Source: a virus
Length of the DNA: 39,305 nucleotides
Strand: one strand, 5' to 3'
Virus record (IMG/VR): IMGVR_UViG_3300045988_059606
The translations under genes were made by a program, and so were the position numbers. Positions within the stretch are counted from its first letter, which is position 1. Every line of letters starts with the position of its first letter. Positions 1 through 39,305 of the stretch are shown here, in pieces. The notes below the pieces were generated by a model that saw only the letters and a program-made list of their open reading frames with translations, searched no databases and had not been told where the DNA came from.

Positions 1-77
1 GTTTTATTCTTAAATTTTTGCTTATGGTTTATCCTTAACAAATGGTCTAAAAGATCGCGCGCCTTATATTGTATAGT
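1..77. repeat. Terminal direct repeat copy A (identical to 39229..39305); most likely assembler overlap of a circular molecule
   Basis: Base-by-base identity of gttttattcttaaatttttgcttatggtttatccttaacaaatggtctaaaagatcgcgcgccttatattgtatagt at both ends. Confidence 0.95.
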
Positions 78-335
78 GCCGATCTCCGCTCTTTTTTCAC
101 TTGTCTGAACTTCTCCATAAAATAAAAGGTTGTCTCCCTCGTATAGTTTAAGAACGTCTCCAACTGCTATATTTAATTTCAGTTTGGTTATGTTACTATC
201 ATTAGGCGCGTTTAGTACGGTTATTGTTGCCTCCCTTGCCGCCTGCTCTACTGATCCGCTCCATGTAGTCGAAGCAACAACATTTGTAATATTAAGTTGC
301 TTTCCGTCTTTTTTCTTCGTCCAAATAATTTTCAT
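1..335 (-). CDS. N-terminal part of XkdQ-like baseplate hub protein; continues at 39228 after removing the duplicated 77 bp (408 aa in total)
   Basis: ATG at 335..333 overlaps the TGA of the LysM gene (ATGA). My hand translation, MKIIWTKKKDGKQLNITNVVASTTWSGSVEQAAREATITVLNAPNDSNITKLKLNIAVGDVLKLYEGDNLLFYGEVQTSEKRAEIGTIQYKARDLLDHL, runs in frame into the LRINHKQKF... peptide of ORF 38337..39269. Confidence 0.8.
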   Translation of the reverse strand, partial: MKIIWTKKKDGKQLNITNVVASTTWSGSVEQAAREATITVLNAPNDSNITKLKLNIAVGDVLKLYEGDNLLFYGEVQTSEKRAEIGTIQYKARDLLDHLLRINHKQKFKNK

Positions 336-922
336 ACCGGTATCACTATCCTTTTCCCTACCGGCGGTTTTTTCTTATTGGTCATTTTGTTTTTCTTTTG
401 TATCTTTTTTGCGTTTTTACTGCTGCCGGTATATTTTTTTGCAAGTTTCGCCCATGTATCGCCTTTCTTTCCCGTTACGGTCTTGGTTTTGGTTTTCTTG
501 GTTGGTCTGCCTTTTCCTTTTGATGTGGTCGGTTTTCTGTACCGTTTTGTCTCGATCGTGTAGTAAATATCCCCGGTTTTATCGTCGTCTTTGAAACCCC
601 AAGTAAAACTCTCTATTGTGATCTGACGGTTTATGTATGGTGTAATGAGTAGTGTTGCAACCCCATTTTCTTTTATCTTTTCTATGATCTCAACGCATTT
701 TTGAGGTTTCGGGTAGCCTGCGTATTGATCGTAATACATTGGATTTTCCGGGAAATGTGCGCTAATCGGTAGCGTGTCTAGCTTGTCAAGTCCTAATAAA
801 TTGACTTCTCCGGTTTTGTTAACCGTTTCCGTGTGGTTATCCTGCCCGCCTGCGTTTTCCCAACTTGCAGGCAGAATAGGTAATCTTAACTCTCTTTTTC
901 CCTGCTTAAACCATATTTCCAC
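332..922 (-). CDS. XkdP-like tail protein with C-terminal LysM peptidoglycan-binding motif
   Basis: C-terminus is LysM-like (KKGDTWAKLAKKYTGSSKNAKKIQKKNKM...PPVGKRIVIP). Sits between tape measure and hub, as in PBSX. Confidence 0.75.
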   Translation of the reverse strand: MEIWFKQGKRELRLPILPASWENAGGQDNHTETVNKTGEVNLLGLDKLDTLPISAHFPENPMYYDQYAGYPKPQKCVEIIEKIKENGVATLLITPYINRQITIESFTWGFKDDDKTGDIYYTIETKRYRKPTTSKGKGRPTKKTKTKTVTGKKGDTWAKLAKKYTGSSKNAKKIQKKNKMTNKKKPPVGKRIVIPV

Positions 923-3499
923 TTAACACACCCCCATATTCAATGCAGTATTTTTAAGGTTTGTAGCGATCTTGTCGGCAATTTCGTCTATATCCGTCTT
1001 ATCTTTTACAATAATTTGATCTGCCAATTTTGGAATCGTAATATTTACCTCTTTCTTTCCGTCGTTCTTGCCTTTTCCTGCCTCCATTTTTGCCAATCGT
1101 CTATCTAGCATAGACAATTTGGCGTTTGACGTGTTTTTAGCAATACTTACGCTTTCGTCGTGCGGATATACCCGGGATCCTTTAGGCAAATCTACAATCT
1201 CGCCGCCCTTTTCGTTGATCTGTGCCAAACCGCCTAACCAATTAGGTGTACCCTTTGCCAATGCAGGAATTTTAGGAATGCTAAAACCAATATGTTTTCC
1301 TCCTACAAGTGGTATTCCGTCCGGTATGTCTACCGAAATACTGTTAATTCCCTCGATTGCACTATTGATAATTCCTATAACTGCGTTAATCGGAACTTTA
1401 CACAATCCGGCTAATGCTTGGAATGCTCCGCCAAATATATTTTTTACGCCCTCCCAAGCCTTTTTCCAATTGCCGGTAAATACGCCGCTTATAAAGTCTA
1501 AAATTCCGTTAAATACCTTTGTTATTCCGCTTATTACCCGTTTAATGCTACCGGCTGCGCTTTCTATTACGTTTGCTGCAATTCTAAACGCTGTTGTAAT
1601 TTCGGTTTTTACAACTGCCATTACTGCTTTTATTACAATTCCAATACCATTAAATACCGGCTTAAGTTTGTTAACAATTTTGCTTACAATGTTAAAAACA
1701 CTCGTAAATACCGTACTAAATGTTGATGCCATTTTGGATAATACCGGGCTTACCGCTTTTACTGCAAATACAAGGACGGATCCTATTACTTTTGCAATTC
1801 TGTTTATATATGGCATAACCTTAGTTATTGTGCCGCCAACAAATATAAACGCCGCCGCGAATAACTTACCTACAACCGGGATCGCCGCTTTTATAGCATT
1901 TGCTATTGTTTTTACAACCGGCGATAAGTTTTGTGCTACGGTTGCAAATGTCCTTGATATGATCGGTACGATTGTTGTTATCGTTCCTACAACTGTTTTT
2001 ATAACCGGCGATAGCGCGTTGATTGCATTTGAGATTACACCTTTTATCTGTGGCATAACGCTCGAAAATGCGTCCTTAACTCTCATTACAACCGGCTTGA
2101 TTTTATCCCAATTTTTAATTATCAGAAATGCGGCAGCCGCCACGCCTGCAAGTACCGCTATTACAATTCCTGCTGGGCTTGTTATAAGTCCTATTACTCC
2201 GCCTGCTTTGTATATTGCCGCGGTAACCTTTCCAAATGTGCTATACACTTTTCCTACCATCGATACTAATTTACCGAAAATCAGTAACGCGGGACCGATC
2301 GCCGCCGCTATTCCTGCGAATTTCATTATCATACTTACTTGTGCGTCGGATAAACCGTTAAACCAATCCGTCGCCTTTTGTACCCAACCTACCGCGTTTT
2401 TAATGTACGGTAGCAATTTATCTCCTATCGTTATCGCCGCACCCTCTAGTGCCGATTTCAATAGGGTTAATTGTCCGTTAAGGTTGTTTAACTGCGTCTG
2501 CGCCGCGTCGTTCGCCGCTCCGCCGCTATTCTTAATGCTGTCCGCAAGCGCGTTATAATCGCTCGTTGACGTATTTATAATTGCAAGCATACCCGCCATG
2601 CTTTCTTTTCCGAATAACTGTTTTGCGTATGCTGCTTGCTGATCTTGTGTCAATCCTTTAAAGGATCCTTGCAGGTTTTTAATGACGTCTCCCCAAGTTT
2701 TCATTGATCCGTCTTGGTTTACTATACTTATGCCTAAATCGTCCATAGCCGCTTTCATGTTCTTTGTTGGTGCTGCCATGTTTGATATTGCATTTTTAAG
2801 GGCGGTTCCTGCTTGGCTGCCCTTAATTCCCATATTTCCCATTACTGCCAATGAGGTTGTAACTTCGTCTATTGAATAACCCATTGTTCCGCAGATTGCG
2901 CCGCAGTATTTATAGCTTTCTCCCAATGTATCTACCGACACGTTGGCAGACGTACAAGCCTTTGTCATTACGTCCGCGAATTTTGCGCTATCTGACGCCT
3001 TATAGCCAAATGCGCTTATTGCGTCCGTCATAATATCCGACGTTCTCGCAAGATCTGTACCGGACGCGCTCGCAAGATCCAATATGCCTTTTAAGCCGTC
3101 TATGTTTTCTTTTGCCGTCCAACCTGCCATGCCGGTGTATTGCATTGCCTCGGCGCATTCCTGCGCGCTCCATGCGGTAGACGCTCCAAGATCTTTTCCT
3201 AATTGTGTTAATTTCTTAAAGTCGTCTCCGGTCGCTCCGGTAATTGCTTGTACGTTGCTCATAGCGCTTTCGTAGTCGGCAGCCGTTTTAACTGCCGCTA
3301 TTCCAACGCCCGCTATTGGTGCGGTAACGCTCTTAGTCATTGTGGATCCGGCGTTGGCTATGGTCTCCCCTGCTTTCTTTATAGATCTCCCCGCCGCTTT
3401 TGCGTTTGCGCTCATTTCTTTCATTGCTTTTAGCGTTTCTTTTGACGGTTTCGTAAACTGATCTATAAACTGAATACACGTTGAAATTACTCTACCCAT
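923..3499 (-). CDS. Tail tape measure protein
   Basis: 858 aa. TP901-type tape measure core (AMSNVQAITGATGDDFKKLTQLGKDLGASTAW) and long Ala/Ile/Val-rich repeats. Follows the chaperone pair. Confidence 0.9.
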   Translation of the reverse strand: MGRVISTCIQFIDQFTKPSKETLKAMKEMSANAKAAGRSIKKAGETIANAGSTMTKSVTAPIAGVGIAAVKTAADYESAMSNVQAITGATGDDFKKLTQLGKDLGASTAWSAQECAEAMQYTGMAGWTAKENIDGLKGILDLASASGTDLARTSDIMTDAISAFGYKASDSAKFADVMTKACTSANVSVDTLGESYKYCGAICGTMGYSIDEVTTSLAVMGNMGIKGSQAGTALKNAISNMAAPTKNMKAAMDDLGISIVNQDGSMKTWGDVIKNLQGSFKGLTQDQQAAYAKQLFGKESMAGMLAIINTSTSDYNALADSIKNSGGAANDAAQTQLNNLNGQLTLLKSALEGAAITIGDKLLPYIKNAVGWVQKATDWFNGLSDAQVSMIMKFAGIAAAIGPALLIFGKLVSMVGKVYSTFGKVTAAIYKAGGVIGLITSPAGIVIAVLAGVAAAAFLIIKNWDKIKPVVMRVKDAFSSVMPQIKGVISNAINALSPVIKTVVGTITTIVPIISRTFATVAQNLSPVVKTIANAIKAAIPVVGKLFAAAFIFVGGTITKVMPYINRIAKVIGSVLVFAVKAVSPVLSKMASTFSTVFTSVFNIVSKIVNKLKPVFNGIGIVIKAVMAVVKTEITTAFRIAANVIESAAGSIKRVISGITKVFNGILDFISGVFTGNWKKAWEGVKNIFGGAFQALAGLCKVPINAVIGIINSAIEGINSISVDIPDGIPLVGGKHIGFSIPKIPALAKGTPNWLGGLAQINEKGGEIVDLPKGSRVYPHDESVSIAKNTSNAKLSMLDRRLAKMEAGKGKNDGKKEVNITIPKLADQIIVKDKTDIDEIADKIATNLKNTALNMGVC

Positions 3500-3502
3500 T
3501 GC

Positions 3503-3694
3503 CTACCCCTCCTCTCCGGATCCGAATATCTGTTGTAATTCTTCGTTTCTGTCCTCTATGTACTGCTGCATATAGGCGTGTGCTATTCTTTTTGCTCCGT
3601 ATGGCAAGTTGATATACTCGCCAACTTTCCAATGTAAAAACCGATAGTGTAAGTAATCAAACTGTACCTCGCTATCGGTTTCGATTAGTTTTTT
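3503..3694 (-). CDS. -1 frameshift extension of the tail assembly chaperone (gpGT-like fusion; full product 3503..4092)
   Basis: The -1 frame is open from the slippery site to TAG 3505..3503. Hand translation: LIETDSEVQFDYLHYRFLHWKVGEYINLPYGAKRIAHAYMQQYIEDRNEELQQIFGSGEEG. It fills the otherwise non-coding gap before the tape measure gene. Confidence 0.7.
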   Translation of the reverse strand, partial: KKLIETDSEVQFDYLHYRFLHWKVGEYINLPYGAKRIAHAYMQQYIEDRNEELQQIFGSGEEG

Positions 3695-4092
3695 AATTCT
3701 TTGTCGGTGTTGTCTCCAATATCAAATCCGGCTAACTTATTAACCTCGATTGCAATTTTGTTAACTTCGCCCTTAAATAACTTAAGTGCCGCCGCGCTCG
3801 GTGTCTGTACGTCCAAATGTTTAAGCAACTCTGTGTCCTTAAGTGGTGGATCTACTACCGCTGCCGCTGCTAAGATCGCGTTTGTTTCAAGCGACTTTTT
3901 AATAATAGGGTTGCCCTCGTCGTCAAGTCCGCTTGCGGAAATATCTAATACCTCCTGCGGATCAATCGCTTTAACCGTGATCTTTGTAGGTTCTCCGAAC
4001 AATTCGCTTAACATTTTGCTTGGAATGTCTTTTGTTTTCTCCTTGTCAAACTCGCCCTTGTCAATTTTTAATAATTTCTCTGCTAAATTCAT
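3685..4092 (-). CDS. Tail assembly chaperone (XkdN-like)
   Basis: 135-aa acidic ORF between tube and tape measure, ending at the slippery site. Confidence 0.75.
   Translation of the reverse strand: MNLAEKLLKIDKGEFDKEKTKDIPSKMLSELFGEPTKITVKAIDPQEVLDISASGLDDEGNPIIKKSLETNAILAAAAVVDPPLKDTELLKHLDVQTPSAAALKLFKGEVNKIAIEVNKLAGFDIGDNTDKELKN
3688..3694 (-). promoter_or_regulatory. Slippery heptamer A_AAA_AAC for programmed -1 ribosomal frameshifting
   Basis: Zero-frame reading is TTA AAA AAC TAA on the minus strand. This fits the X_XXY_YYZ pattern and sits directly before the stop codon. Confidence 0.7.
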
Positions 4093-4110
4093 TTGTTAGC
4101 CCTCCATTTT

Positions 4111-4143
4111 CTTAAAAAACAAAAGGGCTGCAATCCGCAGCCC
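4111..4143 (-). terminator. Rho-independent terminator/attenuator after the tube gene
   Basis: Stem gggctgc (4125..4131) / gcagccc (4137..4143), 5-nt loop, followed on the minus strand by ttttgtttttt. Confidence 0.65.
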
Positions 4144-4158
4144 TTGTAAGTTGTATTA

Positions 4159-4590
4159 TTATGAACTTGTTTCGATCGGATCCCAATCGTCAAACGTGAA
4201 CGCGTATGATCTTTCGCCTAATTTTCCCTGCTCGAAATCTGCAAGAATCATCTTGTCTAACACGCAATTATAATACGCGGCTCTTTCTGCTCCGATCGCG
4301 TCCGGATCATCTACATTTGAAATGATAGTGTGTGTCGGTGTCTTTCCTGCCTTAACTGCCGCCTGCTCTTTCTTCATTACACTATCGTTTACATGGTGTA
4401 ACTTAAATTCTCCCTTTGGTTCTAACCCTGTAATTTTCTGACCGTCCGCCATTTTCATAACCTGCGATACTGCGGTTTTCTTGTAGTTTACTTCCGCCTT
4501 AAAGGCTTTTAACTCTGCCATGTACTCACCGTCGTACCAAATCTGCCCCCAAGTACCGTTAATTACTTGGTTTGCGTTAAAATCTTTCAT
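4159..4590 (-). CDS. Tail tube protein (XkdM-like)
   Basis: 143 aa directly downstream of the sheath gene; N-terminus NGTWGQIWYDGEYMAELKAFKAEV is typical of XkdM-type tubes. Confidence 0.85.
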   Translation of the reverse strand: MKDFNANQVINGTWGQIWYDGEYMAELKAFKAEVNYKKTAVSQVMKMADGQKITGLEPKGEFKLHHVNDSVMKKEQAAVKAGKTPTHTIISNVDDPDAIGAERAAYYNCVLDKMILADFEQGKLGERSYAFTFDDWDPIETSS

Positions 4591-4607
4591 GCTGTTTTTC
4601 TCCTTTC

Positions 4608-5756
4608 TTAGATTGCAATAGGCAAATCTACATCCTCCATAGCGTCTAAGATTGTTACATTTGCCTTAAGTATTACTCTTGATCCGGTATCTAACTTTGC
4701 GATAGCCGTATCGTCCATTGCTGCCAATTTTTCCTCCGTGTATTTTCCTTTACCTACCAAATATGTTTTAATTGCCTCAATGTCGAAATCTACGCTAAAA
4801 TCGTCTGATACGATACCGTCAATTTTCAACTGCTTAAGGTACACTTTGATTGCGGAAATGAGCACGCATTTATTGTCATAACTGTTTGCATACTTGCCTA
4901 AGTAGTCGTCCTCGATTGCTTTTGTTAAATCGTCCGCGATAGCATCCATACAATCTACAATCTTGCATTTCTTGTATGCGTCTCTCTTGCCCTGCACGGT
5001 TGTAGTAAATGAGTTAACCGCTCTCGATACCTTAACTTTCTCTCCGTCGTAGAAAACAATAAACTGCCCTTTTCCTACTGCCTCGTCCATATTTTCCACG
5101 CGCTCGCAATCGTCTAACTCCCCAAGTGGTGCGTATGTTGCGGAGATTGTTAACGGCGTTCCGCAAAGTAAACCTGCAATACGCCCGCAATACTGCTCTG
5201 CGGTATATTCCGTTGTTACCCTGCTTATCGTTCCGTCCTCATTTGTAATAGTCTCTGCGTACACATTTTTATTGATCGTGTAGTTAATTACTCCCTCTGT
5301 GTCTGCTGCGACATTAGGCAATACCGCTTTGATCCTCTTTTTTGCCGTTCTCATTGACTTAACCCATGTAACAATTTCCTGTGTCTTTCCGTCTGTTGAT
5401 ACGGTAGGGATTGCCAAATAATCGAATTTAATATCTTTCCACGCTTTCTGTGCTGCCGTGTATGCCGTTCCTACGGCGTCACTCTTCGCCTCTTTCGCAA
5501 TACCCATTCCATATACCAATACTTTAATAGGTGCCGTCTGATAGCCGATCAATGCTAATTTGATCTGTGCCTTTGTTGTGTCGTCTAATGCGCTAGGAAT
5601 ATCCCCGGTTGACGTGATTGTAACCGGGTTTTTAAGTGGCGCTACGATTGTATCTTTTACTGCTAAAAGTACAATCCCTCGGGATCCTCTCGTAATGAGA
5701 CTTGCGCCTTTTTCTTTGAACGAAATGTTAATTTCCGGTGCTTTTAATGTACTCAT
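4608..5756 (-). CDS. Tail sheath protein (XkdK-like)
   Basis: 382 aa; sheath-tube-chaperone-tape measure synteny. Confidence 0.85.
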   Translation of the reverse strand: MSTLKAPEINISFKEKGASLITRGSRGIVLLAVKDTIVAPLKNPVTITSTGDIPSALDDTTKAQIKLALIGYQTAPIKVLVYGMGIAKEAKSDAVGTAYTAAQKAWKDIKFDYLAIPTVSTDGKTQEIVTWVKSMRTAKKRIKAVLPNVAADTEGVINYTINKNVYAETITNEDGTISRVTTEYTAEQYCGRIAGLLCGTPLTISATYAPLGELDDCERVENMDEAVGKGQFIVFYDGEKVKVSRAVNSFTTTVQGKRDAYKKCKIVDCMDAIADDLTKAIEDDYLGKYANSYDNKCVLISAIKVYLKQLKIDGIVSDDFSVDFDIEAIKTYLVGKGKYTEEKLAAMDDTAIAKLDTGSRVILKANVTILDAMEDVDLPIAI

Positions 5757-5757
5757 T

Positions 5758-6198
5758 TTATGCCTCCTCTTTCTTAATTTCTAAGCTATATTCGCTTGCT
5801 ATTTCTGCCGTTTCTTCCGGCACGGTGTTTTCGTAAAAGTCGAAATCCACCGATATTTGCAAAATGTTTTCTTTCTGTCCTACGTAATCGTGCGTTATTT
5901 CTCCTACCGTCAAGTTTCTATCCGCGATCTTTACGCACATTCCGAATGCGTCGCGCACCTTGTCTAATAGCCTCATTTGGTCTAATTCGTCGGGTGCCGA
6001 TTGGAAATAAGTAATTTTGATAGTGAAACCGGATTTTGCAAAGCCGATCGTTTCGCGTTTGAACGGTTTACTAATTTTTTCCACAAATAAAGAGGGCGTT
6101 GTATAGCCCTCTGTTACTTCTTTCCCGTATACTGTTAAGCCGGTAGCGTTTTCTAGCAATTCGTTAATTGCTGCCTTAATTTCAACGTTTGATAACAC
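5758..6198 (-). CDS. Tail completion/terminator-like protein (position of XkdJ)
   Basis: 146-aa ORF between the head-tail joining genes and the sheath; called by position only. Confidence 0.45.
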   Translation of the reverse strand: MLSNVEIKAAINELLENATGLTVYGKEVTEGYTTPSLFVEKISKPFKRETIGFAKSGFTIKITYFQSAPDELDQMRLLDKVRDAFGMCVKIADRNLTVGEITHDYVGQKENILQISVDFDFYENTVPEETAEIASEYSLEIKKEEA

Positions 6199-6623
6199 TA
6201 TAGATCATGCCTCCCGAAAACCTCATTGCGTAATTGCTCGAACTTCTCCGGTACAATATCTTGATATTCATTTCTTGTTTGTTCCATCATGTGTTTTCCC
6301 GGCACCCAACCTATGACTTTCCCGCCTCGTACTAAGTTGTGCCCGTTCTCCACCAAATGAAAATGTCTTGCCGAATTATAGACAAGCGCTAACGTTGTGT
6401 CTCCCTCTATTTTGGTTTTTACGCCAAACTTATTGCGTAGCTTTTTTGATTGGTCTTTGTTATCGTCTGTTCCGTCCGGGGTTCTTGCTTTGCAACTTTT
6501 CTTAAACTCATTTGCGATTTTTCTTAAGCCGCTCCGCATCTCGTTCGGGTATTCATTTGTTGCAAACCTTAAGTCTGTCTCTAACTCGTCCAATCCCTCG
6601 ATTTTGAAATCAAAACTAGCCAC
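6198..6623 (-). CDS. HK97 gp10-family head-tail joining protein
   Basis: Motifs EMRSGLRKIANEFKKSCKARTP and RHFHLVENGH; synteny. Confidence 0.7.
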   Translation of the reverse strand: MASFDFKIEGLDELETDLRFATNEYPNEMRSGLRKIANEFKKSCKARTPDGTDDNKDQSKKLRNKFGVKTKIEGDTTLALVYNSARHFHLVENGHNLVRGGKVIGWVPGKHMMEQTRNEYQDIVPEKFEQLRNEVFGRHDL

Positions 6624-6963
6624 TTTCTACCACGCTCCTTGCCTCGTCTATCTTCTCTGTGCAAGACATTTCTAGCATTTCGTTGCTCTCGCGAATATTG
6701 CGTATTGATCGAATATTAAACAAGCGATCCCTATATTGTATATACATATCCGGCGTTACGTCCTCCATATAGCGGGTTGTTATGATGTAGGTTAACTCCG
6801 GGTGTTCCTTTTCTGCCTCGATATACTCGCGCCCGCTTTTCGGTTCCACACTCGCCCAAACCGTCCGGATCTTTTTAAGAACCTGCGTCGTTTGGTTCAT
6901 TTCGTTTTTTTCTTCTACGAATTTGCAAAATGAAACCCTTTTGTTTGTTCTTCCTATATCCAT
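6616..6963 (-). CDS. Head closure protein (HK97 gp8-like head-tail adaptor)
   Basis: VWASVEPKSGREYIEAEKEHPELTYIITTRY...LFNIRSI pattern. Confidence 0.7.
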   Translation of the reverse strand: MDIGRTNKRVSFCKFVEEKNEMNQTTQVLKKIRTVWASVEPKSGREYIEAEKEHPELTYIITTRYMEDVTPDMYIQYRDRLFNIRSIRNIRESNEMLEMSCTEKIDEARSVVESG

Positions 6964-6973
6964 AGTTACCGCC

Positions 6974-7291
6974 TCACTTTAATTGCAACTGCAATAAAAG
7001 CGATCTCGTAGAATACGTAAATTCGTCCGGTACTGATCCGCCCGCTGCGCTTACCTTGTTAGAACTTGTTGCCCCTCGGTTTTCGTACCAATACGCGATT
7101 AGCAAGTTTAGATACACTTTTTCTAAGCTGTAATCTATTTCTTTTCCCTCGCTATCGGTTTCCGGGTATTCTTTTCCGGTGGCATTTTCTAAATACTGCT
7201 GCGCGGCAGTTATCAGATTTTTAATAAGTCCGTCGTCCTCGTCAAGATCTACTCTTAAGTGGTTTTTAACCTCGTCAAGTGTTAAAATCAT
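6974..7291 (-). CDS. gp6-like head-tail connector protein
   Basis: N-terminus MILTLDEVKNHLRVDLDEDDGLIKNLITAAQQYLENATGK is typical of this family. Confidence 0.75.
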   Translation of the reverse strand: MILTLDEVKNHLRVDLDEDDGLIKNLITAAQQYLENATGKEYPETDSEGKEIDYSLEKVYLNLLIAYWYENRGATSSNKVSAAGGSVPDEFTYSTRSLLLQLQLK

Positions 7292-7310
7292 TTTTCTACC
7301 TCGCTTTATT

Positions 7311-7341
7311 GCATAATAAAAAGTGCCCTAATCGGGCACTT
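7311..7341 (-). terminator. Rho-independent terminator after the major capsid gene
   Basis: 8-bp stem aagtgccc (7321..7328) / gggcactt (7334..7341), 5-nt loop, then tttattatg on the minus strand. Confidence 0.7.
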
Positions 7342-7344
7342 TCT

Positions 7345-8706
7345 TTAACCTGCCTGCTGTGTTAAAAACTCTGCGATAATATCCGCCTTAGTATCTTCCT
7401 CTGTCTTTGTCATTTTGTAAGACTTTGTTTTCGCTAACGCTAAGATCTGTGCTTTTGTGAGTTTGTTTAACTCTTTCTCGTTGTACTCTCCGTCGCCGTT
7501 AATGTCGTCCGGTACTCCGTCGCCGTTAAGATCTGTTCCGGTTGTTGATACGGTAGCTAATCCCATAACTACCGCGTCTGCGTCTACCGTCTGAATGTCT
7601 AAACGCTCTCTAACCTTAATTCCGGTCTGATCTCTTTCCCACATTCCCGCTGCAAGATTGGAAATATCAATAGTGAGTGTTTCGCGGTCAAAAATAGTAA
7701 TTGCCTCTTTGAGATCTCCGCAAATAATTGGTGCCTTTCCGTCGATATTCTGTAATGTTTTGTTCGGCAGCTTAATAACCGGGTATTCTCCGAATAACAG
7801 CTTTTTGGTCGCCTGCGTCGGATCTTTCTGCAAAATGTAATTGCCTTTTTCATCTTTTAACTTATCCAAGAAATTAAAACCGCTCTGATTGGTTACCACA
7901 ACGGCGCCTAATGCGATAGCAGGGTCAAGCATTACATTAAAAATATCCTTAAGGTTGTCTAATCCGGTAACTGTAACTTCCAACCCCTTACAAATCTCTT
8001 TGATCTTTGCAATAATCATAAAGTTACGCGTTGCCTTTGCTTTCTTTGCAATCCACTTCTTAAGGTAGTTCATAATGTTTTCTGCGGTATCGCTTAACAA
8101 TTCCTGTGTTACCTTAAGAATGCCGCCCTTTTTCTTGATCTTGTAATCTACGTTCTCAAACTGTGGCGTTGAAACATCCGGGAACTCTGCCGCCTCGTCC
8201 ACATTGTCAAATGGTGTCTGGTCTGCCTCACGTTCGATAACGCGTGATCCGGAATTAGTAGTAACGTGTTCTACATTAACTAATGTTTCTAATGCGTCCT
8301 CGCTACGTCTCAATTCTTTAATTTTTGTTTTAATATCTTTTGGCACTGTCAAGCCGCCGTCCTCGTCGCTGCCCTCCGACATAGCGTTAAGGATCTCTTT
8401 ATCCTCCGGGGAAATATCTGTTTTCTTCCATGCAGCCTTAATAGCATTTGTAAATGCCTTTACCTGCTTTGCAAGTCCGTTTTTCTCCCCTGCCGCTGTC
8501 TGTGCCGTTCCCTGCTGTGCCTGCTGCTGCGCGTTCTGCGCGTCGTCGTCGTCAAGATCTGCAAGAATATCAAACGATTTCTGTAAATCCTTTAACTCCT
8601 CTTTTGCGCTTGCTGCGTCCTCGATCTTTCCGTCCGCTACAAGTGCCTTGATCTCTGCTTTTTTTGCATTGATCTTGTTAAGTAATTCTCTCATTTCCTT
8701 ACTCAT
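7345..8706 (-). CDS. Major capsid protein, HK97 family, with N-terminal coiled-coil delta region and an unusual C-terminal extension
   Basis: 453 aa; GGLTVPKDIKTKIKEL motif; follows the ClpP protease and portal genes. Confidence 0.9.
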   Translation of the reverse strand: MSKEMRELLNKINAKKAEIKALVADGKIEDAASAKEELKDLQKSFDILADLDDDDAQNAQQQAQQGTAQTAAGEKNGLAKQVKAFTNAIKAAWKKTDISPEDKEILNAMSEGSDEDGGLTVPKDIKTKIKELRRSEDALETLVNVEHVTTNSGSRVIEREADQTPFDNVDEAAEFPDVSTPQFENVDYKIKKKGGILKVTQELLSDTAENIMNYLKKWIAKKAKATRNFMIIAKIKEICKGLEVTVTGLDNLKDIFNVMLDPAIALGAVVVTNQSGFNFLDKLKDEKGNYILQKDPTQATKKLLFGEYPVIKLPNKTLQNIDGKAPIICGDLKEAITIFDRETLTIDISNLAAGMWERDQTGIKVRERLDIQTVDADAVVMGLATVSTTGTDLNGDGVPDDINGDGEYNEKELNKLTKAQILALAKTKSYKMTKTEEDTKADIIAEFLTQQAG

Positions 8707-8749
8707 GTTTTCGTTTCCTCCTTGTGAAAAGATTGTATTTATTTAAGAC

Positions 8750-9598
8750 TTAGATATAGTCCAAATCTTCTAATATCTCCGCTTTCTTGCGTTCTAAGTC
8801 GTTTTCCGGCTCTTTCGGTGGCTCCTGCGGTTCCTCTCCGGTAAAATTGTCTTTAATTGCGCTAATTACCGCTGCTGCTATTTTTTCTGCCGTCAATTTC
8901 TCGTCCGTTTCTTGTTTGGCTGCTAAATTTTTCGGCGTATGCTTATAAGCGTCGTAAAAATCGCTTGCCGCCGCTACTGCTTGGCTGCTTTCTGATACCT
9001 CAATGTCGAAATATTCTTGCCATTCTACGCCATTTTTCCAAGTCTCGGCATTGATAAGATCGTTAATTGTGTCCTCTGTAATGCCCTCTTTGACGTGCTG
9101 CATATAGGTATTTAATATAACCTTTTGGCAGCCGTCCAATATGTCTGCCTCTTTTCGCATTTCGTCGGCATTTCCCCACGCAATACTACTTGGTTTGTGG
9201 ATCATCATTTGCGCATTAGCCGGGATAACGATTTTGTCGCCTGCCATTGCGATAACTGACGCAATACTAGCCGCCAATCCCTCTACGTAAACTGTTATTT
9301 CGGCGTCGAAACGCTTAAGCATATTGTAAATGGCAATCCCGCCAAATACTGATCCGCCGCCGCTATTGATATGTACGTTAATTTTCGATACATTCTCTAA
9401 TTGATCCAAGAAGTCTTTAACGTCGGACGGCGCTTTATCCTCTGGATAATACTTTTGCCACTCTCCTAAACTCTCGCTATTGATGTCGCCGAAAAAGCAA
9501 AGATCCGCGCTCTCGTCCGTTTGGTTTCTGATCTCAATAGATCCAACCTCTCGTAATTTGTTGTTGCGGTCGCGCTTTGTCAACTTAAATAATGCCAT
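8750..9598 (-). CDS. ClpP-family (S14) head maturation protease
   Basis: GGSVFGGIAIYNMLKRFDAEITVYVEGLAASIASVIAMAGDKIVIPANAQMMIHKPS. Confidence 0.9.
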   Translation of the reverse strand: MALFKLTKRDRNNKLREVGSIEIRNQTDESADLCFFGDINSESLGEWQKYYPEDKAPSDVKDFLDQLENVSKINVHINSGGGSVFGGIAIYNMLKRFDAEITVYVEGLAASIASVIAMAGDKIVIPANAQMMIHKPSSIAWGNADEMRKEADILDGCQKVILNTYMQHVKEGITEDTINDLINAETWKNGVEWQEYFDIEVSESSQAVAAASDFYDAYKHTPKNLAAKQETDEKLTAEKIAAAVISAIKDNFTGEEPQEPPKEPENDLERKKAEILEDLDYI

Positions 9599-10858
9599 TT
9601 AGTCTGCTCCTCCTTTCTTGCCGTAATTTACTCCTAATTGTGTCAACTTAATGTAATTTCCGTTGCACATTAGGTCGTCTCCGCCCTCCTTGTCCGGTGC
9701 GTCTAGTAATGCTCGCGCCTCGTTTGGCGTTCTTATACCATTCTGCACATACTTACTTAGGATCTCTGCTTGGCTCTTTGTGTCTGTTCTCAAAATAACG
9801 TTTTCGTTAAATTTGAAATGTAAGCCCTGCTCGATTTCTGACGGATCCAACAACTTATAGTTAATTTCCTCCTCGTACTGTTTGAGTATGTATAACTCTG
9901 TGTCTACGTAGAAAGAAAGTTGTTGCATTTCTGAATTGTTATAACTACTTTTTTCGTAGTCGTTAATTTGGTTCGGCTTGATTCCAAATGCCCCTGCTAT
10001 CTGTAATGCCGTATATTTCGATAATTCGTAATATTGGCTATCTGTTAAACTGATACTTAACGGTTCTATTTTCATTCCGATTGGAACCGGTATAAATTTT
10101 CCCGCGTTATTAACTCCGGTTGCGTATTTTTCAAACTTTGCGATCAATGCTTTTTCTTTCTTCGGATCTAAGTCACCGGTATATTGCAATGCCGCGCGTG
10201 CGGTTAGTCCGCCCTCGTACAATTTATTCTTGAAATTCTGTGACGCTAACGCTCCGTCTATTGTTGCCTTAAGAATGCTGCGGACGCTTTCGCCTGTTAT
10301 TCCGTCAAATGTTGTTGACGTCTTAAAGTGCATTACTTCGTATTCCGGAAAAAAGTAACTTTCTCCGCTATATTTATCCGTGTACCAATAGTAAAGTTTT
10401 CCTTTTCCTCCGAATATACCTTTGTCGTCCACTATTACTGTTACGTCATTCGACGGCATAACCCATAGATTTTTTATTTTATAGTCGCCTCCGTATTTCA
10501 TCTTGTTAAATTCCGTTTGGATCCATACATAAGCGTTTCCAAAGTGATTTCTATTATTTTCTACCGCCGTCCAGAATGTCGTAGGTGTCATTTGTGGGTT
10601 AGGTCTGTACTTTAACAAATAAAACGCGCTATTTGGTTCCGCCTCTTTTCTGCCTTTCGCGTAAAACTTAATAGGCATTTTTCCTACTGTCTCCGAAAGC
10701 ATTTTTAAACACGTAAAATACGTTATCTCCGAAATTGGACGATTAAAAGGCGCCGCAACGCCCAACCATTCTAATAATTTCTCGTCGTTTAGCGCTACTG
10801 TTGTTCTGTTTTGCAGTTCTTTCTTTGCTTTTGAACCGATCGCGTCAAAAAAATTCAT
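9599..10858 (-). CDS. Portal protein (HK97 family)
   Basis: 419 aa between TerL and the protease. Confidence 0.9.
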   Translation of the reverse strand: MNFFDAIGSKAKKELQNRTTVALNDEKLLEWLGVAAPFNRPISEITYFTCLKMLSETVGKMPIKFYAKGRKEAEPNSAFYLLKYRPNPQMTPTTFWTAVENNRNHFGNAYVWIQTEFNKMKYGGDYKIKNLWVMPSNDVTVIVDDKGIFGGKGKLYYWYTDKYSGESYFFPEYEVMHFKTSTTFDGITGESVRSILKATIDGALASQNFKNKLYEGGLTARAALQYTGDLDPKKEKALIAKFEKYATGVNNAGKFIPVPIGMKIEPLSISLTDSQYYELSKYTALQIAGAFGIKPNQINDYEKSSYNNSEMQQLSFYVDTELYILKQYEEEINYKLLDPSEIEQGLHFKFNENVILRTDTKSQAEILSKYVQNGIRTPNEARALLDAPDKEGGDDLMCNGNYIKLTQLGVNYGKKGGAD

Positions 10859-10873
10859 TTTTACACCTGCCTT

Positions 10874-12604
10874 TTATTCGTACATTTCCAAAAATGCGCC
10901 TACTGCGTCGTTAATATCTACTGTTTCTAGGTCTGCCCCCATTGCGATTTTGTGGGCGCAAATTGCAGCGTCACACGGATCAATACGGGTTTTTTGTAAC
11001 ATTTTATCTATTTTTATCTCTCCGAAACTGTTCGGTTCGGATATAATAGCGTCATTCATGGATCGCGTTAATAAAACATTCTGTTTGTTATATTCCATGT
11101 TGTGTGCTTTTACCTCTAGCTGAAAATCTACCGTTGCGTCGTTTAGACTTCTTGCACTCTGCTTAATTTCTATCAGATCGCAACCAAAATCCTCTAAATC
11201 TAGTAAAAATGCACTTGCGTTATGCGGATCGTAACCGATTGCCATAACGTCTAATTGGTATTTATCTACAATATCGTGCAGGCTGCTTAATATTGTTTTG
11301 TAATCTGTCTTAATGCCCCCTGCTGCCGTCGTTACCGTTAATAAGCCTTGCTGTTGCCATATAACATATGGTGCATTGTCCTCTAAATCCATGTGTTCTT
11401 GTAGTCTATGACTTGGCATAAACGATTGACTATGCAAAAAATACCTGCGATCGCCGCTTTCTTCGTCCTCGTATGGGAACTCTAAACAATAACTTGTTAA
11501 ATCGCCGCCGCTCGATAAGTCTAAACCGACTATAACTTGTTTTCCTGCAAAGTCGCTTAAGTCTCTCTCGCTGCCGCATTTTTCCCATTCTGCAAGGTCT
11601 AAAAAGGCGGTTTCTGCATTTGTTACCCAAATATTTAGGGCTTTTGTTAGGAAATCGCGCAATTCTGCGCCGCCCATGCTTTGTGCTTTGTGGGCGTCCT
11701 CCTGCATTGCTGCTACCAACTCCGGATCTTTACCGGTTAGCGGGCAGCATTTAATCCAATTTTTAGGATCCCAAATGTCGTCTTTCTCGTCCATTTGTGC
11801 TATGTAAATAAATTGCCGCTCGTTTACGTCAATTCCACGTAATACACGGCGGCAGTATTTATATAAATCGTAACACGGCGCATTAAGGTTAAAACCTGCG
11901 GTCGTGATAACCGATATTAACGATTGTTTTAATTTTCTTGTACCACCCTTAAGTAACTTATACATTTGGTTGTCTTTATGCGCGTGGTACTCGTCTACTA
12001 TTCCAAGATACGGTCTAAAACCATCTATGGTGTGTGTATCTCTACCCAATGCCCTAATTACCGTGCTTGTTATTTTTCCGGTAATCTCGCTTTTGTAGTC
12101 TTTTATATCAAATAATTCCTTTAGGTCGTTATCTGCGTTTATGAATTTGATAATTTCCTTTAGGACTATTCGTGCTTGATCTGCTTTTGTTGCCGTACAA
12201 TAGATCTGACCGTAATTGTAATTATCGAAATTACAACATTTAATGCCTAAAATCGCATTTAATACGCTCTTTCCCTGCTGCCTTGCAACTTGTACGTAAC
12301 TATCTGTAAAACGTCTCTTTCCGGTTTCTTTGTGTACCCAACCAAAAAGGGATCCTAATATAAACTCTTGGAACCCGGCGCAGGTAAATTGTTCGTTTCC
12401 CTCGCCCTCTGCTATGGTTAATTTGTTGGCTAACTCTATAATGTCCTCTGCCTTTTCCTCATCAAACCTATAAGGAAAATTAGGATCATTCTTTTTTGAT
12501 CGCGCCAGATCATCAATGTGACGTTTGAACGCTAACCGCGCATCCTCGCCGAAATCTTTTTTATTTTTTACGTTTGCTTTCGCAAATTCTGTAACGCGAT
12601 CCAT
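10874..12604 (-). CDS. terL: Terminase large subunit
   Basis: 576 aa; Terminase_1-like organisation (ATPase then nuclease); follows TerS. Confidence 0.9.
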   Translation of the reverse strand: MDRVTEFAKANVKNKKDFGEDARLAFKRHIDDLARSKKNDPNFPYRFDEEKAEDIIELANKLTIAEGEGNEQFTCAGFQEFILGSLFGWVHKETGKRRFTDSYVQVARQQGKSVLNAILGIKCCNFDNYNYGQIYCTATKADQARIVLKEIIKFINADNDLKELFDIKDYKSEITGKITSTVIRALGRDTHTIDGFRPYLGIVDEYHAHKDNQMYKLLKGGTRKLKQSLISVITTAGFNLNAPCYDLYKYCRRVLRGIDVNERQFIYIAQMDEKDDIWDPKNWIKCCPLTGKDPELVAAMQEDAHKAQSMGGAELRDFLTKALNIWVTNAETAFLDLAEWEKCGSERDLSDFAGKQVIVGLDLSSGGDLTSYCLEFPYEDEESGDRRYFLHSQSFMPSHRLQEHMDLEDNAPYVIWQQQGLLTVTTAAGGIKTDYKTILSSLHDIVDKYQLDVMAIGYDPHNASAFLLDLEDFGCDLIEIKQSARSLNDATVDFQLEVKAHNMEYNKQNVLLTRSMNDAIISEPNSFGEIKIDKMLQKTRIDPCDAAICAHKIAMGADLETVDINDAVGAFLEMYE

Positions 12605-12605
12605 A

Positions 12606-13109
12606 TTATAGCGCGTGTTTCAAGAATTTATTTTCCGGCGGTGTTTCTTCTGTCTTTGGCATTGCCAATTTGCAACGGCTAGAAATTGTTAAACCTAACT
12701 CTCTTGCGCACTCGTTACATTGTTTCGCTGCCTTTAACTGTAATTTTTGCAAATAGCCGTATTTTCCTAACTGTTCGTCTATTTGTGTCTCCTCTGCTAT
12801 CTCGCTTTTTTTGTCCGGCACAAATCTAATTTTGTTAAGTTGCTTTGTTAGTTTCAAATACTCGCTATCCGCTCGCACATAACGCGCCAAAACGTCGCAA
12901 TCTAGGTTTGTCATTATGCCAATATCTATTAACTGTTGCGCGATCTCGTTAAATTTTTCTTTCTCTTTCTTTGTTAGGTATACAGGCGGTGTTACATTGT
13001 CGCACGGCGCCGTAACTTCCGCTTTTTTTCTCTGCTCGTATTCTGCTTTTGTTAAATGTTTTCTGCCTTTCGCTTTTACAAGGTCGATTGGCTCTCTTGG
13101 TCGTGCCAT
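12606..13109 (-). CDS. terS: Terminase small subunit (P27 family)
   Basis: MARPREPIDLVKAKGRKHLTKAE...CARELGLTISSRCKL. I preferred the ATG at 13109 because it has a GGAGG ribosome-binding site; the listed ORF extends to 13217. Confidence 0.8.
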   Translation of the reverse strand: MARPREPIDLVKAKGRKHLTKAEYEQRKKAEVTAPCDNVTPPVYLTKKEKEKFNEIAQQLIDIGIMTNLDCDVLARYVRADSEYLKLTKQLNKIRFVPDKKSEIAEETQIDEQLGKYGYLQKLQLKAAKQCNECARELGLTISSRCKLAMPKTEETPPENKFLKHAL

Positions 13110-13213
13110 ACCTCCTGTCTCCTTTCTAAAAACGATCCATTTAGGGAGTTTTTGCGTAATTTTAGGGGGGCTGCGGTCTTGGGCTAAACGGCTAAAACTT
13201 TTTTGCCGCCCCC

Positions 13214-13654
13214 TCACACCTTAACGTTTCTGTACTCCTTAATCGCTTTTCGCAGTTTGTCTTGCATTTCCCTTTTGCTTTCCTCATTCGCATACGCTTG
13301 TTTTATAGTCTTTTCGTGTGTTTCTTCGGACACGCTAATAAGATTGTTCGGATCTAGTCCTTTGCTTGGATCCTCGCGGTACTCTATGATGTGATGTACC
13401 AATGACGCTTTTACTATGCGCCGCTCTGTCGCATATAAATAAAGATCTATATGATTGTCTAGGGTTAATACCCTTTGTCTTACTATTTGCCATGCCTTAG
13501 AGTTGTAAAATGCTTTCGCCTTTCTATCTCTGTGCTTGGTGTCGTATTCTTTATCCCGCTGTGCCTTTGTTACTGTATGTCTATCGCAGTAGGTCTTTGT
13601 TATGTCTATCACCTTATTGCAGCCCGGGTAGGCGCAAAACTTACGTAGGGGCAT
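13214..13654 (-). CDS. HNH endonuclease associated with the terminase
   Basis: Motifs CAYPGCNKV...CDRH and HHIIEYREDPSKGLDPNNLISVSEETHEK. ATG at 13654 has an AGGAGG ribosome-binding site. Confidence 0.8.
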   Translation of the reverse strand: MPLRKFCAYPGCNKVIDITKTYCDRHTVTKAQRDKEYDTKHRDRKAKAFYNSKAWQIVRQRVLTLDNHIDLYLYATERRIVKASLVHHIIEYREDPSKGLDPNNLISVSEETHEKTIKQAYANEESKREMQDKLRKAIKEYRNVKV

Positions 13655-13674
13655 ATATAGAAACCTCCTAACAA

Positions 13675-13722
13675 TGCAAATTGCCCCGGGGCATAAATAA
13701 ATATACCTCGGGGCAATTTGCA
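13675..13722. repeat. 14-bp perfect inverted repeat (extendable to about 17 bp) upstream of the HNH/late operon
   Basis: tgcaaattgccccg (13675..13688) pairs with cggggcaatttgca (13709..13722). A TTTTT run follows on the plus strand. Confidence 0.8.
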
Positions 13723-13807
13723 ATTTTTCAATATTTCATTGTAAACATTTTAACGTAGTTAAACGGAAATGTCTAGGGCGTTAAATCGGGCGTGTTGTCA
13801 AGTGCTC

Positions 13808-14053
13808 TCAACTTCTACAACTGCTGCATTTATTAACGTTCTGCATTGCCTTTATAAGCGCCTCTGACGCCTCCTGCGCACTTATTCCTACTTGTGGTAT
13901 TTGCATTGTGATAGTTGTTTCTTGTGGTATTATGTACGCCTCCGCCTCCATTCTTTTATTATTACAATATTCTTTATTGCTGCATTGTCTGCATTTCTTA
14001 GTCATTCTGCTATAACTTCCTGTTTTGCAACCGTTAATTGTTGTTTCGCTCAT
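13808..14053 (-). CDS. Hypothetical Cys-rich small protein
   Basis: 81-aa ORF co-oriented with the operon; no family recognised. Confidence 0.5.
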   Translation of the reverse strand: MSETTINGCKTGSYSRMTKKCRQCSNKEYCNNKRMEAEAYIIPQETTITMQIPQVGISAQEASEALIKAMQNVNKCSSCRS

Positions 14054-14099
14054 TTTATTCCTCTCTTTGTTTCAATTCTTAATGCCTGCAATAATTCGT

Positions 14100-14345
14100 T
14101 TATTCTCTCGTCTGTGCGTCTAAAAATTCTATCATTCCGTATATTGTTATTTTTGTTCCTTCCTCCGTTTGGTATATTTCCTCTTTGCTGTGTTGCGCGC
14201 ACCACACGACTGCTGCCGCGTTTATTCCTGCTAATACGCCTGCTATTTCTGCTGCGCTATCAGCATTCTTTATGTCCTCTTTTATCTGTTGTAAATTTGT
14301 TTTTCTTTCTTCCGCTTTACATGATCTACAGCCTTTTCCCGACAA
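14100..14345 (-). CDS. Hypothetical protein
   Basis: 81-aa ORF; no family recognised. Confidence 0.5.
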   Translation of the reverse strand: MSGKGCRSCKAEERKTNLQQIKEDIKNADSAAEIAGVLAGINAAAVVWCAQHSKEEIYQTEEGTKITIYGMIEFLDAQTRE

Positions 14346-14631
14346 TCTTAAATTTTCTCCTTTCTTTCTCCGCTTGATAATCTGTTATTATAAATTTCTT
14401 GCAATTAAATTTCTTATTGTTTTTACCCTCTCCGTTGTAATACCTGCAATAGTCGCAATTAAAACACGCCTCTTTTTGTTCTCCGGTTTTTACGTTTAGA
14501 TTTTCAACGTTATTTGCGCATTTGCAACATAGGCAGCCGCCACACGGAAAAGCATAATTTATATTCTCCTCTTGTAACTGCTGCCTCTTTTCTTCAAATA
14601 TTCCGGGTAATGTTAACTGTTCGTACTTCAC
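14326..14631 (-). CDS. Hypothetical Cys-rich (13 Cys) protein, possibly metal-binding
   Basis: CGGCLCCKCANN...CFNCDYCRYY pattern. Confidence 0.55.
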   Translation of the reverse strand: MKYEQLTLPGIFEEKRQQLQEENINYAFPCGGCLCCKCANNVENLNVKTGEQKEACFNCDYCRYYNGEGKNNKKFNCKKFIITDYQAEKERRKFKIVGKRL

Positions 14632-15203
14632 TATATCGCGTCCGATCCAAACAATAATACCGCCATTTCTCTAACTAACGTGTTTTTATAGTTTCTTACC
14701 GTCTTTTCGTTAAGGTTGTCCGGGTAACCGTCGGTATTGGCTAAAATATCCGTGATTTCCTCCCAAGTGTAAACCTCCTCGTTTACCCGCTTGCCCTCTT
14801 TCGTCTCTTTCCGTTGTAAATAGCGGATTTCGATAGCCTCGTAGCCTTTTCGGTCTTTAATTTTGTTCAGCGCTTTTTCTATTCGTTCTATATCGCTCTT
14901 GGATCTTTCATATGACGCTTGGCGATCTCTTAATATTGTGTCCTCGTCTTTTGGCGCGGATCCATTCTTACAATATGACGTAATAGACTTGCTTTTTCCA
15001 TGAAAAGCAATAGCTAAATATTCCTGCTCGTCTGCTACGTGTTCCTTAAGCGTGCGGTAGCAATATAAGATCTTTTCGGTGTTCTTAAACGCCTCGTCTT
15101 TCATCTGCTTTTGTCTGTCGATCCACGAAATACTATTCATTTTCTTAAATACTTCGTCGATTGTGGTTAATATGGTTTCCTTTGTTTCCTTTGTTACACT
15201 CAT
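14631..15203 (-). CDS. Putative late-gene transcriptional activator (ArpU/RinA or sigma-70 region-4-like)
   Basis: C-terminal HTH-like segment YTWEEITDILA...EKTVRNYKNTLVREMAVLLFG. Located just upstream of the late operon. ATG at 15203 has a GGAGG site. Confidence 0.45.
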   Translation of the reverse strand: MSVTKETKETILTTIDEVFKKMNSISWIDRQKQMKDEAFKNTEKILYCYRTLKEHVADEQEYLAIAFHGKSKSITSYCKNGSAPKDEDTILRDRQASYERSKSDIERIEKALNKIKDRKGYEAIEIRYLQRKETKEGKRVNEEVYTWEEITDILANTDGYPDNLNEKTVRNYKNTLVREMAVLLFGSDAI

Positions 15204-15204
15204 T

Positions 15205-15486
15205 CTATGCCTCCTCAACTTCTCCGAATATTTCTTTGTATTTATCCGGGTAATTCTTGCCTATGTAGTCTTGCGTCGTCTTTTGGTCTGCTACGGCTAG
15301 ACTTTCGCTATTGTTGTTTCTTAAAAACAGCCACCCGCCCGGGCTTAAAAATATTGTTTGTACTGCATACCCGAAACCATTAACCACGTCGCAAACCTCC
15401 GTGGCTTTTTCGGTGTCAAATAGCAGACGTTTATTTCTCCTGCTGCCGTCCGGATTTTTTATTTCTACGCTTAATATCGCCTGCAA
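15205..15486 (-). CDS. Hypothetical protein
   Basis: 93-aa ORF. Confidence 0.5.
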   Translation of the reverse strand: MQAILSVEIKNPDGSRRNKRLLFDTEKATEVCDVVNGFGYAVQTIFLSPGGWLFLRNNNSESLAVADQKTTQDYIGKNYPDKYKEIFGEVEEA

Positions 15487-15748
15487 CTCGTTTTACCTCC
15501 TCTAATGTGTCTTGTATGTCTGATACTTGCTTATTCATTGCAAAATGTCGCAGTTTTTGACCGTTTAATAAGTGTTGTGTCTCTCTTGTCTGCTGCTTAA
15601 TCAGCGTAAGCCCGCCTGCATATAGTCTTTCGATTGTCGCTAGTGTTCTTTCTCTTTCTTTAAGATCCTTTTTCCATGTTCTGTATGTTATATAGTCCAA
15701 AACCATGTCTACTGCTGCAACAATCAAAATTGCTACCGCTATTTGCAT
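15431..15748 (-). CDS. Hypothetical membrane-anchored coiled-coil protein
   Basis: N-terminal hydrophobic helix MQIAVAILIVAAVDMVLDYI; GGAGG ribosome-binding site. Confidence 0.55.
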   Translation of the reverse strand: MQIAVAILIVAAVDMVLDYITYRTWKKDLKERERTLATIERLYAGGLTLIKQQTRETQHLLNGQKLRHFAMNKQVSDIQDTLEEVKRVAGDIKRRNKKSGRQQEK

Positions 15749-15951
15749 TTCCTCGCCTCCATTTCTCTTGTTGCTGCTCGCGTTATCTCTAACTTGTCCT
15801 TGAAATACTCTGTTTCCGCTAAATAGTCCGCTATCTCTCTTTGGTTTATCTGTCCTGCTGCCGCCTTGTATTCTTGCGCCATGTTGTCTAATAGCCTCTG
15901 TAGTTTTCGCAGATCCTTTTTAAGTGCTTTCTTTTTTCTCCTCTTATTCAT
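15739..15951 (-). CDS. Hypothetical basic coiled-coil protein (start uncertain; ORF extends to 16038)
   Basis: MNKRRKKKALKKDLRKLQRLL... Confidence 0.4.
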   Translation of the reverse strand: MNKRRKKKALKKDLRKLQRLLDNMAQEYKAAAGQINQREIADYLAETEYFKDKLEITRAATREMEARKCK

Positions 15952-16510
15952 TGCTACCACGCTTTCGCCTCTTGGCTGCCCTGCGCCCTTTTCTGTCTTT
16001 CTGCATTGCGTAATAGCAATATAGTGTTGCTCTTGCATCCTCTAGCGCATCATGCGCCTTATAATCGGTGTAGCCGTAATATTTGGCACAATATGTTAAC
16101 GGTTTCCACTTGTAATTATCGTGTTTCTCGTCGTATTCTCCTACGATATAGGCAAATTCTAACATTACGTCGTAGATCTTCGCCTTTACCGCCGTGTCTA
16201 TGCCTTTGGCTGCCAAAAACGGCAAATCAAAACCTTTGTGATTGTAGCCTATAATTAGCTCGGCTTTTCTTAAGATCTTGTCGATCTTTCTTTTTTCCGT
16301 TAGGATCCCCGGCGCAAGCTTCACGCAATCCCAAGATATTTTATTGATTTCCTCCGCCTCTTTCCATTCCGTCGCGTAGTCCGGCTTAATGTATGAGTTG
16401 TAAAGTGTTTTGCCTCTGCCGTTAATAATTGACACCTGCAAGATCTCGTCGTTGTTCCGATCTAGCCCGGTTGTTTCAATGTCAATACAGATTATTTTAC
16501 TTTTTCTCAT
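15944..16510 (-). CDS. DnaQ-like DEDDh 3'-5' exonuclease
   Basis: Exo motifs ICIDIETTGL, IGYNHKGFDLPFL and HDALEDARAT. Confidence 0.85.
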   Translation of the reverse strand: MRKSKIICIDIETTGLDRNNDEILQVSIINGRGKTLYNSYIKPDYATEWKEAEEINKISWDCVKLAPGILTEKRKIDKILRKAELIIGYNHKGFDLPFLAAKGIDTAVKAKIYDVMLEFAYIVGEYDEKHDNYKWKPLTYCAKYYGYTDYKAHDALEDARATLYCYYAMQKDRKGRRAAKRRKRGSNE

Positions 16511-16850
16511 TTTTCGCCCCCTCTGTTTCGATTGTGCATATGTTTTTGATCTGCAATATGTAGTACGCTTTTCCGGGTTCTGCACCCCATTCCTTTTTCC
16601 CGGTGCCTACTTTTAACTCGCAATCCGCCAATATTGCCGGCTTATCCTTTCCGTAACCATTTCTAAATAATATTTTCCGTGTTCCCCCTTTTGCTCTGCC
16701 TATCTCGATCAATTCTCCGTTTTTTGCCATTAGTCCGAATACGCTTACAAATCTTACGTCGTAATATTCTTTGATTTCTCTATACTCCTCTTTCTTTTCT
16801 CCGGATAAGATCATATCAAACCATTTTTTCTTTATTGGTAGTGTTAGCAT
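16497..16850 (-). CDS. ASCH-domain protein
   Basis: MLTLPIKKKWFDMILSGEKKEEYREIK...; GGAGG ribosome-binding site before 16850. Confidence 0.65.
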   Translation of the reverse strand: MLTLPIKKKWFDMILSGEKKEEYREIKEYYDVRFVSVFGLMAKNGELIEIGRAKGGTRKILFRNGYGKDKPAILADCELKVGTGKKEWGAEPGKAYYILQIKNICTIETEGAKNEKK

Positions 16851-16854
16851 TTTC

Positions 16855-17028
16855 CTACCTCCTCTCAAAACATTCCATTGTATCTTCCGGCTTTGTAAAT
16901 ACACTATGTTTATTACAATACCATTGCCCTTTGTGATATGCTCTTAAATCGCAAAACCTACAATTTTCGCAAGAAACTTCTTTTTTCTTGCGTTCGATTA
17001 TTTCTAGTAATTCTTTATTTTTTATCAC
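16855..17028 (-). CDS. Unlisted 57-aa GTG-start ORF, zinc-ribbon-like
   Basis: GGAGG lies 5 nt before the GTG. Hand translation: VIKNKELLEIIERKKKEVSCENCRFCDLRAYHKGQWYCNKHSVFTKPEDTMECFERR. It fills a gap in the operon. Confidence 0.45.
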   Translation of the reverse strand: MIKNKELLEIIERKKKEVSCENCRFCDLRAYHKGQWYCNKHSVFTKPEDTMECFERR

Positions 17029-17284
17029 TTTCCTCCACCTCCTCGTATAATTTATAAACCTGCTGCATAATTGCCTTTAATTTTGCCTCTCCAATGCCTT
17101 TTAAAGCTGCAATAGCCTTTTCAATGTCTCCGGGCTTAACTGCTGCCGCTTTGTTTTTCTTTCCAGCCTTAATGCCGTCGTTAAATCCGTCCTGCCATAC
17201 TCTTGTATAAAATGCGCTCATTTGCACATGATCCATTTTCTTAATATTCTTGTATTGCTCCCTTGTTATTAAATTCTTCGCCAT
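17015..17284 (-). CDS. Hypothetical protein
   Basis: 89-aa ORF. Confidence 0.55.
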   Translation of the reverse strand: MAKNLITREQYKNIKKMDHVQMSAFYTRVWQDGFNDGIKAGKKNKAAAVKPGDIEKAIAALKGIGEAKLKAIMQQVYKLYEEVEESDKK

Positions 17285-17295
17285 GCGTTGCCCTC

Positions 17296-17466
17296 CTATA
17301 TCATTCTTTTATGCTTGCTTTCTTCTCCAAGCGGTTTTACCTCTTGGCATTCTGTGTTAACGTTAATTTCTTTCGTCTCTACCGGTATAAGGTAGTCGCA
17401 TACATAGCACGCGTTGCGTAACCCTATGTTGCATTTTCCGTTTTTCTCATTTTTGCATTTAATCAT
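17296..17466 (-). CDS. Hypothetical small Cys-containing protein
   Basis: AGGAGG ribosome-binding site before the ATG at 17466. Confidence 0.5.
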   Translation of the reverse strand: MIKCKNEKNGKCNIGLRNACYVCDYLIPVETKEINVNTECQEVKPLGEESKHKRMI

Positions 17467-17529
17467 TGGTAACCTCCTACGGTAATACACTCTCTAGCAT
17501 ATCTGCCTTTATCAGATCGTATATAATAT

Positions 17530-17730
17530 CTAAATACGTTCTATTGTCTCTGTATCTACAATTTCGTCGTCTCTCCATTCGTTCACGTCGAATATTGCCG
17601 GGCTTACGAATAACATTTTGCAGTCCCTAGAGACGCACAAATAGTAACATTGGCTTTCCTTTGTCGTTCCCTTGCAGGGCTTAAAGTCGTATTCCTCAAT
17701 TTTCTTTACGTCCGCTTTCGGTTTTAACAT
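17530..17730 (-). CDS. Hypothetical protein
   Basis: 66-aa ORF with a GAGGAG ribosome-binding site. Confidence 0.5.
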   Translation of the reverse strand: MLKPKADVKKIEEYDFKPCKGTTKESQCYYLCVSRDCKMLFVSPAIFDVNEWRDDEIVDTETIERI

Positions 17731-17908
17731 TTCTTTTCTCCTCTCTGATCCACCAATTAAGGATCCAAACCGCTATAAATAGCACGGCGCCGGTTGCTGC
17801 GATCTTAAGCCCTACAATCCCGAACCATATAGCAATTAAAACTCCCGCTGCGATTGTTGTAATCGCCATAAGTGCTACCGTGTTAATAATCTTATCTGTC
17901 ATTGTCAA
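17696..17908 (-). CDS. Hypothetical two-pass membrane protein
   Basis: Two hydrophobic segments: ALMAITTIAAGVLIAIWFGIVGL and ATGAVLFIAVWILNWWI. Confidence 0.55.
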   Translation of the reverse strand: MTMTDKIINTVALMAITTIAAGVLIAIWFGIVGLKIAATGAVLFIAVWILNWWIREEKRNVKTESGRKEN

Positions 17909-18233
17909 ACCTCCATATGTTCTTATTGCATTTCTTGGCTAACTCCAACTCCGCCGCCATTCCCTCGCTTACTCCGTATCTCTCGCCAACAAATACTACC
18001 TCGCATATATTTAACAACTGCTGCCCGATCTCTAATCCTTGTTTTCTTTCCTCCGGGATCTTGTCGTTAAGCACCTGCGTTAAATATAGGTGCGGGGTTA
18101 TTGGTGTGTACCCCGCGTTAATTGCCCTTTCTGTAATCTCTCGCGCGTATCTCCTATTGCGGATCCGCTTAAATATGTTTCCTCTGTACGGACTGCACAC
18201 ATAACAATACGCCTTTGTGTTAATTCCTATCAT
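17892..18233 (-). CDS. DUF4406 / nucleoside 2-deoxyribosyltransferase-like protein
   Basis: SPYRGN...N...A...GYTPITPHLY...SEGMAAELELA pattern. Confidence 0.5.
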   Translation of the reverse strand: MIGINTKAYCYVCSPYRGNIFKRIRNRRYAREITERAINAGYTPITPHLYLTQVLNDKIPEERKQGLEIGQQLLNICEVVFVGERYGVSEGMAAELELAKKCNKNIWRFDNDR

Positions 18234-19588
18234 TTATTCGCCCTCTCTTTCATTCTTAAGGCTACGTCCTGCAATACGCTTAAGTCCTCCTCCGTCGCCC
18301 ATATTGCCAACCCTGCTATTTCCCTGGCGGTTTCTTTGATCCAATACGGTATGTCTATTTCCTCGGTCTGAACGGTTACGACTTTTGTTAAAATCAATGC
18401 GTCTACAATCTCTGTAAACTCCTTAAGGCATATTTCGCCGACTGCTGCCGCCTCGGTTCTCTTAACTGTTACCTTGTCTGTTATTTCTACTTGGCACGGT
18501 TCCCCGGTTCTTGCTGTGTATGCCGTTAATATTCCTTGGTATTCCCTTATAAAATCCGGTTTTGATGTTGTCGGATCTACCCAACCGCTCCAAAAGTCCT
18601 TGTCGAATAAGTCAGAATAGATTATTGCGTCTATGTAATACGCTATGTTCATTCCGTTGTATTCCTTGTTTGGGTTGATCTGTCCAGCTATAACAAGGCT
18701 TTTTCGGTCTGTGTTGTCTGTCTGCCTCGTTATTGTTACCTCCGTGTTTGGTTCGTCCTCTGTTTTGTTTTCTTCTGTCTTGATTTCCTGCGGTTCCGTC
18801 TTGTTTTCTTCCTGCTTGTTGCTCTCCGGCACAATACCCGGGTAATCTTCGATATTTATTTGTCCGGGTAACTGTTGCTCCGGTTCTTTGATCTGTGCCG
18901 CCTCTTTTGCCTTAATACCGCCGGTTTCTTTGTATTTCTCTAATAATTGGTGCTGCTCCTCCGGTGTCGCTCCTGCGATCTCGTTAGCTGCGGTTGTTGA
19001 GATCTTACCCGCTTTGTATTCTTCCAAAAAATCCGGTATGATATTGCGGCGGATATTGTCTAATCTGCCTATTGTACTCTTTGATGTATTTAAGATCCCG
19101 GCTATAACGTCTCTCTTTCTTCCGGGCACATTGTTGTATTTTGCGTATTCCTCTAATAACTCTCGTACCCTTTGGATCTCCTGCATTTTGCAGTAATCGG
19201 ATCTTTCCCGCTGCGTAGAATTTGTGAATATTAAAATTAACTCATTCTTAACGCCGTCCGCGTCACTCTCTACTTTGCATGGCAGCAGGGGCGAAACTTC
19301 CTTGCCCTCTGCTAATAACTCTGTTACTGCGCGGTGTCTCTTGTGTCCTGCGATAATCTCATAATCTCCGGCGTTTTCTCCTGCACTTATCTTTTTGACT
19401 ACTAAATTCTCCTGCACACCTACTAACTCTATTGTTTCCTTAAGTGCCTCGATCTCTACCGGATCCATTTCATAAAAGTTTTTATTGCTCGGGTGTAATT
19501 TCTCCGCCGGGATCTTTTTAAGTACGAAATCGTCCGCCATTTCTTTTTTACTTTCCGTGTTAAGAAAGTCCTTAATATCAAATGCCAT
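18230..19588 (-). CDS. ParB N-terminal (ParB/Srx nuclease-like) domain protein with a long unknown C-terminal region
   Basis: KIPAEKLHPSNKNFY...VQENLVV...YEIIAGHKRHRAV; GGAGG site before the ATG at 19588. Confidence 0.8.
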   Translation of the reverse strand: MAFDIKDFLNTESKKEMADDFVLKKIPAEKLHPSNKNFYEMDPVEIEALKETIELVGVQENLVVKKISAGENAGDYEIIAGHKRHRAVTELLAEGKEVSPLLPCKVESDADGVKNELILIFTNSTQRERSDYCKMQEIQRVRELLEEYAKYNNVPGRKRDVIAGILNTSKSTIGRLDNIRRNIIPDFLEEYKAGKISTTAANEIAGATPEEQHQLLEKYKETGGIKAKEAAQIKEPEQQLPGQINIEDYPGIVPESNKQEENKTEPQEIKTEENKTEDEPNTEVTITRQTDNTDRKSLVIAGQINPNKEYNGMNIAYYIDAIIYSDLFDKDFWSGWVDPTTSKPDFIREYQGILTAYTARTGEPCQVEITDKVTVKRTEAAAVGEICLKEFTEIVDALILTKVVTVQTEEIDIPYWIKETAREIAGLAIWATEEDLSVLQDVALRMKERANK

Positions 19589-19643
19589 TTGTTCGCCTCC
19601 TATATGTGCCCTACTCGGGCACTCGTCCAATAAATACTATACG

Positions 19644-19847
19644 TCACAACGTTTTTACCTCATGTAACTTTGTATCTAATCTGTACCAACCGTCTAACTC
19701 TAATACAATGTTGTTTCTGCCGGTCGCTACGCTCCTTTCGGCTATAATGTCCGTTATTTTCATTTCCCGAACTTGTCCGCCTTTTTCAAACTGTATCTTG
19801 TCGCCTATCTCATAGTGGCATTTTGCTTTAAACTTAATTACTTTCAT
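19644..19847 (-). CDS. Hypothetical protein between ParA and ParB-like genes
   Basis: 67 aa; GGAGGG ribosome-binding site. Confidence 0.5.
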   Translation of the reverse strand: MKVIKFKAKCHYEIGDKIQFEKGGQVREMKITDIIAERSVATGRNNIVLELDGWYRLDTKLHEVKTL

Positions 19848-20658
19848 TTCTGCCCTCCAAATATTCCGATACAAATTTTTTATAGTCCTGTGCGGCTCCG
19901 CATCTTACTGAATATTCTACAAGCGGCATTTTTGCAAATGTGCTTTCGCTTACTTTCTTTTCCGTCCTGCGGATCCATTGATTAAATACCGGTACATTAT
20001 GCGCCTTTAACCACTCTATGCCCTGATTGTTTACATCGTTATTCTGATACTGCGTGATGATGCACCCGGCAAAATGCAAATTCTCGTTGAAATCTTCCTG
20101 CACCTGTGCGATCTGCTCTAAAAGAATGTCTAAACCGTCAAATGAATATTGATCCATGAATACCGGCACTATTACATCGTTTGACGTTACAAGGGCGTTA
20201 ATGATGCTCATGTTAATATCGGGTGCGTTATCTATGATGCAATAATCGTATGCCTCTGTAAGTGGTAAATAGTCGAATTTCGCCCAACCGTGATCTAAAA
20301 CCTTGCTGTTACTCAATGCCTTTTTAAATCTCGTCTGCTGCTGCCTGCCGGTATCTACAATAGTTCGCAGGTTTGCCTCTAATAAATCCATATTCGCGGT
20401 TATAATGTCGATGTTTTCGTAATCTGTTTTTTTGATTATTTCCGATACATCAATATTTCTTTCTAACATCATGCGCGCAACGGTGTTTTTGTCCTCTGTG
20501 TCGTACTTCTTAAACGCCTTTGATGTGTTCCCCTGCTTGTCATTGTCGATAATTAAAACTTTCTTGTTATGTACTGCTGCCAACGTGTACGCCATGTTTA
20601 CGGCTGTCGTGGTCTTTGCTACGCCACCTTTTAGGCTGATGATTGAAATTGTTTGCAT
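19834..20658 (-). CDS. parA: ParA/Soj-family partition ATPase
   Basis: Deviant Walker A SLKGGVAKTTTAVNMAY; IIDNDKQGN. Confidence 0.9.
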   Translation of the reverse strand: MQTISIISLKGGVAKTTTAVNMAYTLAAVHNKKVLIIDNDKQGNTSKAFKKYDTEDKNTVARMMLERNIDVSEIIKKTDYENIDIITANMDLLEANLRTIVDTGRQQQTRFKKALSNSKVLDHGWAKFDYLPLTEAYDYCIIDNAPDINMSIINALVTSNDVIVPVFMDQYSFDGLDILLEQIAQVQEDFNENLHFAGCIITQYQNNDVNNQGIEWLKAHNVPVFNQWIRRTEKKVSESTFAKMPLVEYSVRCGAAQDYKKFVSEYLEGRNESN

Positions 20659-20671
20659 TTGCTGTTCCTCC

Positions 20672-20935
20672 TTATTCGTGCATTTTTAGCATTTCTGCAA
20701 TCTGTTTTTTCTGTCCTTCCATTGCAATATTAAAAGTATCTTCTGTTGCTTTAACGAAACCTTCTATAAACTGCATATCTTCTTTTTCTATAACCGGCAT
20801 TCCGCACTCGCAATTTGCAAATGCAGCATGAAAAATCTTACTTATCAATACCGGCAATTCATAGTAGATCATGTGTTGCGCATCGTAAAAATTGCGTTCC
20901 CGCCTCTCTTTTGTGGTTAATTCCTTTTCTTGCAT
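20672..20935 (-). CDS. Hypothetical protein
   Basis: 87-aa ORF. Confidence 0.5.
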   Translation of the reverse strand: MQEKELTTKERRERNFYDAQHMIYYELPVLISKIFHAAFANCECGMPVIEKEDMQFIEGFVKATEDTFNIAMEGQKKQIAEMLKMHE

Positions 20936-20944
20936 ATCTGCCTC

Positions 20945-21349
20945 CTAGTTAGACGGTAATTCTTCGCCCTCCGGGATCTGCATAAAACCGTTTTCGTCTA
21001 CCGGTGGTGTCTGTTGTGTTGTACTGCTGCCCTTGCTTTCGCAAAATTCGTGTGCGTCCGCTACAAATTCTGTGTAATATACCTTGTTTCCGTCTTTGTT
21101 CGTGTATGATCCGCTTTGTGCGTGGCACTCTACAATAATCTTTATGCCTTTTCTTATGTATCTCTCCACAAACTCTGCGGTCTTTCCAAATGCAACAATG
21201 CTTAAGAAGTCCGCCTGCTGCCCGCCCTCTTTCTTGTATCTTCTGTCTACCGCAAGTGTGTATCTCGCTATCGCCGTCGGCTGCGCGCCCTCCGTGTATC
21301 TGATCTCCGGATCCTTTGTTGGTCTGCCGCTAAATTTACAATCGTTCAT
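20945..21349 (-). CDS. ssb: Single-stranded DNA-binding protein
   Basis: OB-fold pattern GRPTKDPEIRYT...ARYTLAVDR...ADFLSIVAFGKTAEFVERYIRKG, with an acidic C-terminal tail. Confidence 0.85.
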   Translation of the reverse strand: MNDCKFSGRPTKDPEIRYTEGAQPTAIARYTLAVDRRYKKEGGQQADFLSIVAFGKTAEFVERYIRKGIKIIVECHAQSGSYTNKDGNKVYYTEFVADAHEFCESKGSSTTQQTPPVDENGFMQIPEGEELPSN

Positions 21350-21647
21350 TTCCCTTTGTTCCTCCTCTCCAAACTTCCAATATTGTTTCTACGTTCCATG
21401 CCGTCTGTACTGCGTCTAATGCGTATTCCTCCGGCATTCCCGCCGCTATAACCTCTCGTAGATTTTGCAGCAGTATTAAATATCCCTCGAAACTGTATGC
21501 GTGTTTGGTTGGATCTAATATTTCCGCTGCCTGCTCCGCAAACTCTACCGTTGTTATTCCTGCAATTTCTTGTAACGTTCTTTGCTCAATCTCGCGGTTT
21601 TGTATAATTTCCTCCTGCATTGCTGCTACCAATTTAGATAGGTTCAA
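21336..21647 (-). CDS. Hypothetical protein
   Basis: 103-aa ORF. Confidence 0.5.
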   Translation of the reverse strand: MNLSKLVAAMQEEIIQNREIEQRTLQEIAGITTVEFAEQAAEILDPTKHAYSFEGYLILLQNLREVIAAGMPEEYALDAVQTAWNVETILEVWRGGTKGNERL

Positions 21648-22000
21648 TATAACCTCCCTCCCATTAACGCCCTTATAATATCCTCTCTTTCGTAGGATCC
21701 GGCGCGACTTCGTACCTTTGCAAATCTTTTTTCTAATCTTTTCTTGTCGTAGCCTATCAACTCTGCAATTTGCTTTATTGTGTAGGTTTCCTCTGTAAAG
21801 ATTGCAAATAACTTTTCCTGCTCCTCTGCTTTGTACTTCAGATCTACCGCCCTGCTGCCGTGTGGGCTATTCTTTCCGGTGTGGTGTTCCGGGCATAAAT
21901 ACTTAAAATTCATTGGTATATCTAAACCGCCCTGCGATCTAAATACTATGTGGTGTCTTTGTCCGGGTAAATTGCAGCCCGGCACTTCGCATGGTTCCAT
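21644..22000 (-). CDS. HNH-like nuclease with C-terminal HTH-like segment
   Basis: CEVPGCNLPGQRHHIVFRSQGG...LCPEHH. Confidence 0.45.
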   Translation of the reverse strand: MEPCEVPGCNLPGQRHHIVFRSQGGLDIPMNFKYLCPEHHTGKNSPHGSRAVDLKYKAEEQEKLFAIFTEETYTIKQIAELIGYDKKRLEKRFAKVRSRAGSYEREDIIRALMGGRLY

Positions 22001-22014
22001 TTACTTTCCTCCTC

Positions 22015-22881
22015 TTAAAATCCGTTCCAAACTTTTTCTTCTCTGTATAAAAAGCATTGTTTGTCGTTGCATTCCTCCGGTAACAAGTCCTTTATTCTTT
22101 TTCGTGACTTGCTTATATAAAGTTTTGACCTTATTTTCGTGTCCTTTTGTTTGTCCTCCAACATTTGGTCAAATTCAAGCGTTTTTTCATACTCTTCTTT
22201 ATTGTTCTTTTTTATGAATTTAAAAAAATAATTTGTATGAAAAGGACAAAAACAACACGCGCTCGCCTTTGTTTCAAGCCCCCATATGTCCTTTATGTAT
22301 GCGTAATTGTCTTTTCTCTCTAACCCCATTTCGCAAAGCGGGAATTTATTTACAAACATTTTATGCGGGTTTTCTTTGCATCTCCTTTCTTCCTCTTTTG
22401 AAAACCCCAAGTGCATTTCATGCGCTTTTATGTCCTCCGGCTTTGTTCGTTGTCCTTTTTTGTATCCTAGTAACTGCTGCCTTACGAATTTTTGCATAAT
22501 GCTTATTTTGTAATCTAGCGTACAATTTCGCATCATTTTTCCTTTTTTTCCGCTTTCGTCCACTGACCAAAAAGGTATTGAGACAACGCGTTTGTTTCCA
22601 AAATCTTTTAGGTAGTCCTTATATAGATTGCTTTCTAAAATATAAAACGGTATTCCTGCCCATTCGCAGGCTTGTTGTATGAAATATACCTGCGAATATA
22701 CCCAAGCGGGTTCTAGCCCTAGATCGCAAAATAATATAGCGTCGTAGATTGGTACTTTTTCCGTGTATTTAAACTCGAACTTTTCCGCCGCTATCCTCTT
22801 ATCTCGTATTAACTTGTTTGCGCAAGCCATAAGCGCCAATGCTGTGCTTTGCATTCCTGCCCCGCATGATAATATTTTCAC
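22015..22881 (-). CDS. PAPS reductase-like (adenine nucleotide alpha-hydrolase superfamily) protein
   Basis: N-terminal PP-loop-like LSCGAGMQSTALALM; RNCTLDYKI; C-terminal Cys cluster ACCFCPFH. Confidence 0.5.
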   Translation of the reverse strand: MKILSCGAGMQSTALALMACANKLIRDKRIAAEKFEFKYTEKVPIYDAILFCDLGLEPAWVYSQVYFIQQACEWAGIPFYILESNLYKDYLKDFGNKRVVSIPFWSVDESGKKGKMMRNCTLDYKISIMQKFVRQQLLGYKKGQRTKPEDIKAHEMHLGFSKEEERRCKENPHKMFVNKFPLCEMGLERKDNYAYIKDIWGLETKASACCFCPFHTNYFFKFIKKNNKEEYEKTLEFDQMLEDKQKDTKIRSKLYISKSRKRIKDLLPEECNDKQCFLYREEKVWNGF

Positions 22882-22895
22882 TCTTGGCGTCCTTT

Positions 22896-23323
22896 CTACT
22901 TTCCTAAAATCTCATTACTCAATCTCTTGTAAAGATCTTTGTATAAATCTCTTTCCCTTATGAGTTTTGCGGTATCTGTGCTTATATTGTTTTCCTGCTT
23001 AAGCCCCAACGACTTGCGCAAGCATTGATCTAATAAGTGCATTTCCTCCGGGCTGCATTCTCCGATCAATTCGCCCACGCGATCTGTACTTACTGTCGAT
23101 ACCTGCTCGCATATTACCGTAGACGGTTTTAACCCCCCTCGGTAATAAAATGTGTTGGTAGATCTTTCTTTGGTCTTGTCGTCATATAACATAACTGCAC
23201 GGTCGGGCTTGTCTCTGCCAATTCGTCGCAGGAAACAATTACCGCCGGGCGATCTCCCCACATTTCCGATCCCTGCTCTTTTCTGTTGGATCTTATAAAA
23301 TAAATCTGTCCTCGCTTAATCAT
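22896..23323 (-). pseudogene. MazF/PemK-family toxin gene split by a frameshift at a G6 tract (or expressed by -1 frameshifting)
   Basis: Frame A gives MIKRGQIYFI...GSEMWGDRPAVIVS...SPTVQLCYMTT...LPTHFITEGG-stop. Frame B continues LKPSTVICEQVSTVSTDRVGELIG.... The two frames join at GAGGGGGGTTAA (23129..23140). Confidence 0.75.
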
Positions 23324-23324
23324 T

Positions 23325-23846
23325 TCAATTTTCCTCGCTTTCTATCATTTCGTGCCGTTGCTTTCTCTCTATTCCCTGCGCCATGAATAACATTTTTATA
23401 TCGTCCTCCGTTAACTCTCCGTCGCCCTGTGGTGCGTCCGGCGGGAATATATCTTGCGCTTGTATGAACGCGTCCATAAAAGTTTGCAATTCTTCATAAA
23501 AAACGTTTCTGTAGAAATCAAATTCTAATTCGATTTCTATTTTTTGTGACGGTGTGCAATAGATCCCTAGTTTTTGCCTTTTCCCTTTCGTTCTGTATGG
23601 CGTTCTGTCGCTATCAGCGCCCATAACTTTATACATACATTGTCTAAGTAGTTTGATCTCATGCTTTCCGTTATACGAAAACAACGTATATTCGTATTCC
23701 TCGTTTTCTAATTCCTTTAACGTTGTTATTCCGTTTTCTTTCAACATTTTATCTAGCATTCTCTGCGCGGTTTCTTTCTCTCCCCCTGTGCCTCTTTCTG
23801 CTAATGCTTGCAGCTTTTTAATGCGTGCTATCGTTTTTTCTTCCAT
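23325..23846 (-). CDS. DUF2786-like protein
   Basis: IARIKKLQALAERGTGGEKETAQRMLDKMLKENGI. Its stop lies 1 nt before the MazF ATG. The listed ORF extends to 23978. Confidence 0.6.
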   Translation of the reverse strand: MEEKTIARIKKLQALAERGTGGEKETAQRMLDKMLKENGITTLKELENEEYEYTLFSYNGKHEIKLLRQCMYKVMGADSDRTPYRTKGKRQKLGIYCTPSQKIEIELEFDFYRNVFYEELQTFMDAFIQAQDIFPPDAPQGDGELTEDDIKMLFMAQGIERKQRHEMIESEEN

Positions 23847-23857
23847 TCGTCTACCTC

Positions 23858-24241
23858 TTAACAAAATCTCACATTGTGGATCTGCAACGATATATAAAGC
23901 CCTTTCCATAATTCCACGTTTGCCGGTGGTTTCCCGGTGGCTTTCTTCCATTCCCGCTGTCGCCATTCTTCCAACCAACCGTTTTTAATGCAATTCTTTA
24001 TATATTCGTTATCTAAATGTATTTCCACGTCGCAGGGCTTAATTAAAATTTTTAACGCTGCCGTTGTGATCTTAAGTGCTAATGCGTTCTTTGTGTCGTT
24101 TTCAACTGCTGCCGCCGCTTTTCTCTCGTATCTCTTGCCCTGCCGGTCAATAAAAATAATTGTTGCCTCTGCTTTTCCGGATCCTCTCGGGTTGCCTTTG
24201 TGATCCAATGTAACGTCTATTGTTACTTTCACTTTATGCAC
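23858..24241 (-). CDS. RNase HI-like protein, C-terminally truncated and probably catalytically degenerate
   Basis: Aligns by eye to E. coli RNase HI up to about residue 115: GNPRGSG; TKNALALKITTAALKIL vs TNNRMELMAAIVALEAL; HLDNEY vs STDSQY; GKPPANVELW vs KKPVKNVDLW. Confidence 0.55.
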   Translation of the reverse strand: MHKVKVTIDVTLDHKGNPRGSGKAEATIIFIDRQGKRYERKAAAAVENDTKNALALKITTAALKILIKPCDVEIHLDNEYIKNCIKNGWLEEWRQREWKKATGKPPANVELWKGLYISLQIHNVRFC

Positions 24242-24289
24242 TCTCCTTTCGTCTAGTATTTATTAGACAGCACGCGGGTTTTCAACATT

Positions 24290-25036
24290 CTATCCGCACC
24301 CGCCGCCGGGATCCGGTAACTTAATCATTGTGTAATGTTGTACCGGTCTGCCGTTAAATGGGTTAATACCGTTGTAAACGGTTTCTTTGTCTATGTAATA
24401 ACCTTTTTTCGGTTTTGGATCCTCTAACCACTTCTCGGCTTTCTTTACGATCGTTACTTTTGTTACCGGTTTTATTAAATTCCTGCTGCAACTGTAACGC
24501 TGTCTTGCGCCTCCGTCGTGTTCCTTGTATGTCTTGTCTGTCTCCTTGATGAAATACGCCGCTAACTCCTTATACTGCCCGGTATCGTCTAACGGTGTGA
24601 AATGTGGGCTACCCCACTTCCAACAATCGCGAACGATTTTATTTACGTTTGCCTCGATCCCATTTAGTATTAAATGGTGGTGGATCGCTTTATTTTTGTA
24701 CTCGGTTGTAATTATGTACTTTAGTTCCTCGCCTCGTTTCTTATATTCCCGGCGTAAAGTCCTTAAGAATTTTGTTAACCTCGTCCGCGCCTCTGCCGGA
24801 TCCGGTCTTAGATCTTTTTTGTAGGTTAAGACTAAGTGGTAATCACCGTAACCGAAATTAGCGTTTATAAGACGTCTTAGCCTTGCCTCTGCGTTCTTCC
24901 GGTTTACTTTCTCCATTTCCTCTGCGGTAGGTTTTTCTTTCCCTCCTCTTGGTCTGTGATCTCCTATCCTCTTGGAATAACTCTTTATTACCTCTACCGT
25001 CTTACCTGCCGTTATCTCTGTTCTGTAATACGGCAT
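24290..25036 (-). CDS. HUH-type rolling-circle replication initiator (Rep)
   Basis: The three motifs occur in order: HLVLTY, IHHHLIL (HUH) and AAYFIKET (YxxK). I preferred the ATG at 25036 (GAGG site). The listed ORF extends to a TTG at 25204. Confidence 0.6.
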   Translation of the reverse strand: MPYYRTEITAGKTVEVIKSYSKRIGDHRPRGGKEKPTAEEMEKVNRKNAEARLRRLINANFGYGDYHLVLTYKKDLRPDPAEARTRLTKFLRTLRREYKKRGEELKYIITTEYKNKAIHHHLILNGIEANVNKIVRDCWKWGSPHFTPLDDTGQYKELAAYFIKETDKTYKEHDGGARQRYSCSRNLIKPVTKVTIVKKAEKWLEDPKPKKGYYIDKETVYNGINPFNGRPVQHYTMIKLPDPGGGCG

Positions 25037-25113
25037 ATCCTTATACCTCGTTTCTGTCCTAAAGTTAATAGTTTGAACAAGTCCTAAAAGCGCTTGTTTC
25101 CGCGCCTCTTTTC

Positions 25114-25142
25114 TTGACTTTTGGCACAAAACTTGGTATAAT
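25114..25142 (+). promoter_or_regulatory. Near-consensus sigma-70 promoter on the plus strand (antisense to the operon)
   Basis: TTGACT (25114..25119), 17-nt spacer, extended -10 TGgTATAAT (-10 at 25137..25142). Confidence 0.7.
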
Positions 25143-25148
25143 GATTGA

Positions 25149-25226
25149 TAGATTATTGGTGTTGCAAATTTTCTTTTTATACCAAGTTTGCAGCATGGCG
25201 GCAACTCTCCCGGTTGCCGCTTTTTT
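25149..25226 (+). ncRNA. Candidate antisense small RNA of about 78 nt (countertranscript to the Rep leader)
   Basis: Bracketed by the promoter above and an intrinsic terminator. No plus-strand ORF with a ribosome-binding site is present. Confidence 0.5.
25198..25226 (+). terminator. Rho-independent terminator on the plus strand
   Basis: Stem gcggcaac (25198..25205) / gttgccgc (25213..25220), 7-nt loop, then TTTTTT (25221..25226). Confidence 0.75.
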
Positions 25227-25507
25227 CATGCCAAAACGTATACATATACAAGGGCTATGTGCAGATCGGCATAATTGTATATGCCGCTATTTAATTCTGT
25301 GATCGTGTATCTGTCCTTTTCGTTCGTCCTGCGCGTTCCCTCGGCTCTTAAATGAAATCTCGCTACCTCTCTTTTCTGTAGCGCTTTTTGATCCTCCTTA
25401 TAACCGAAACAGCCTTTATATCCGCGGTATAATACCGTTCCGTCTTTTTCCTCGATTGCCATTGCTACCGGGTTGTCTATAATGTCTATGTGGTCTTTTA
25501 ACGTCAT
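25226..25507 (-). CDS. Hypothetical protein
   Basis: 93-aa ORF. Confidence 0.5.
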   Translation of the reverse strand: MTLKDHIDIIDNPVAMAIEEKDGTVLYRGYKGCFGYKEDQKALQKREVARFHLRAEGTRRTNEKDRYTITELNSGIYNYADLHIALVYVYVLA

Positions 25508-25519
25508 TTCTTGCCTTTC

Positions 25520-26149
25520 CTATTCAGTTTTCAGTTTTTCAAGGACGGGGCGCCAACCAATGATCTCGTCCGTGATCGCCGTGCTGCCGCAATTGCAGCT
25601 GCGCCCGGAGTTGTAGCCGCGAATTGACCGGTCGGACGCATTGTTGTAATAAGTTTCTTGGCACCAAGAATACATATTGTAAAAATGCAAAATATCGTTG
25701 TCCTCGTCGTATTCATCCGTCAAGCGATCCCATTCGTTACCGCAGCCCTTGCCATAATCTTCGCCGTCGGATCCGGTTAAGATTCTAAGGGTATATTTTT
25801 CGTTGTCGATCTCGATTTTTTTACCGAACACGAAGCCTTTTTTGTTTAATGTCTCCCATGAAATATCTTGTAAAATATTTCTGTCACATACCCAAATATC
25901 GCCCAATTTAAGCCAAGTAATTTCTTTTCCCGGTACTGTATCGCCAATGCCGAAATCTGTACCGTTGTAGCCTAATACGTCGCCTTTGCGATATGGTTTT
26001 TTCGGTGCTGGTACTGCTGCCCCTAAAATCCGCATGGTGCCGAACTTCTTAACCTTTTCGCTTTCATCTGTGTTGCTTTCATCTGTGCTCAATAATGCGC
26101 CGATTTGTTCATAGATCTTTGTTAATTCTTCTTTGATCTGCTTATCCAT
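25520..26149 (-). CDS. Hypothetical protein with C-type-lectin/FGE-like, VR-like GC-rich C-terminus
   Basis: C-terminus SWCQETYYNNASDRSIRGYNSGRSCNCGSTAITDEIIGWRPVLE. By hand count, GC is 64% at 25541..25640 and 37% in the next 100 nt. Confidence 0.6.
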   Translation of the reverse strand: MDKQIKEELTKIYEQIGALLSTDESNTDESEKVKKFGTMRILGAAVPAPKKPYRKGDVLGYNGTDFGIGDTVPGKEITWLKLGDIWVCDRNILQDISWETLNKKGFVFGKKIEIDNEKYTLRILTGSDGEDYGKGCGNEWDRLTDEYDEDNDILHFYNMYSWCQETYYNNASDRSIRGYNSGRSCNCGSTAITDEIIGWRPVLEKLKTE

Positions 26150-26363
26150 TCTCTTTGCCTCCTCGTATCATCTCTAATTCTTTCTCTATGTTCTTTCCTG
26201 TGTACTCTGCCAATAGCTTAGACGAAATATTGTAAGTCCAAATAGACGACATTTTAACGCAGGATCCTATATTTAATGCTCCCTGCTGCATTGCCACCCT
26301 TACAAACTGCGGCGACGCGCCAATGATCGCCGCAGCCTCCGCCGTGCTTATCCCTTTTGCCAT
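26142..26363 (-). CDS. Small HTH DNA-binding protein (excisionase/Cro-like, MerR-type HTH)
   Basis: ISTAEAAAIIGASPQFVRVAMQQG. Confidence 0.55.
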   Translation of the reverse strand: MAKGISTAEAAAIIGASPQFVRVAMQQGALNIGSCVKMSSIWTYNISSKLLAEYTGKNIEKELEMIRGGKENG

Positions 26364-26375
26364 TTCTACTGCCTC

Positions 26376-26543
26376 CTATTCCGTTACCGGCTGTGCCTTT
26401 AATGCCTCGGCAAATTTTACGCCCTGCAAGAAAATAAGCATTTTGCTTTGCTCGCTATCACTCATTGTCTTAATAAGTCTCGTTACGTTGTCTACTTCCG
26501 GTTTGTCCTCTGTTTTAATTAAAACGTCCATATCTTTTGCCAT
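26376..26543 (-). CDS. Unlisted 55-aa ORF
   Basis: AAGGAGG ribosome-binding site. Hand translation: MAKDMDVLIKTEDKPEVDNVTRLIKTMSDSEQSKMLIFLQGVKFAEALKAQPVTE. Its stop overlaps the ribosome-binding site of the next gene. Confidence 0.55.
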   Translation of the reverse strand: MAKDMDVLIKTEDKPEVDNVTRLIKTMSDSEQSKMLIFLQGVKFAEALKAQPVTE

Positions 26544-26642
26544 AACTGCCGCCTCCTTTTCTTTTATGTGCTATCCTCTGTATTAGGGGCTTGGAACCCT
26601 CCGACGTTGCCGGGCTACATTATAGCGTTGGCGGTTTCCCGC

Positions 26643-26867
26643 CTATGCGCTTAAGATTGGTGCCATTGAATACTGACCTAATGGGTAAACGCTTTCGGCG
26701 TCTCTGTATTCTGATAATTTAGCGATTATCCGGCACTTGATTGTTTTATTTCCGTCTGATAACGTAACCGTCTTTGCGGTTCTTGCGGTCACTGTGTAAC
26801 TCCAAGTGCAATTCTGATCGCAAGCGCTTTTGCAACTGTATGTCTTTCCTACCTCAAATGTTTTCAT
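26643..26867 (-). CDS. Hypothetical protein
   Basis: 74-aa ORF. Confidence 0.5.
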   Translation of the reverse strand: MKTFEVGKTYSCKSACDQNCTWSYTVTARTAKTVTLSDGNKTIKCRIIAKLSEYRDAESVYPLGQYSMAPILSA

Positions 26868-26915
26868 TGTTTTGTCCTCCCATAGCGGCGGATTTTAACC
26901 GCCTATTCTTGCGCC

Positions 26916-27140
26916 TTACAAGATTTTTAATATATTCTCGATCGTTTCGTTTTGTTCTTTCCAAAAATCCGCGTTACTCGGTGCGTTTGGAAATTTTAAT
27001 GTTCCGTCCTCGTTTTGTTCTTTTGCCAAGCTCTCCCATGTCTCGCGCTCTCCTTTTCTGTAATTTGTTGTCATAAGTAAATAAATTTCTAACGCGCTCG
27101 CCTGCTCCTCTGTTAATTCTAAGGTTACTTTCTTTTCCAT
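26916..27140 (-). CDS. Hypothetical protein
   Basis: AGGAGG ribosome-binding site before the ATG at 27140 (MEKKVTLELTEEQ...). Confidence 0.55.
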   Translation of the reverse strand: MEKKVTLELTEEQASALEIYLLMTTNYRKGERETWESLAKEQNEDGTLKFPNAPSNADFWKEQNETIENILKIL

Positions 27141-27175
27141 TGTTTTGTCCTCCTTTGGGTGGCTTTGCGCCACCC

Positions 27176-27328
27176 TTATTTAATTTCCTCTATACTTAAG
27201 TAATGTTCGCCGCTTTCGTCCTCGTAAATTCCGTTGCAGGCGTTCCAATAACTTTCACACCCTGCGTATGTCTCGGTTCTAAGTATTTCTTTTCCGTCCT
27301 CTGTTACGATTCTGTATTTTTCTTTCAT
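27176..27328 (-). CDS. Unlisted 50-aa first ORF of the early operon
   Basis: GGAGG ribosome-binding site. Hand translation: MKEKYRIVTEDGKEILRTETYAGCESYWNACNGIYEDESGEHYLSIEEIK. Confidence 0.5.
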   Translation of the reverse strand: MKEKYRIVTEDGKEILRTETYAGCESYWNACNGIYEDESGEHYLSIEEIK

Positions 27329-27386
27329 TTTTGTTTTCCTCCCGGTTGATTATTGGTTTTTGTGTTTCTCTTGTGCTTATGTGACT

Positions 27387-27415
27387 ATTATATGACAGTA
27401 CTTGACGTTTGTCAA
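27387..27415 (-). promoter_or_regulatory. Early (lytic) promoter, perfect consensus
   Basis: On the minus strand: TTGACA (27415..27410), 17-nt spacer, TATAAT (27392..27387). Confidence 0.75.
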
Positions 27416-27446
27416 TACTTGTTTTGTGAGTTTGTGACTTTTTTAA

Positions 27447-27475
27447 TTGACAATTTGTTTTGTGGGTGTTATTGT
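27447..27475 (+). promoter_or_regulatory. Repressor (maintenance) promoter
   Basis: TTGACA (27447..27452), 17-nt spacer, extended -10 TGtTATTGT (-10 at 27470..27475). Confidence 0.65.
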
Positions 27476-27500
27476 ATAAACAGAAAGTGAGGTGTGCATA

Positions 27501-27932
27501 ATGAATGAGCGTATTAAGCAGCTTAGAAAAGCGCTTGGACTTACTCAGCAAGAATTTGCTCAACGTATCGGAATAAAGCGAAATGCGGTTGCCAATTACG
27601 AAACCGGCAGAAATGAGCCGATTGGTAGCGTTGTTAACCTTATATGTAATGAATACAACGTAAATCCCGATTGGCTCCGCAATGGATCCGGGGAAATGTT
27701 TATAGATCCTGCTACTTTCTCATTAGATGAGTACGCGCAGGCGAATAAACTTAATAAAACCGAAATTTCTATTATTCGCGGTTTTATGGAATTGGACGCG
27801 GATACGCGGCAGGCAATTTACAATATCTTTTCTAATGCCTTTAACGAAAACAACGTCGCTATCCCGGACGATCCGCAGGAATTAGAAAGACTATACCCGC
27901 CAATCGACACTGAAAATAGCGACGTTGGTTAA
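27501..27932 (+). CDS. XRE-family HTH repressor (CI-like)
   Basis: MNERIKQLRKALGLTQQEFAQRIGIKRNAVANYETGRNEP. Divergent from the early operon. No S24 peptidase motif seen. Confidence 0.85.
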   Translation: MNERIKQLRKALGLTQQEFAQRIGIKRNAVANYETGRNEPIGSVVNLICNEYNVNPDWLRNGSGEMFIDPATFSLDEYAQANKLNKTEISIIRGFMELDADTRQAIYNIFSNAFNENNVAIPDDPQELERLYPPIDTENSDVG

Positions 27933-27948
27933 ACGCCCGCCGGTTGCG

Positions 27949-28071
27949 TTATCTTATTACGTATAACTTAGTGTGGGCGGCAAACATAACATTGTAATAT
28001 ATTGTGTTTGTTGCCCGGTAATATATGGCGTAAACCTTTGGGCTATTAAAACAAATATATTTCTTTATCAT
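27949..28071 (-). CDS. Possible 40-aa micro-ORF convergent on the repressor gene
   Basis: AAAGGAGGG lies 5 nt before the ATG. Hand translation: MIKKYICFNSPKVYAIYYRATNTIYYNVMFAAHTKLYVIR. No clear promoter found. Confidence 0.3.
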   Translation of the reverse strand: MIKKYICFNSPKVYAIYYRATNTIYYNVMFAAHTKLYVIR

Positions 28072-28136
28072 GCGATCCCTCCTTTATGTATGGCGGGCGC
28101 AGACATTATTATAAAATTGAATGTGAGGTTTTTATC

Positions 28137-28418
28137 ATGGGAATATTTGGTAATAAAGAAAGCAAGGAAGATAAGAAAACGGCAAAAATGCAGGAAATAG
28201 CTGATAAATACAATTTGGGTGATATAAACCCTAAAGATTTCGAGGCTATTAAAAATATTAACTATGAACTTATGGGAACCGGTTTAATGGAATTTGGCAC
28301 ATTACTTACCGGAAAAGCGGAAGATAACGTTAAAATCGCGTATCTCAATACCTTAATACAACAAAATTGGGTTATCATTCGCCAATTAGACGAAATTTCT
28401 AAAAAACTCGATAAATAA
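28137..28418 (+). CDS. Hypothetical 93-aa protein (moron between repressor and integrase)
   Basis: GTGAGGT ribosome-binding site before ATG; MGIFGNKESKEDKK...; no family recognised. Confidence 0.6.
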   Translation: MGIFGNKESKEDKKTAKMQEIADKYNLGDINPKDFEAIKNINYELMGTGLMEFGTLLTGKAEDNVKIAYLNTLIQQNWVIIRQLDEISKKLDK

Positions 28419-28510
28419 TATTTTCTGCATAAAATAAAAACCGCCCGGCGCTGCAACGTCGAACGGCTTACATAGGCTTATTGCCATTGTTTTAACAAAT
28501 TGATTATAGC

Positions 28511-28543
28511 ATAAGCCTTGCATTTTGTGTAGGCTTATTTTTT
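28511..28543 (+). terminator. AT-rich hairpin plus T-run (weak terminator/attenuator) upstream of int
   Basis: ataagcct (28511..28518) / aggcttat (28531..28538), 12-nt loop, then TTTTT. Confidence 0.4.
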
Positions 28544-28572
28544 ATACTCTTTTTTAGAAAGTTGGTGTGATT

Positions 28573-29658
28573 ATGGATAATAAAAAACCGAAACGGCGCG
28601 CAATGCGTCTACCAAACGGCTATGGATCCGTAAAGAAATTAAGCGGTAATCGCCGCAATCCGTGGATCGTTACCAAAACGGACGGTTGGGAAATAACCCC
28701 CGATACCGGTAAAACGATACAAAAGAAAATTATTATAGGCTACTACCCTAGCCGCCAAGCCGGTTTGCAGGCTCTCGCAGAATACAACGCGGATCCTTAC
28801 GACGTGAACGCGGCAAAAATTACTTTTTCTGATGTGTACGCTCGTTGGTCTGAACGAAAATTTAAGGAAGTATCAGAAAGTAACGTTAAGGGTTATAAAG
28901 CTGCTTATAAATTGTGTACCTCTCTGTATGATATGCGTATGATAGATATTAAACTATCGCACCTGCAAGACGTCGTAGACAATTCCGGCAAAAATACGCC
29001 TACCCTTAGAAAGTTAAAAGTTTTGTTAGGGCAAATGTTTGAGTATGCCGTAATCAATGAGATTATAACCAAAGATAAAAATATTGTTGAATATGTAGAC
29101 ATAAAAGCCGCGGGCAATCCAAATAAGATAGATCGCACGCCGTTTAGTGATGATGAAATACAGAAAGTTTGGGATAATGTAGACTACAACGAATATATGA
29201 CCGTAATACTTATGCTTATATATTCCGGCGTTCGTGTCTCTGAATTGTTGGAACTTAAAAAAGAGGACGTACACTTAGACGAAAAGTGGTTTAATGTACG
29301 CCATGCCAAAACGCAGGCGGGTATAAGGGCGGTTCCGATCGCCGATAAGACGTATAAATTTTTTAAGTATTGGTATAACAAGAATGATTGTGAATATCTC
29401 TTAAGCACGCCGGACGGCGCACACTTTGAGTATAGAAATTACTATGATAGTTATTGGAAACCTTTATTAAAAGAATTGAATATTAAGCACCGCCCACACG
29501 ACACGCGGCACACTTGTATTAGCCTCTTGGCTGCTGCTAAAGTATATCAGACAACTATTAAGAAAATTGTAGGGCACTCCGGTAGCCAAACTCTGACCGA
29601 ACGTGTTTATACGCATTTAGATATACAAGAATTATTGGACGCAATCAACCTTATATAG
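28573..29658 (+). CDS. int: Tyrosine integrase with N-terminal arm-binding domain
   Basis: LPNGYGSVKKLSGNRRNPW at the N-terminus; catalytic region RPHDTRHTCISLL...GHS...YTH. Confidence 0.9.
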   Translation: MDNKKPKRRAMRLPNGYGSVKKLSGNRRNPWIVTKTDGWEITPDTGKTIQKKIIIGYYPSRQAGLQALAEYNADPYDVNAAKITFSDVYARWSERKFKEVSESNVKGYKAAYKLCTSLYDMRMIDIKLSHLQDVVDNSGKNTPTLRKLKVLLGQMFEYAVINEIITKDKNIVEYVDIKAAGNPNKIDRTPFSDDEIQKVWDNVDYNEYMTVILMLIYSGVRVSELLELKKEDVHLDEKWFNVRHAKTQAGIRAVPIADKTYKFFKYWYNKNDCEYLLSTPDGAHFEYRNYYDSYWKPLLKELNIKHRPHDTRHTCISLLAAAKVYQTTIKKIVGHSGSQTLTERVYTHLDIQELLDAINLI

Positions 29659-29689
29659 TGTTACCTACGTGTTACCTATATGTTACCTA
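29659..29689 (+). repeat. Three tandem 11-bp-spaced TGTTACCTA repeats (candidate integrase arm sites)
   Basis: Copies at 29659..29667, 29670..29678 and 29681..29689. Confidence 0.85.
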
Positions 29690-29744
29690 TACACTTTTTT
29701 TCGTGTGTTTTTGTACTGTTTTATATTTTCTTTGAAATAAAAAG

Positions 29745-29778
29745 AAAACCCGCAAACATAGGCGTTTGCGGGTTTTTT
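29745..29778. terminator. Bidirectional rho-independent terminator between int and the lysis/late operon
   Basis: Stem cccgcaaac (29749..29757) / gtttgcggg (29764..29772), 6-nt loop, flanked by AAAA and TTTTTT. Confidence 0.8.
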
Positions 29779-29876
29779 CTTGATTTTTTGCGGCTTCGTA
29801 AATTCGCTTGTTATTATCTCTTTGTTAACGCTTGCATAACTTCAAACCGCATAAATACGGTGTTTTCGCCTTATGA

Positions 29877-29898
29877 TGTTACCTATACGTTTCCTATA
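29877..29898 (+). repeat. Fourth TGTTACCTA copy plus a degenerate copy (gtttcctat)
   Basis: 29877..29885 is an exact copy; a degenerate copy follows 4 nt later. Confidence 0.7.
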
Positions 29899-29926
29899 AA
29901 TGTTTTCTCTTGGTGCTCTGTATTGC

Positions 29927-30217
29927 TTAATGTTCTATCTTTGCGTCTGTAAATCCTGCCTCTTTGATTGCGTCTAAATTCGCTCTTGCTGTTTGTGTGG
30001 TGTCATACGTTCCGAATAATAAGACAAATTCGTTACCTCTTACACAAAGCCCAGTATTTCTAAAACCTTTCTTGTGCGCCTCTCTGATAGCCTTATTTGC
30101 CTCTATTTTGTCTTTGTAGCCTTTGCCTATAACTTTGTACGTTTCTGCTTTTTTAACTTCTGTTTTAGTCTCATGCGTTGCCTCTGCTGTATTTTCTTTT
30201 ACTGTCTTTGCTGCCAT
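29927..30217 (-). CDS. SPOR-domain-like peptidoglycan-binding protein
   Basis: YKVIGKGYKDKIEANKAIREAHKKGFRNTGLCVRGNEFVLLFGTYDTTQTARANLDAIKEAGF fits the SPOR repeat pattern. Confidence 0.5.
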   Translation of the reverse strand: MAAKTVKENTAEATHETKTEVKKAETYKVIGKGYKDKIEANKAIREAHKKGFRNTGLCVRGNEFVLLFGTYDTTQTARANLDAIKEAGFTDAKIEH

Positions 30218-30229
30218 TGTATAGCCCTC

Positions 30230-31072
30230 CTATTTCTTAAGATGTTTACTTGATACATAACCTGTAATTCCGTTTGCTGCCACCAAAAACCATTTTACGT
30301 TGTCTTTTACGTTGTAATACCCATAGCACGTTACCTTTGTTCCTTTTTTCAGATCTCCAATATCTGTTTTATTTTTGCCCGCTCCGGATCTGATGTTAAG
30401 TACGTCCACGGTTACCGTATATGTTCCGGCTAACTTCTTGTCAAAACTCTTTGCGCTTTCTACCTTAGTTGCTTTACTTGGTGCCTGCGGTTTGTTTGGT
30501 GTCTGCGGTTCTGCGTCATATTTTGGATAGCCGAAAATAACTTTTCCTTTGTAATCCGCAATCTTGTATTTCTTCGCCTTTACTCCTCCTCCATTAGATA
30601 CCACCGTAGACGCTCCGGACGTGTTGCCCTCCATTGTATAGAAATACGTGCTATCTACTTCTATTACTAATGCGGTATGGTGGCAACCGCTAACCTTTCC
30701 ATTTCTTGTAAAGAATGCCTGCGATCCGTATTTTGGTGTTGTTCCTAATGCTCCGTGTTTTTCGTACATACTTGCGCTCGCTACGGTGTAGTCGTCGAAA
30801 TTTCCGCACAAAAGGCTTTTCGCCGTCGCTACTCCGTATGCCTTATAAAAGCACCAATCTACGAACGCGTCGCACCAATACGCCGGAAAATCCATAACCG
30901 CCGGATAGGTCTTGTGCATATCTCTACCATACTTTGTGTAATTGTCTTTCCCCGCGCCGTCCGTCTTTTTATCTAAGACTTTCGGATCTTTCTTGTATGC
31001 CGCGGCTGATTTCTCTAAATAGCCCTCCTCTGCTTTCGCAATCTCAATTACCTTACTTGCATAATTTCCCAT
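30230..31072 (-). CDS. Endolysin: N-terminal CHAP domain plus C-terminal SH3b
   Basis: PAYWCDAFVDWCF (catalytic Cys), GCHHTALVIEV (His), EGNTS. SH3b-like GTYTVTVDVLNIRSGAG...GYVSSKHLKK. GGAGG site before the ATG at 31072. Confidence 0.85.
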   Translation of the reverse strand: MGNYASKVIEIAKAEEGYLEKSAAAYKKDPKVLDKKTDGAGKDNYTKYGRDMHKTYPAVMDFPAYWCDAFVDWCFYKAYGVATAKSLLCGNFDDYTVASASMYEKHGALGTTPKYGSQAFFTRNGKVSGCHHTALVIEVDSTYFYTMEGNTSGASTVVSNGGGVKAKKYKIADYKGKVIFGYPKYDAEPQTPNKPQAPSKATKVESAKSFDKKLAGTYTVTVDVLNIRSGAGKNKTDIGDLKKGTKVTCYGYYNVKDNVKWFLVAANGITGYVSSKHLKK

Positions 31073-31106
31073 TGTTTCTGCCTCCATTCTAAAATAAAAG
31101 CAGGGC

Positions 31107-31640
31107 TTAACCCTGCTTTTCTGTGTAGTGGTTGCAACGCTCTTTAATGCTGCATTCGTCGCAATTTTGATTTTTGCATACAATATCATTGATCTTGTGA
31201 TCTAATTTGTCGTCCGCGATTTTAAGGATCTTTACTAGCCAAATCGGTATTTTTTCCGGCATGATAACGTATAGATTTTCTAAAATGCTTGTTAACTCGT
31301 TAATGAGTAGCACTGCCACGGTGTACCAACCGATATAAATACTAAATCCAAGATCAAATCCGATCTGTACGCCTAACTCTTTAATTCCGTAACCTACCAT
31401 AAACGCTACGCCGATAAGTACGAAATACATAGCTTTTTTTATAATCCCTTGTAACCCTGTTTTGCTGCTCCATTCTTTCAAGAAAAATGCAGCTTTGATC
31501 CAACCAGTCAAATAATCGACTACAACGGCTATCATAAATAAAATAAGCAACGTTGGCACTCTGTTAAAAAGCGCTGCCGCTGCCGTAATAAATGCCGACA
31601 TTGTAAACCCTGCCCCTCCTATCTTGTCTGTAATTTCCAT
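31107..31640 (-). CDS. Holin (toxin-secretion/phage-lysis holin family) with Cys-rich C-terminal tail
   Basis: VVVDYLTGWIKAAF...SSKTGLQGIIKKAMYFVLI. Three hydrophobic segments. I preferred the ATG at 31640 (GGAG site). Confidence 0.8.
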   Translation of the reverse strand: MEITDKIGGAGFTMSAFITAAAALFNRVPTLLILFMIAVVVDYLTGWIKAAFFLKEWSSKTGLQGIIKKAMYFVLIGVAFMVGYGIKELGVQIGFDLGFSIYIGWYTVAVLLINELTSILENLYVIMPEKIPIWLVKILKIADDKLDHKINDIVCKNQNCDECSIKERCNHYTEKQG

Positions 31641-32770
31641 GTGTCCTGCTCCTTTCTTTGTTCTTCCTGCAATGCTCTTTCTCTGCTTGCGTCTGTACAA
31701 TGCAAAACAAAGCCGCTTATTACCTTTTCTTTAAGCCCTTTATTTGTGCAATGCGAAATTAAGCCGAAATAACTTTGCATTGTTGCGTTTACTTCCTTAA
31801 GTGTCATTTCTCCCGCCTCGTATGCTTTTATCACGTACTTAATACGTACCCGCATACGCCGCACGGTGTCTTTTCTTAGTTTGATTTCGTCTTTATTTAT
31901 GATAAAGCCTACAAACTCTATATTGTGTGTTGTTGGGTTTATTGCCGTTTTGTTGTTAAGGTTAAGTTTCAAAACCTCCAATAAGAATTGCTCTATTTTT
32001 TCTTTGAACTCTACCAGCTCTTTGTAATCGTCATGCAAAATTATTATATCGTCCATATATCTAACGACATAATGTAAATGCAATTCGTGTTTTATGTATT
32101 GGTCTAACTCATTTAGATAAATATTCGCAAACATTTGTGAGGTTAAATTACCTATTGGCATACCTTTGTCGAATAGCATATCTTTAGGATCTATTTCCGA
32201 CGGATCCGCCCCAATCGGCAGCCCAAACGCTCTTTTATTGGAATTTATTATCTTTTCCAATAAGGCTAATAAGTCCTTGTCCTTTATTTTCTTTGCCAAA
32301 ATTTGTAGCAAAACTTCGTGATCCACGCGATAAAAGAACTTGGAAATGTCAAGTTTCAAGTAGTAATACTGTTTCTCTTTGCGGTCTGTCTGCCTCAACC
32401 AATATTGCAGGCGGGCAGCTGCTTTCTCTCTGCCCTTTTCTTTCCTGCAACCGTAACTATCTTCAATGTATATCTTTTCGTATAGTGGGTTAAGTTTTCT
32501 ATAAACCGCCCATTGCAAGACGCGATCCCTATATTGCAACGCCATTATTAAACGTTTCTTTGGAACTGTGATATAAATAAGTCTGTAACCGCGTTGCTTG
32601 TATCGTTTCGCTTGTAAATCCTCGTACAGATCTATTAAGTTTTCGTCCAATTCCATATTGAAACGCATTACCTCGTTTCGCTCGGTTTTACATTCCTTTG
32701 CGTCTATGTTGGCTCCGCATAAGTTTTCGTAGTCTATAATTTCTTTGTATGTTATGTTAAATGTTTTCAT
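31619..32770 (-). CDS. DGR-type reverse transcriptase
   Basis: LPIGNLTSQMFANIYL (DGR motif-4 signature, IGxxxSQ) and VRYMDDIIIL (YxDD); adjacent to TR and avd. Confidence 0.9.
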   Translation of the reverse strand: MKTFNITYKEIIDYENLCGANIDAKECKTERNEVMRFNMELDENLIDLYEDLQAKRYKQRGYRLIYITVPKKRLIMALQYRDRVLQWAVYRKLNPLYEKIYIEDSYGCRKEKGREKAAARLQYWLRQTDRKEKQYYYLKLDISKFFYRVDHEVLLQILAKKIKDKDLLALLEKIINSNKRAFGLPIGADPSEIDPKDMLFDKGMPIGNLTSQMFANIYLNELDQYIKHELHLHYVVRYMDDIIILHDDYKELVEFKEKIEQFLLEVLKLNLNNKTAINPTTHNIEFVGFIINKDEIKLRKDTVRRMRVRIKYVIKAYEAGEMTLKEVNATMQSYFGLISHCTNKGLKEKVISGFVLHCTDASRERALQEEQRKEQDTWKLQTR

Positions 32771-32924
32771 AGAAAAATAGCGCCGCGCGTTACACTCCTC
32801 GACTTGCTACTAAATGTATTCGCAGCAATGTTTATTTTGCCTTTCGGCAGGGGAAAGCGCCCCTTATCTTCTCTCCGTGCTGCACGCCGGTATCGTGCCC
32901 CGGCGTGTTCTGACGTAATGAGAA

Positions 32925-33035
32925 AAGCGCAGAAAAAGCCCAAGTTGTCGTTGGCGTTGGATCGCGGGTTGTTCAAATTGCCGTTAGCCTCCCCGGCATT
33001 GCCCCCATTACCATAATTGCCGCCGCGGTTAAGCA
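32925..33035 (-). repeat. DGR template repeat (TR), non-coding
   Basis: 111-bp alignment to VR with 16 mismatches, all at plus-strand T (adenine on the coding strand). Contains 11 AAY codons in the VR frame. Confidence 0.9.
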
Positions 33036-33060
33036 ACCTAACGACGCTAACCCCATTTCT

Positions 33061-33465
33061 TTATTTTAATTTGTTAAGCCATGATCCCAAGATTTTACCT
33101 ATCTCTATAAGTTGTGCGCTCCAATGTAATTGTTGCTTTGACGCTATCAAAATAACTCTATTATCATATCCCGGATCTGACGCAATTAGTATTAGCTGCC
33201 GCAGGTTCTTTAACTCTGCGTCTGCCTCCTCTAATACTGCCTTTTTGTGTTCCTTTGCCATTGCTCGATTTATCAACCGCATTGCCTCAAACATTGACTT
33301 TTCAATTTGCGCCCCAATAGCGTTGCCAATTCTATATTTTCTCGGGAATTGTCCATTATTTAGCACACCGTTTCCGTAACTTATCATTTCGCGCATTTTC
33401 TTATAAAGTAATAGATCCTCTTTCGGATCCGGCGGTTTTGCATTTGCTCTGAAATTTCTTTGCAT
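33061..33465 (-). CDS. avd: Accessory variability determinant (Avd-like four-helix-bundle protein)
   Basis: 134 aa, basic and helical (FPRKYRIGNAIGAQIEKSMFEAMRLINRAM). Lies between the target gene and TR. Confidence 0.75.
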   Translation of the reverse strand: MQRNFRANAKPPDPKEDLLLYKKMREMISYGNGVLNNGQFPRKYRIGNAIGAQIEKSMFEAMRLINRAMAKEHKKAVLEEADAELKNLRQLILIASDPGYDNRVILIASKQQLHWSAQLIEIGKILGSWLNKLK

Positions 33466-33480
33466 ATTTCAACTCCAAAT

Positions 33481-33505
33481 AGGCTGCGCCCTCCCGGGCG
33501 CGCCT
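33481..33505 (-). other. GC-rich hairpin downstream of VR / target stop codon
   Basis: Arms 33481..33491 and 33496..33505 form 10 bp with one bulged T. The 4-nt loop reads GGGA on the coding strand. Confidence 0.55.
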
Positions 33506-33517
33506 GCAAGATAAAAG

Positions 33518-34570
33518 TTACTTAAGATCCTCCGGATCATAATAAGCGCAGAAAAAGCCCAAGTAGTCGTAGGCGATGGATCGCGGGCCGTCCAAAGAGC
33601 CGCGAGCCTCCCCGGCATGGCCCCCAGCACCATAATCGCCGCCGCGGAAAAGCACCCTCTCTCCGTTGTTTCTGAACCAAAAACCGCCGTGTCCTGTTGC
33701 ACTTGTCGCCATTGGGTAAATAGCAAGTGCCTTAAGTACATCCGGAATGTTAACGCCGCTCTTTACTTTCATGCTTGCAAAGTCGCAATATCCATACGCG
33801 TTATCATTTTCCTGCTGATGTTCTATCGTTGTAGAAATATAGAAATTTCCGGTACCTGCTGCCGGTGTTCCCGAATAGTCAAATTTAAGTGTTCCTGCCG
33901 TTCCCGGCGCAACCAATGATCCGTCCGGTAAAATTGCTTTCCACGCTGCGCTATTGGCGCTCTGATCCGTTCCGGTAATTGCCGCGTTATTGTCCGCGAT
34001 AACTTGTAATTCTCCGTTGTAAAGTCTGAAACCTCCAAGCCATTTGTTTACATTCCCTACAAAGTCGTTAATACCGCCTCCCTGCATATCTGTACTCCAT
34101 GACTTGTCGCCGGTTCCGGTTAACGTTCTATTTCCTCCTGCTGACATTACGCCTCTTTCGTATGCGTGTACGTGGCTCTTGCCCTGCGCGGTATTCCCTC
34201 TTGGGTGTATATCTGCCGCTGTTAACAGATTGTGCACTAACCCCCATTCCGCAGCCGTCATAAGGTGGAAACCTGCGCCGTTATTTTCGCAATATTGCTT
34301 TGCTTGATCGAAATTAACGTTTACCGCCGGTTCTTGGTTTGGCAGGCTATACGCTCTACCGCCTTTTACCGTTGAAATGTATGCTGGTAAATAGATCTTT
34401 GGCAAGATTTTGTCGTTAATCTTAAATGCCGGGTGTGGTACGTGTGCGGATCCGATACCCAAATCGTCCATGTATCTTAATGCGTATTCCTCGAATACAA
34501 GTGGCAGTCCTTTATCGTTCAAAATTATTTTCTGTTTTGCCTGCGCCTTAAGATCTTCGTAATTACTCAT
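33518..34570 (-). CDS. DGR target: tail-fibre-associated receptor-binding protein with FGE-sulfatase/C-type-lectin fold
   Basis: PAVNVNFDQAKQYCENNGAGFHLMTAAEWG; C-terminal VR. GGAGG site before the ATG at 34570. Confidence 0.85.
   Translation of the reverse strand: MSNYEDLKAQAKQKIILNDKGLPLVFEEYALRYMDDLGIGSAHVPHPAFKINDKILPKIYLPAYISTVKGGRAYSLPNQEPAVNVNFDQAKQYCENNGAGFHLMTAAEWGLVHNLLTAADIHPRGNTAQGKSHVHAYERGVMSAGGNRTLTGTGDKSWSTDMQGGGINDFVGNVNKWLGGFRLYNGELQVIADNNAAITGTDQSANSAAWKAILPDGSLVAPGTAGTLKFDYSGTPAAGTGNFYISTTIEHQQENDNAYGYCDFASMKVKSGVNIPDVLKALAIYPMATSATGHGGFWFRNNGERVLFRGGDYGAGGHAGEARGSLDGPRSIAYDYLGFFCAYYDPEDLK
33544..33654 (-). repeat. DGR variable repeat (VR) at the 3' end of the target gene
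   Basis: Offset of 619 nt from TR. Encodes LFRGGDYGAGGHAGEARGSLDGPRSIAYDYLGFFCA, versus LNRGGNYGNGGNAGEANGNLNNPRSNANDNLGFFCA in TR. Confidence 0.9.
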
Positions 34571-34913
34571 TGATATATACCTCCTCAATACTCCAAAGTG
34601 TTAATGTGCATTTTGAAATGTCGAACGCTCTTTCTTTCGGTACTGTTCCCATTTCTCCGGTTTCTTCGTTTTCCTGCTCTACGTAGTCGTACTCCTTTGG
34701 TGGAATTGTTACTTGTGCAACATAATTTTTACCCAATCCCATTACCAAGTTTCCGTCGTCGTCTGCGCAAATATCTTTTGTTATTTCTGTGTCACTCTGA
34801 TATTTAGGCAATCTAATAGCAATCTGATCTCCTAACCAAAGTGTTGTGCCCTCCACTTCGTAGCCGATCTTTTCGCCCTTGTTTTTCTCAATTACCTTGA
34901 TTGTTTTAGACAT
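34563..34913 (-). CDS. Hypothetical tail-fibre-associated protein
   Basis: 116-aa ORF translationally coupled to the target gene (ATGAGTAA overlap). Confidence 0.55.
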   Translation of the reverse strand: MSKTIKVIEKNKGEKIGYEVEGTTLWLGDQIAIRLPKYQSDTEITKDICADDDGNLVMGLGKNYVAQVTIPPKEYDYVEQENEETGEMGTVPKERAFDISKCTLTLWSIEEVYINE

Positions 34914-35403
34914 TATACATACCTCCTAATGCAAAATACTTAACCGTTACTCCTGCTGCCGGGCAATCTTCTACCTCGATCTTAAAGCCGTTTAACTGTC
35001 TGTCTTTAACTCTGATCGCTTTTCCTTGCACTACGTCGTCGCAATACGGAATAACCATATAGTCTAATGTGTTGCGCTGCGTTTTAAGCGCTACTGTTGC
35101 GCTTGCGGTGTTAAATGGGTATTTCTCCGTTGTTGAGATTTTGACGGATCCAACCTCTACGTATGTATTGGCTAAATCTCTGTTTGCCTGCCTCATTTGA
35201 ACCGCCAAAAGATCTGCCATAACGATTGCCTCGTTTACTCCGTGTTCTAATGGGTTAAACGTCGCCCCACTTAACGGCGTTCCCGGCTCAATGATTTCTC
35301 CGGGCATTGGTAATAACGTTATAGTGCCGTCGCTATTCTGTACCATTTTGTAAGTATTACTTAACGACGTCCTGCGATCCTTAAACTCCAAAAAATCAAA
35401 CAT
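34906..35403 (-). CDS. Short tail fibre / fibre-connector protein
   Basis: GTPLSGATFNPLEHGVNEA resembles the GTPLnaxnLNxxexG motif found in Firmicute prophage fibres. Confidence 0.5.
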   Translation of the reverse strand: MFDFLEFKDRRTSLSNTYKMVQNSDGTITLLPMPGEIIEPGTPLSGATFNPLEHGVNEAIVMADLLAVQMRQANRDLANTYVEVGSVKISTTEKYPFNTASATVALKTQRNTLDYMVIPYCDDVVQGKAIRVKDRQLNGFKIEVEDCPAAGVTVKYFALGGMYNV

Positions 35404-35416
35404 TGCGCCTATCCTC

Positions 35417-35710
35417 CTATCCGTCTGTTTCTGTTACCGAAAAGGTAATCTTAATGCCTATCGTTGTTGTTGCTAAAGTGTCTTTCTTTGTGTTGTATGA
35501 TCTGCTTACTAACACTTTGTTGTTGACGTCGTAAAGCGTTGCATTTGTGATCGTGCCGTTAATACTGTCATTTCCGTAAATATACACTGTAAAGCCGTCT
35601 GTATTGCCTACGATCTGCCCTATCGTGGCGTCGTAGGTTTTGCCCCCTATGGTATAGGTTGCTCGTTTAATGATCTGTTTTGCATATGCTATTAACTCGT
35701 CTTTTAACAC
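35417..35710 (-). CDS. Hypothetical tail protein
   Basis: 97-aa ORF in the baseplate/fibre module. Confidence 0.5.
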   Translation of the reverse strand: MLKDELIAYAKQIIKRATYTIGGKTYDATIGQIVGNTDGFTVYIYGNDSINGTITNATLYDVNNKVLVSRSYNTKKDTLATTTIGIKITFSVTETDG

Positions 35711-35712
35711 GT

Positions 35713-36468
35713 CTATGCCTCCTCTCCTGCGTATTCTTCTCCGCTACGTGCAACCTGTGCTATGCTCGCGCTTTGTGTCTGTGTCAAGTTAACCTGCACG
35801 CCCTCCGTTGTAAACGTCGGTTGTGTCGTAACCTCGTCAACTGCTGCGCCGCAAATTGTTTGTCCCGCTGCCGTTACCGGGTTTATATTACAAAAACCGC
35901 TTACATTGATGTTATAAGCGGTTTTGGTAACTCTTGTTATTTGGTTTTCATTTCCGCAGGTCTCTTGGTCTCCTGCTGCCCTATCGTACATTTGGTATAT
36001 CTTGCTGCAAATGTTAATACCTATGTTGTAGGTTCTTTGTAGTAAAAAATCATAATATATATTTAATGGTATCTTTTCGTCTAGGATCCCATATACAGTT
36101 TGTAGGCTGCTTGCGTCCGCATTTAACACTATTGTTAATTCGTCGTTGTCAAAATCCTTAATCAACTCTGTTACTGCTGAATAATTTGATATGATACTCA
36201 TTATAAGCGCCGTTGTTACTTTGCTCTTGTTTGCCCGGGATAACACATTTAATCGCCTATCCTCTAGGGTGTCCGTTGGTTTTGGCGTTATTTTTAACTC
36301 TTTCTCAAATCTTTCTATTCCCTCCTCATTTGCAAGTAAGATAAACATATTTGCTAATATCTGATCTACTTGTTGTGCTAATAAGTCAAATTCCGGCTGC
36401 TCTGCGGCGCATATTTCTTTCATTTCACGAATTTGGCGGACTACCGGTGGTAAATACTCAACTAACAT
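35713..36468 (-). CDS. XkdU/YmfQ-like baseplate protein (DUF2313, P2 gpI-like)
   Basis: YLPPVVRQIREMKEICAAEQPEFDLL...NEEGIERFEKELKITPKPTDTLEDRR. Confidence 0.7.
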   Translation of the reverse strand: MLVEYLPPVVRQIREMKEICAAEQPEFDLLAQQVDQILANMFILLANEEGIERFEKELKITPKPTDTLEDRRLNVLSRANKSKVTTALIMSIISNYSAVTELIKDFDNDELTIVLNADASSLQTVYGILDEKIPLNIYYDFLLQRTYNIGINICSKIYQMYDRAAGDQETCGNENQITRVTKTAYNINVSGFCNINPVTAAGQTICGAAVDEVTTQPTFTTEGVQVNLTQTQSASIAQVARSGEEYAGEEA

Positions 36469-37525
36469 TTGTTACCTCCCCTCTCGTCGGGATCTCGTAG
36501 GCTCCAAGTGTTATATTGTCTGTTAAGCCGTTTAAGTTTAATTCCTGCACATCTACTACGCCCGGCACACTCGCCATTGCCTCTGCAACTCTTAAGGCTC
36601 TGACCGTTAAATTATCCTCGCTCTCCCAAGTTTTGTTTAATTCTGTGAAATATTTTTCTATTTCCTGCTCGATCGCCGCTTTTACGTCGTCAAACTTAGT
36701 GCCGCTTTGCATTGTTATTTTTGCACTTACATTTATTGTTACCGCGGTTACCGGGTGTATATCTACTATATGCCAAAACGGTGCCTCTCCCTCTCCGTCT
36801 CCCTGCTTTCCGATAGGATCTATTGTTGTCTGTACCAAATTAACAACCTCTACGTTTGGTACGCCCCACGTTGACGACATAATATAAGCGTCTATTCTTT
36901 TATGTGTCTTGGTTACCCTCACTAACTTAACTGCTGCAACTCCGGTAATGCTTGTTATCTTTGTTTTATACGACGCTCGGTTGCCGCTCATTACGCTTTC
37001 TGTGCGCTTTTCTGCTAAATATCTTTCGCGGTAAACTTCTGTGTCCTCGTCGTCCTTTGCCTCCTCGATCAATTCCACTAACTCGCCCTCTATTGTCTCG
37101 CTAATAAACTCGATCGGTAATAATTCGTCCTCTGGTTTTGTATTGCCCTCTGATCCTAATTGTTCGCATTGCAAGTAGTAATTTAACGCGCTCGCCTGCC
37201 GCGTACTGATAAATGTTAGGTCTCCACACTCAAAACGCTCCCCTACCTCGAAATCCTCGTTAAATCTCGCAAGCCATACCGCAGCCGTCGCGGTTTTAAT
37301 TGGTATATTATCTTGTGTTCCGAAAATAATTAAATGTTCTCTATCGCAGGTTAGCGGGCTGCCGTTCTCGTCTGCAACTTCCAAATTGCTATATAATTCC
37401 TCTATTTCCGCCGCTGCCGGTGCTAATGCGAATGCGGTTAAGGTTCCCTCGTCTTTGGATATATCCGCGCTTATTCTGTCTTTCATATCCTCTAACACGG
37501 TGTCGTAGTCTTTGTTGTATTCCAT
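36458..37525 (-). CDS. Baseplate J-like protein (XkdT-like)
   Basis: 355 aa; synteny between XkdS-like and XkdU-like genes. Confidence 0.75.
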   Translation of the reverse strand: MEYNKDYDTVLEDMKDRISADISKDEGTLTAFALAPAAAEIEELYSNLEVADENGSPLTCDREHLIIFGTQDNIPIKTATAAVWLARFNEDFEVGERFECGDLTFISTRQASALNYYLQCEQLGSEGNTKPEDELLPIEFISETIEGELVELIEEAKDDEDTEVYRERYLAEKRTESVMSGNRASYKTKITSITGVAAVKLVRVTKTHKRIDAYIMSSTWGVPNVEVVNLVQTTIDPIGKQGDGEGEAPFWHIVDIHPVTAVTINVSAKITMQSGTKFDDVKAAIEQEIEKYFTELNKTWESEDNLTVRALRVAEAMASVPGVVDVQELNLNGLTDNITLGAYEIPTRGEVTNVS

Positions 37526-37953
37526 TACGCTACCTCCGTTTCGTATGTTTCGCTTATTTCTTCCTCGTATATTGTGGTTACTATTACCGTTGCGCTTAAT
37601 CGCCCTAATTTATATGTTGCATTTTCTACAGCCACGCTTTCTATATACTCATTTACCAATAAGCATTCCTCTATCATTCTGCTTATTTCGCTTTCTAAGT
37701 GTTCTGCGCTATATCCTTTTCCGTATAATTCCTCTATTTCGCTGCCGTATTCCCAACTACAAATAAAATAGCGGTATCTTGCCACCTGCAACGCTATATA
37801 GATCCATACTTTTATAGCCTCTGCACCCTCTACTATTGTTCCGGTTAATTGTCCGGTGGTAAAATCAATTCCAAATTCTCGCGGCGTTTCTAATTCCTCC
37901 GCTAATTCTTCTACTATTTCCTCGTCCTCTATATATGCAGGAAATAAACCCAT
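37525..37953 (-). CDS. XkdS-like baseplate protein (DUF2634, gp25/W-like)
   Basis: REFGIDFTTGQLTG...AIKVWIYIALQVARYRY. Confidence 0.65.
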   Translation of the reverse strand: MGLFPAYIEDEEIVEELAEELETPREFGIDFTTGQLTGTIVEGAEAIKVWIYIALQVARYRYFICSWEYGSEIEELYGKGYSAEHLESEISRMIEECLLVNEYIESVAVENATYKLGRLSATVIVTTIYEEEISETYETEVA

Positions 37954-38325
37954 TTACACCACCTCCACCATTTTGTCTATAATTGCGTACTGTTCATCAC
38001 TTAGTCTATATACTAATACAATGTCGCCTTTTTTAAGTGCTCCGTGTACTTTTATTTTCGTATTCTTTGTTGTTAAATTTTCTACGTCGTGTTTATGCTG
38101 CGCATTTGTTGTGGTTGGCGCCGTTAATGTGCCTTTGTTTTCTATGTCTATTTTTATTTCGTAGTCCGTCAAATGCTCCGGTATTAGTAAATCGTCGGCG
38201 TCTAATTTCAGATCTCCCACCTTGCAGCTTGTCGCACTTGTCATTTCTCCTAATTGTAAAGAGGCAGGATTTTTAACCGCTCCCTGCTCTCTCATCATGT
38301 TTATGATACGTTCGTAGCCGTTCAT
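37954..38325 (-). CDS. XkdR-like baseplate spike/plug protein (DUF2577)
   Basis: 123 aa; GDIVLVYRLSDEQYAIIDK at the C-terminus; synteny. Confidence 0.6.
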   Translation of the reverse strand: MNGYERIINMMREQGAVKNPASLQLGEMTSATSCKVGDLKLDADDLLIPEHLTDYEIKIDIENKGTLTAPTTTNAQHKHDVENLTTKNTKIKVHGALKKGDIVLVYRLSDEQYAIIDKMVEVV

Positions 38326-38336
38326 TTCCTGCCTCC

Positions 38337-39305
38337 TTATTTCTTTACATTTGGGCTATATACATAGCCGCTTTTTCCTCCTGCGCTGCCGTGATACCAC
38401 GCCGTACCGCTTACATATTCGTACTTTCCGTCGCATACGAATTTATCGCCTTTTTTTAGCGTTGTAACACTTTTTGCGCTCCTGCCTGCCGCTGCACGCA
38501 TGATAGATTTTGTTGTTATTACCGTATAGGTTCCCGCTATGCTTTTGCTGCTGCCTTTTCCGGTTTTCTTCTTTTTCTCCGTGCTTTCCTCGTCTTTTTT
38601 ATCCATAACGTTCTTAAAGGATAATTCTAAACTCATTTTGTGTTGTCCGTTCTCCCATGTATGCGTATCGTTTTGGATCCAAAACACGCCTTTAAGCCCG
38701 GTTGCTGCGTCATGTACCTTAACCGCGTTTCCTGCTATACATTTTATATTTCCGCTTATCGCGTCAACATTCACTTTCTTTTCTATGCCGTTTAGCATAT
38801 TCTTAGCCGCTGTTTGCGCGTTTACGCCTTTCTCTTTTGTATATATACTTTGATATATACCATAGCGTTTTATGTGCCCGGCATTCTTCACGACGCCTAC
38901 TTGTTTTCCCTTGTCCGTGTATATTTTTACTTGGTCTACCATATTCTCTATACTCTCCTCATAAGACGCGGCAGACAAGTTTTTATACTCGTCCAATTCA
39001 TAATTGCTTACTGTTGTTCCTTTTGTCTTTACGCAAAATTTCTTTCCGTTCATGTATGCCATGTACTTTTTTCCGGTTGACTTAGCCGCTTTTGTGTATG
39101 CAGTCATAATAATATCGTATAGGCTACTATCGTCTATAATCAATTTCTTAATAACTTTCTTTGTTGCTACAATGGATCCGGTCGTTATTCCATACTTTTT
39201 GCATATCTCCTTTGTAATAGCCTCTGCCGTTTTATTCTTAAATTTTTGCTTATGGTTTATCCTTAACAAATGGTCTAAAAGATCGCGCGCCTTATATTGT
39301 ATAGT
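38337..39305 (-). CDS. C-terminal part of XkdQ-like hub protein (continuation of 1..335) ending in an SH3b-like domain
   Basis: The frame is continuous across the circular junction. C-terminus GTYTVITTKSIMRAAAGRSAKSVTTLKKGDKFVCDGKYEYVSGTAWYHGSAGGKSGYVYSPNVKK. Confidence 0.8.
   Translation of the reverse strand, partial: TIQYKARDLLDHLLRINHKQKFKNKTAEAITKEICKKYGITTGSIVATKKVIKKLIIDDSSLYDIIMTAYTKAAKSTGKKYMAYMNGKKFCVKTKGTTVSNYELDEYKNLSAASYEESIENMVDQVKIYTDKGKQVGVVKNAGHIKRYGIYQSIYTKEKGVNAQTAAKNMLNGIEKKVNVDAISGNIKCIAGNAVKVHDAATGLKGVFWIQNDTHTWENGQHKMSLELSFKNVMDKKDEESTEKKKKTGKGSSKSIAGTYTVITTKSIMRAAAGRSAKSVTTLKKGDKFVCDGKYEYVSGTAWYHGSAGGKSGYVYSPNVKK
39229..39305. repeat. Terminal direct repeat copy B
   Basis: Identical to 1..77. 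Confidence 0.95.

Follow-up and report, generated by a model that had tools for sequence, protein, structure and literature searches.

The window, by which we mean the whole 39,305-nt stretch of DNA that was analysed (IMG/VR record IMGVR_UViG_3300045988_059606), is that of a temperate tailed phage of Clostridia/Lachnospiraceae. It encodes an integrase and a CI-like HTH protein on the plus strand, and on the minus strand a perfect early promoter is followed, in this order, by small early genes, the replication gene Rep, RNase H, ParA-/ParB-like proteins, terminase, portal and tape-measure genes (Table 1). Rep matches Pfam PF23343 (9.8e-15) and PHROG 3584 'replication initiation protein' (1.9e-60), as well as PHROG 3419 'rolling circle DNA replication initiation'; it is not a Pfam Rep_1 member, and a sequence search against the PDB gave no match. 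The terminator scan found no minus-strand terminator between the early promoter and Rep, and Rep is therefore taken to be read within the early operon, from the 12/12 promoter at 27415-27387. A sense promoter within the leader (TTGCCG-17-TATAAA, 25205-25178) was considered as the main Rep promoter and rejected, because the last T of its -10 box is missing and the relatives L004 and L006 do not conserve it. The ORF coordinates agree with the initial annotation in giving Rep a leader of 189 nt, between the upstream ORF stop (25226-25228) and the Rep ATG (25034-25036). A 54-aa sense ORF (25065-25229) in the leaders of the window and L001 was discarded as a leader peptide, being absent from L002, L003, L004, L006 and others, and no ORF in the Rep leader is conserved across lineages.

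Table 1 Features of the Rep locus and its phage context, with position in the window, strand and remarks.
Rep, 248-aa HUH rolling-circle initiator	24290..25036	-	HHHLIL and YFIKET tyrosine motif
X, Rep translation initiation region	25037..25068	-	Shine-Dalgarno (SD) GAGG 25046-25049, ATG 25034-25036; complementary to a'; direct repeat of a
Near-invariant box GGACTTGTTCAAACTATTAACTTTAGGAC	25057..25085	-	candidate double-strand origin/nick site for Rep
Hairpin H2 (AGAGGCGC / GCGCUUUU)	25086..25109	-	between sRNA -35 box and nick-like box
Arm a' ('anti-SD'), sense transcript of the sRNA promoter region	25114..25145	-	pairs with X over its whole length and with a through the core 25129-25141
sRNA promoter, -35 box TTGACT	25114..25119	+	motif scan; TTGnnn box kept in relatives 17 nt from -10
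sRNA promoter, extended -10 box TGgTATAAT	25134..25142	+	TG 25134-25135, TATAAT 25137-25142
Predicted sRNA, ~78 nt	25149..25226	+	start placed 7 nt past the -10 box, 3' end placed at the T-run
SL1, 13 pairs, 12-nt loop UUCUUUUUAUAC	25159..25196	+	loop and 3' arm complementary to arm a
Arm a of the Rep leader hairpin ('anti-anti-SD')	25177..25189	-	inside the sRNA-complementary region; direct repeat of X
Intrinsic terminator	25197..25226	+	stem 25197-25221, T6 25221-25226
Outer helix P0, 5' arm	25224..25236	-	pairs with 25119-25131; 13 nt, 85% complementary, both mismatches G·U on sense RNA; weak
Early promoter, perfect 12/12	27415-27387	-	
CI-like HTH protein	27492-27932	+	
Integrase	28567-29658	+	

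Opposite this leader, the initial annotation had proposed a self-contained antisense RNA unit on the plus strand. The promoter claimed for it, TTGACT-17-TGgTATAAT at 25114-25142, was borne out, it matches 11 of 12 consensus positions, has an extended -10 box and a 17-nt spacer, and ranks second among the promoter-like sites between 20 and 30 kb. By itself the promoter proves nothing, because the number of promoter-like sites in this 10-kb region equals the expectation from shuffles (26 vs. 24.2 ± 5.9). Among relatives the -10 box reads TATAAT, TATACT or TATGAT and the sequence of the spacer is variable, with the 17-nt spacing fixed. The predicted sRNA comprises a 10-nt 5' tail, the stem-loop SL1, which was found in the closest relatives only, and a terminator. 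The GC hairpin and T6 run put forward as this terminator likewise held, as a stem of 10 pairs (6 of them G-C) with a perfect 8-bp core (25198-25205/25213-25220) and T6 at 25221-25226, and no complete ORF fits inside 25149-25226, as expected of the RNA of about 78 nt without an ORF that had been predicted. Folding of the predicted 79-nt RNA gave -28.9 kcal/mol (z = -4.68), which none of 200 shuffles equalled.

The terminator covaries. Across seven sRNAs of the window's clade, double compensatory changes occur at 8 of the 10 stem pairs, 97.1% of cells are paired compared with 81.3 ± 2.9% in shuffles (0/500), and the covariation score is 0.771 vs. 0.405 in shuffles (0/500), falling to 0.2 or less when the partners are slid. 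The wobble positions also carry a strand signature: among the non-Watson-Crick positions in 36 clusters of mutually unrelated terminator hairpins, 27 form G·U on the sRNA strand and five on the other strand, and 18 clusters have G·U on the sRNA strand only compared with four on the other strand only. On the Rep-sense strand the sRNA-strand wobbles would be C·A mismatches, which argues that the hairpin has been selected in the antisense transcript, and not in the Rep mRNA or in the DNA.

Homologues of Rep were collected from 80 viral contigs, 44 bacterial genomes and three GenBank phage records, yielding 106 distinct Rep-upstream regions with Rep identities of 35–98%. The bacterial genomes include Lachnospiraceae, Roseburia, Catonella, Acetobacterium, Lacrimispora and Butyrivibrio, and the GenBank phages with a Rep homologue include C. 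scindens phiCs5676-1, C. perfringens phiSM101/phiS63 and the Butyrivibrio phages Arawn and Idris. We scored a unit as present where a promoter (score of at least 9.5) was followed within 30–95 nt by a hairpin of -10 kcal/mol or lower and a T-run. Conservation in related phages had been suggested as a check on the initial annotation, and it came out in favour: the promoter and terminator are kept, antisense and upstream of Rep, in 80 of the 106 distinct regions, whilst the same detector found a unit on the sense strand in seven and, in dinucleotide shuffles, in 0–3 of 106 (about one). Put differently, the combination of promoter, hairpin and T-run arises in ~1% of dinucleotide-shuffled 260-nt regions. 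The sRNAs predicted in relatives are 56–79 nt long, and both phiCs5676-1 and phiSM101 carry the unit. On these consensus motifs and this conservation, from which its start site and 3' end are also drawn, we consider it very probable that plus-strand positions 25114-25226 are a real non-coding antisense RNA unit with its own near-consensus sigma-A promoter and intrinsic terminator.

A common upstream architecture is recognisable down to 35% Rep identity. In the Rep-sense direction it consists of an A-run and hairpin (the terminator of the antisense direction), an arm a, a loop holding the antisense start and -10 box, an arm a' inside the promoter spacer, AAAAGTCAAG (the -35 complement), H2, the near-invariant box, the SD and the ATG. 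The near-invariant box is CACTTGATAAAAGTATTAAC in most relatives and ACTTGTTCAAACTATTAAC at the same place in the window's clade; the former contains CTTGATA, which is the Rep_1-type nick motif (PMC10378824), and the box is the likely origin, judged by its sequence. H2 covaries across lineages and is present in Arawn without the sRNA unit; it is probably part of the origin and may act as a weak attenuator. Arawn and a G+C-rich clade have only H2 and the nick-like box, without the sRNA unit, which suggests that the unit is an add-on to a core origin-rep module.

Database searches placed the unit in no described family. A nucleotide search of GenBank phages with positions 24000-26400 returned one irrelevant 182-bp match only. 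At the gathering threshold, Rfam identified in the whole window RT-14 only, elsewhere in the window, the region 24900-25400 gave two noise matches only at E ≤ 10 (E about 6), and 20 related loci gave tRNAs only; none of the families at issue, among them ctRNA_pT181, ctRNA_pND324, ctRNA_pGA1, CopA, RNAI and OOP, produced a covariance-model match. We found no description of this system in the literature searched, which covered the field incompletely, and a plasmid-style copy-control device of this kind appears to be undescribed in phages. As judged from sequence comparison, this countertranscript unit is conserved among the Rep leaders of a large Clostridia/Lachnospiraceae family of tailed phages.

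The initial annotation had also reported a 13-bp inverted repeat through which the Rep leader could fold on itself. The repeat search confirmed it, AAACTTGGTATAA at 25129-25141 and TTATACCAAGTTT at 25177-25189 are 100% complementary. The sRNA start lies in the loop of the repeat and the sRNA includes one arm only, the a:a' hairpin can thus form solely in the Rep-sense transcript. The a:a' helix is kept in nearly all lineages, with differing sequences. A new finding is the complementarity of a' to a second partner, the Rep initiation region X. The same search identified 25037-25068 and 25114-25145 as an inverted repeat of 32 nt (I1, 72% complementary as DNA), and a (25177-25189) and part of X (25041-25053) as a direct repeat (D1). 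In the window's a':X duplex, UCAUUAUACC..GUUUU.. pairs with ..GAAAC..GGUAUAAGGA, covering the SD GAGG (25049-25046) and reaching position -1. Its predicted energy is -16.3 to -19.5 kcal/mol, compared with -18.0 kcal/mol for a:a', and taken at -19.5 kcal/mol it differs little from that of a:a'.

As the pairing register differs in each lineage, we tested a':X by comparing cognate with non-cognate energies and with shuffles, using heuristic definitions of the segments. For the window, the cognate energy of -16.3 kcal/mol compares with non-cognate means of -5.3 and -8.4 kcal/mol, none of 10 non-cognate pairs was as good, and the z-scores against dinucleotide shuffles are -3.6 and -4.2. Cognate energies of -14 to -22 kcal/mol recur with unrelated a' sequences (L004, L011, L012, L090, L091, L034, L073, L023, L021 and L032). 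Relatives were grouped into 26 promoter-spacer clusters with one representative each, clustering by overall a' similarity being too coarse (12 clusters). Cognate a':X pairing was significant (p < 0.05) in 10 of the 26, where 1.3 would be expected (Wilcoxon p = 0.004; the clusters are not fully independent phylogenetically), and in nine of 26 against dinucleotide shuffles of either partner. Compensatory changes are seen between L012, in which an a' with GCGC faces an X with ACAAAGCG, and L089, in which ACAC faces ACAGAGUG; likewise, a -10 box of TATAAT goes with GUAAUUUU and the TATGAT of L090 with GUGGUUUU.

Scored strand-symmetrically, the wobble positions favour the sense strand in both helices (39:17 in a':X, 24:14 in a:a'), the opposite of the terminator bias; this fits sense RNA and displaced sense-strand ssDNA alike. 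The distance from X to the ATG is steady (-3 to +8 nt, sd 2.6), whereas that from X to the nick-like box is not (0–34 nt, sd 9.2), and that X tracks the ATG and not the nick box argues for a role in translation and against one in the origin. In around half of the lineages with an sRNA unit and a:a', among which the group with arms GCTATACA/TGTATGGC stands out, a' has no specific complementarity to X, so the anti-SD step is not universal and the sRNA may act differently there. We found no alternative partner for a' in the lineages without a':X; a loop-to-leader pseudoknot noticed by eye in the GCTATACA lineages (CUUCUGU/ACAGAAG) was dropped, the cognate pairs being no better than non-cognate ones.

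The observed unit, its conservation, its strand-specific covariation and the co-evolving complementarity of a, a' and X lend themselves to a model in which the Rep leader, read within the minus-strand early operon, would be a three-part switch of a (25189->25177), a' (25145->25114) and X (25068->25037). Both a and X are complementary to a' and would compete for it. Since a and a' are transcribed before X, the a:a' hairpin should form first, leaving the ribosome site free and allowing Rep to be made (ON). The outer helix P0, compared by eye with L001, might enclose the T' hairpin and a:a' and so close this translation-permissive fold. Arm a, the T' hairpin and the 5' half of the loop between a and a' all have a perfect complement in the sRNA, whose single-stranded 5' tail and SL1 loop face single-stranded target sequence; pairing would begin between these two and the exposed target loop and proceed into the a:a' stem, upon which the freed a' could pair with X and hide the ribosome site (OFF). 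In this way the sRNA would cap Rep synthesis, silencing leaky Rep in the lysogen and limiting initiation as genome copies, and hence sRNA genes, build up. We infer here that the sRNA is transcribed, in which order the leader folds and that translation is repressed.

Computed structures are compatible with such a switch. Constrained folds of the whole leader of the window gave -43.7 kcal/mol for OFF and -41.5 kcal/mol for ON, a gap of 2.2, and across 27 lineages the minimum-energy leader fold may be either ON or OFF. With the sRNA-bound region masked, the lowest-energy fold of the leader has a':X formed and the SD paired, and in the sRNA:leader cofold the sRNA is fully duplexed, again with a':X formed and the SD paired. 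As OFF is already the predicted minimum-energy fold of the window's leader without the sRNA, the model needs an ON fold that is kinetically trapped. That the sRNA might itself pair with the Rep initiation region was judged unlikely, as the best such duplex (-17.3 kcal/mol) requires the terminator stem to open. The suggestion made at the outset, that the sRNA competes for one arm of the leader hairpin and controls Rep synthesis in a tailed phage, gains support from these comparisons, and the full mechanism, in which the sRNA refolds the leader and a' occludes the Rep ribosome site, is in our judgement a probable one.

Other readings of the locus have to be weighed against this mechanism. That the promoter- and terminator-like motifs arose by chance in an intergenic spacer and have no function can draw on the count of promoter-like sites, which equals the shuffle expectation; it is already contradicted by the comparative data, namely the antisense unit in 80 of 106 relatives vs. 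~1% of shuffles, the covarying terminator and the strand-specific wobble bias, and we regard it as extremely improbable. The sRNA could instead be real and act without refolding the leader, by interference from convergent transcription or through RNase III cleavage of a 78-bp duplex that destabilises the Rep message, with a, a' and X serving otherwise. A strong promoter firing against the early operon and a predicted duplex that is perfect over 78 bp speak for such an action, which would also suit the lineages that have no a':X complementarity, but the co-evolution of a' with the SD region and the tracking of the ATG by X would go unexplained, and we think it unlikely. Attenuation of the pT181/pIP501 type, by which binding of the sRNA would make H2 (25086-25109, then U's) terminate transcription before Rep, seems slightly less plausible again. 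H2 does sit downstream of the sRNA target and ahead of the Rep ribosome site, it covaries, and many lineages have an A-run to one side of it and a T-run to the other; in the window, however, the four U's belong to the H2 stem and are followed by AGGAC, the terminator scan found no minus-strand terminator in 25037-25113, and no U-run follows the a':X helix. Moreover, the T-run after H2 is missing in L064, L067 and L076, all of which bear the sRNA, no alternative pairing was found that would tie sRNA binding to H2 formation, and Arawn keeps H2 without the sRNA unit, so that H2 looks linked to the origin. With no terminator in the window, a T-run that is not universal and H2 in a phage without the sRNA, we rejected H2 attenuation as a general mechanism.

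The repeats might also act at the level of DNA, either as Rep-binding (bind-locus) repeats of the origin or as a hairpin in the displaced strand that, like a single-strand origin (sso), restores a promoter from which a primer RNA is made. The repeats lie on both sides of H2 and the nick-like box, the bind-locus repeats of rolling-circle plasmids are lineage-specific, the G·T bias of the sense strand would fit a displaced strand as well, and ssoA-type origins do use RNA polymerase on folded ssDNA (PMC5703833). Yet X always covers the SD/start region at a distance fixed to the ATG and not to the nick box, I1 is just 72% complementary as DNA, and the -35 and -10 boxes stand at a normal linear spacing of 17 nt. 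The RNA itself would end at a G+C hairpin and U-run whose wobbles work only in RNA, and a terminated, released RNA makes a poor primer. In an ssoA origin the displaced strand folds into an ssDNA promoter and carries a loop terminator with the CS-6 motif (TAGCGT/A), and this arrangement is not seen in the sequence: the CS-6 (TAGCGT) motif is absent, and reading 25100-25230 shows no TAGCG. A role of a, a' and X as origin elements is, on this evidence, quite improbable.

Short antisense RNAs with a promoter and terminator of their own are familiar from phages, as in lambda OOP, P22 sar and P1/P7 c4. OOP is 77 nt long, adjoins the replication genes and targets the 3' end of cII, whereas c4 acts away from the start that it regulates and determines heteroimmunity; none of the three is known to control a replication initiator. 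Unlike that of OOP, the T-run of the sRNA ends at 25226, the first base of the upstream ORF stop, the two overlapping by at most 1 nt.

With a small RNA gene that has its own promoter and terminator opposite the rep leader, the locus has the layout of the general countertranscript class, and to this extent the comparison drawn in the initial annotation stands. The specific types it named do not apply: the pT181 type fails for want of an sRNA-induced terminator before Rep, the pMV158 type because the sRNA, on the upstream side, stops 113 nt short of the ATG. The phage unit does share with pT181 RNAI and pIP501 RNAIII a countertranscript on the rep leader of a Gram-positive replicon and a pre-emptor logic, in which one segment has two possible partners and the induced helix includes the ribosome site (PMC5703833). 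Unlike theirs, the phage leader has no induced terminator; the a':X helix spans ~45 nt with no U-run after it, and control is therefore predicted to be translational, not by attenuation. With pMV158 RNAII and the predicted RNAs of pC194 and pUB110, the phage has in common a rolling-circle HUH replicon of Firmicutes and a short antisense RNA whose single-stranded 5' tail would initiate pairing (PMC5703833), in addition to the Rep_1-type CTTGATA in most of its relatives (PMC10378824). It differs from this group in that its Rep is a PF23343 protein, not Rep_1 or Rep_2, and in that the sRNA (25149-25226) lies away from the SD (25046-25049), whereas pMV158-type RNAs overlap or abut the rep start and block it directly.

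Because the arm released in the phage leader would be an anti-Shine-Dalgarno sequence, the closest functional analogue is RNAI of pSK41. That RNA is ~83 nt long, its target lies ~100 nt upstream of the initiation region and its binding has been proposed to induce sequestration of the rep ribosome site without attenuation (PMC5703833). The phage RNA resembles it in being antisense, in its size of about 80 nt, in having stem-loops and a 5' tail, and in a target 113–190 nt upstream of the ATG and a computed alternative pairing that hides the SD. It is an analogue and not a member of the same family, there being no sequence or Rfam similarity to RNAI. The pSK41 replicon is a staphylococcal RepA_N theta plasmid, here we are dealing with an HUH rolling-circle Rep (PF23343/PHROG 3584) in a tailed phage; the anti-SD would come from transcription across the sRNA's own promoter, and the target site is placed midway in a phage early operon.

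A further and tentative reading, which we hold to be possible rather than probable, is that the sRNA and the leader together form a determinant of immunity or incompatibility at the level of replication in temperate tailed phages and phage-plasmids. The prophage sRNA, made from a consensus promoter independent of CI, would block translation of Rep from the resident genome and equally from a superinfecting one with the same a/a'/X specificity. This would explain why the specificity segments have been replaced between phages whose Rep proteins are >80% identical (the window vs. L004), and also why the sRNA promoter incorporates the anti-SD, an arrangement that ties regulator to target. Plasmid-style incompatibility groups would then exist among the phages of Lachnospiraceae and Clostridium.

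Plasmids are the classic setting for countertranscript control of replication initiators, and tailed phages are generally thought to regulate replication through transcription. If the proposed switch is real, rolling-circle replication of phages would gain a post-transcriptional checkpoint, and the sRNA would represent a new RNA family in which the promoter DNA of the regulator encodes an anti-Shine-Dalgarno sequence on the opposite strand. For this family of gut Clostridia/Lachnospiraceae prophages, the cultivable hosts C. scindens and C. perfringens would offer testable handles, and the finding would suggest that such phages, some of them episomal like phiSM101, share with plasmids a logic of copy control and possibly of incompatibility.

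The near-invariant box in the Rep leader, together with the covarying hairpin (H2) that precedes it, is from its sequence a likely double-strand origin. The box reads CACTTGATAAAAGTATTAAC in most relatives, with the Rep_1-type nick motif CTTGATA inside it, and ACTTGTTCAAACTATTAAC in the clade of the window, and both box and hairpin are retained without the sRNA unit in phage Arawn and in one G+C-rich clade. The adjacency of Rep and RNase H is common to the window and the C. scindens phage phiCs5676-1, a conserved gene pair, and two related prophages carry tRNA genes within their early regions, 5' of the Rep module (L084 743-814 and L012 1119-1190). The GenBank record of phiCs5676-1 draws a 36-aa hypothetical CDS over the sRNA/leader module (L082 1266-1376); conservation of this ORF was looked for among the relatives and none was found, and from sequence comparison the CDS is probably a mis-annotation.

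Features in the window and in related loci.
Feature	Coordinates	Strand	Basis
Near-invariant box with covarying hairpin H2 before it (candidate origin)	window 25057-25109; L081 1430-1470	- (window)	comparison of relatives
RNase H gene, immediately 3' of Rep	window 23858-24241; L082 (phiCs5676-1) 2135-2500	- (window)	
Second plus-strand hairpin, then CTATTTAATT	window 25267-25292	+	terminator scan and repeat search (D2)
Strong promoter-like site TTGCCA-16-TATAAT, 11/12 match	window 25456-25483	+	promoter scan
Region with ParA ATPase and ParB_N-domain protein	window 18230-20658	-	
Integrase	window 28567-29658	+	
Diversity-generating retroelement	window 31619-34588, including 32783-32926	-	Rfam and domain matches

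The repeat search also identified a 13-nt complementarity (I3, 85%) between 25224-25236 and 25119-25131 of the window, in which both mismatches are G·U on the sense RNA; this pairing would form an outer helix that shuts the ON fold, the translation-permissive fold of the leader, around the T' hairpin (the counterpart of the sRNA terminator) and the a:a' helix. The repeat arms GCTATACA/TGTATGGC are conserved in lineages L029-L079, L099 and L108-L120, which retain the antisense promoter, terminator and leader hairpin, and a test of a' against the Rep ribosome site in these same lineages revealed no specific complementarity. On the sRNA strand UUCCC or UCCCG recurs in terminator loops atop otherwise unrelated stems, at 25206-25212 in the window and in the equivalent loops of L024, L029, L042 and L064, and its counterpart in the loop of the target hairpin is GGGAA or GGGAG.

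The second plus-strand hairpin lies 67 nt past the sRNA terminator, where the upstream ORF is still coding. The 3' halves of this hairpin and of the terminator are repeats of each other (TGCCGCTATTT vs. TGCCGCTTTTT); the second hairpin could serve as a back-up terminator or could have arisen by chance. The further promoter-like site runs antisense inside a 93-aa ORF.

Elsewhere in the window, the reverse transcriptase of the diversity-generating retroelement (RVT_1 match, 1.4e-25) is directly adjoined by an Rfam RT-14 RNA (61.5 bits), and the element also includes a protein with an FGE-sulfatase/C-type-lectin-like fold, which is likely its variable target. The phage encodes a ParA ATPase and a ParB_N-domain protein alongside its integrase, and distant phiSM101-type relatives stand in PLSDB as 38-kb C. 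perfringens 'plasmids' (matches H2-H6, the H2 here being a database match). These genes and the plasmid deposits hint at an episomal prophage lifestyle; if the prophage is episomal, copy control by the predicted sRNA would make sense.

Follow-up and report, generated by a model that had tools for sequence, protein, structure and literature searches.

The 39,305-nt stretch of viral DNA analysed here (IMGVR_UViG_3300045988_059606), which we refer to as the window, very probably (at roughly 90%) carries a complete diversity-generating retroelement (DGR) of the Bordetella-phage type, located where the tail/baseplate operon of a temperate PBSX-type myovirus of gut Lachnospiraceae ends. This DGR is a textbook example of a known system and does not represent a novel type of element. 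On the minus strand, its parts follow each other in the order target gene, avd, TR, spacer RNA and reverse transcriptase (RT) gene (Table 1). An earlier note on this DNA had described a four-part minus-strand DGR, and the open reading frames (ORFs) and an aligner place target, Avd, TR and RT where that note had put them; the parts added here are a GC-rich hairpin, a spacer RNA of the Rfam RT-14 family, and a 12-bp duplex that brackets the TR.

Table 1. Features of the DGR and of the adjoining small ORFs, in window coordinates
Feature	Position	Strand	Evidence
Three small ORFs of 97, 165 and 116 aa, which separate the Gp48-like baseplate gene from the target	34563..35710	-	ORFs; phrog_7177, phrog_9010, phrog_8734
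DGR target gene, 350 aa, TaqVP-type C-type-lectin/FGE-fold variable protein	33518..34570	-	ORF, phmmer, AlphaFold2/Foldseek, PHROG
VR, encoding target residues 308-336	33544..33654	-	16 mismatches to TR, all at TR adenines
GC-rich hairpin/cruciform candidate 3' of VR	33481..33505	-	DNA fold
avd, accessory variability determinant, 134 aa, four-helix bundle	33061..33465	-	Pfam, AlphaFold2, Foldseek
TR-bracketing duplex, 5' strand GGGGTTAGCGTC, avd-TR intergenic	33043..33054	-	RNAduplex, covariation
TR, 111 nt, 26 adenines, 11 AAY (Asn) codons in VR frame	32925..33035	-	Aligner, TR/VR comparison
Structured TR-RT spacer RNA, member of Rfam RT-14 (RF02921)	32783..32926	-	cmscan, covariation
TR-bracketing duplex, 3' strand GGCGCTTTCCCC, within the unpaired linker of the RT-14 model	32850..32861	-	RNAduplex, covariation
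DGR RT, 383 aa	31619..32770	-	IGNLTSQ 206-212, YMDD 238-241, Pfam, PDB

The TR/VR pair

The expected pair of repeats was recovered by the aligner as a 115-nt match (32925-33039 versus 33544-33658) with 85% identity, and it is adenine-specific. For the 16/16 mismatches of the 111-nt core that fall at TR adenines, the hypergeometric P is 6.5e-13, which is the chance that 16 random mismatch positions all hit one of the 26 A present in 111 nt. Over their last 20 nt, TR and VR are identical and contain no adenine, and the two sequences diverge right after this segment. In a DGR, the initiation-of-mutagenic-homing sequence (IMH) is expected at this end of the VR, and to differ from the IMH* of the TR. 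The stop codon of the target follows 24 nt after the VR. The TR lies outside the target, and the RT gene starts 154 nt downstream of it. An 89-aa ORF that spans the TR and the spacer (32767..33036) is almost certainly not a gene.

RT and Avd

The motifs that the earlier note had quoted for the DGR proteins are found in the translations, YMDD of the RT included, apart from a single RT letter: the motif given as LPIGNLTSQ reads MPIGNLTSQ (residues 204-212). The RT matches Pfam RVT_1 with 90.7 bits, and its best match in the PDB is a DGR ribonucleoprotein (8ub7_A; 125 bits, E = 3.4e-35), which scores above the group II intron RTs (72 bits, best E = 4e-19) and the retron-type RTs (at most 67 bits); its closest solved relative is therefore a DGR RT, in line with the grouping proposed before. 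The IGNLTSQ segment is aligned with QGGPLSP of the group II intron RT, and the RT of the window has the SQ motif, not SP. The last 22 nt of the RT gene overlap the holin gene. A tblastn search with the RT matched 103 phage records, Bordetella phages included, and a DGR is present in all the matched phages whose cassette was examined (Saumur, Lagaffe and BalMu-1). The matches also include VP585, ANMV-1 and crAss-like phages, which are known as DGR carriers. Public annotation names the RT a 'retron-type reverse transcriptase'.

The Avd protein exceeds the threshold of the Pfam family bAvd (PF22296; 69.7 bits, threshold 40), and its score against the NCBIfam model DivGenRetAVD (62.6) is below the cut-off of 80. 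Its AlphaFold2 model (pLDDT 84) has four helices, as would be expected of the Avd-like protein that had been proposed, and Foldseek superimposes it on the Avd of 8ub7_E and on that of the Bordetella phage in 4dwl (TM 0.70-0.75 / 0.86-0.91).

Variation among copies and in populations

The VR is different in each of 13 copies with an identical or near-identical RT, and 161 of the 162 TR/VR mismatches in these copies are at TR adenines. The TR is the same as that of the window in 8 of the 12 other copies. Where TRs differ, the differences are carried over: three non-adenine TR substitutions of L001 (window positions 33003, 32989 and 32966) are repeated in its own VR at an offset of 619, and the private TR substitutions of L006, L009 and L010 also reappear in the VR of their own copy. 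Plain duplication is ruled out because the mismatches are confined to adenines and the changes in TR and VR mirror each other. At the level of populations, these comparisons argue indirectly that sequence passes one way, from TR to VR, and is diversified in the process, as in mutagenic retrohoming.

The hypervariability that had been attributed to the element is seen directly in public metagenomes. Two copies (L007 and L008) have 3 differences with the window in ~6,100 nt outside TR/VR versus 12-13 in the 111 nt of the VR. Contigs with the exact Avd number 399 and those with the exact RT 240, whereas the exact target is found on only 3, and the 90% cluster of the target has 398 distinct members. 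Among 15 public variants, the 11 AAY-templated positions have 6-10 different residues each, and the residues at variable positions are only those that can be reached by adenine mutagenesis of AAY, TAT or GAC. To judge from this population-level sequence comparison, the DGR is active in nature. The lineage also shows decay, as L004/L021 has lost the TR together with most of the RT and part of avd, and many non-adenine mismatches are present in the related loci L046, L059, L068 and L095.

RNA structures and the hairpin

The TR-RT spacer matches RT-14 over model positions 1-144 of 144 (cmscan; 61.5 bits, gathering score 48.1), and scores at or above the gathering score are obtained in the window and in 32 related DGR loci. 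In the window and in 26 tabulated loci, RT-14 starts at most 4 nt from the end of the TR/VR homology. The spacer contains helix P1 (32924..32918 with 32875..32869) and a 9-bp stem-loop (32907..32883). It also supplies the 3' strand of the bracketing duplex and has two further hairpins, a GAAA hairpin (32849..32838) and a long one on the 3' side. Throughout the spacer, 89% of the cells are paired and compensatory changes occur at 23 of 26 pairs; for the stem-loop, covariation is found at 8/8 pairs. Helix P1 begins at the first nucleotide past the TR/VR homology, and its spacer strand ends with AA (32870, 32869).

The segment that forms a "linker" in the RT-14 model has a partner located 5' of the TR, outside the coverage of that model. 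RNAduplex gives the same 12-bp pairing in almost every one of 27 related loci, and in the corresponding alignment (A4) 97.5% of the cells pair, with compensatory changes at 10 of the 12 pairs; the observed values were reached in 0/500 shuffles. The copy in the window forms 10 of the 12 pairs and has two U-U mismatches.

The hairpin 3' of the VR follows the target stop codon; its 10-bp stem has one bulge and carries a GGGA loop of 4 nt (33495..33492). Hairpins with other stem sequences and with GACA or GGTA loops are present at the equivalent position in L005, Saumur and BalMu-1, and the hairpin of the window was not called in a terminator scan. The hairpins described for phage DGR targets have a GC stem of 7-10 bp and a 5'-GRNA loop, and are located 4-34 nt from the VR (PMC3240598); that of the window is 38 nt from the VR end, slightly outside this range. 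By analogy, it is a probable candidate for a target-site recognition element.

The target protein and its tail context

The phage is complete, circularly assembled and temperate, comes from the human gut and has a Lachnospiraceae host. Its tail module is of the PBSX type and, on the basis of Pfam and PHROG matches, runs in the order sheath, tube, XkdN-type chaperone, tape measure, LysM protein, YqbQ/XkdQ-like protein, DUF2577, sheath initiator, Baseplate_J and Gp48-like, which agrees with the PBSX-like contractile-tailed Firmicute phage inferred previously. The genome also encodes a terminase, a portal, a major head protein and an integrase. The cassette is preceded by Baseplate_J, the Mu Gp48-like gene and three small conserved ORFs and followed by the holin and endolysin genes, so that its setting after the baseplate genes and before the holin holds as well. 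The PHROG families matched by the three small ORFs are all of unknown function; in Saumur, Lagaffe and BalMu-1 these ORFs occur in conserved order with the DGR cassette, and they are putative adaptors for the variable protein.

The target is the last gene of the baseplate operon. A GAGGAGG ribosome-binding site precedes its ATG at 34570, and a length of 350 aa, the one stated in the earlier note, is also given by public gene calls. The start overlaps the stop of the preceding tail-module ORF by 8 nt, and the two are translationally coupled. Residues 22-337 are homologous to TaqVP, the nearest homologue with a solved structure (PDB 5vf4; phmmer E = 1e-54, 34% identity), and the AlphaFold2 model (pLDDT 88.8) superimposes on the same structure (Foldseek TM 0.89/0.82). 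The FGE-sulfatase signature claimed before did not reach the Pfam threshold (21.7 bits, just under 23.3); the C-type-lectin/FGE-type fold itself stands through TaqVP. The target is accordingly modelled as an FGE-type C-type-lectin fold whose variable residues lie in the C-terminal segment (308-336 of 350). It matches phrog_2889 strongly (E = 8e-88), but its strong PHROG matches are to families of unknown function only, and the sole match to an annotated tail family is weak (phrog_5302, 'tail protein', E = 1.6e-9). Pfam and NCBIfam profile searches found no tail-fibre domain in it. Depositors have labelled homologues 'antireceptor' or 'BPP-1 major tropism-determinant-like protein', labels that are annotation only.

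Alternative explanations

The DGR could be real and active while its diversified protein binds another ligand (host-derived glycans, mucus) or acts inside the lysogen, and variation would therefore not switch tropism. TaqVP (PDB 5VF4) is monomeric and without a surface-targeting signal, and its authors suggested a possible role inside the cell; homology alone, therefore, does not place the target on the tail, and the PHROG matches and profile searches described above point the same way. We nevertheless consider this explanation unlikely, as the target ends the baseplate operon with a start codon embedded in the preceding ORF, and the block formed by the baseplate gene, the three small ORFs, the target and the DGR is kept in four distantly related myoviruses; the depositors' labels, although only annotation, also run against it. 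Less likely still is that the copy in the window is a recently inactivated relic and that the variation of its relatives was made earlier or by other copies. The decay known in the lineage, the loci with many non-adenine mismatches and the two U-U mismatches in the bracketing duplex of the window would fit such a relic. However, all its ORFs are intact, its RT and Avd recur unchanged on hundreds of contigs (240 and 399), its TR is the prevailing one among the other copies, its VR departs from the TR at adenines only, and copies with as few as 3 nt of difference outside TR and VR still carry different VRs.

An RT belonging to a group II intron, a retron or a defence system, next to a 111-nt repeat arising from an unrelated duplication, might be suspected from the NCBIfam search, in which the best match is a group II intron RT/maturase (135.6 bits), and from the 'retron-type' wording of public annotations. 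The NCBIfam score is, however, far under its cut-off of 300 (no DGR RT model is among the NCBIfam matches), no match to an intron RNA family was found in 32500..33800, and the spacer is an RT-14 RNA. Together with the SQ motif, the score of the DGR RT 8ub7, which exceeds that of every group II or retron RT in the PDB, the adenine-only mismatches and the mirrored TR/VR changes rule this explanation out.

Proposed mechanism

We favour a DGR that diversifies a baseplate protein, and the mechanism that we propose for it is drawn by analogy with the Bordetella phage element. A transcript would span the avd-TR intergenic region, the TR and the 144-nt RT-14 spacer, and would fold such that the 12-bp duplex brackets the TR and P1 begins right past the TR/VR homology. 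This RNA would be bound by the RT-Avd complex, with the spacer strand of P1 serving as the cis primer of cDNA synthesis; by analogy with A56 of Bordetella, 32869 or 32870 is the candidate priming adenosine. Copying of the TR would be faithful at all positions but the adenines, at which any base could be inserted. The cDNA would then take the place of the VR in the 3' part of the target gene, with the identical adenine-free 3' segment and the hairpin with the GGGA loop as guides. The outcome would be random substitution at the 11 Asn-templated positions and a few others, on the putative ligand-binding face of the target, with ~5.5e14 protein variants possible. The protein is most likely located on the baseplate, where it would bind the host surface, and variation would for this reason change the host range, as the earlier note had implied.

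A wider reading, which in our opinion could go either way, is that the orphan Rfam motif RT-14 is the spacer RNA of a large DGR lineage of Bacillota phages, that its "linker" is one strand of the covarying 12-bp duplex enclosing the TR, that the start of P1 at the end of the TR/VR homology would fix both the start of the cDNA and the priming adenosine (one of the two named above), and that the TaqVP-type protein and the three small ORFs constitute the whole receptor-binding apparatus of these PBSX-type tails. If true, this reading would recast TaqVP itself as a phage tail protein.

Comparison with known systems

The prototype BPP-1 DGR (mtd-avd-TR-brt) has the same gene order and orientation. 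Shared with BPP-1 are a C-type-lectin-fold gene of the tail module with the VR at its 3' end, an Avd four-helix bundle, adenine-only substitutions, an RT with IGxxxSQ and YMDD in which the counterparts of R74 and I181 of the BPP-1 RT are kept, a GC hairpin with a GRNA loop past the target stop, a structured TR-RT spacer and a duplex across the TR. The two elements differ in that the RTs are distant (125 bits, in two aligned segments), the target is of the TaqVP type and has no significant Foldseek match to Mtd (E = 0.2 or worse), the spacer is RT-14 whereas that of BPP-1 is RT-10, and the host is a Gram-positive Lachnospiraceae infected by a phage with a PBSX-type contractile tail. In the Bordetella element, priming is from spacer adenosine A56 and templating begins at TR base G117, and the DGR RNA class of Handa et al. 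has an Avd-binding stem-loop of ~9 bp 3' of the TR, a duplex of ~13 bp between sequences on either side of the TR and a TR:spacer priming duplex (bioRxiv 10.1101/2023.10.23.563531). The stem-loop at 32907..32883 and the 12-bp duplex (33054..33043 with 32861..32850) correspond to this class in structure. With respect to Rfam, Weinberg et al. 2017 tied only RT-10 to a DGR and speculated that other RT motifs function in other DGRs (PMC5737381); RT-14 (RF02921) matches the spacer at full length, and its helices are backed by covariation in the lineage of the window.

The same block of baseplate gene, three ORFs, target (~350 aa), Avd, TR and RT lies beside the lysis genes in Clostridium phage Saumur, Faecalibacterium phage FP_Lagaffe and Bacillus phage BalMu-1, with adenine-specific TR/VR pairs of 111-120 nt. 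The records of Lagaffe and BalMu-1 already annotate Avd and RT as DGR parts. RT identity to the three phages is 48-51% and target identity to Saumur and Lagaffe 34-36%, and nucleotide similarity to the three is limited to short patches. RT-14 abuts the TR in BalMu-1, as it does in the window, and is below the gathering score in Saumur and Lagaffe. The TaqVP DGR of Thermus aquaticus has the same target-avd-TR-RT order, and its target is a full-length homologue with an FGE-type C-type-lectin fold and a C-terminal VR. Unlike TaqVP, which comes from a thermophile and has been discussed as possibly intracellular, the homologue described here lies within a phage baseplate operon, which points to proteins of the TaqVP type being part of phage tails.

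Organization of the element and its TR/VR pair

As firmly as sequence analysis allows, the element is a complete and naturally active diversity-generating retroelement (DGR). The earlier note had read four co-oriented minus-strand features from the sequence: a target gene, an accessory variability determinant (Avd), a template region (TR) and a reverse transcriptase (RT). All four were found where it had placed them, as three ORFs and one intergenic stretch. The ATG at 34570 is likely to be the start codon of the target, because it is preceded by a GAGGAGG ribosome-binding site, and the same length is given to the target in the gene calls of ten public contigs.

Main features of the DGR and its neighborhood
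Feature	Coordinates	Strand	Description
Target ORF	33518..34570	minus	350 aa
Variable region (VR)	33544..33654	minus	in 3' end of target
Hairpin	33505..33481	minus	GC-rich; 10-bp stem, one bulge, GGGA loop
avd ORF	33061..33465	minus	134 aa
Bracketing duplex, 5' strand	33054..33043	minus	GGGGTTAGCGTC; just past avd stop codon, just ahead of TR
TR	32925..33035	minus	between avd and RT ORFs
Bracketing duplex, 3' strand	32861..32850	minus	GGCGCTTTCCCC; "unpaired linker" of RT-14 model
RT ORF	31619..32770	minus	383 aa

The proposed TR/VR pair was recovered by a repeat finder as a single direct repeat (32925-33039 versus 33544-33658). The 111-nt core contains 16 mismatches, and because the downstream copy has an adenine at all 16 of them, this copy is the TR and the other one the VR; given the 26 A in the 111-nt TR, the probability that 16 random positions would all fall on an A is 6.5e-13. 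Read in the frame of the VR, the TR contains 11 AAY (Asn) codons, every one of which is changed in the VR. Adenine mutagenesis of these AAY codons cannot create a stop codon, and the theoretical protein diversity is 5.5e14. When the TR was compared by BLAST with the whole window, only the TR and the VR themselves were matched, and hence no second VR was found.

Reverse transcriptase, Avd and target protein

The RT matches Pfam RVT_1 (90.7 bits), and its best solved relative in a search of PDB sequences is chain A of 8ub7 (E 3.4e-35, 125 bits), which is titled 'Diversity-generating retroelement (DGR) ribonucleoprotein reverse transcriptase' in the fold-search library; group II intron RTs in the PDB reach at most 72 bits, and retron-type RTs at most 67 bits. 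The IGNLTSQ motif of the RT aligns opposite IGSLTSQ of 8ub7 chain A, whereas the group II intron RT has QGGPLSP there, and the YMDD motifs of the RT and 8ub7 chain A are aligned. The top NCBIfam match is a group II intron maturase model (135.6 bits versus a cut-off of 300), and since this match is far under its cut-off and no DGR RT model is among the NCBIfam matches, this result is uninformative. In the phage collection, the RT matches 103 records, Bordetella phages included. Inspection of the records of Saumur, FP_Lagaffe (hereafter Lagaffe) and BalMu-1 showed that each contains a DGR cassette; Vibrio phage VP585, ANMV-1 and crAss-like phages, whose records also match the RT, are DGR carriers as well.

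A phmmer search of the PDB with Avd gave no match at E values up to 1, and its identity therefore had to come from Pfam and from a fold search. The protein passes the Pfam bAvd model with 69.7 bits (threshold 40), and its AlphaFold2 model, which has four helices and a pLDDT of 84, matches the 8ub7 Avd chains as well as 4dwl ('Avd molecule from Bordetella bacteriophage DGR') in the fold search, with TM scores of 0.70-0.75 / 0.86-0.91.

For the FGE-sulfatase signature that the earlier note had attributed to the target, the Pfam match falls just under the threshold, and the FGE-type fold is established instead by homology to TaqVP, the variable protein of a Thermus aquaticus DGR, which has an FGE-type C-type-lectin fold (PDB 5vf4). 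The target is a full-length homolog of 5vf4 (E 1e-54), and its model (pLDDT 88.8, pTM 0.91) matches this structure at TM 0.89/0.82.

We propose that the target is part of the virion and binds a host receptor, and that changes in the VR would alter the host range. This reading is suggested by the position of the target, which closes the baseplate operon and is translationally coupled to the preceding ORF, by conserved synteny, and by analogy with Mtd, the variable protein of BPP-1. We keep as a rival explanation that the target binds a ligand other than a bacterial receptor, because TaqVP is monomeric and has been discussed as possibly intracellular.

Activity in nature

Exact look-ups found the identical Avd sequence on 399 contigs and the identical RT on 240, and 428 blocks of the collection list the exact RT. 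The identical target was found on no more than 3 contigs, and the 90%-identity cluster to which it belongs has 398 distinct members. When fifteen members of this cluster were compared, each of the 11 Asn-templated positions was occupied by 6-10 different residues; the TAT-templated residue was only C, S or Y and the GAC-templated residue only A, D, G or V, and K, E, Q, M and W were absent from the variable positions. The residue repertoire at the variable positions is thus exactly what adenine mutagenesis permits. The target family includes further 90%-identity clusters, with 8,521, 617 and 327 distinct members (those of the public proteins P0167, P0149 and P0153, respectively), and it therefore seems that several related gut-phage lineages carry equally hyperdiversified homologs.

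At the DNA level we compared 13 copies having an identical or near-identical RT: the window, the related loci L001 and L002, and ten metagenome contigs (L006-L015). The VR is different in each of them, and 161 of the 162 TR/VR mismatches are at TR adenines, opposite which the VRs have 180 A, 70 G, 58 T and 33 C. Compared with the window, L007 and L008 show 3 differences in about 6,100 positions outside the TR and VR, versus 12-13 differences in the 111 positions of the VR, which is a ~200-fold local excess. In addition, L001, L006, L009 and L010 have private non-adenine substitutions in the TR (three, two, one and one, respectively) that are mirrored at the corresponding positions of their own VR, which is the signature of TR-to-VR copying since the split of these lineages.

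In the related locus L004 (IMGVR_UViG_3300045988_003176), which is 93% identical, two deletions, equivalent to window 33433..32694 and 32562..31752, have removed the TR and the spacer together with the greater part of both avd and the RT, and the target with its VR is retained; the DGR has decayed here and left its variable region frozen. The TR/VR pairs of L046, L059, L068 and L095 contain many (5-14) non-adenine mismatches; these may be DGRs that are drifting after inactivation, or the repeat may have been mis-paired.

RNA structures around the TR and the hairpin after the target

[quoted passage not shown] The target family has >520 relatives in IMG/VR, and most of its loci having enough downstream sequence contain adenine-specific TR/VR pairs. 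RT-14 was detected at gathering score in 29 of the 40 target-family loci tested, and additionally in L002, in the related locus L005 and in BalMu-1. It starts <=4 nt from the end of the TR/VR homology in the window and in the 26 of these loci that were tabulated, and its helices covary (89% of cells paired, compensatory changes in 23 of 26 pairs). The spacers of Saumur and Lagaffe score below gathering despite clear adenine-specific TR/VR pairs, and their spacer RNA may be divergent or belong to a different family.

The two strands of the bracketing duplex are complementary, and in almost every one of 27 loci this pairing came out as the best duplex. When 23 distinct sequences were aligned, 97.5% of cells were paired and compensatory changes were seen in 10 of the 12 pairs, and none of 500 shuffles and no slid register approached the observed pairing. 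A single-sequence fold had paired the region 5' of the TR with the segment between RT-14 and the RT start; this pairing was dropped in favor of that with the RT-14 linker because it is not conserved (z-scores around 0 in the 27 loci). Handa et al. reported a duplex between sequences flanking the TR in 207 of 278 DGRs, with an average of 13 bp, and a stem-loop (~9 bp) immediately 3' of the TR (bioRxiv 10.1101/2023.10.23.563531). The bracketing duplex of the window corresponds to their TR-flanking duplex, and the counterpart of their stem-loop is at 32907..32883.

The first helix of RT-14, P1, begins at the first nucleotide beyond the TR/VR homology and pairs 32924..32918 with 32875..32869. In BPP-1, a TR:spacer duplex puts the priming adenosine A56 of the spacer beside G117, the first templated base in the TR. 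By analogy, priming would take place from A32869 or A32870, and templating would start at about 32925. Promoter-like sites around the TR are not above chance (13 found versus 8.6 ± 3.2 expected).

An 89-aa ORF (32767..33036, minus strand) is open across the TR and the entire structured spacer, and its terminal ATGA overlaps the RT start codon. Fusion of this ORF to the RT by a small indel accounts for gene calls of 458-472 aa in some public variants (the proteins P0017, P0020 and P0021). The ORF is probably a gene-calling artifact, because the same stretch is a covarying RNA. The RT start codon (32770) is without a recognizable Shine-Dalgarno sequence and lies 12 nt (32771..32782) past the long 3' hairpin of RT-14; the RT may be translated weakly, or its translation may depend on the RNA structure.

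The hairpin after the target lies 13 nt past the stop codon, 38 nt from the end of the TR/VR homology. It has no T-run and was not called in a terminator scan. Hairpins at the equivalent position in L005, Saumur and BalMu-1 have different stems and GACA or GGTA loops. Guo et al. found that BPP-1 DGR homing requires such a hairpin/cruciform structure, and that phage DGR hairpins have 7-10 bp GC stems and 5'-GRNA loops and lie 4-34 bp from the VR (PMC3240598).

Phage genome and host

The first 77 nt of the window (1..77) are identical to the last 77 nt (39229..39305), which shows that a complete phage genome of ~39.2 kb has been assembled here as a circle. The ends of the window fall within the tail operon, with a YqbQ-like gene at 38337..39269 and then a LysM gene and the tape measure gene at 332..3499. 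Genes were identified for terminase, portal, major head protein, tail sheath, DUF2001 tube protein, XkdN-like chaperone, tape measure, LysM protein, YqbQ-like protein, DUF2577 protein, sheath initiator, Baseplate_J and a Mu Gp48-like protein. The Gp48-like gene is followed by three small ORFs, the DGR, a holin and a CHAP+SH3 endolysin, and a tyrosine integrase is encoded on the opposite strand. Given these Pfam and PHROG matches, "PBSX-like contractile-tailed", as the phage had been called, is a fair description, and so is "temperate". A PAPS-reductase-like gene (22015..22881, minus strand; phrog_424, moron / auxiliary metabolic category) is located in the early region.

A gene flanking the integrated copy L011 encodes a protein that an exact look-up found to be identical to a ThiF family protein of Eubacterium ventriosum ATCC 27560, and the identical Avd is labeled at NCBI as coming from a Roseburia faecis MAG; both point to a host among the Lachnospiraceae. 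A scan of one-genome-per-species contigs with the RT found a single MAG, of Acetivibrio sp. (75% identity), and so did not name the host; a homology search with a flanking host protein gave hardly any names. The nucleotide search of the phage collection found two short patches only. Homology between the circular phage and the ten integrated copies ends at about 29811..29829 of the window and about 6442..6460 of L006-L015, between a 96-aa gene and the integrase side. Beyond this point, L006-L015 show at least five neighborhoods, containing an AAA_21 ATPase, a Na/H antiporter, Zeta-toxin/Fic-like genes, HTH_Crp plus NUDIX, or ThiF, and no tRNA genes were found at the prophage junction. Either the phage integrates at several sites or it sits in a variable region. 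ParA-like, ParB-like and replication-initiator genes (18230..20658 and 24290..25204) beside the tyrosine integrase gene (28567..29658, plus strand) hint at an optional plasmid-like prophage state.

Comparison with known systems

DGRs in temperate gut phages are well documented, and the present one is of value as an example from nature that is unusually clean. Human-gut metagenomes commonly contain the phage, its hosts are cultivable commensals and its diversification is visible in public assemblies alone. These properties make it a promising candidate for work on how DGRs drive changes of host range in Gram-positive gut bacteria. Saumur, Lagaffe and BalMu-1 have the same block as the window, consisting of the baseplate gene, three small ORFs, target, Avd, TR and RT, and the records of Lagaffe and BalMu-1 already carry DGR annotations for Avd and RT. 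DGRs of such architecture in gut Firmicute prophages have been described and annotated before, and the general picture is unchanged. New here are the population-level evidence of activity, the recognition that the DGR spacer in this lineage is RT-14, and the covarying duplex around the TR; these additions refine known mechanisms and reveal no new one. They tie a hitherto unexplained Rfam family to DGR function. With the support of covariation, they also extend to a distant lineage two RNA elements seen by cryo-EM in the Bordetella phage, namely the bracketing duplex and the stem-loop just past the TR on its 3' side.

Follow-up and report, generated by a model that had tools for sequence, protein, structure and literature searches.

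A complete diversity-generating retroelement (DGR) and its natural variants in a temperate, uncultivated gut phage of Clostridia

Gene content and genomic context

The window analyzed in the present study, 39,305 nucleotides of viral DNA (IMG/VR record IMGVR_UViG_3300045988_059606), is the complete circular genome of a temperate contractile-tailed phage. On its minus strand lies a complete cassette consisting of a target gene with a variable repeat (VR) at its 3' end, an Avd gene, a template repeat (TR), an RT-14 spacer RNA, and an intact reverse transcriptase (RT) gene, as follows:

33518..34570, minus strand: target gene (variable protein; 350 aa if translation starts at the ATG at 34570), VR being C-terminal
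33544..33654, minus strand: variable repeat (VR), covering codons 312-348 of the 356-codon target ORF at its 3' end
33061..33465, minus strand: Avd (accessory variability determinant), 134 aa, Pfam bAvd 3.4e-19
32925..33035, minus strand: template repeat (TR), non-coding, between avd and the RT gene, with 26 adenines, of which 11 AAY codons (VR frame) account for 22
32783..32926, minus strand: spacer RNA, Rfam RF02921 "RT-14 RNA", cmscan 61.5 bits against a gathering threshold of 48.1
31619..32770, minus strand: DGR reverse transcriptase, 383 aa, intact, RVT_1 1.4e-25

The gene order is conserved and runs from baseplate J and Mu gp48 through three small ORFs to the target, Avd, TR, RT, holin, and endolysin. 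In all relatives, the target is the last gene of the baseplate module (sheath initiator, baseplate J, Mu gp48-like, and three small ORFs), and the DGR and then the lysis cassette follow directly after it. Megablast found no match to the 4.5-kb DGR region among 50,697 deposited phage genomes, and no isolated phage in INPHARED was similar at the DNA level. All contigs known from this phage lineage come from metagenomes and MAGs. When genome contigs were scanned, the target-protein alignment retrieved no relative, and the RT alignment retrieved only relatives of 68-75% identity, which were located in Clostridia genomes and MAGs.

Reverse transcriptase, Avd, and target protein

The RT carries IGNLTSQ at residues 206-212 and YMDD at 238-241, and its R73 is equivalent to R74 of bRT, the enzyme of phage BPP-1. 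The DGR RT signature [I/V/L]GxxxSQ was defined previously (PMC7826257); this signature and a YxDD catalytic box, which mark RTs of the DGR clade, are both found in the RT next to the TR/VR pair. The nearest solved RT was 8UB7 (phmmer E = 3.4e-35, in two stretches), and the best group II intron RT reached 4e-19. The residue numbering of 8UB7 (K29, R74, I181, Q187, and YMDD 213-216) agrees with that in PMC3240598 and bioRxiv 10.1101/2023.10.23.563531, which would identify it as BPP-1 bRT. Regarding Avd, the Pfam bAvd match scored 69.7 bits against a cut-off of 40, the PHROG match was to "Avd protein of DGR" (3e-19), and the NCBIfam match to DivGenRetAVD (3.6e-17, 62.6 bits) was below the curated equivalog cut-off of 80.

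The VR occupies the last 37 codons of the target ORF ahead of an 8-codon tail. This ORF may also be read from a TTG at 34588; the gene calls of relatives begin at the equivalent of the ATG at 34570. The protein is a full-length homologue of TaqVP (PDB 5VF4; phmmer E = 8.4e-55, 34% identity), and its AlphaFold2 model (pLDDT 87) matched 5VF4 in Foldseek with a TM score of 0.88-0.89. The target is modeled as a single domain of the C-type-lectin / FGE-type fold. Pfam FGE-sulfatase scored 21.7 bits on this protein, under the 23.3-bit cut-off.

Differences between the template and variable repeats

TR and VR were compared by an ungapped alignment at an offset of 619. The sequence-only reading, made before any computation, had counted 95 identical positions out of 111 and 16 mismatches, each at a plus-strand T of TR, namely, an adenine on the coding strand. 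The computed alignment reproduced the identity and every mismatch exactly, at TR positions (plus-strand coordinates) 32946, 32952, 32957, 32969, 32970, 32973, 32978, 32979, 32984, 32985, 33000, 33008, 33009, 33018, 33029, and 33030, and contained no mismatch off a TR adenine within these 111 nt. With 26 adenines in 111 nt, the hypergeometric probability that 16/16 mismatches fall on adenines is 6.5e-13.

All 11 AAY codons of TR have been rewritten, as previously claimed; in the target frame, VR encodes F, D, A, H, R, S, D, G, I, Y, and Y in their place. The adenines outside AAY codons, at 33014 (TAT), 32990 (GAG), 32962 (CGA), and 32948 (GAC), are unchanged in the window copy (4/4), also in agreement with the earlier description; there are only four of them, and six AAY adenines are likewise unmutated in the window VR. 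In relatives, non-AAY adenines are mutable, giving Y-to-C, Y-to-S, D-to-A, D-to-G, and D-to-V replacements. The theoretical repertoire proposed earlier, 15^11, is arithmetically correct (8.65e12), but leaves out the non-AAY adenines, with which it reaches approximately 5.5e14 peptides. The accompanying claim that no stop codon may arise is valid for both figures.

A repeat search delimited a 115-nt repeat, at 32925-33039 and 33544-33658, and relatives have a clean repeat of 115-117 nt; when their 115-nt definition is applied, VR runs to 33658. A single non-adenine mismatch lies 1 nt beyond the 111-nt bounds, with a coding-strand T at TR 33036 against a G at VR 33655. It changes Leu to Val at a residue that is Leu in the other 19/19 near-identical aligned proteins, and it sits at the 5' edge of the repeat. 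A scan of the whole window on both strands, in which mismatches were counted at non-adenine positions only, found TR and one VR alone, and no second target for this TR.

Variation among related loci

A comparison with related copies, which had been suggested as a check, showed that the window and five near-identical loci carry six different VRs over a conserved TR. TR differs at 0-3 positions among these loci, and 71/71 TR/VR mismatches are on TR adenines. Private non-adenine TR variants (G-to-A and C-to-T) in two of the loci, L001 and L006, recur in their cognate VRs, comparative evidence which points to information passing from TR to VR and not in the reverse direction. Between the window and L001, VR divergence is 17.4%, while that of the flanks is 0.62%. 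The 11 AAY codons show an entropy of 2.57 bits among 20 near-identical proteins, versus 0.076 bits at the remaining positions, and in the 90%-identity cluster to which the window protein belongs (398 distinct sequences), variation lies on the AAY codons.

In the wider family, adenine-only TR/VR pairs were found in 69/79 loci from IMG/VR and other sources. The adenine pattern is kept across 795 substitutions in 65 non-redundant related pairs, with 51% of TR adenines being substituted; misincorporation by BPP-1 bRT in vitro was reported to be 52% (PMC7826257). Substitutions in the family are most often A to G, then T, and then C. This spectrum is unlike the in vitro dATP preference of bRT, which would yield A to T, and selection on the protein could explain the mismatch.

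The 3' end of VR and the downstream hairpin

Two elements at or beyond the 3' end of VR were considered for a role in target recognition:

33544..33564, minus strand: invariant 21-nt VR 3' end, ACTTGGGCTTTTTCTGCGCTT, identical to TR 32925-32945
33481..33505, minus strand: GC-rich hairpin or cruciform, 38 nt 3' of VR and 12 nt past the target stop codon

The sequence-only reading described the last 21 nt of the repeat as invariant, nearly A-free, and IMH-like. The former two properties hold, with one adenine being present in each of the TR and VR copies of ACTTGGGCTTTTTCTGCGCTT, and the points in favor of the IMH-like label are two, position and adenine scarcity. A difference of the IMH versus IMH* kind is not visible at the locus; the 21 nt are the same in both repeats, and homology then simply ends. 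Since this segment is the same in TR and VR, it cannot alone set directionality, and it is likely to provide the homology for 3' cDNA integration.

The downstream hairpin has 6 perfect bp, 4 more beyond a bulge, and a GGGA (GRNA) loop at 33492-33495, with a DNA fold z of -3.2. A hairpin with a stem of at least 6 bp and a 4-nt loop is present at the equivalent place in 39/53 non-redundant related loci, 32 of which have a GRNA loop, and the stem sequences differ among loci. In control windows, such a hairpin was found in 31/345 and a GRNA loop in 7/345. The hairpin at 33481..33505 matches the element described for BPP-1 (PMC3240598), and is a better-supported target-recognition element than the 21-nt segment.

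Spacer RNA and long-range pairing

The RF02921 model was matched over its full length (1-144), the match begins exactly at the 3' end of TR, and an RT-14 match was found at the equivalent position in 10/20 related loci. The following segments in and around the spacer form the proposed RNA structure:

32920..32927, minus strand: CUUUUCUC, at the TR 3' boundary, proposed template strand of a template:primer duplex
32868..32875, minus strand: GAGAGAAG, spacer nt 50-57, proposed primer strand with the priming adenosine
33043..33054, minus strand: GGGGUUAGCGUC, 5' strand of an upstream:spacer duplex, beginning 7 nt past the avd stop codon and upstream of TR
32850..32861, minus strand: GGCGCUUUCCCC, in the spacer, 3' strand of the duplex with GGGGUUAGCGUC
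32883..32907, minus strand: 8-bp stem-loop just 3' of TR, with compensatory changes in 5/8 pairs

In 14 spacer sequences, 15/43 pairs covary, and when long-range pairing is included in the RNA structure, 19/51 pairs covary; 0/500 shuffles attained the observed score in either case. The single-sequence fold of TR and the spacer was insignificant (z = -1.2), and the structure is evident only by a comparative analysis. The duplex between GGGGUUAGCGUC and GGCGCUUUCCCC has 12 pairs, 4 of which show compensatory changes, with 95% of cells paired, and is a candidate equivalent of the "cPRT Stop" duplex of BPP-1. The Rfam RT-14 consensus shows the stretch at 32850..32861 as unpaired. A local GGGGC...CCCC hairpin, helix 4 of the spacer-only alignment, showed no compensatory change and was replaced by the covarying long-range pairing.

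CUUUUCUC pairs with GAGAGAAG over 8 bp and is unchanged in 14 relatives, and because this duplex is invariant, covariation gives no test of the pairing. In BPP-1, the pairing partners are Sp 47-56 and TR 117-129, and priming is from Sp A56 (PMC6182149; bioRxiv 10.1101/2023.10.23.563531), and by analogy GAGAGAAG may be the primer. The end of the primer strand, "Sp A56/G57," is the same as that in BPP-1; we dismissed this as a coincidence because the initiation distance is ~58 nt here versus ~73 nt in BPP-1 and the numbering depends on the assigned repeat end. In BPP-1 and 207 other DGRs, an Avd-binding stem-loop is found at the place corresponding to 32883..32907 (bioRxiv 10.1101/2023.10.23.563531), which suggests that the stem-loop of the window also binds Avd. 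Scans for promoters and terminators revealed no enrichment over shuffles. The sole weak promoter candidate, with a 9/12 match, lies upstream of TR at 33090-33063 (minus strand).

Taken together, we somewhat favor the view that a large clade of Clostridia-phage DGRs uses RT-14 as its cis-priming spacer RNA and that the center and 5' end of RT-14 form two duplexes, the center pairing upstream of TR and the 5' end entering the invariant 8-bp template:primer duplex with the last TR nucleotides. If this is true, the two-duplex RNP architecture of BPP-1 recurs with an unrelated RNA family in DGRs of Gram-positive phages, and the priming adenosine is predictable at spacer nt 55-56 (window 32869-32870).

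Proposed mechanism and alternative explanations

We regard the locus as a canonical and currently active DGR in a complete temperate contractile-tailed phage, with a probability of approximately 95%. An RNA would be transcribed across the avd-TR intergenic segment, TR, and the spacer; CUUUUCUC at the 3' edge of TR would pair with GAGAGAAG at spacer nt 50-57, and the upstream segment with the spacer. Both duplexes and further stem-loops would dock the RNA on an RT-Avd complex, and the RT would prime in cis off a spacer adenosine. TR would then be copied faithfully save opposite adenines, where any nucleotide would be inserted approximately half the time, and the cDNA would replace VR in the target gene, guided by the 3'-terminal 21 nt of VR, which would supply homology, and by the downstream GRNA-loop hairpin. 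Since 22/26 TR adenines are at positions 1 and 2 of the 11 AAY codons, each event would rewrite 11 surface residues on the ligand-binding face of a C-type-lectin-fold protein and would not create a stop codon. BPP-1 serves here as the model, by analogy, for priming in cis, for the exact nucleotides at which priming and initiation would occur, for the part played by Avd, for how the cDNA would be integrated, and for receptor binding. The intact cassette, the adenine-only mismatches, and the differing VRs of relatives argue for mutagenic retrohoming, the process to which the sequence-only reading had attributed the repeat pair.

A direct repeat with its copies 619 nt apart, 85% identity, and one non-adenine difference at its edge might also be produced by an ordinary duplication that diverged by point mutations or by recombination among phage variants, in the absence of reverse transcription. 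This explanation is already refuted by the adenine-only pattern: the adenines of a single copy account for 16/16 differences (P = 6.5e-13), and the pattern extends across the substitutions of the 65 non-redundant related pairs. Moreover, one copy is invariant among genomes while the other is hypervariable, and an Avd gene, a DGR-type RT, and a DGR spacer RNA adjoin. The view that the locus is a relic, the VR diversity of which is historical and the window copy of which no longer retrohomes, draws on the close relative L006, in which a 2-nt gap breaks the RT into two ORFs and VR is nonetheless diversified, indicating that a diversified VR can outlive its RT. However, the RT, Avd, TR, spacer RNA structure, and target hairpin of the window are all intact, and genomes with 99% identical flanks and 99-100% identical RTs carry wholly different VRs, which implies turnover on the timescale of strain divergence. 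We consider a relic to be very unlikely.

The function of the target leaves more room for an alternative. The 11 variable residues are expected to lie on the surface, on the ligand-binding face, as they do in TaqVP (PMC6328139), and the target is presumably a receptor-binding protein, such that diversification would change host or receptor specificity. The target may instead resemble TaqVP as a soluble or surface protein that binds a different ligand, for example, in the control of lysogeny or superinfection. TaqVP is monomeric and lacks the trimerizing domains of Mtd (PMC6328139), neither Pfam nor NCBIfam detected a tail-fibre N-terminal domain in the target, NCBIfam provided no name for the protein, and its best PHROG (phrog_2889, 9.7e-88) is a family of unknown function. 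On the other hand, in all relatives the gene closes the conserved baseplate module and is followed by the DGR and lysis cassette. "Antireceptor" and "BPP-1 major tropism-determinant-like protein" are the annotations borne by its homologues from isolated phages, and a PHROG named "tail protein" was matched weakly (1.5e-9); the tail or receptor role is based on this gene position and PHROG match. A non-receptor target appears to be improbable, although less so than a relic.

Comparison with known systems

The locus is a textbook DGR, a well-known type of system, and existing knowledge on DGRs is unchanged by it. Tens of thousands of DGRs have been catalogued, many from gut phages (PMC8144416). 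DGRs are enriched in the human gut and Firmicutes, and their viral targets are mostly tail proteins of the C-type-lectin fold (Roux et al., 2021, PMC8144416). The present locus offers a clean and complete example, diversifying in nature, from a temperate phage of gut Clostridia that has not been cultivated. Its target is a close structural homologue of the crystallized TaqVP, its hundreds of natural VR variants are available for a study of the sequence space permitted by selection, and a comparison of its well-defined RNA architecture with that of BPP-1 could test the generality of cis-primed reverse transcription.

Similar to the prototype DGR of BPP-1 (mtd-avd-TR-brt), the locus has the order of a target with a C-terminal VR, avd, TR, spacer, and RT; TR and VR differ only at adenines, mostly in AAY codons; the RT carries the [I/V/L]GxxxSQ and YMDD motifs and equivalents of R74 and I181; a GC-rich hairpin with a 4-nt GRNA loop lies downstream of VR (PMC3240598); TR-3':spacer and upstream:spacer RNA duplexes are proposed (PMC6182149; bioRxiv 10.1101/2023.10.23.563531); and the target is predicted to have a C-type-lectin fold. 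The two systems also differ in a number of aspects. The window RT is only a distant homologue of bRT (phmmer 3.4e-35, two stretches), and the spacer RNA is RT-14 here and RT-10 in BPP-1 (PMC5737381). The upstream strand of the long-range duplex is inside avd in BPP-1, whereas it is in the avd-TR intergenic segment here. BPP-1 requires a 24-bp sequence immediately 3' of VR, while the hairpin in the window begins 38 nt after VR; the published distance from VR to the hairpin is 4-34 bp across phage DGRs. A (GC)14 region is present at the 3' cDNA integration boundary of BPP-1 (PMC3240598), whereas the window locus has no G/C-only tract ahead of the repeat end. The host is a Gram-positive Clostridia gut bacterium here and belongs to Pseudomonadota in the case of BPP-1.

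The target most closely resembles TaqVP of a Thermus aquaticus prophage (5VF4), a full-length homologue (34% identity, TM 0.88) that is also prophage-encoded and consists of a single FGE-type C-type-lectin domain with a C-terminal VR of ~40 residues, in which variable residues are mostly AAY-encoded and the last residues are invariant (PMC6328139). TaqVP has 9 variable residues (7 AAY) and ~3e9 variants, whereas the window has 11 AAY codons and 3 further protein-altering adenine codons, corresponding to 8.6e12 to 5.5e14 variants; the host phyla also differ. Homologues of the target that are 35-36% identical over 98% of its length occur in the temperate gut phages FP_Lagaffe of Faecalibacterium and Saumur of Clostridium, and it is the FP_Lagaffe homologue that bears the annotation "BPP-1 major tropism-determinant-like protein." Regarding the RNA, the Rfam type of RF02921 RT-14 (Weinberg et al., 2017) is an sRNA of unassigned function near RT genes, and RT-10 alone was tied to a DGR in the source paper (Weinberg et al., 2017). 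The central stretch that is "unpaired" in RF02921 pairs in the window with the segment upstream of TR.

Organization of the cassette and the phage genome

The components of the diversity-generating retroelement (DGR) in the window are as follows; all of its genes lie on the minus strand.

33518-34570, minus strand: target gene (350 aa), the 3' end of which is formed by the variable repeat (VR)
33544-33654, minus strand: VR
33481-33505, minus strand: hairpin AGGCGCGCCC-GGGA-GGGCGCAGCCT (z = -3.2)
33061-33465, minus strand: Avd (Pfam bAvd, 3.4e-19; PHROG "Avd protein of DGR"; NCBIfam DivGenRetAVD below the cut-off)
33043-33054 (upstream of the TR, avd-TR intergenic) with 32850-32861 (spacer), minus strand: long-range 12-bp duplex with 4 compensatory pairs
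32925-33035, minus strand: template repeat (TR), non-coding
between TR and RT, minus strand: spacer, 154 nt
32920-32927 (CUUUUCUC, TR 3' edge) with 32868-32875 (GAGAGAAG), minus strand: invariant 8-bp duplex
32883-32907, minus strand: covarying stem-loop directly past the TR
31619-32770, minus strand: reverse transcriptase (RT), intact, 383 aa (RVT_1, 1.4e-25)

The first 77 nt of the window are an exact copy of 39229-39305, and this 77-bp terminal overlap indicates a complete, circularly closed phage genome of ~39.2 kb; therefore, genes that seem to leave the end, such as that for the tail protein at 38337-39269, resume at the start. The genome encodes an integrase, terminase, portal, major head protein, tail sheath, and tape measure, and the phage is therefore temperate and contractile-tailed. 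No deposited phage genome close to it at the DNA level was found, and relatives with 68-75% RT identity occur in Acetivibrio, Clostridiaceae, Lachnospiraceae, and Acetatifactor genomes.

A sheath initiator, baseplate J, a Mu gp48-like gene, and three small ORFs lie upstream of the cassette, and a holin followed by a CHAP-SH3 endolysin lies downstream. The mechanically called holin ORF (TTG at 31700) overlaps the RT 3' end by 82 nt (31619-31700), while the holin of close relatives is called from an internal start codon with a 22-nt overlap with the RT stop; in L005, one of these related loci, the RT ends at 6952 and the holin starts at 6931. The DGR is thus packed closely between the tail module and the lysis module. 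Two further mechanical ORFs of 89 and 120 aa (32767-33036, minus strand, and 33017-33379, plus strand), which cover the TR plus spacer and avd in antisense, respectively, are almost certainly not genes, and their annotation is unwarranted.

The target protein matched one solved structure, 5VF4 (E = 8.4e-55); this is TaqVP, which serves as variable protein in the DGR of a Thermus aquaticus prophage (PMC6328139). Its AlphaFold2 model (pLDDT 87, pTM 0.91) superposed on 5VF4 with a TM of 0.88-0.89, followed by weaker matches to PvdO, Mtd, TvpA, and FGE-like enzymes; as modelled, this likeness to TaqVP and FGE-like structures identifies the target as one domain of the FGE-type C-type-lectin fold, with the VR at its C-terminus. 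The best solved relative of the RT was 8UB7 (3.4e-35), the chain of which is identified by its residue numbering (K29, R74, I181, Q187, and YMDD at 213-216) as bRT, the RT of the prototype DGR in Bordetella phage BPP-1. The window RT carries the DGR signature IGNLTSQ, YMDD, and equivalents of R74 and I181, residues that promote adenine mutagenesis (PMC7826257).

Adenine-specific differences between TR and VR

A repeat search returned a two-copy direct repeat (32925-33039 and 33544-33658, spacing 619, 85% identity), and an ungapped comparison of the TR and VR gave 95 identical positions out of 111. The 16 mismatches (plus-strand 32946, 32952, 32957, 32969, 32970, 32973, 32978, 32979, 32984, 32985, 33000, 33008, 33009, 33018, 33029, and 33030) all fall on a plus-strand T of the TR, namely, an adenine on the coding strand, a result with a hypergeometric probability of 6.5e-13 given 26 adenines in 111 nt. 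In the frame of the overlapping minus-strand ORF, the TR contains exactly 11 AAY codons, all of which differ in the VR (F, D, A, H, R, S, D, G, I, Y, and Y), and four adenines beyond these codons are unaltered: 33014 (TAT), 32990 (GAG), 32962 (CGA), and 32948 (GAC). The alignment and codon values reproduce in full those of the sequence-only reading, which had proposed mutagenic retrohoming from them. Six adenines inside AAY codons are likewise the same in both repeats. A plain duplication is excluded by this adenine-only pattern. No second VR for this TR was present in the window.

The estimate of 15^11 peptides (8.65e12) without stop codons held for the AAY codons; it omitted other adenines, and the inclusion of the TAT, GAG, and GAC codons raises the repertoire to ~5.5e14, with a stop codon still impossible. 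The repeat is 115-117 nt long in relatives, and the 4 extra nucleotides in the window contain one non-adenine mismatch, where the coding strand reads T in the TR (33036) and G in the VR (33655), located 1 nt beyond the repeat bounds originally proposed. It changes Leu to Val, Leu is retained in 19 of 19 other near-identical aligned proteins, and relatives carry the TR base; its origin may be an ordinary point mutation or an error of the RT opposite a base other than adenine.

Target-site hairpin

The terminal 21 nt of the repeat (ACTTGGGCTTTTTCTGCGCTT) are invariant and nearly free of adenine (one), as had been noted, and can serve as integration homology. The label "IMH-like", after the target-site element at the VR 3' end, was imprecise: being the same in the TR and VR, this segment is unable to distinguish donor from recipient, and, unlike the (GC)14 tract found where 3' cDNA integration reaches its boundary in BPP-1 (PMC3240598), it is not composed of G/C only. 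The hairpin 38 nt past the VR and 12 nt past the target stop codon is the better-supported recognition element. A hairpin with a stem of at least 6 bp and a 4-nt loop was found at the same distance in 39 of 53 non-redundant related loci with unrelated stem sequences; the loop was GRNA in 32 loci and GCAA, which fits GNRA and not GRNA, in 5 more. The corresponding counts in 345 control windows were 31 for the hairpin and 7 for a GRNA loop. The target-recognition hairpin or cruciform of BPP-1 was defined by experiment and noted in other phage DGRs, with GC-rich stems of 7-10 bp and a GRNA loop (PMC3240598), and the hairpin in the window is of this type.

Variation among relatives

The target has 860 homologues at E <= 1e-5 and, when clustered at 90% identity, falls into a group of 398 distinct sequences. 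Among 20 proteins that were 91-97% identical, mean Shannon entropy was 2.57 bits at the 11 AAY codons versus 0.076 bits over the remaining columns; clear variation in the VR was otherwise confined to the TAT codon (Y to C/S), the GAC codon (D to A/G/V), and two columns tracking TR alleles.

The DNA-level comparison with the window covered five related loci, with RT identities of 99-100% (L001, L005, L006, and L007) and 90% (L002). Their TRs differed from that of the window by 0-3 positions, all six VRs, including that of the window, were different, and 71 of 71 TR/VR mismatches were on TR adenines. One identical VR shared by all related genomes, the outcome that would have refuted the sequence-only reading, was therefore not what these loci showed. 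Between the window and L001, 20 of 115 VR positions differed versus 54 of 8661 in the 8.7-kb flanks. L001 and L006 have non-adenine variants private to their TRs (G to A, C to T), and these recurred in each locus's own VR, which shows that information flows from TR to VR. This comparative evidence supports mutagenic retrohoming and indicates that the locus, a canonical DGR, is currently active; a relic element is unlikely in view of the intact parts and VR turnover at the strain level.

The TR alleles of L001 and L006 differ at the equivalents of window 32966, 32982, 32989, and 33003, through a C-to-T change and G-to-A changes (GGGGGC to GGGAGC, GAGGCT to GAAGCT, and AACGGC to AACAGC), and are visible in the VR protein as G/S and P/L dimorphisms. 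Since the latter changes create new mutable adenines, the set of diversifiable positions evolves via TR mutation. The L006 RT (5801-6950) is split into ORFs of 101 and 259 aa by a 2-nt gap; the aligned locus is 99% identical, and its VR differs from its TR at 11 adenines despite the split. Either this DGR lost its activity recently or the split is an artefact of assembly.

A search of IMG/VR with an RT profile yielded 320 relatives. Across all sources, 79 retrieved loci had sufficient sequence upstream, and 69 of them contained an adenine-only TR/VR pair. The substituted fraction of TR adenines was 51% (795 of 1567) over 65 non-redundant pairs, and the window ranked 15th with 62%; the rewriting of all 11 codons is, therefore, unremarkable. 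In vitro, the misincorporation rate of BPP-1 bRT at template adenines is 52% (PMC7826257). Substitutions in these pairs were led by G (379), followed by T (234) and C (181), whereas bRT in vitro most often misincorporates dATP, giving A to T; protein-level selection or another misincorporation preference of this RT clade may account for the difference. In L008 and L012 (~71-73% RT identity), YIDD or YADD replaces YMDD as the catalytic box and the pairs are still adenine-only. The IMG/VR relative L004 carries a diversified VR (5789-5899) with only a partial RT match and no TR at 70% identity or higher, and may be a degraded or rearranged cassette.

Spacer RNA and comparison with known systems

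The spacer between the TR and RT coincides exactly with a match to Rfam RF02921 (RT-14 RNA; 32783-32926, minus strand; 61.5 bits against a gathering score of 48.1); of 20 relatives tested, 10 had a match to this family in the same place. RT-14 is an orphan family of sRNAs found near RT genes, and its source paper tied only RT-10 to a DGR. When 14 sequences were aligned over the interval between the avd stop codon and the start of the RT, the consensus structure comprised 51 pairs, of which 19 show compensatory changes; the observed covariation score was reached by 0 of 500 shuffles, and slid controls collapsed. The spacer strand of the long-range duplex is marked as unpaired in the Rfam consensus.

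The BPP-1 RNP contains a TR:Sp template:primer duplex, an adjacent avd:Sp "cPRT Stop" duplex, and an Avd-binding stem-loop just 3' of the TR (PMC6182149; bioRxiv 10.1101/2023.10.23.563531). The three RNA elements of the window parallel these, with the 33043-33054:32850-32861 duplex resembling "cPRT Stop"; the likeness is structural, and the priming site is a predicted one.

The target may possibly act outside the tail, but synteny and homologue annotations speak against this; homologous targets with ~35% identity occur in the isolated Clostridium phage Saumur and Faecalibacterium phage FP_Lagaffe. DGR architecture of this kind is already well known, with more than 31,000 DGRs catalogued from IMG metagenomes and enriched in the human gut and Firmicutes (PMC8144416). 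Novelty is slight and limited to the assignment of RT-14 to this clade as its DGR spacer RNA, together with a covarying long-range duplex that is absent from the Rfam RT-14 model.
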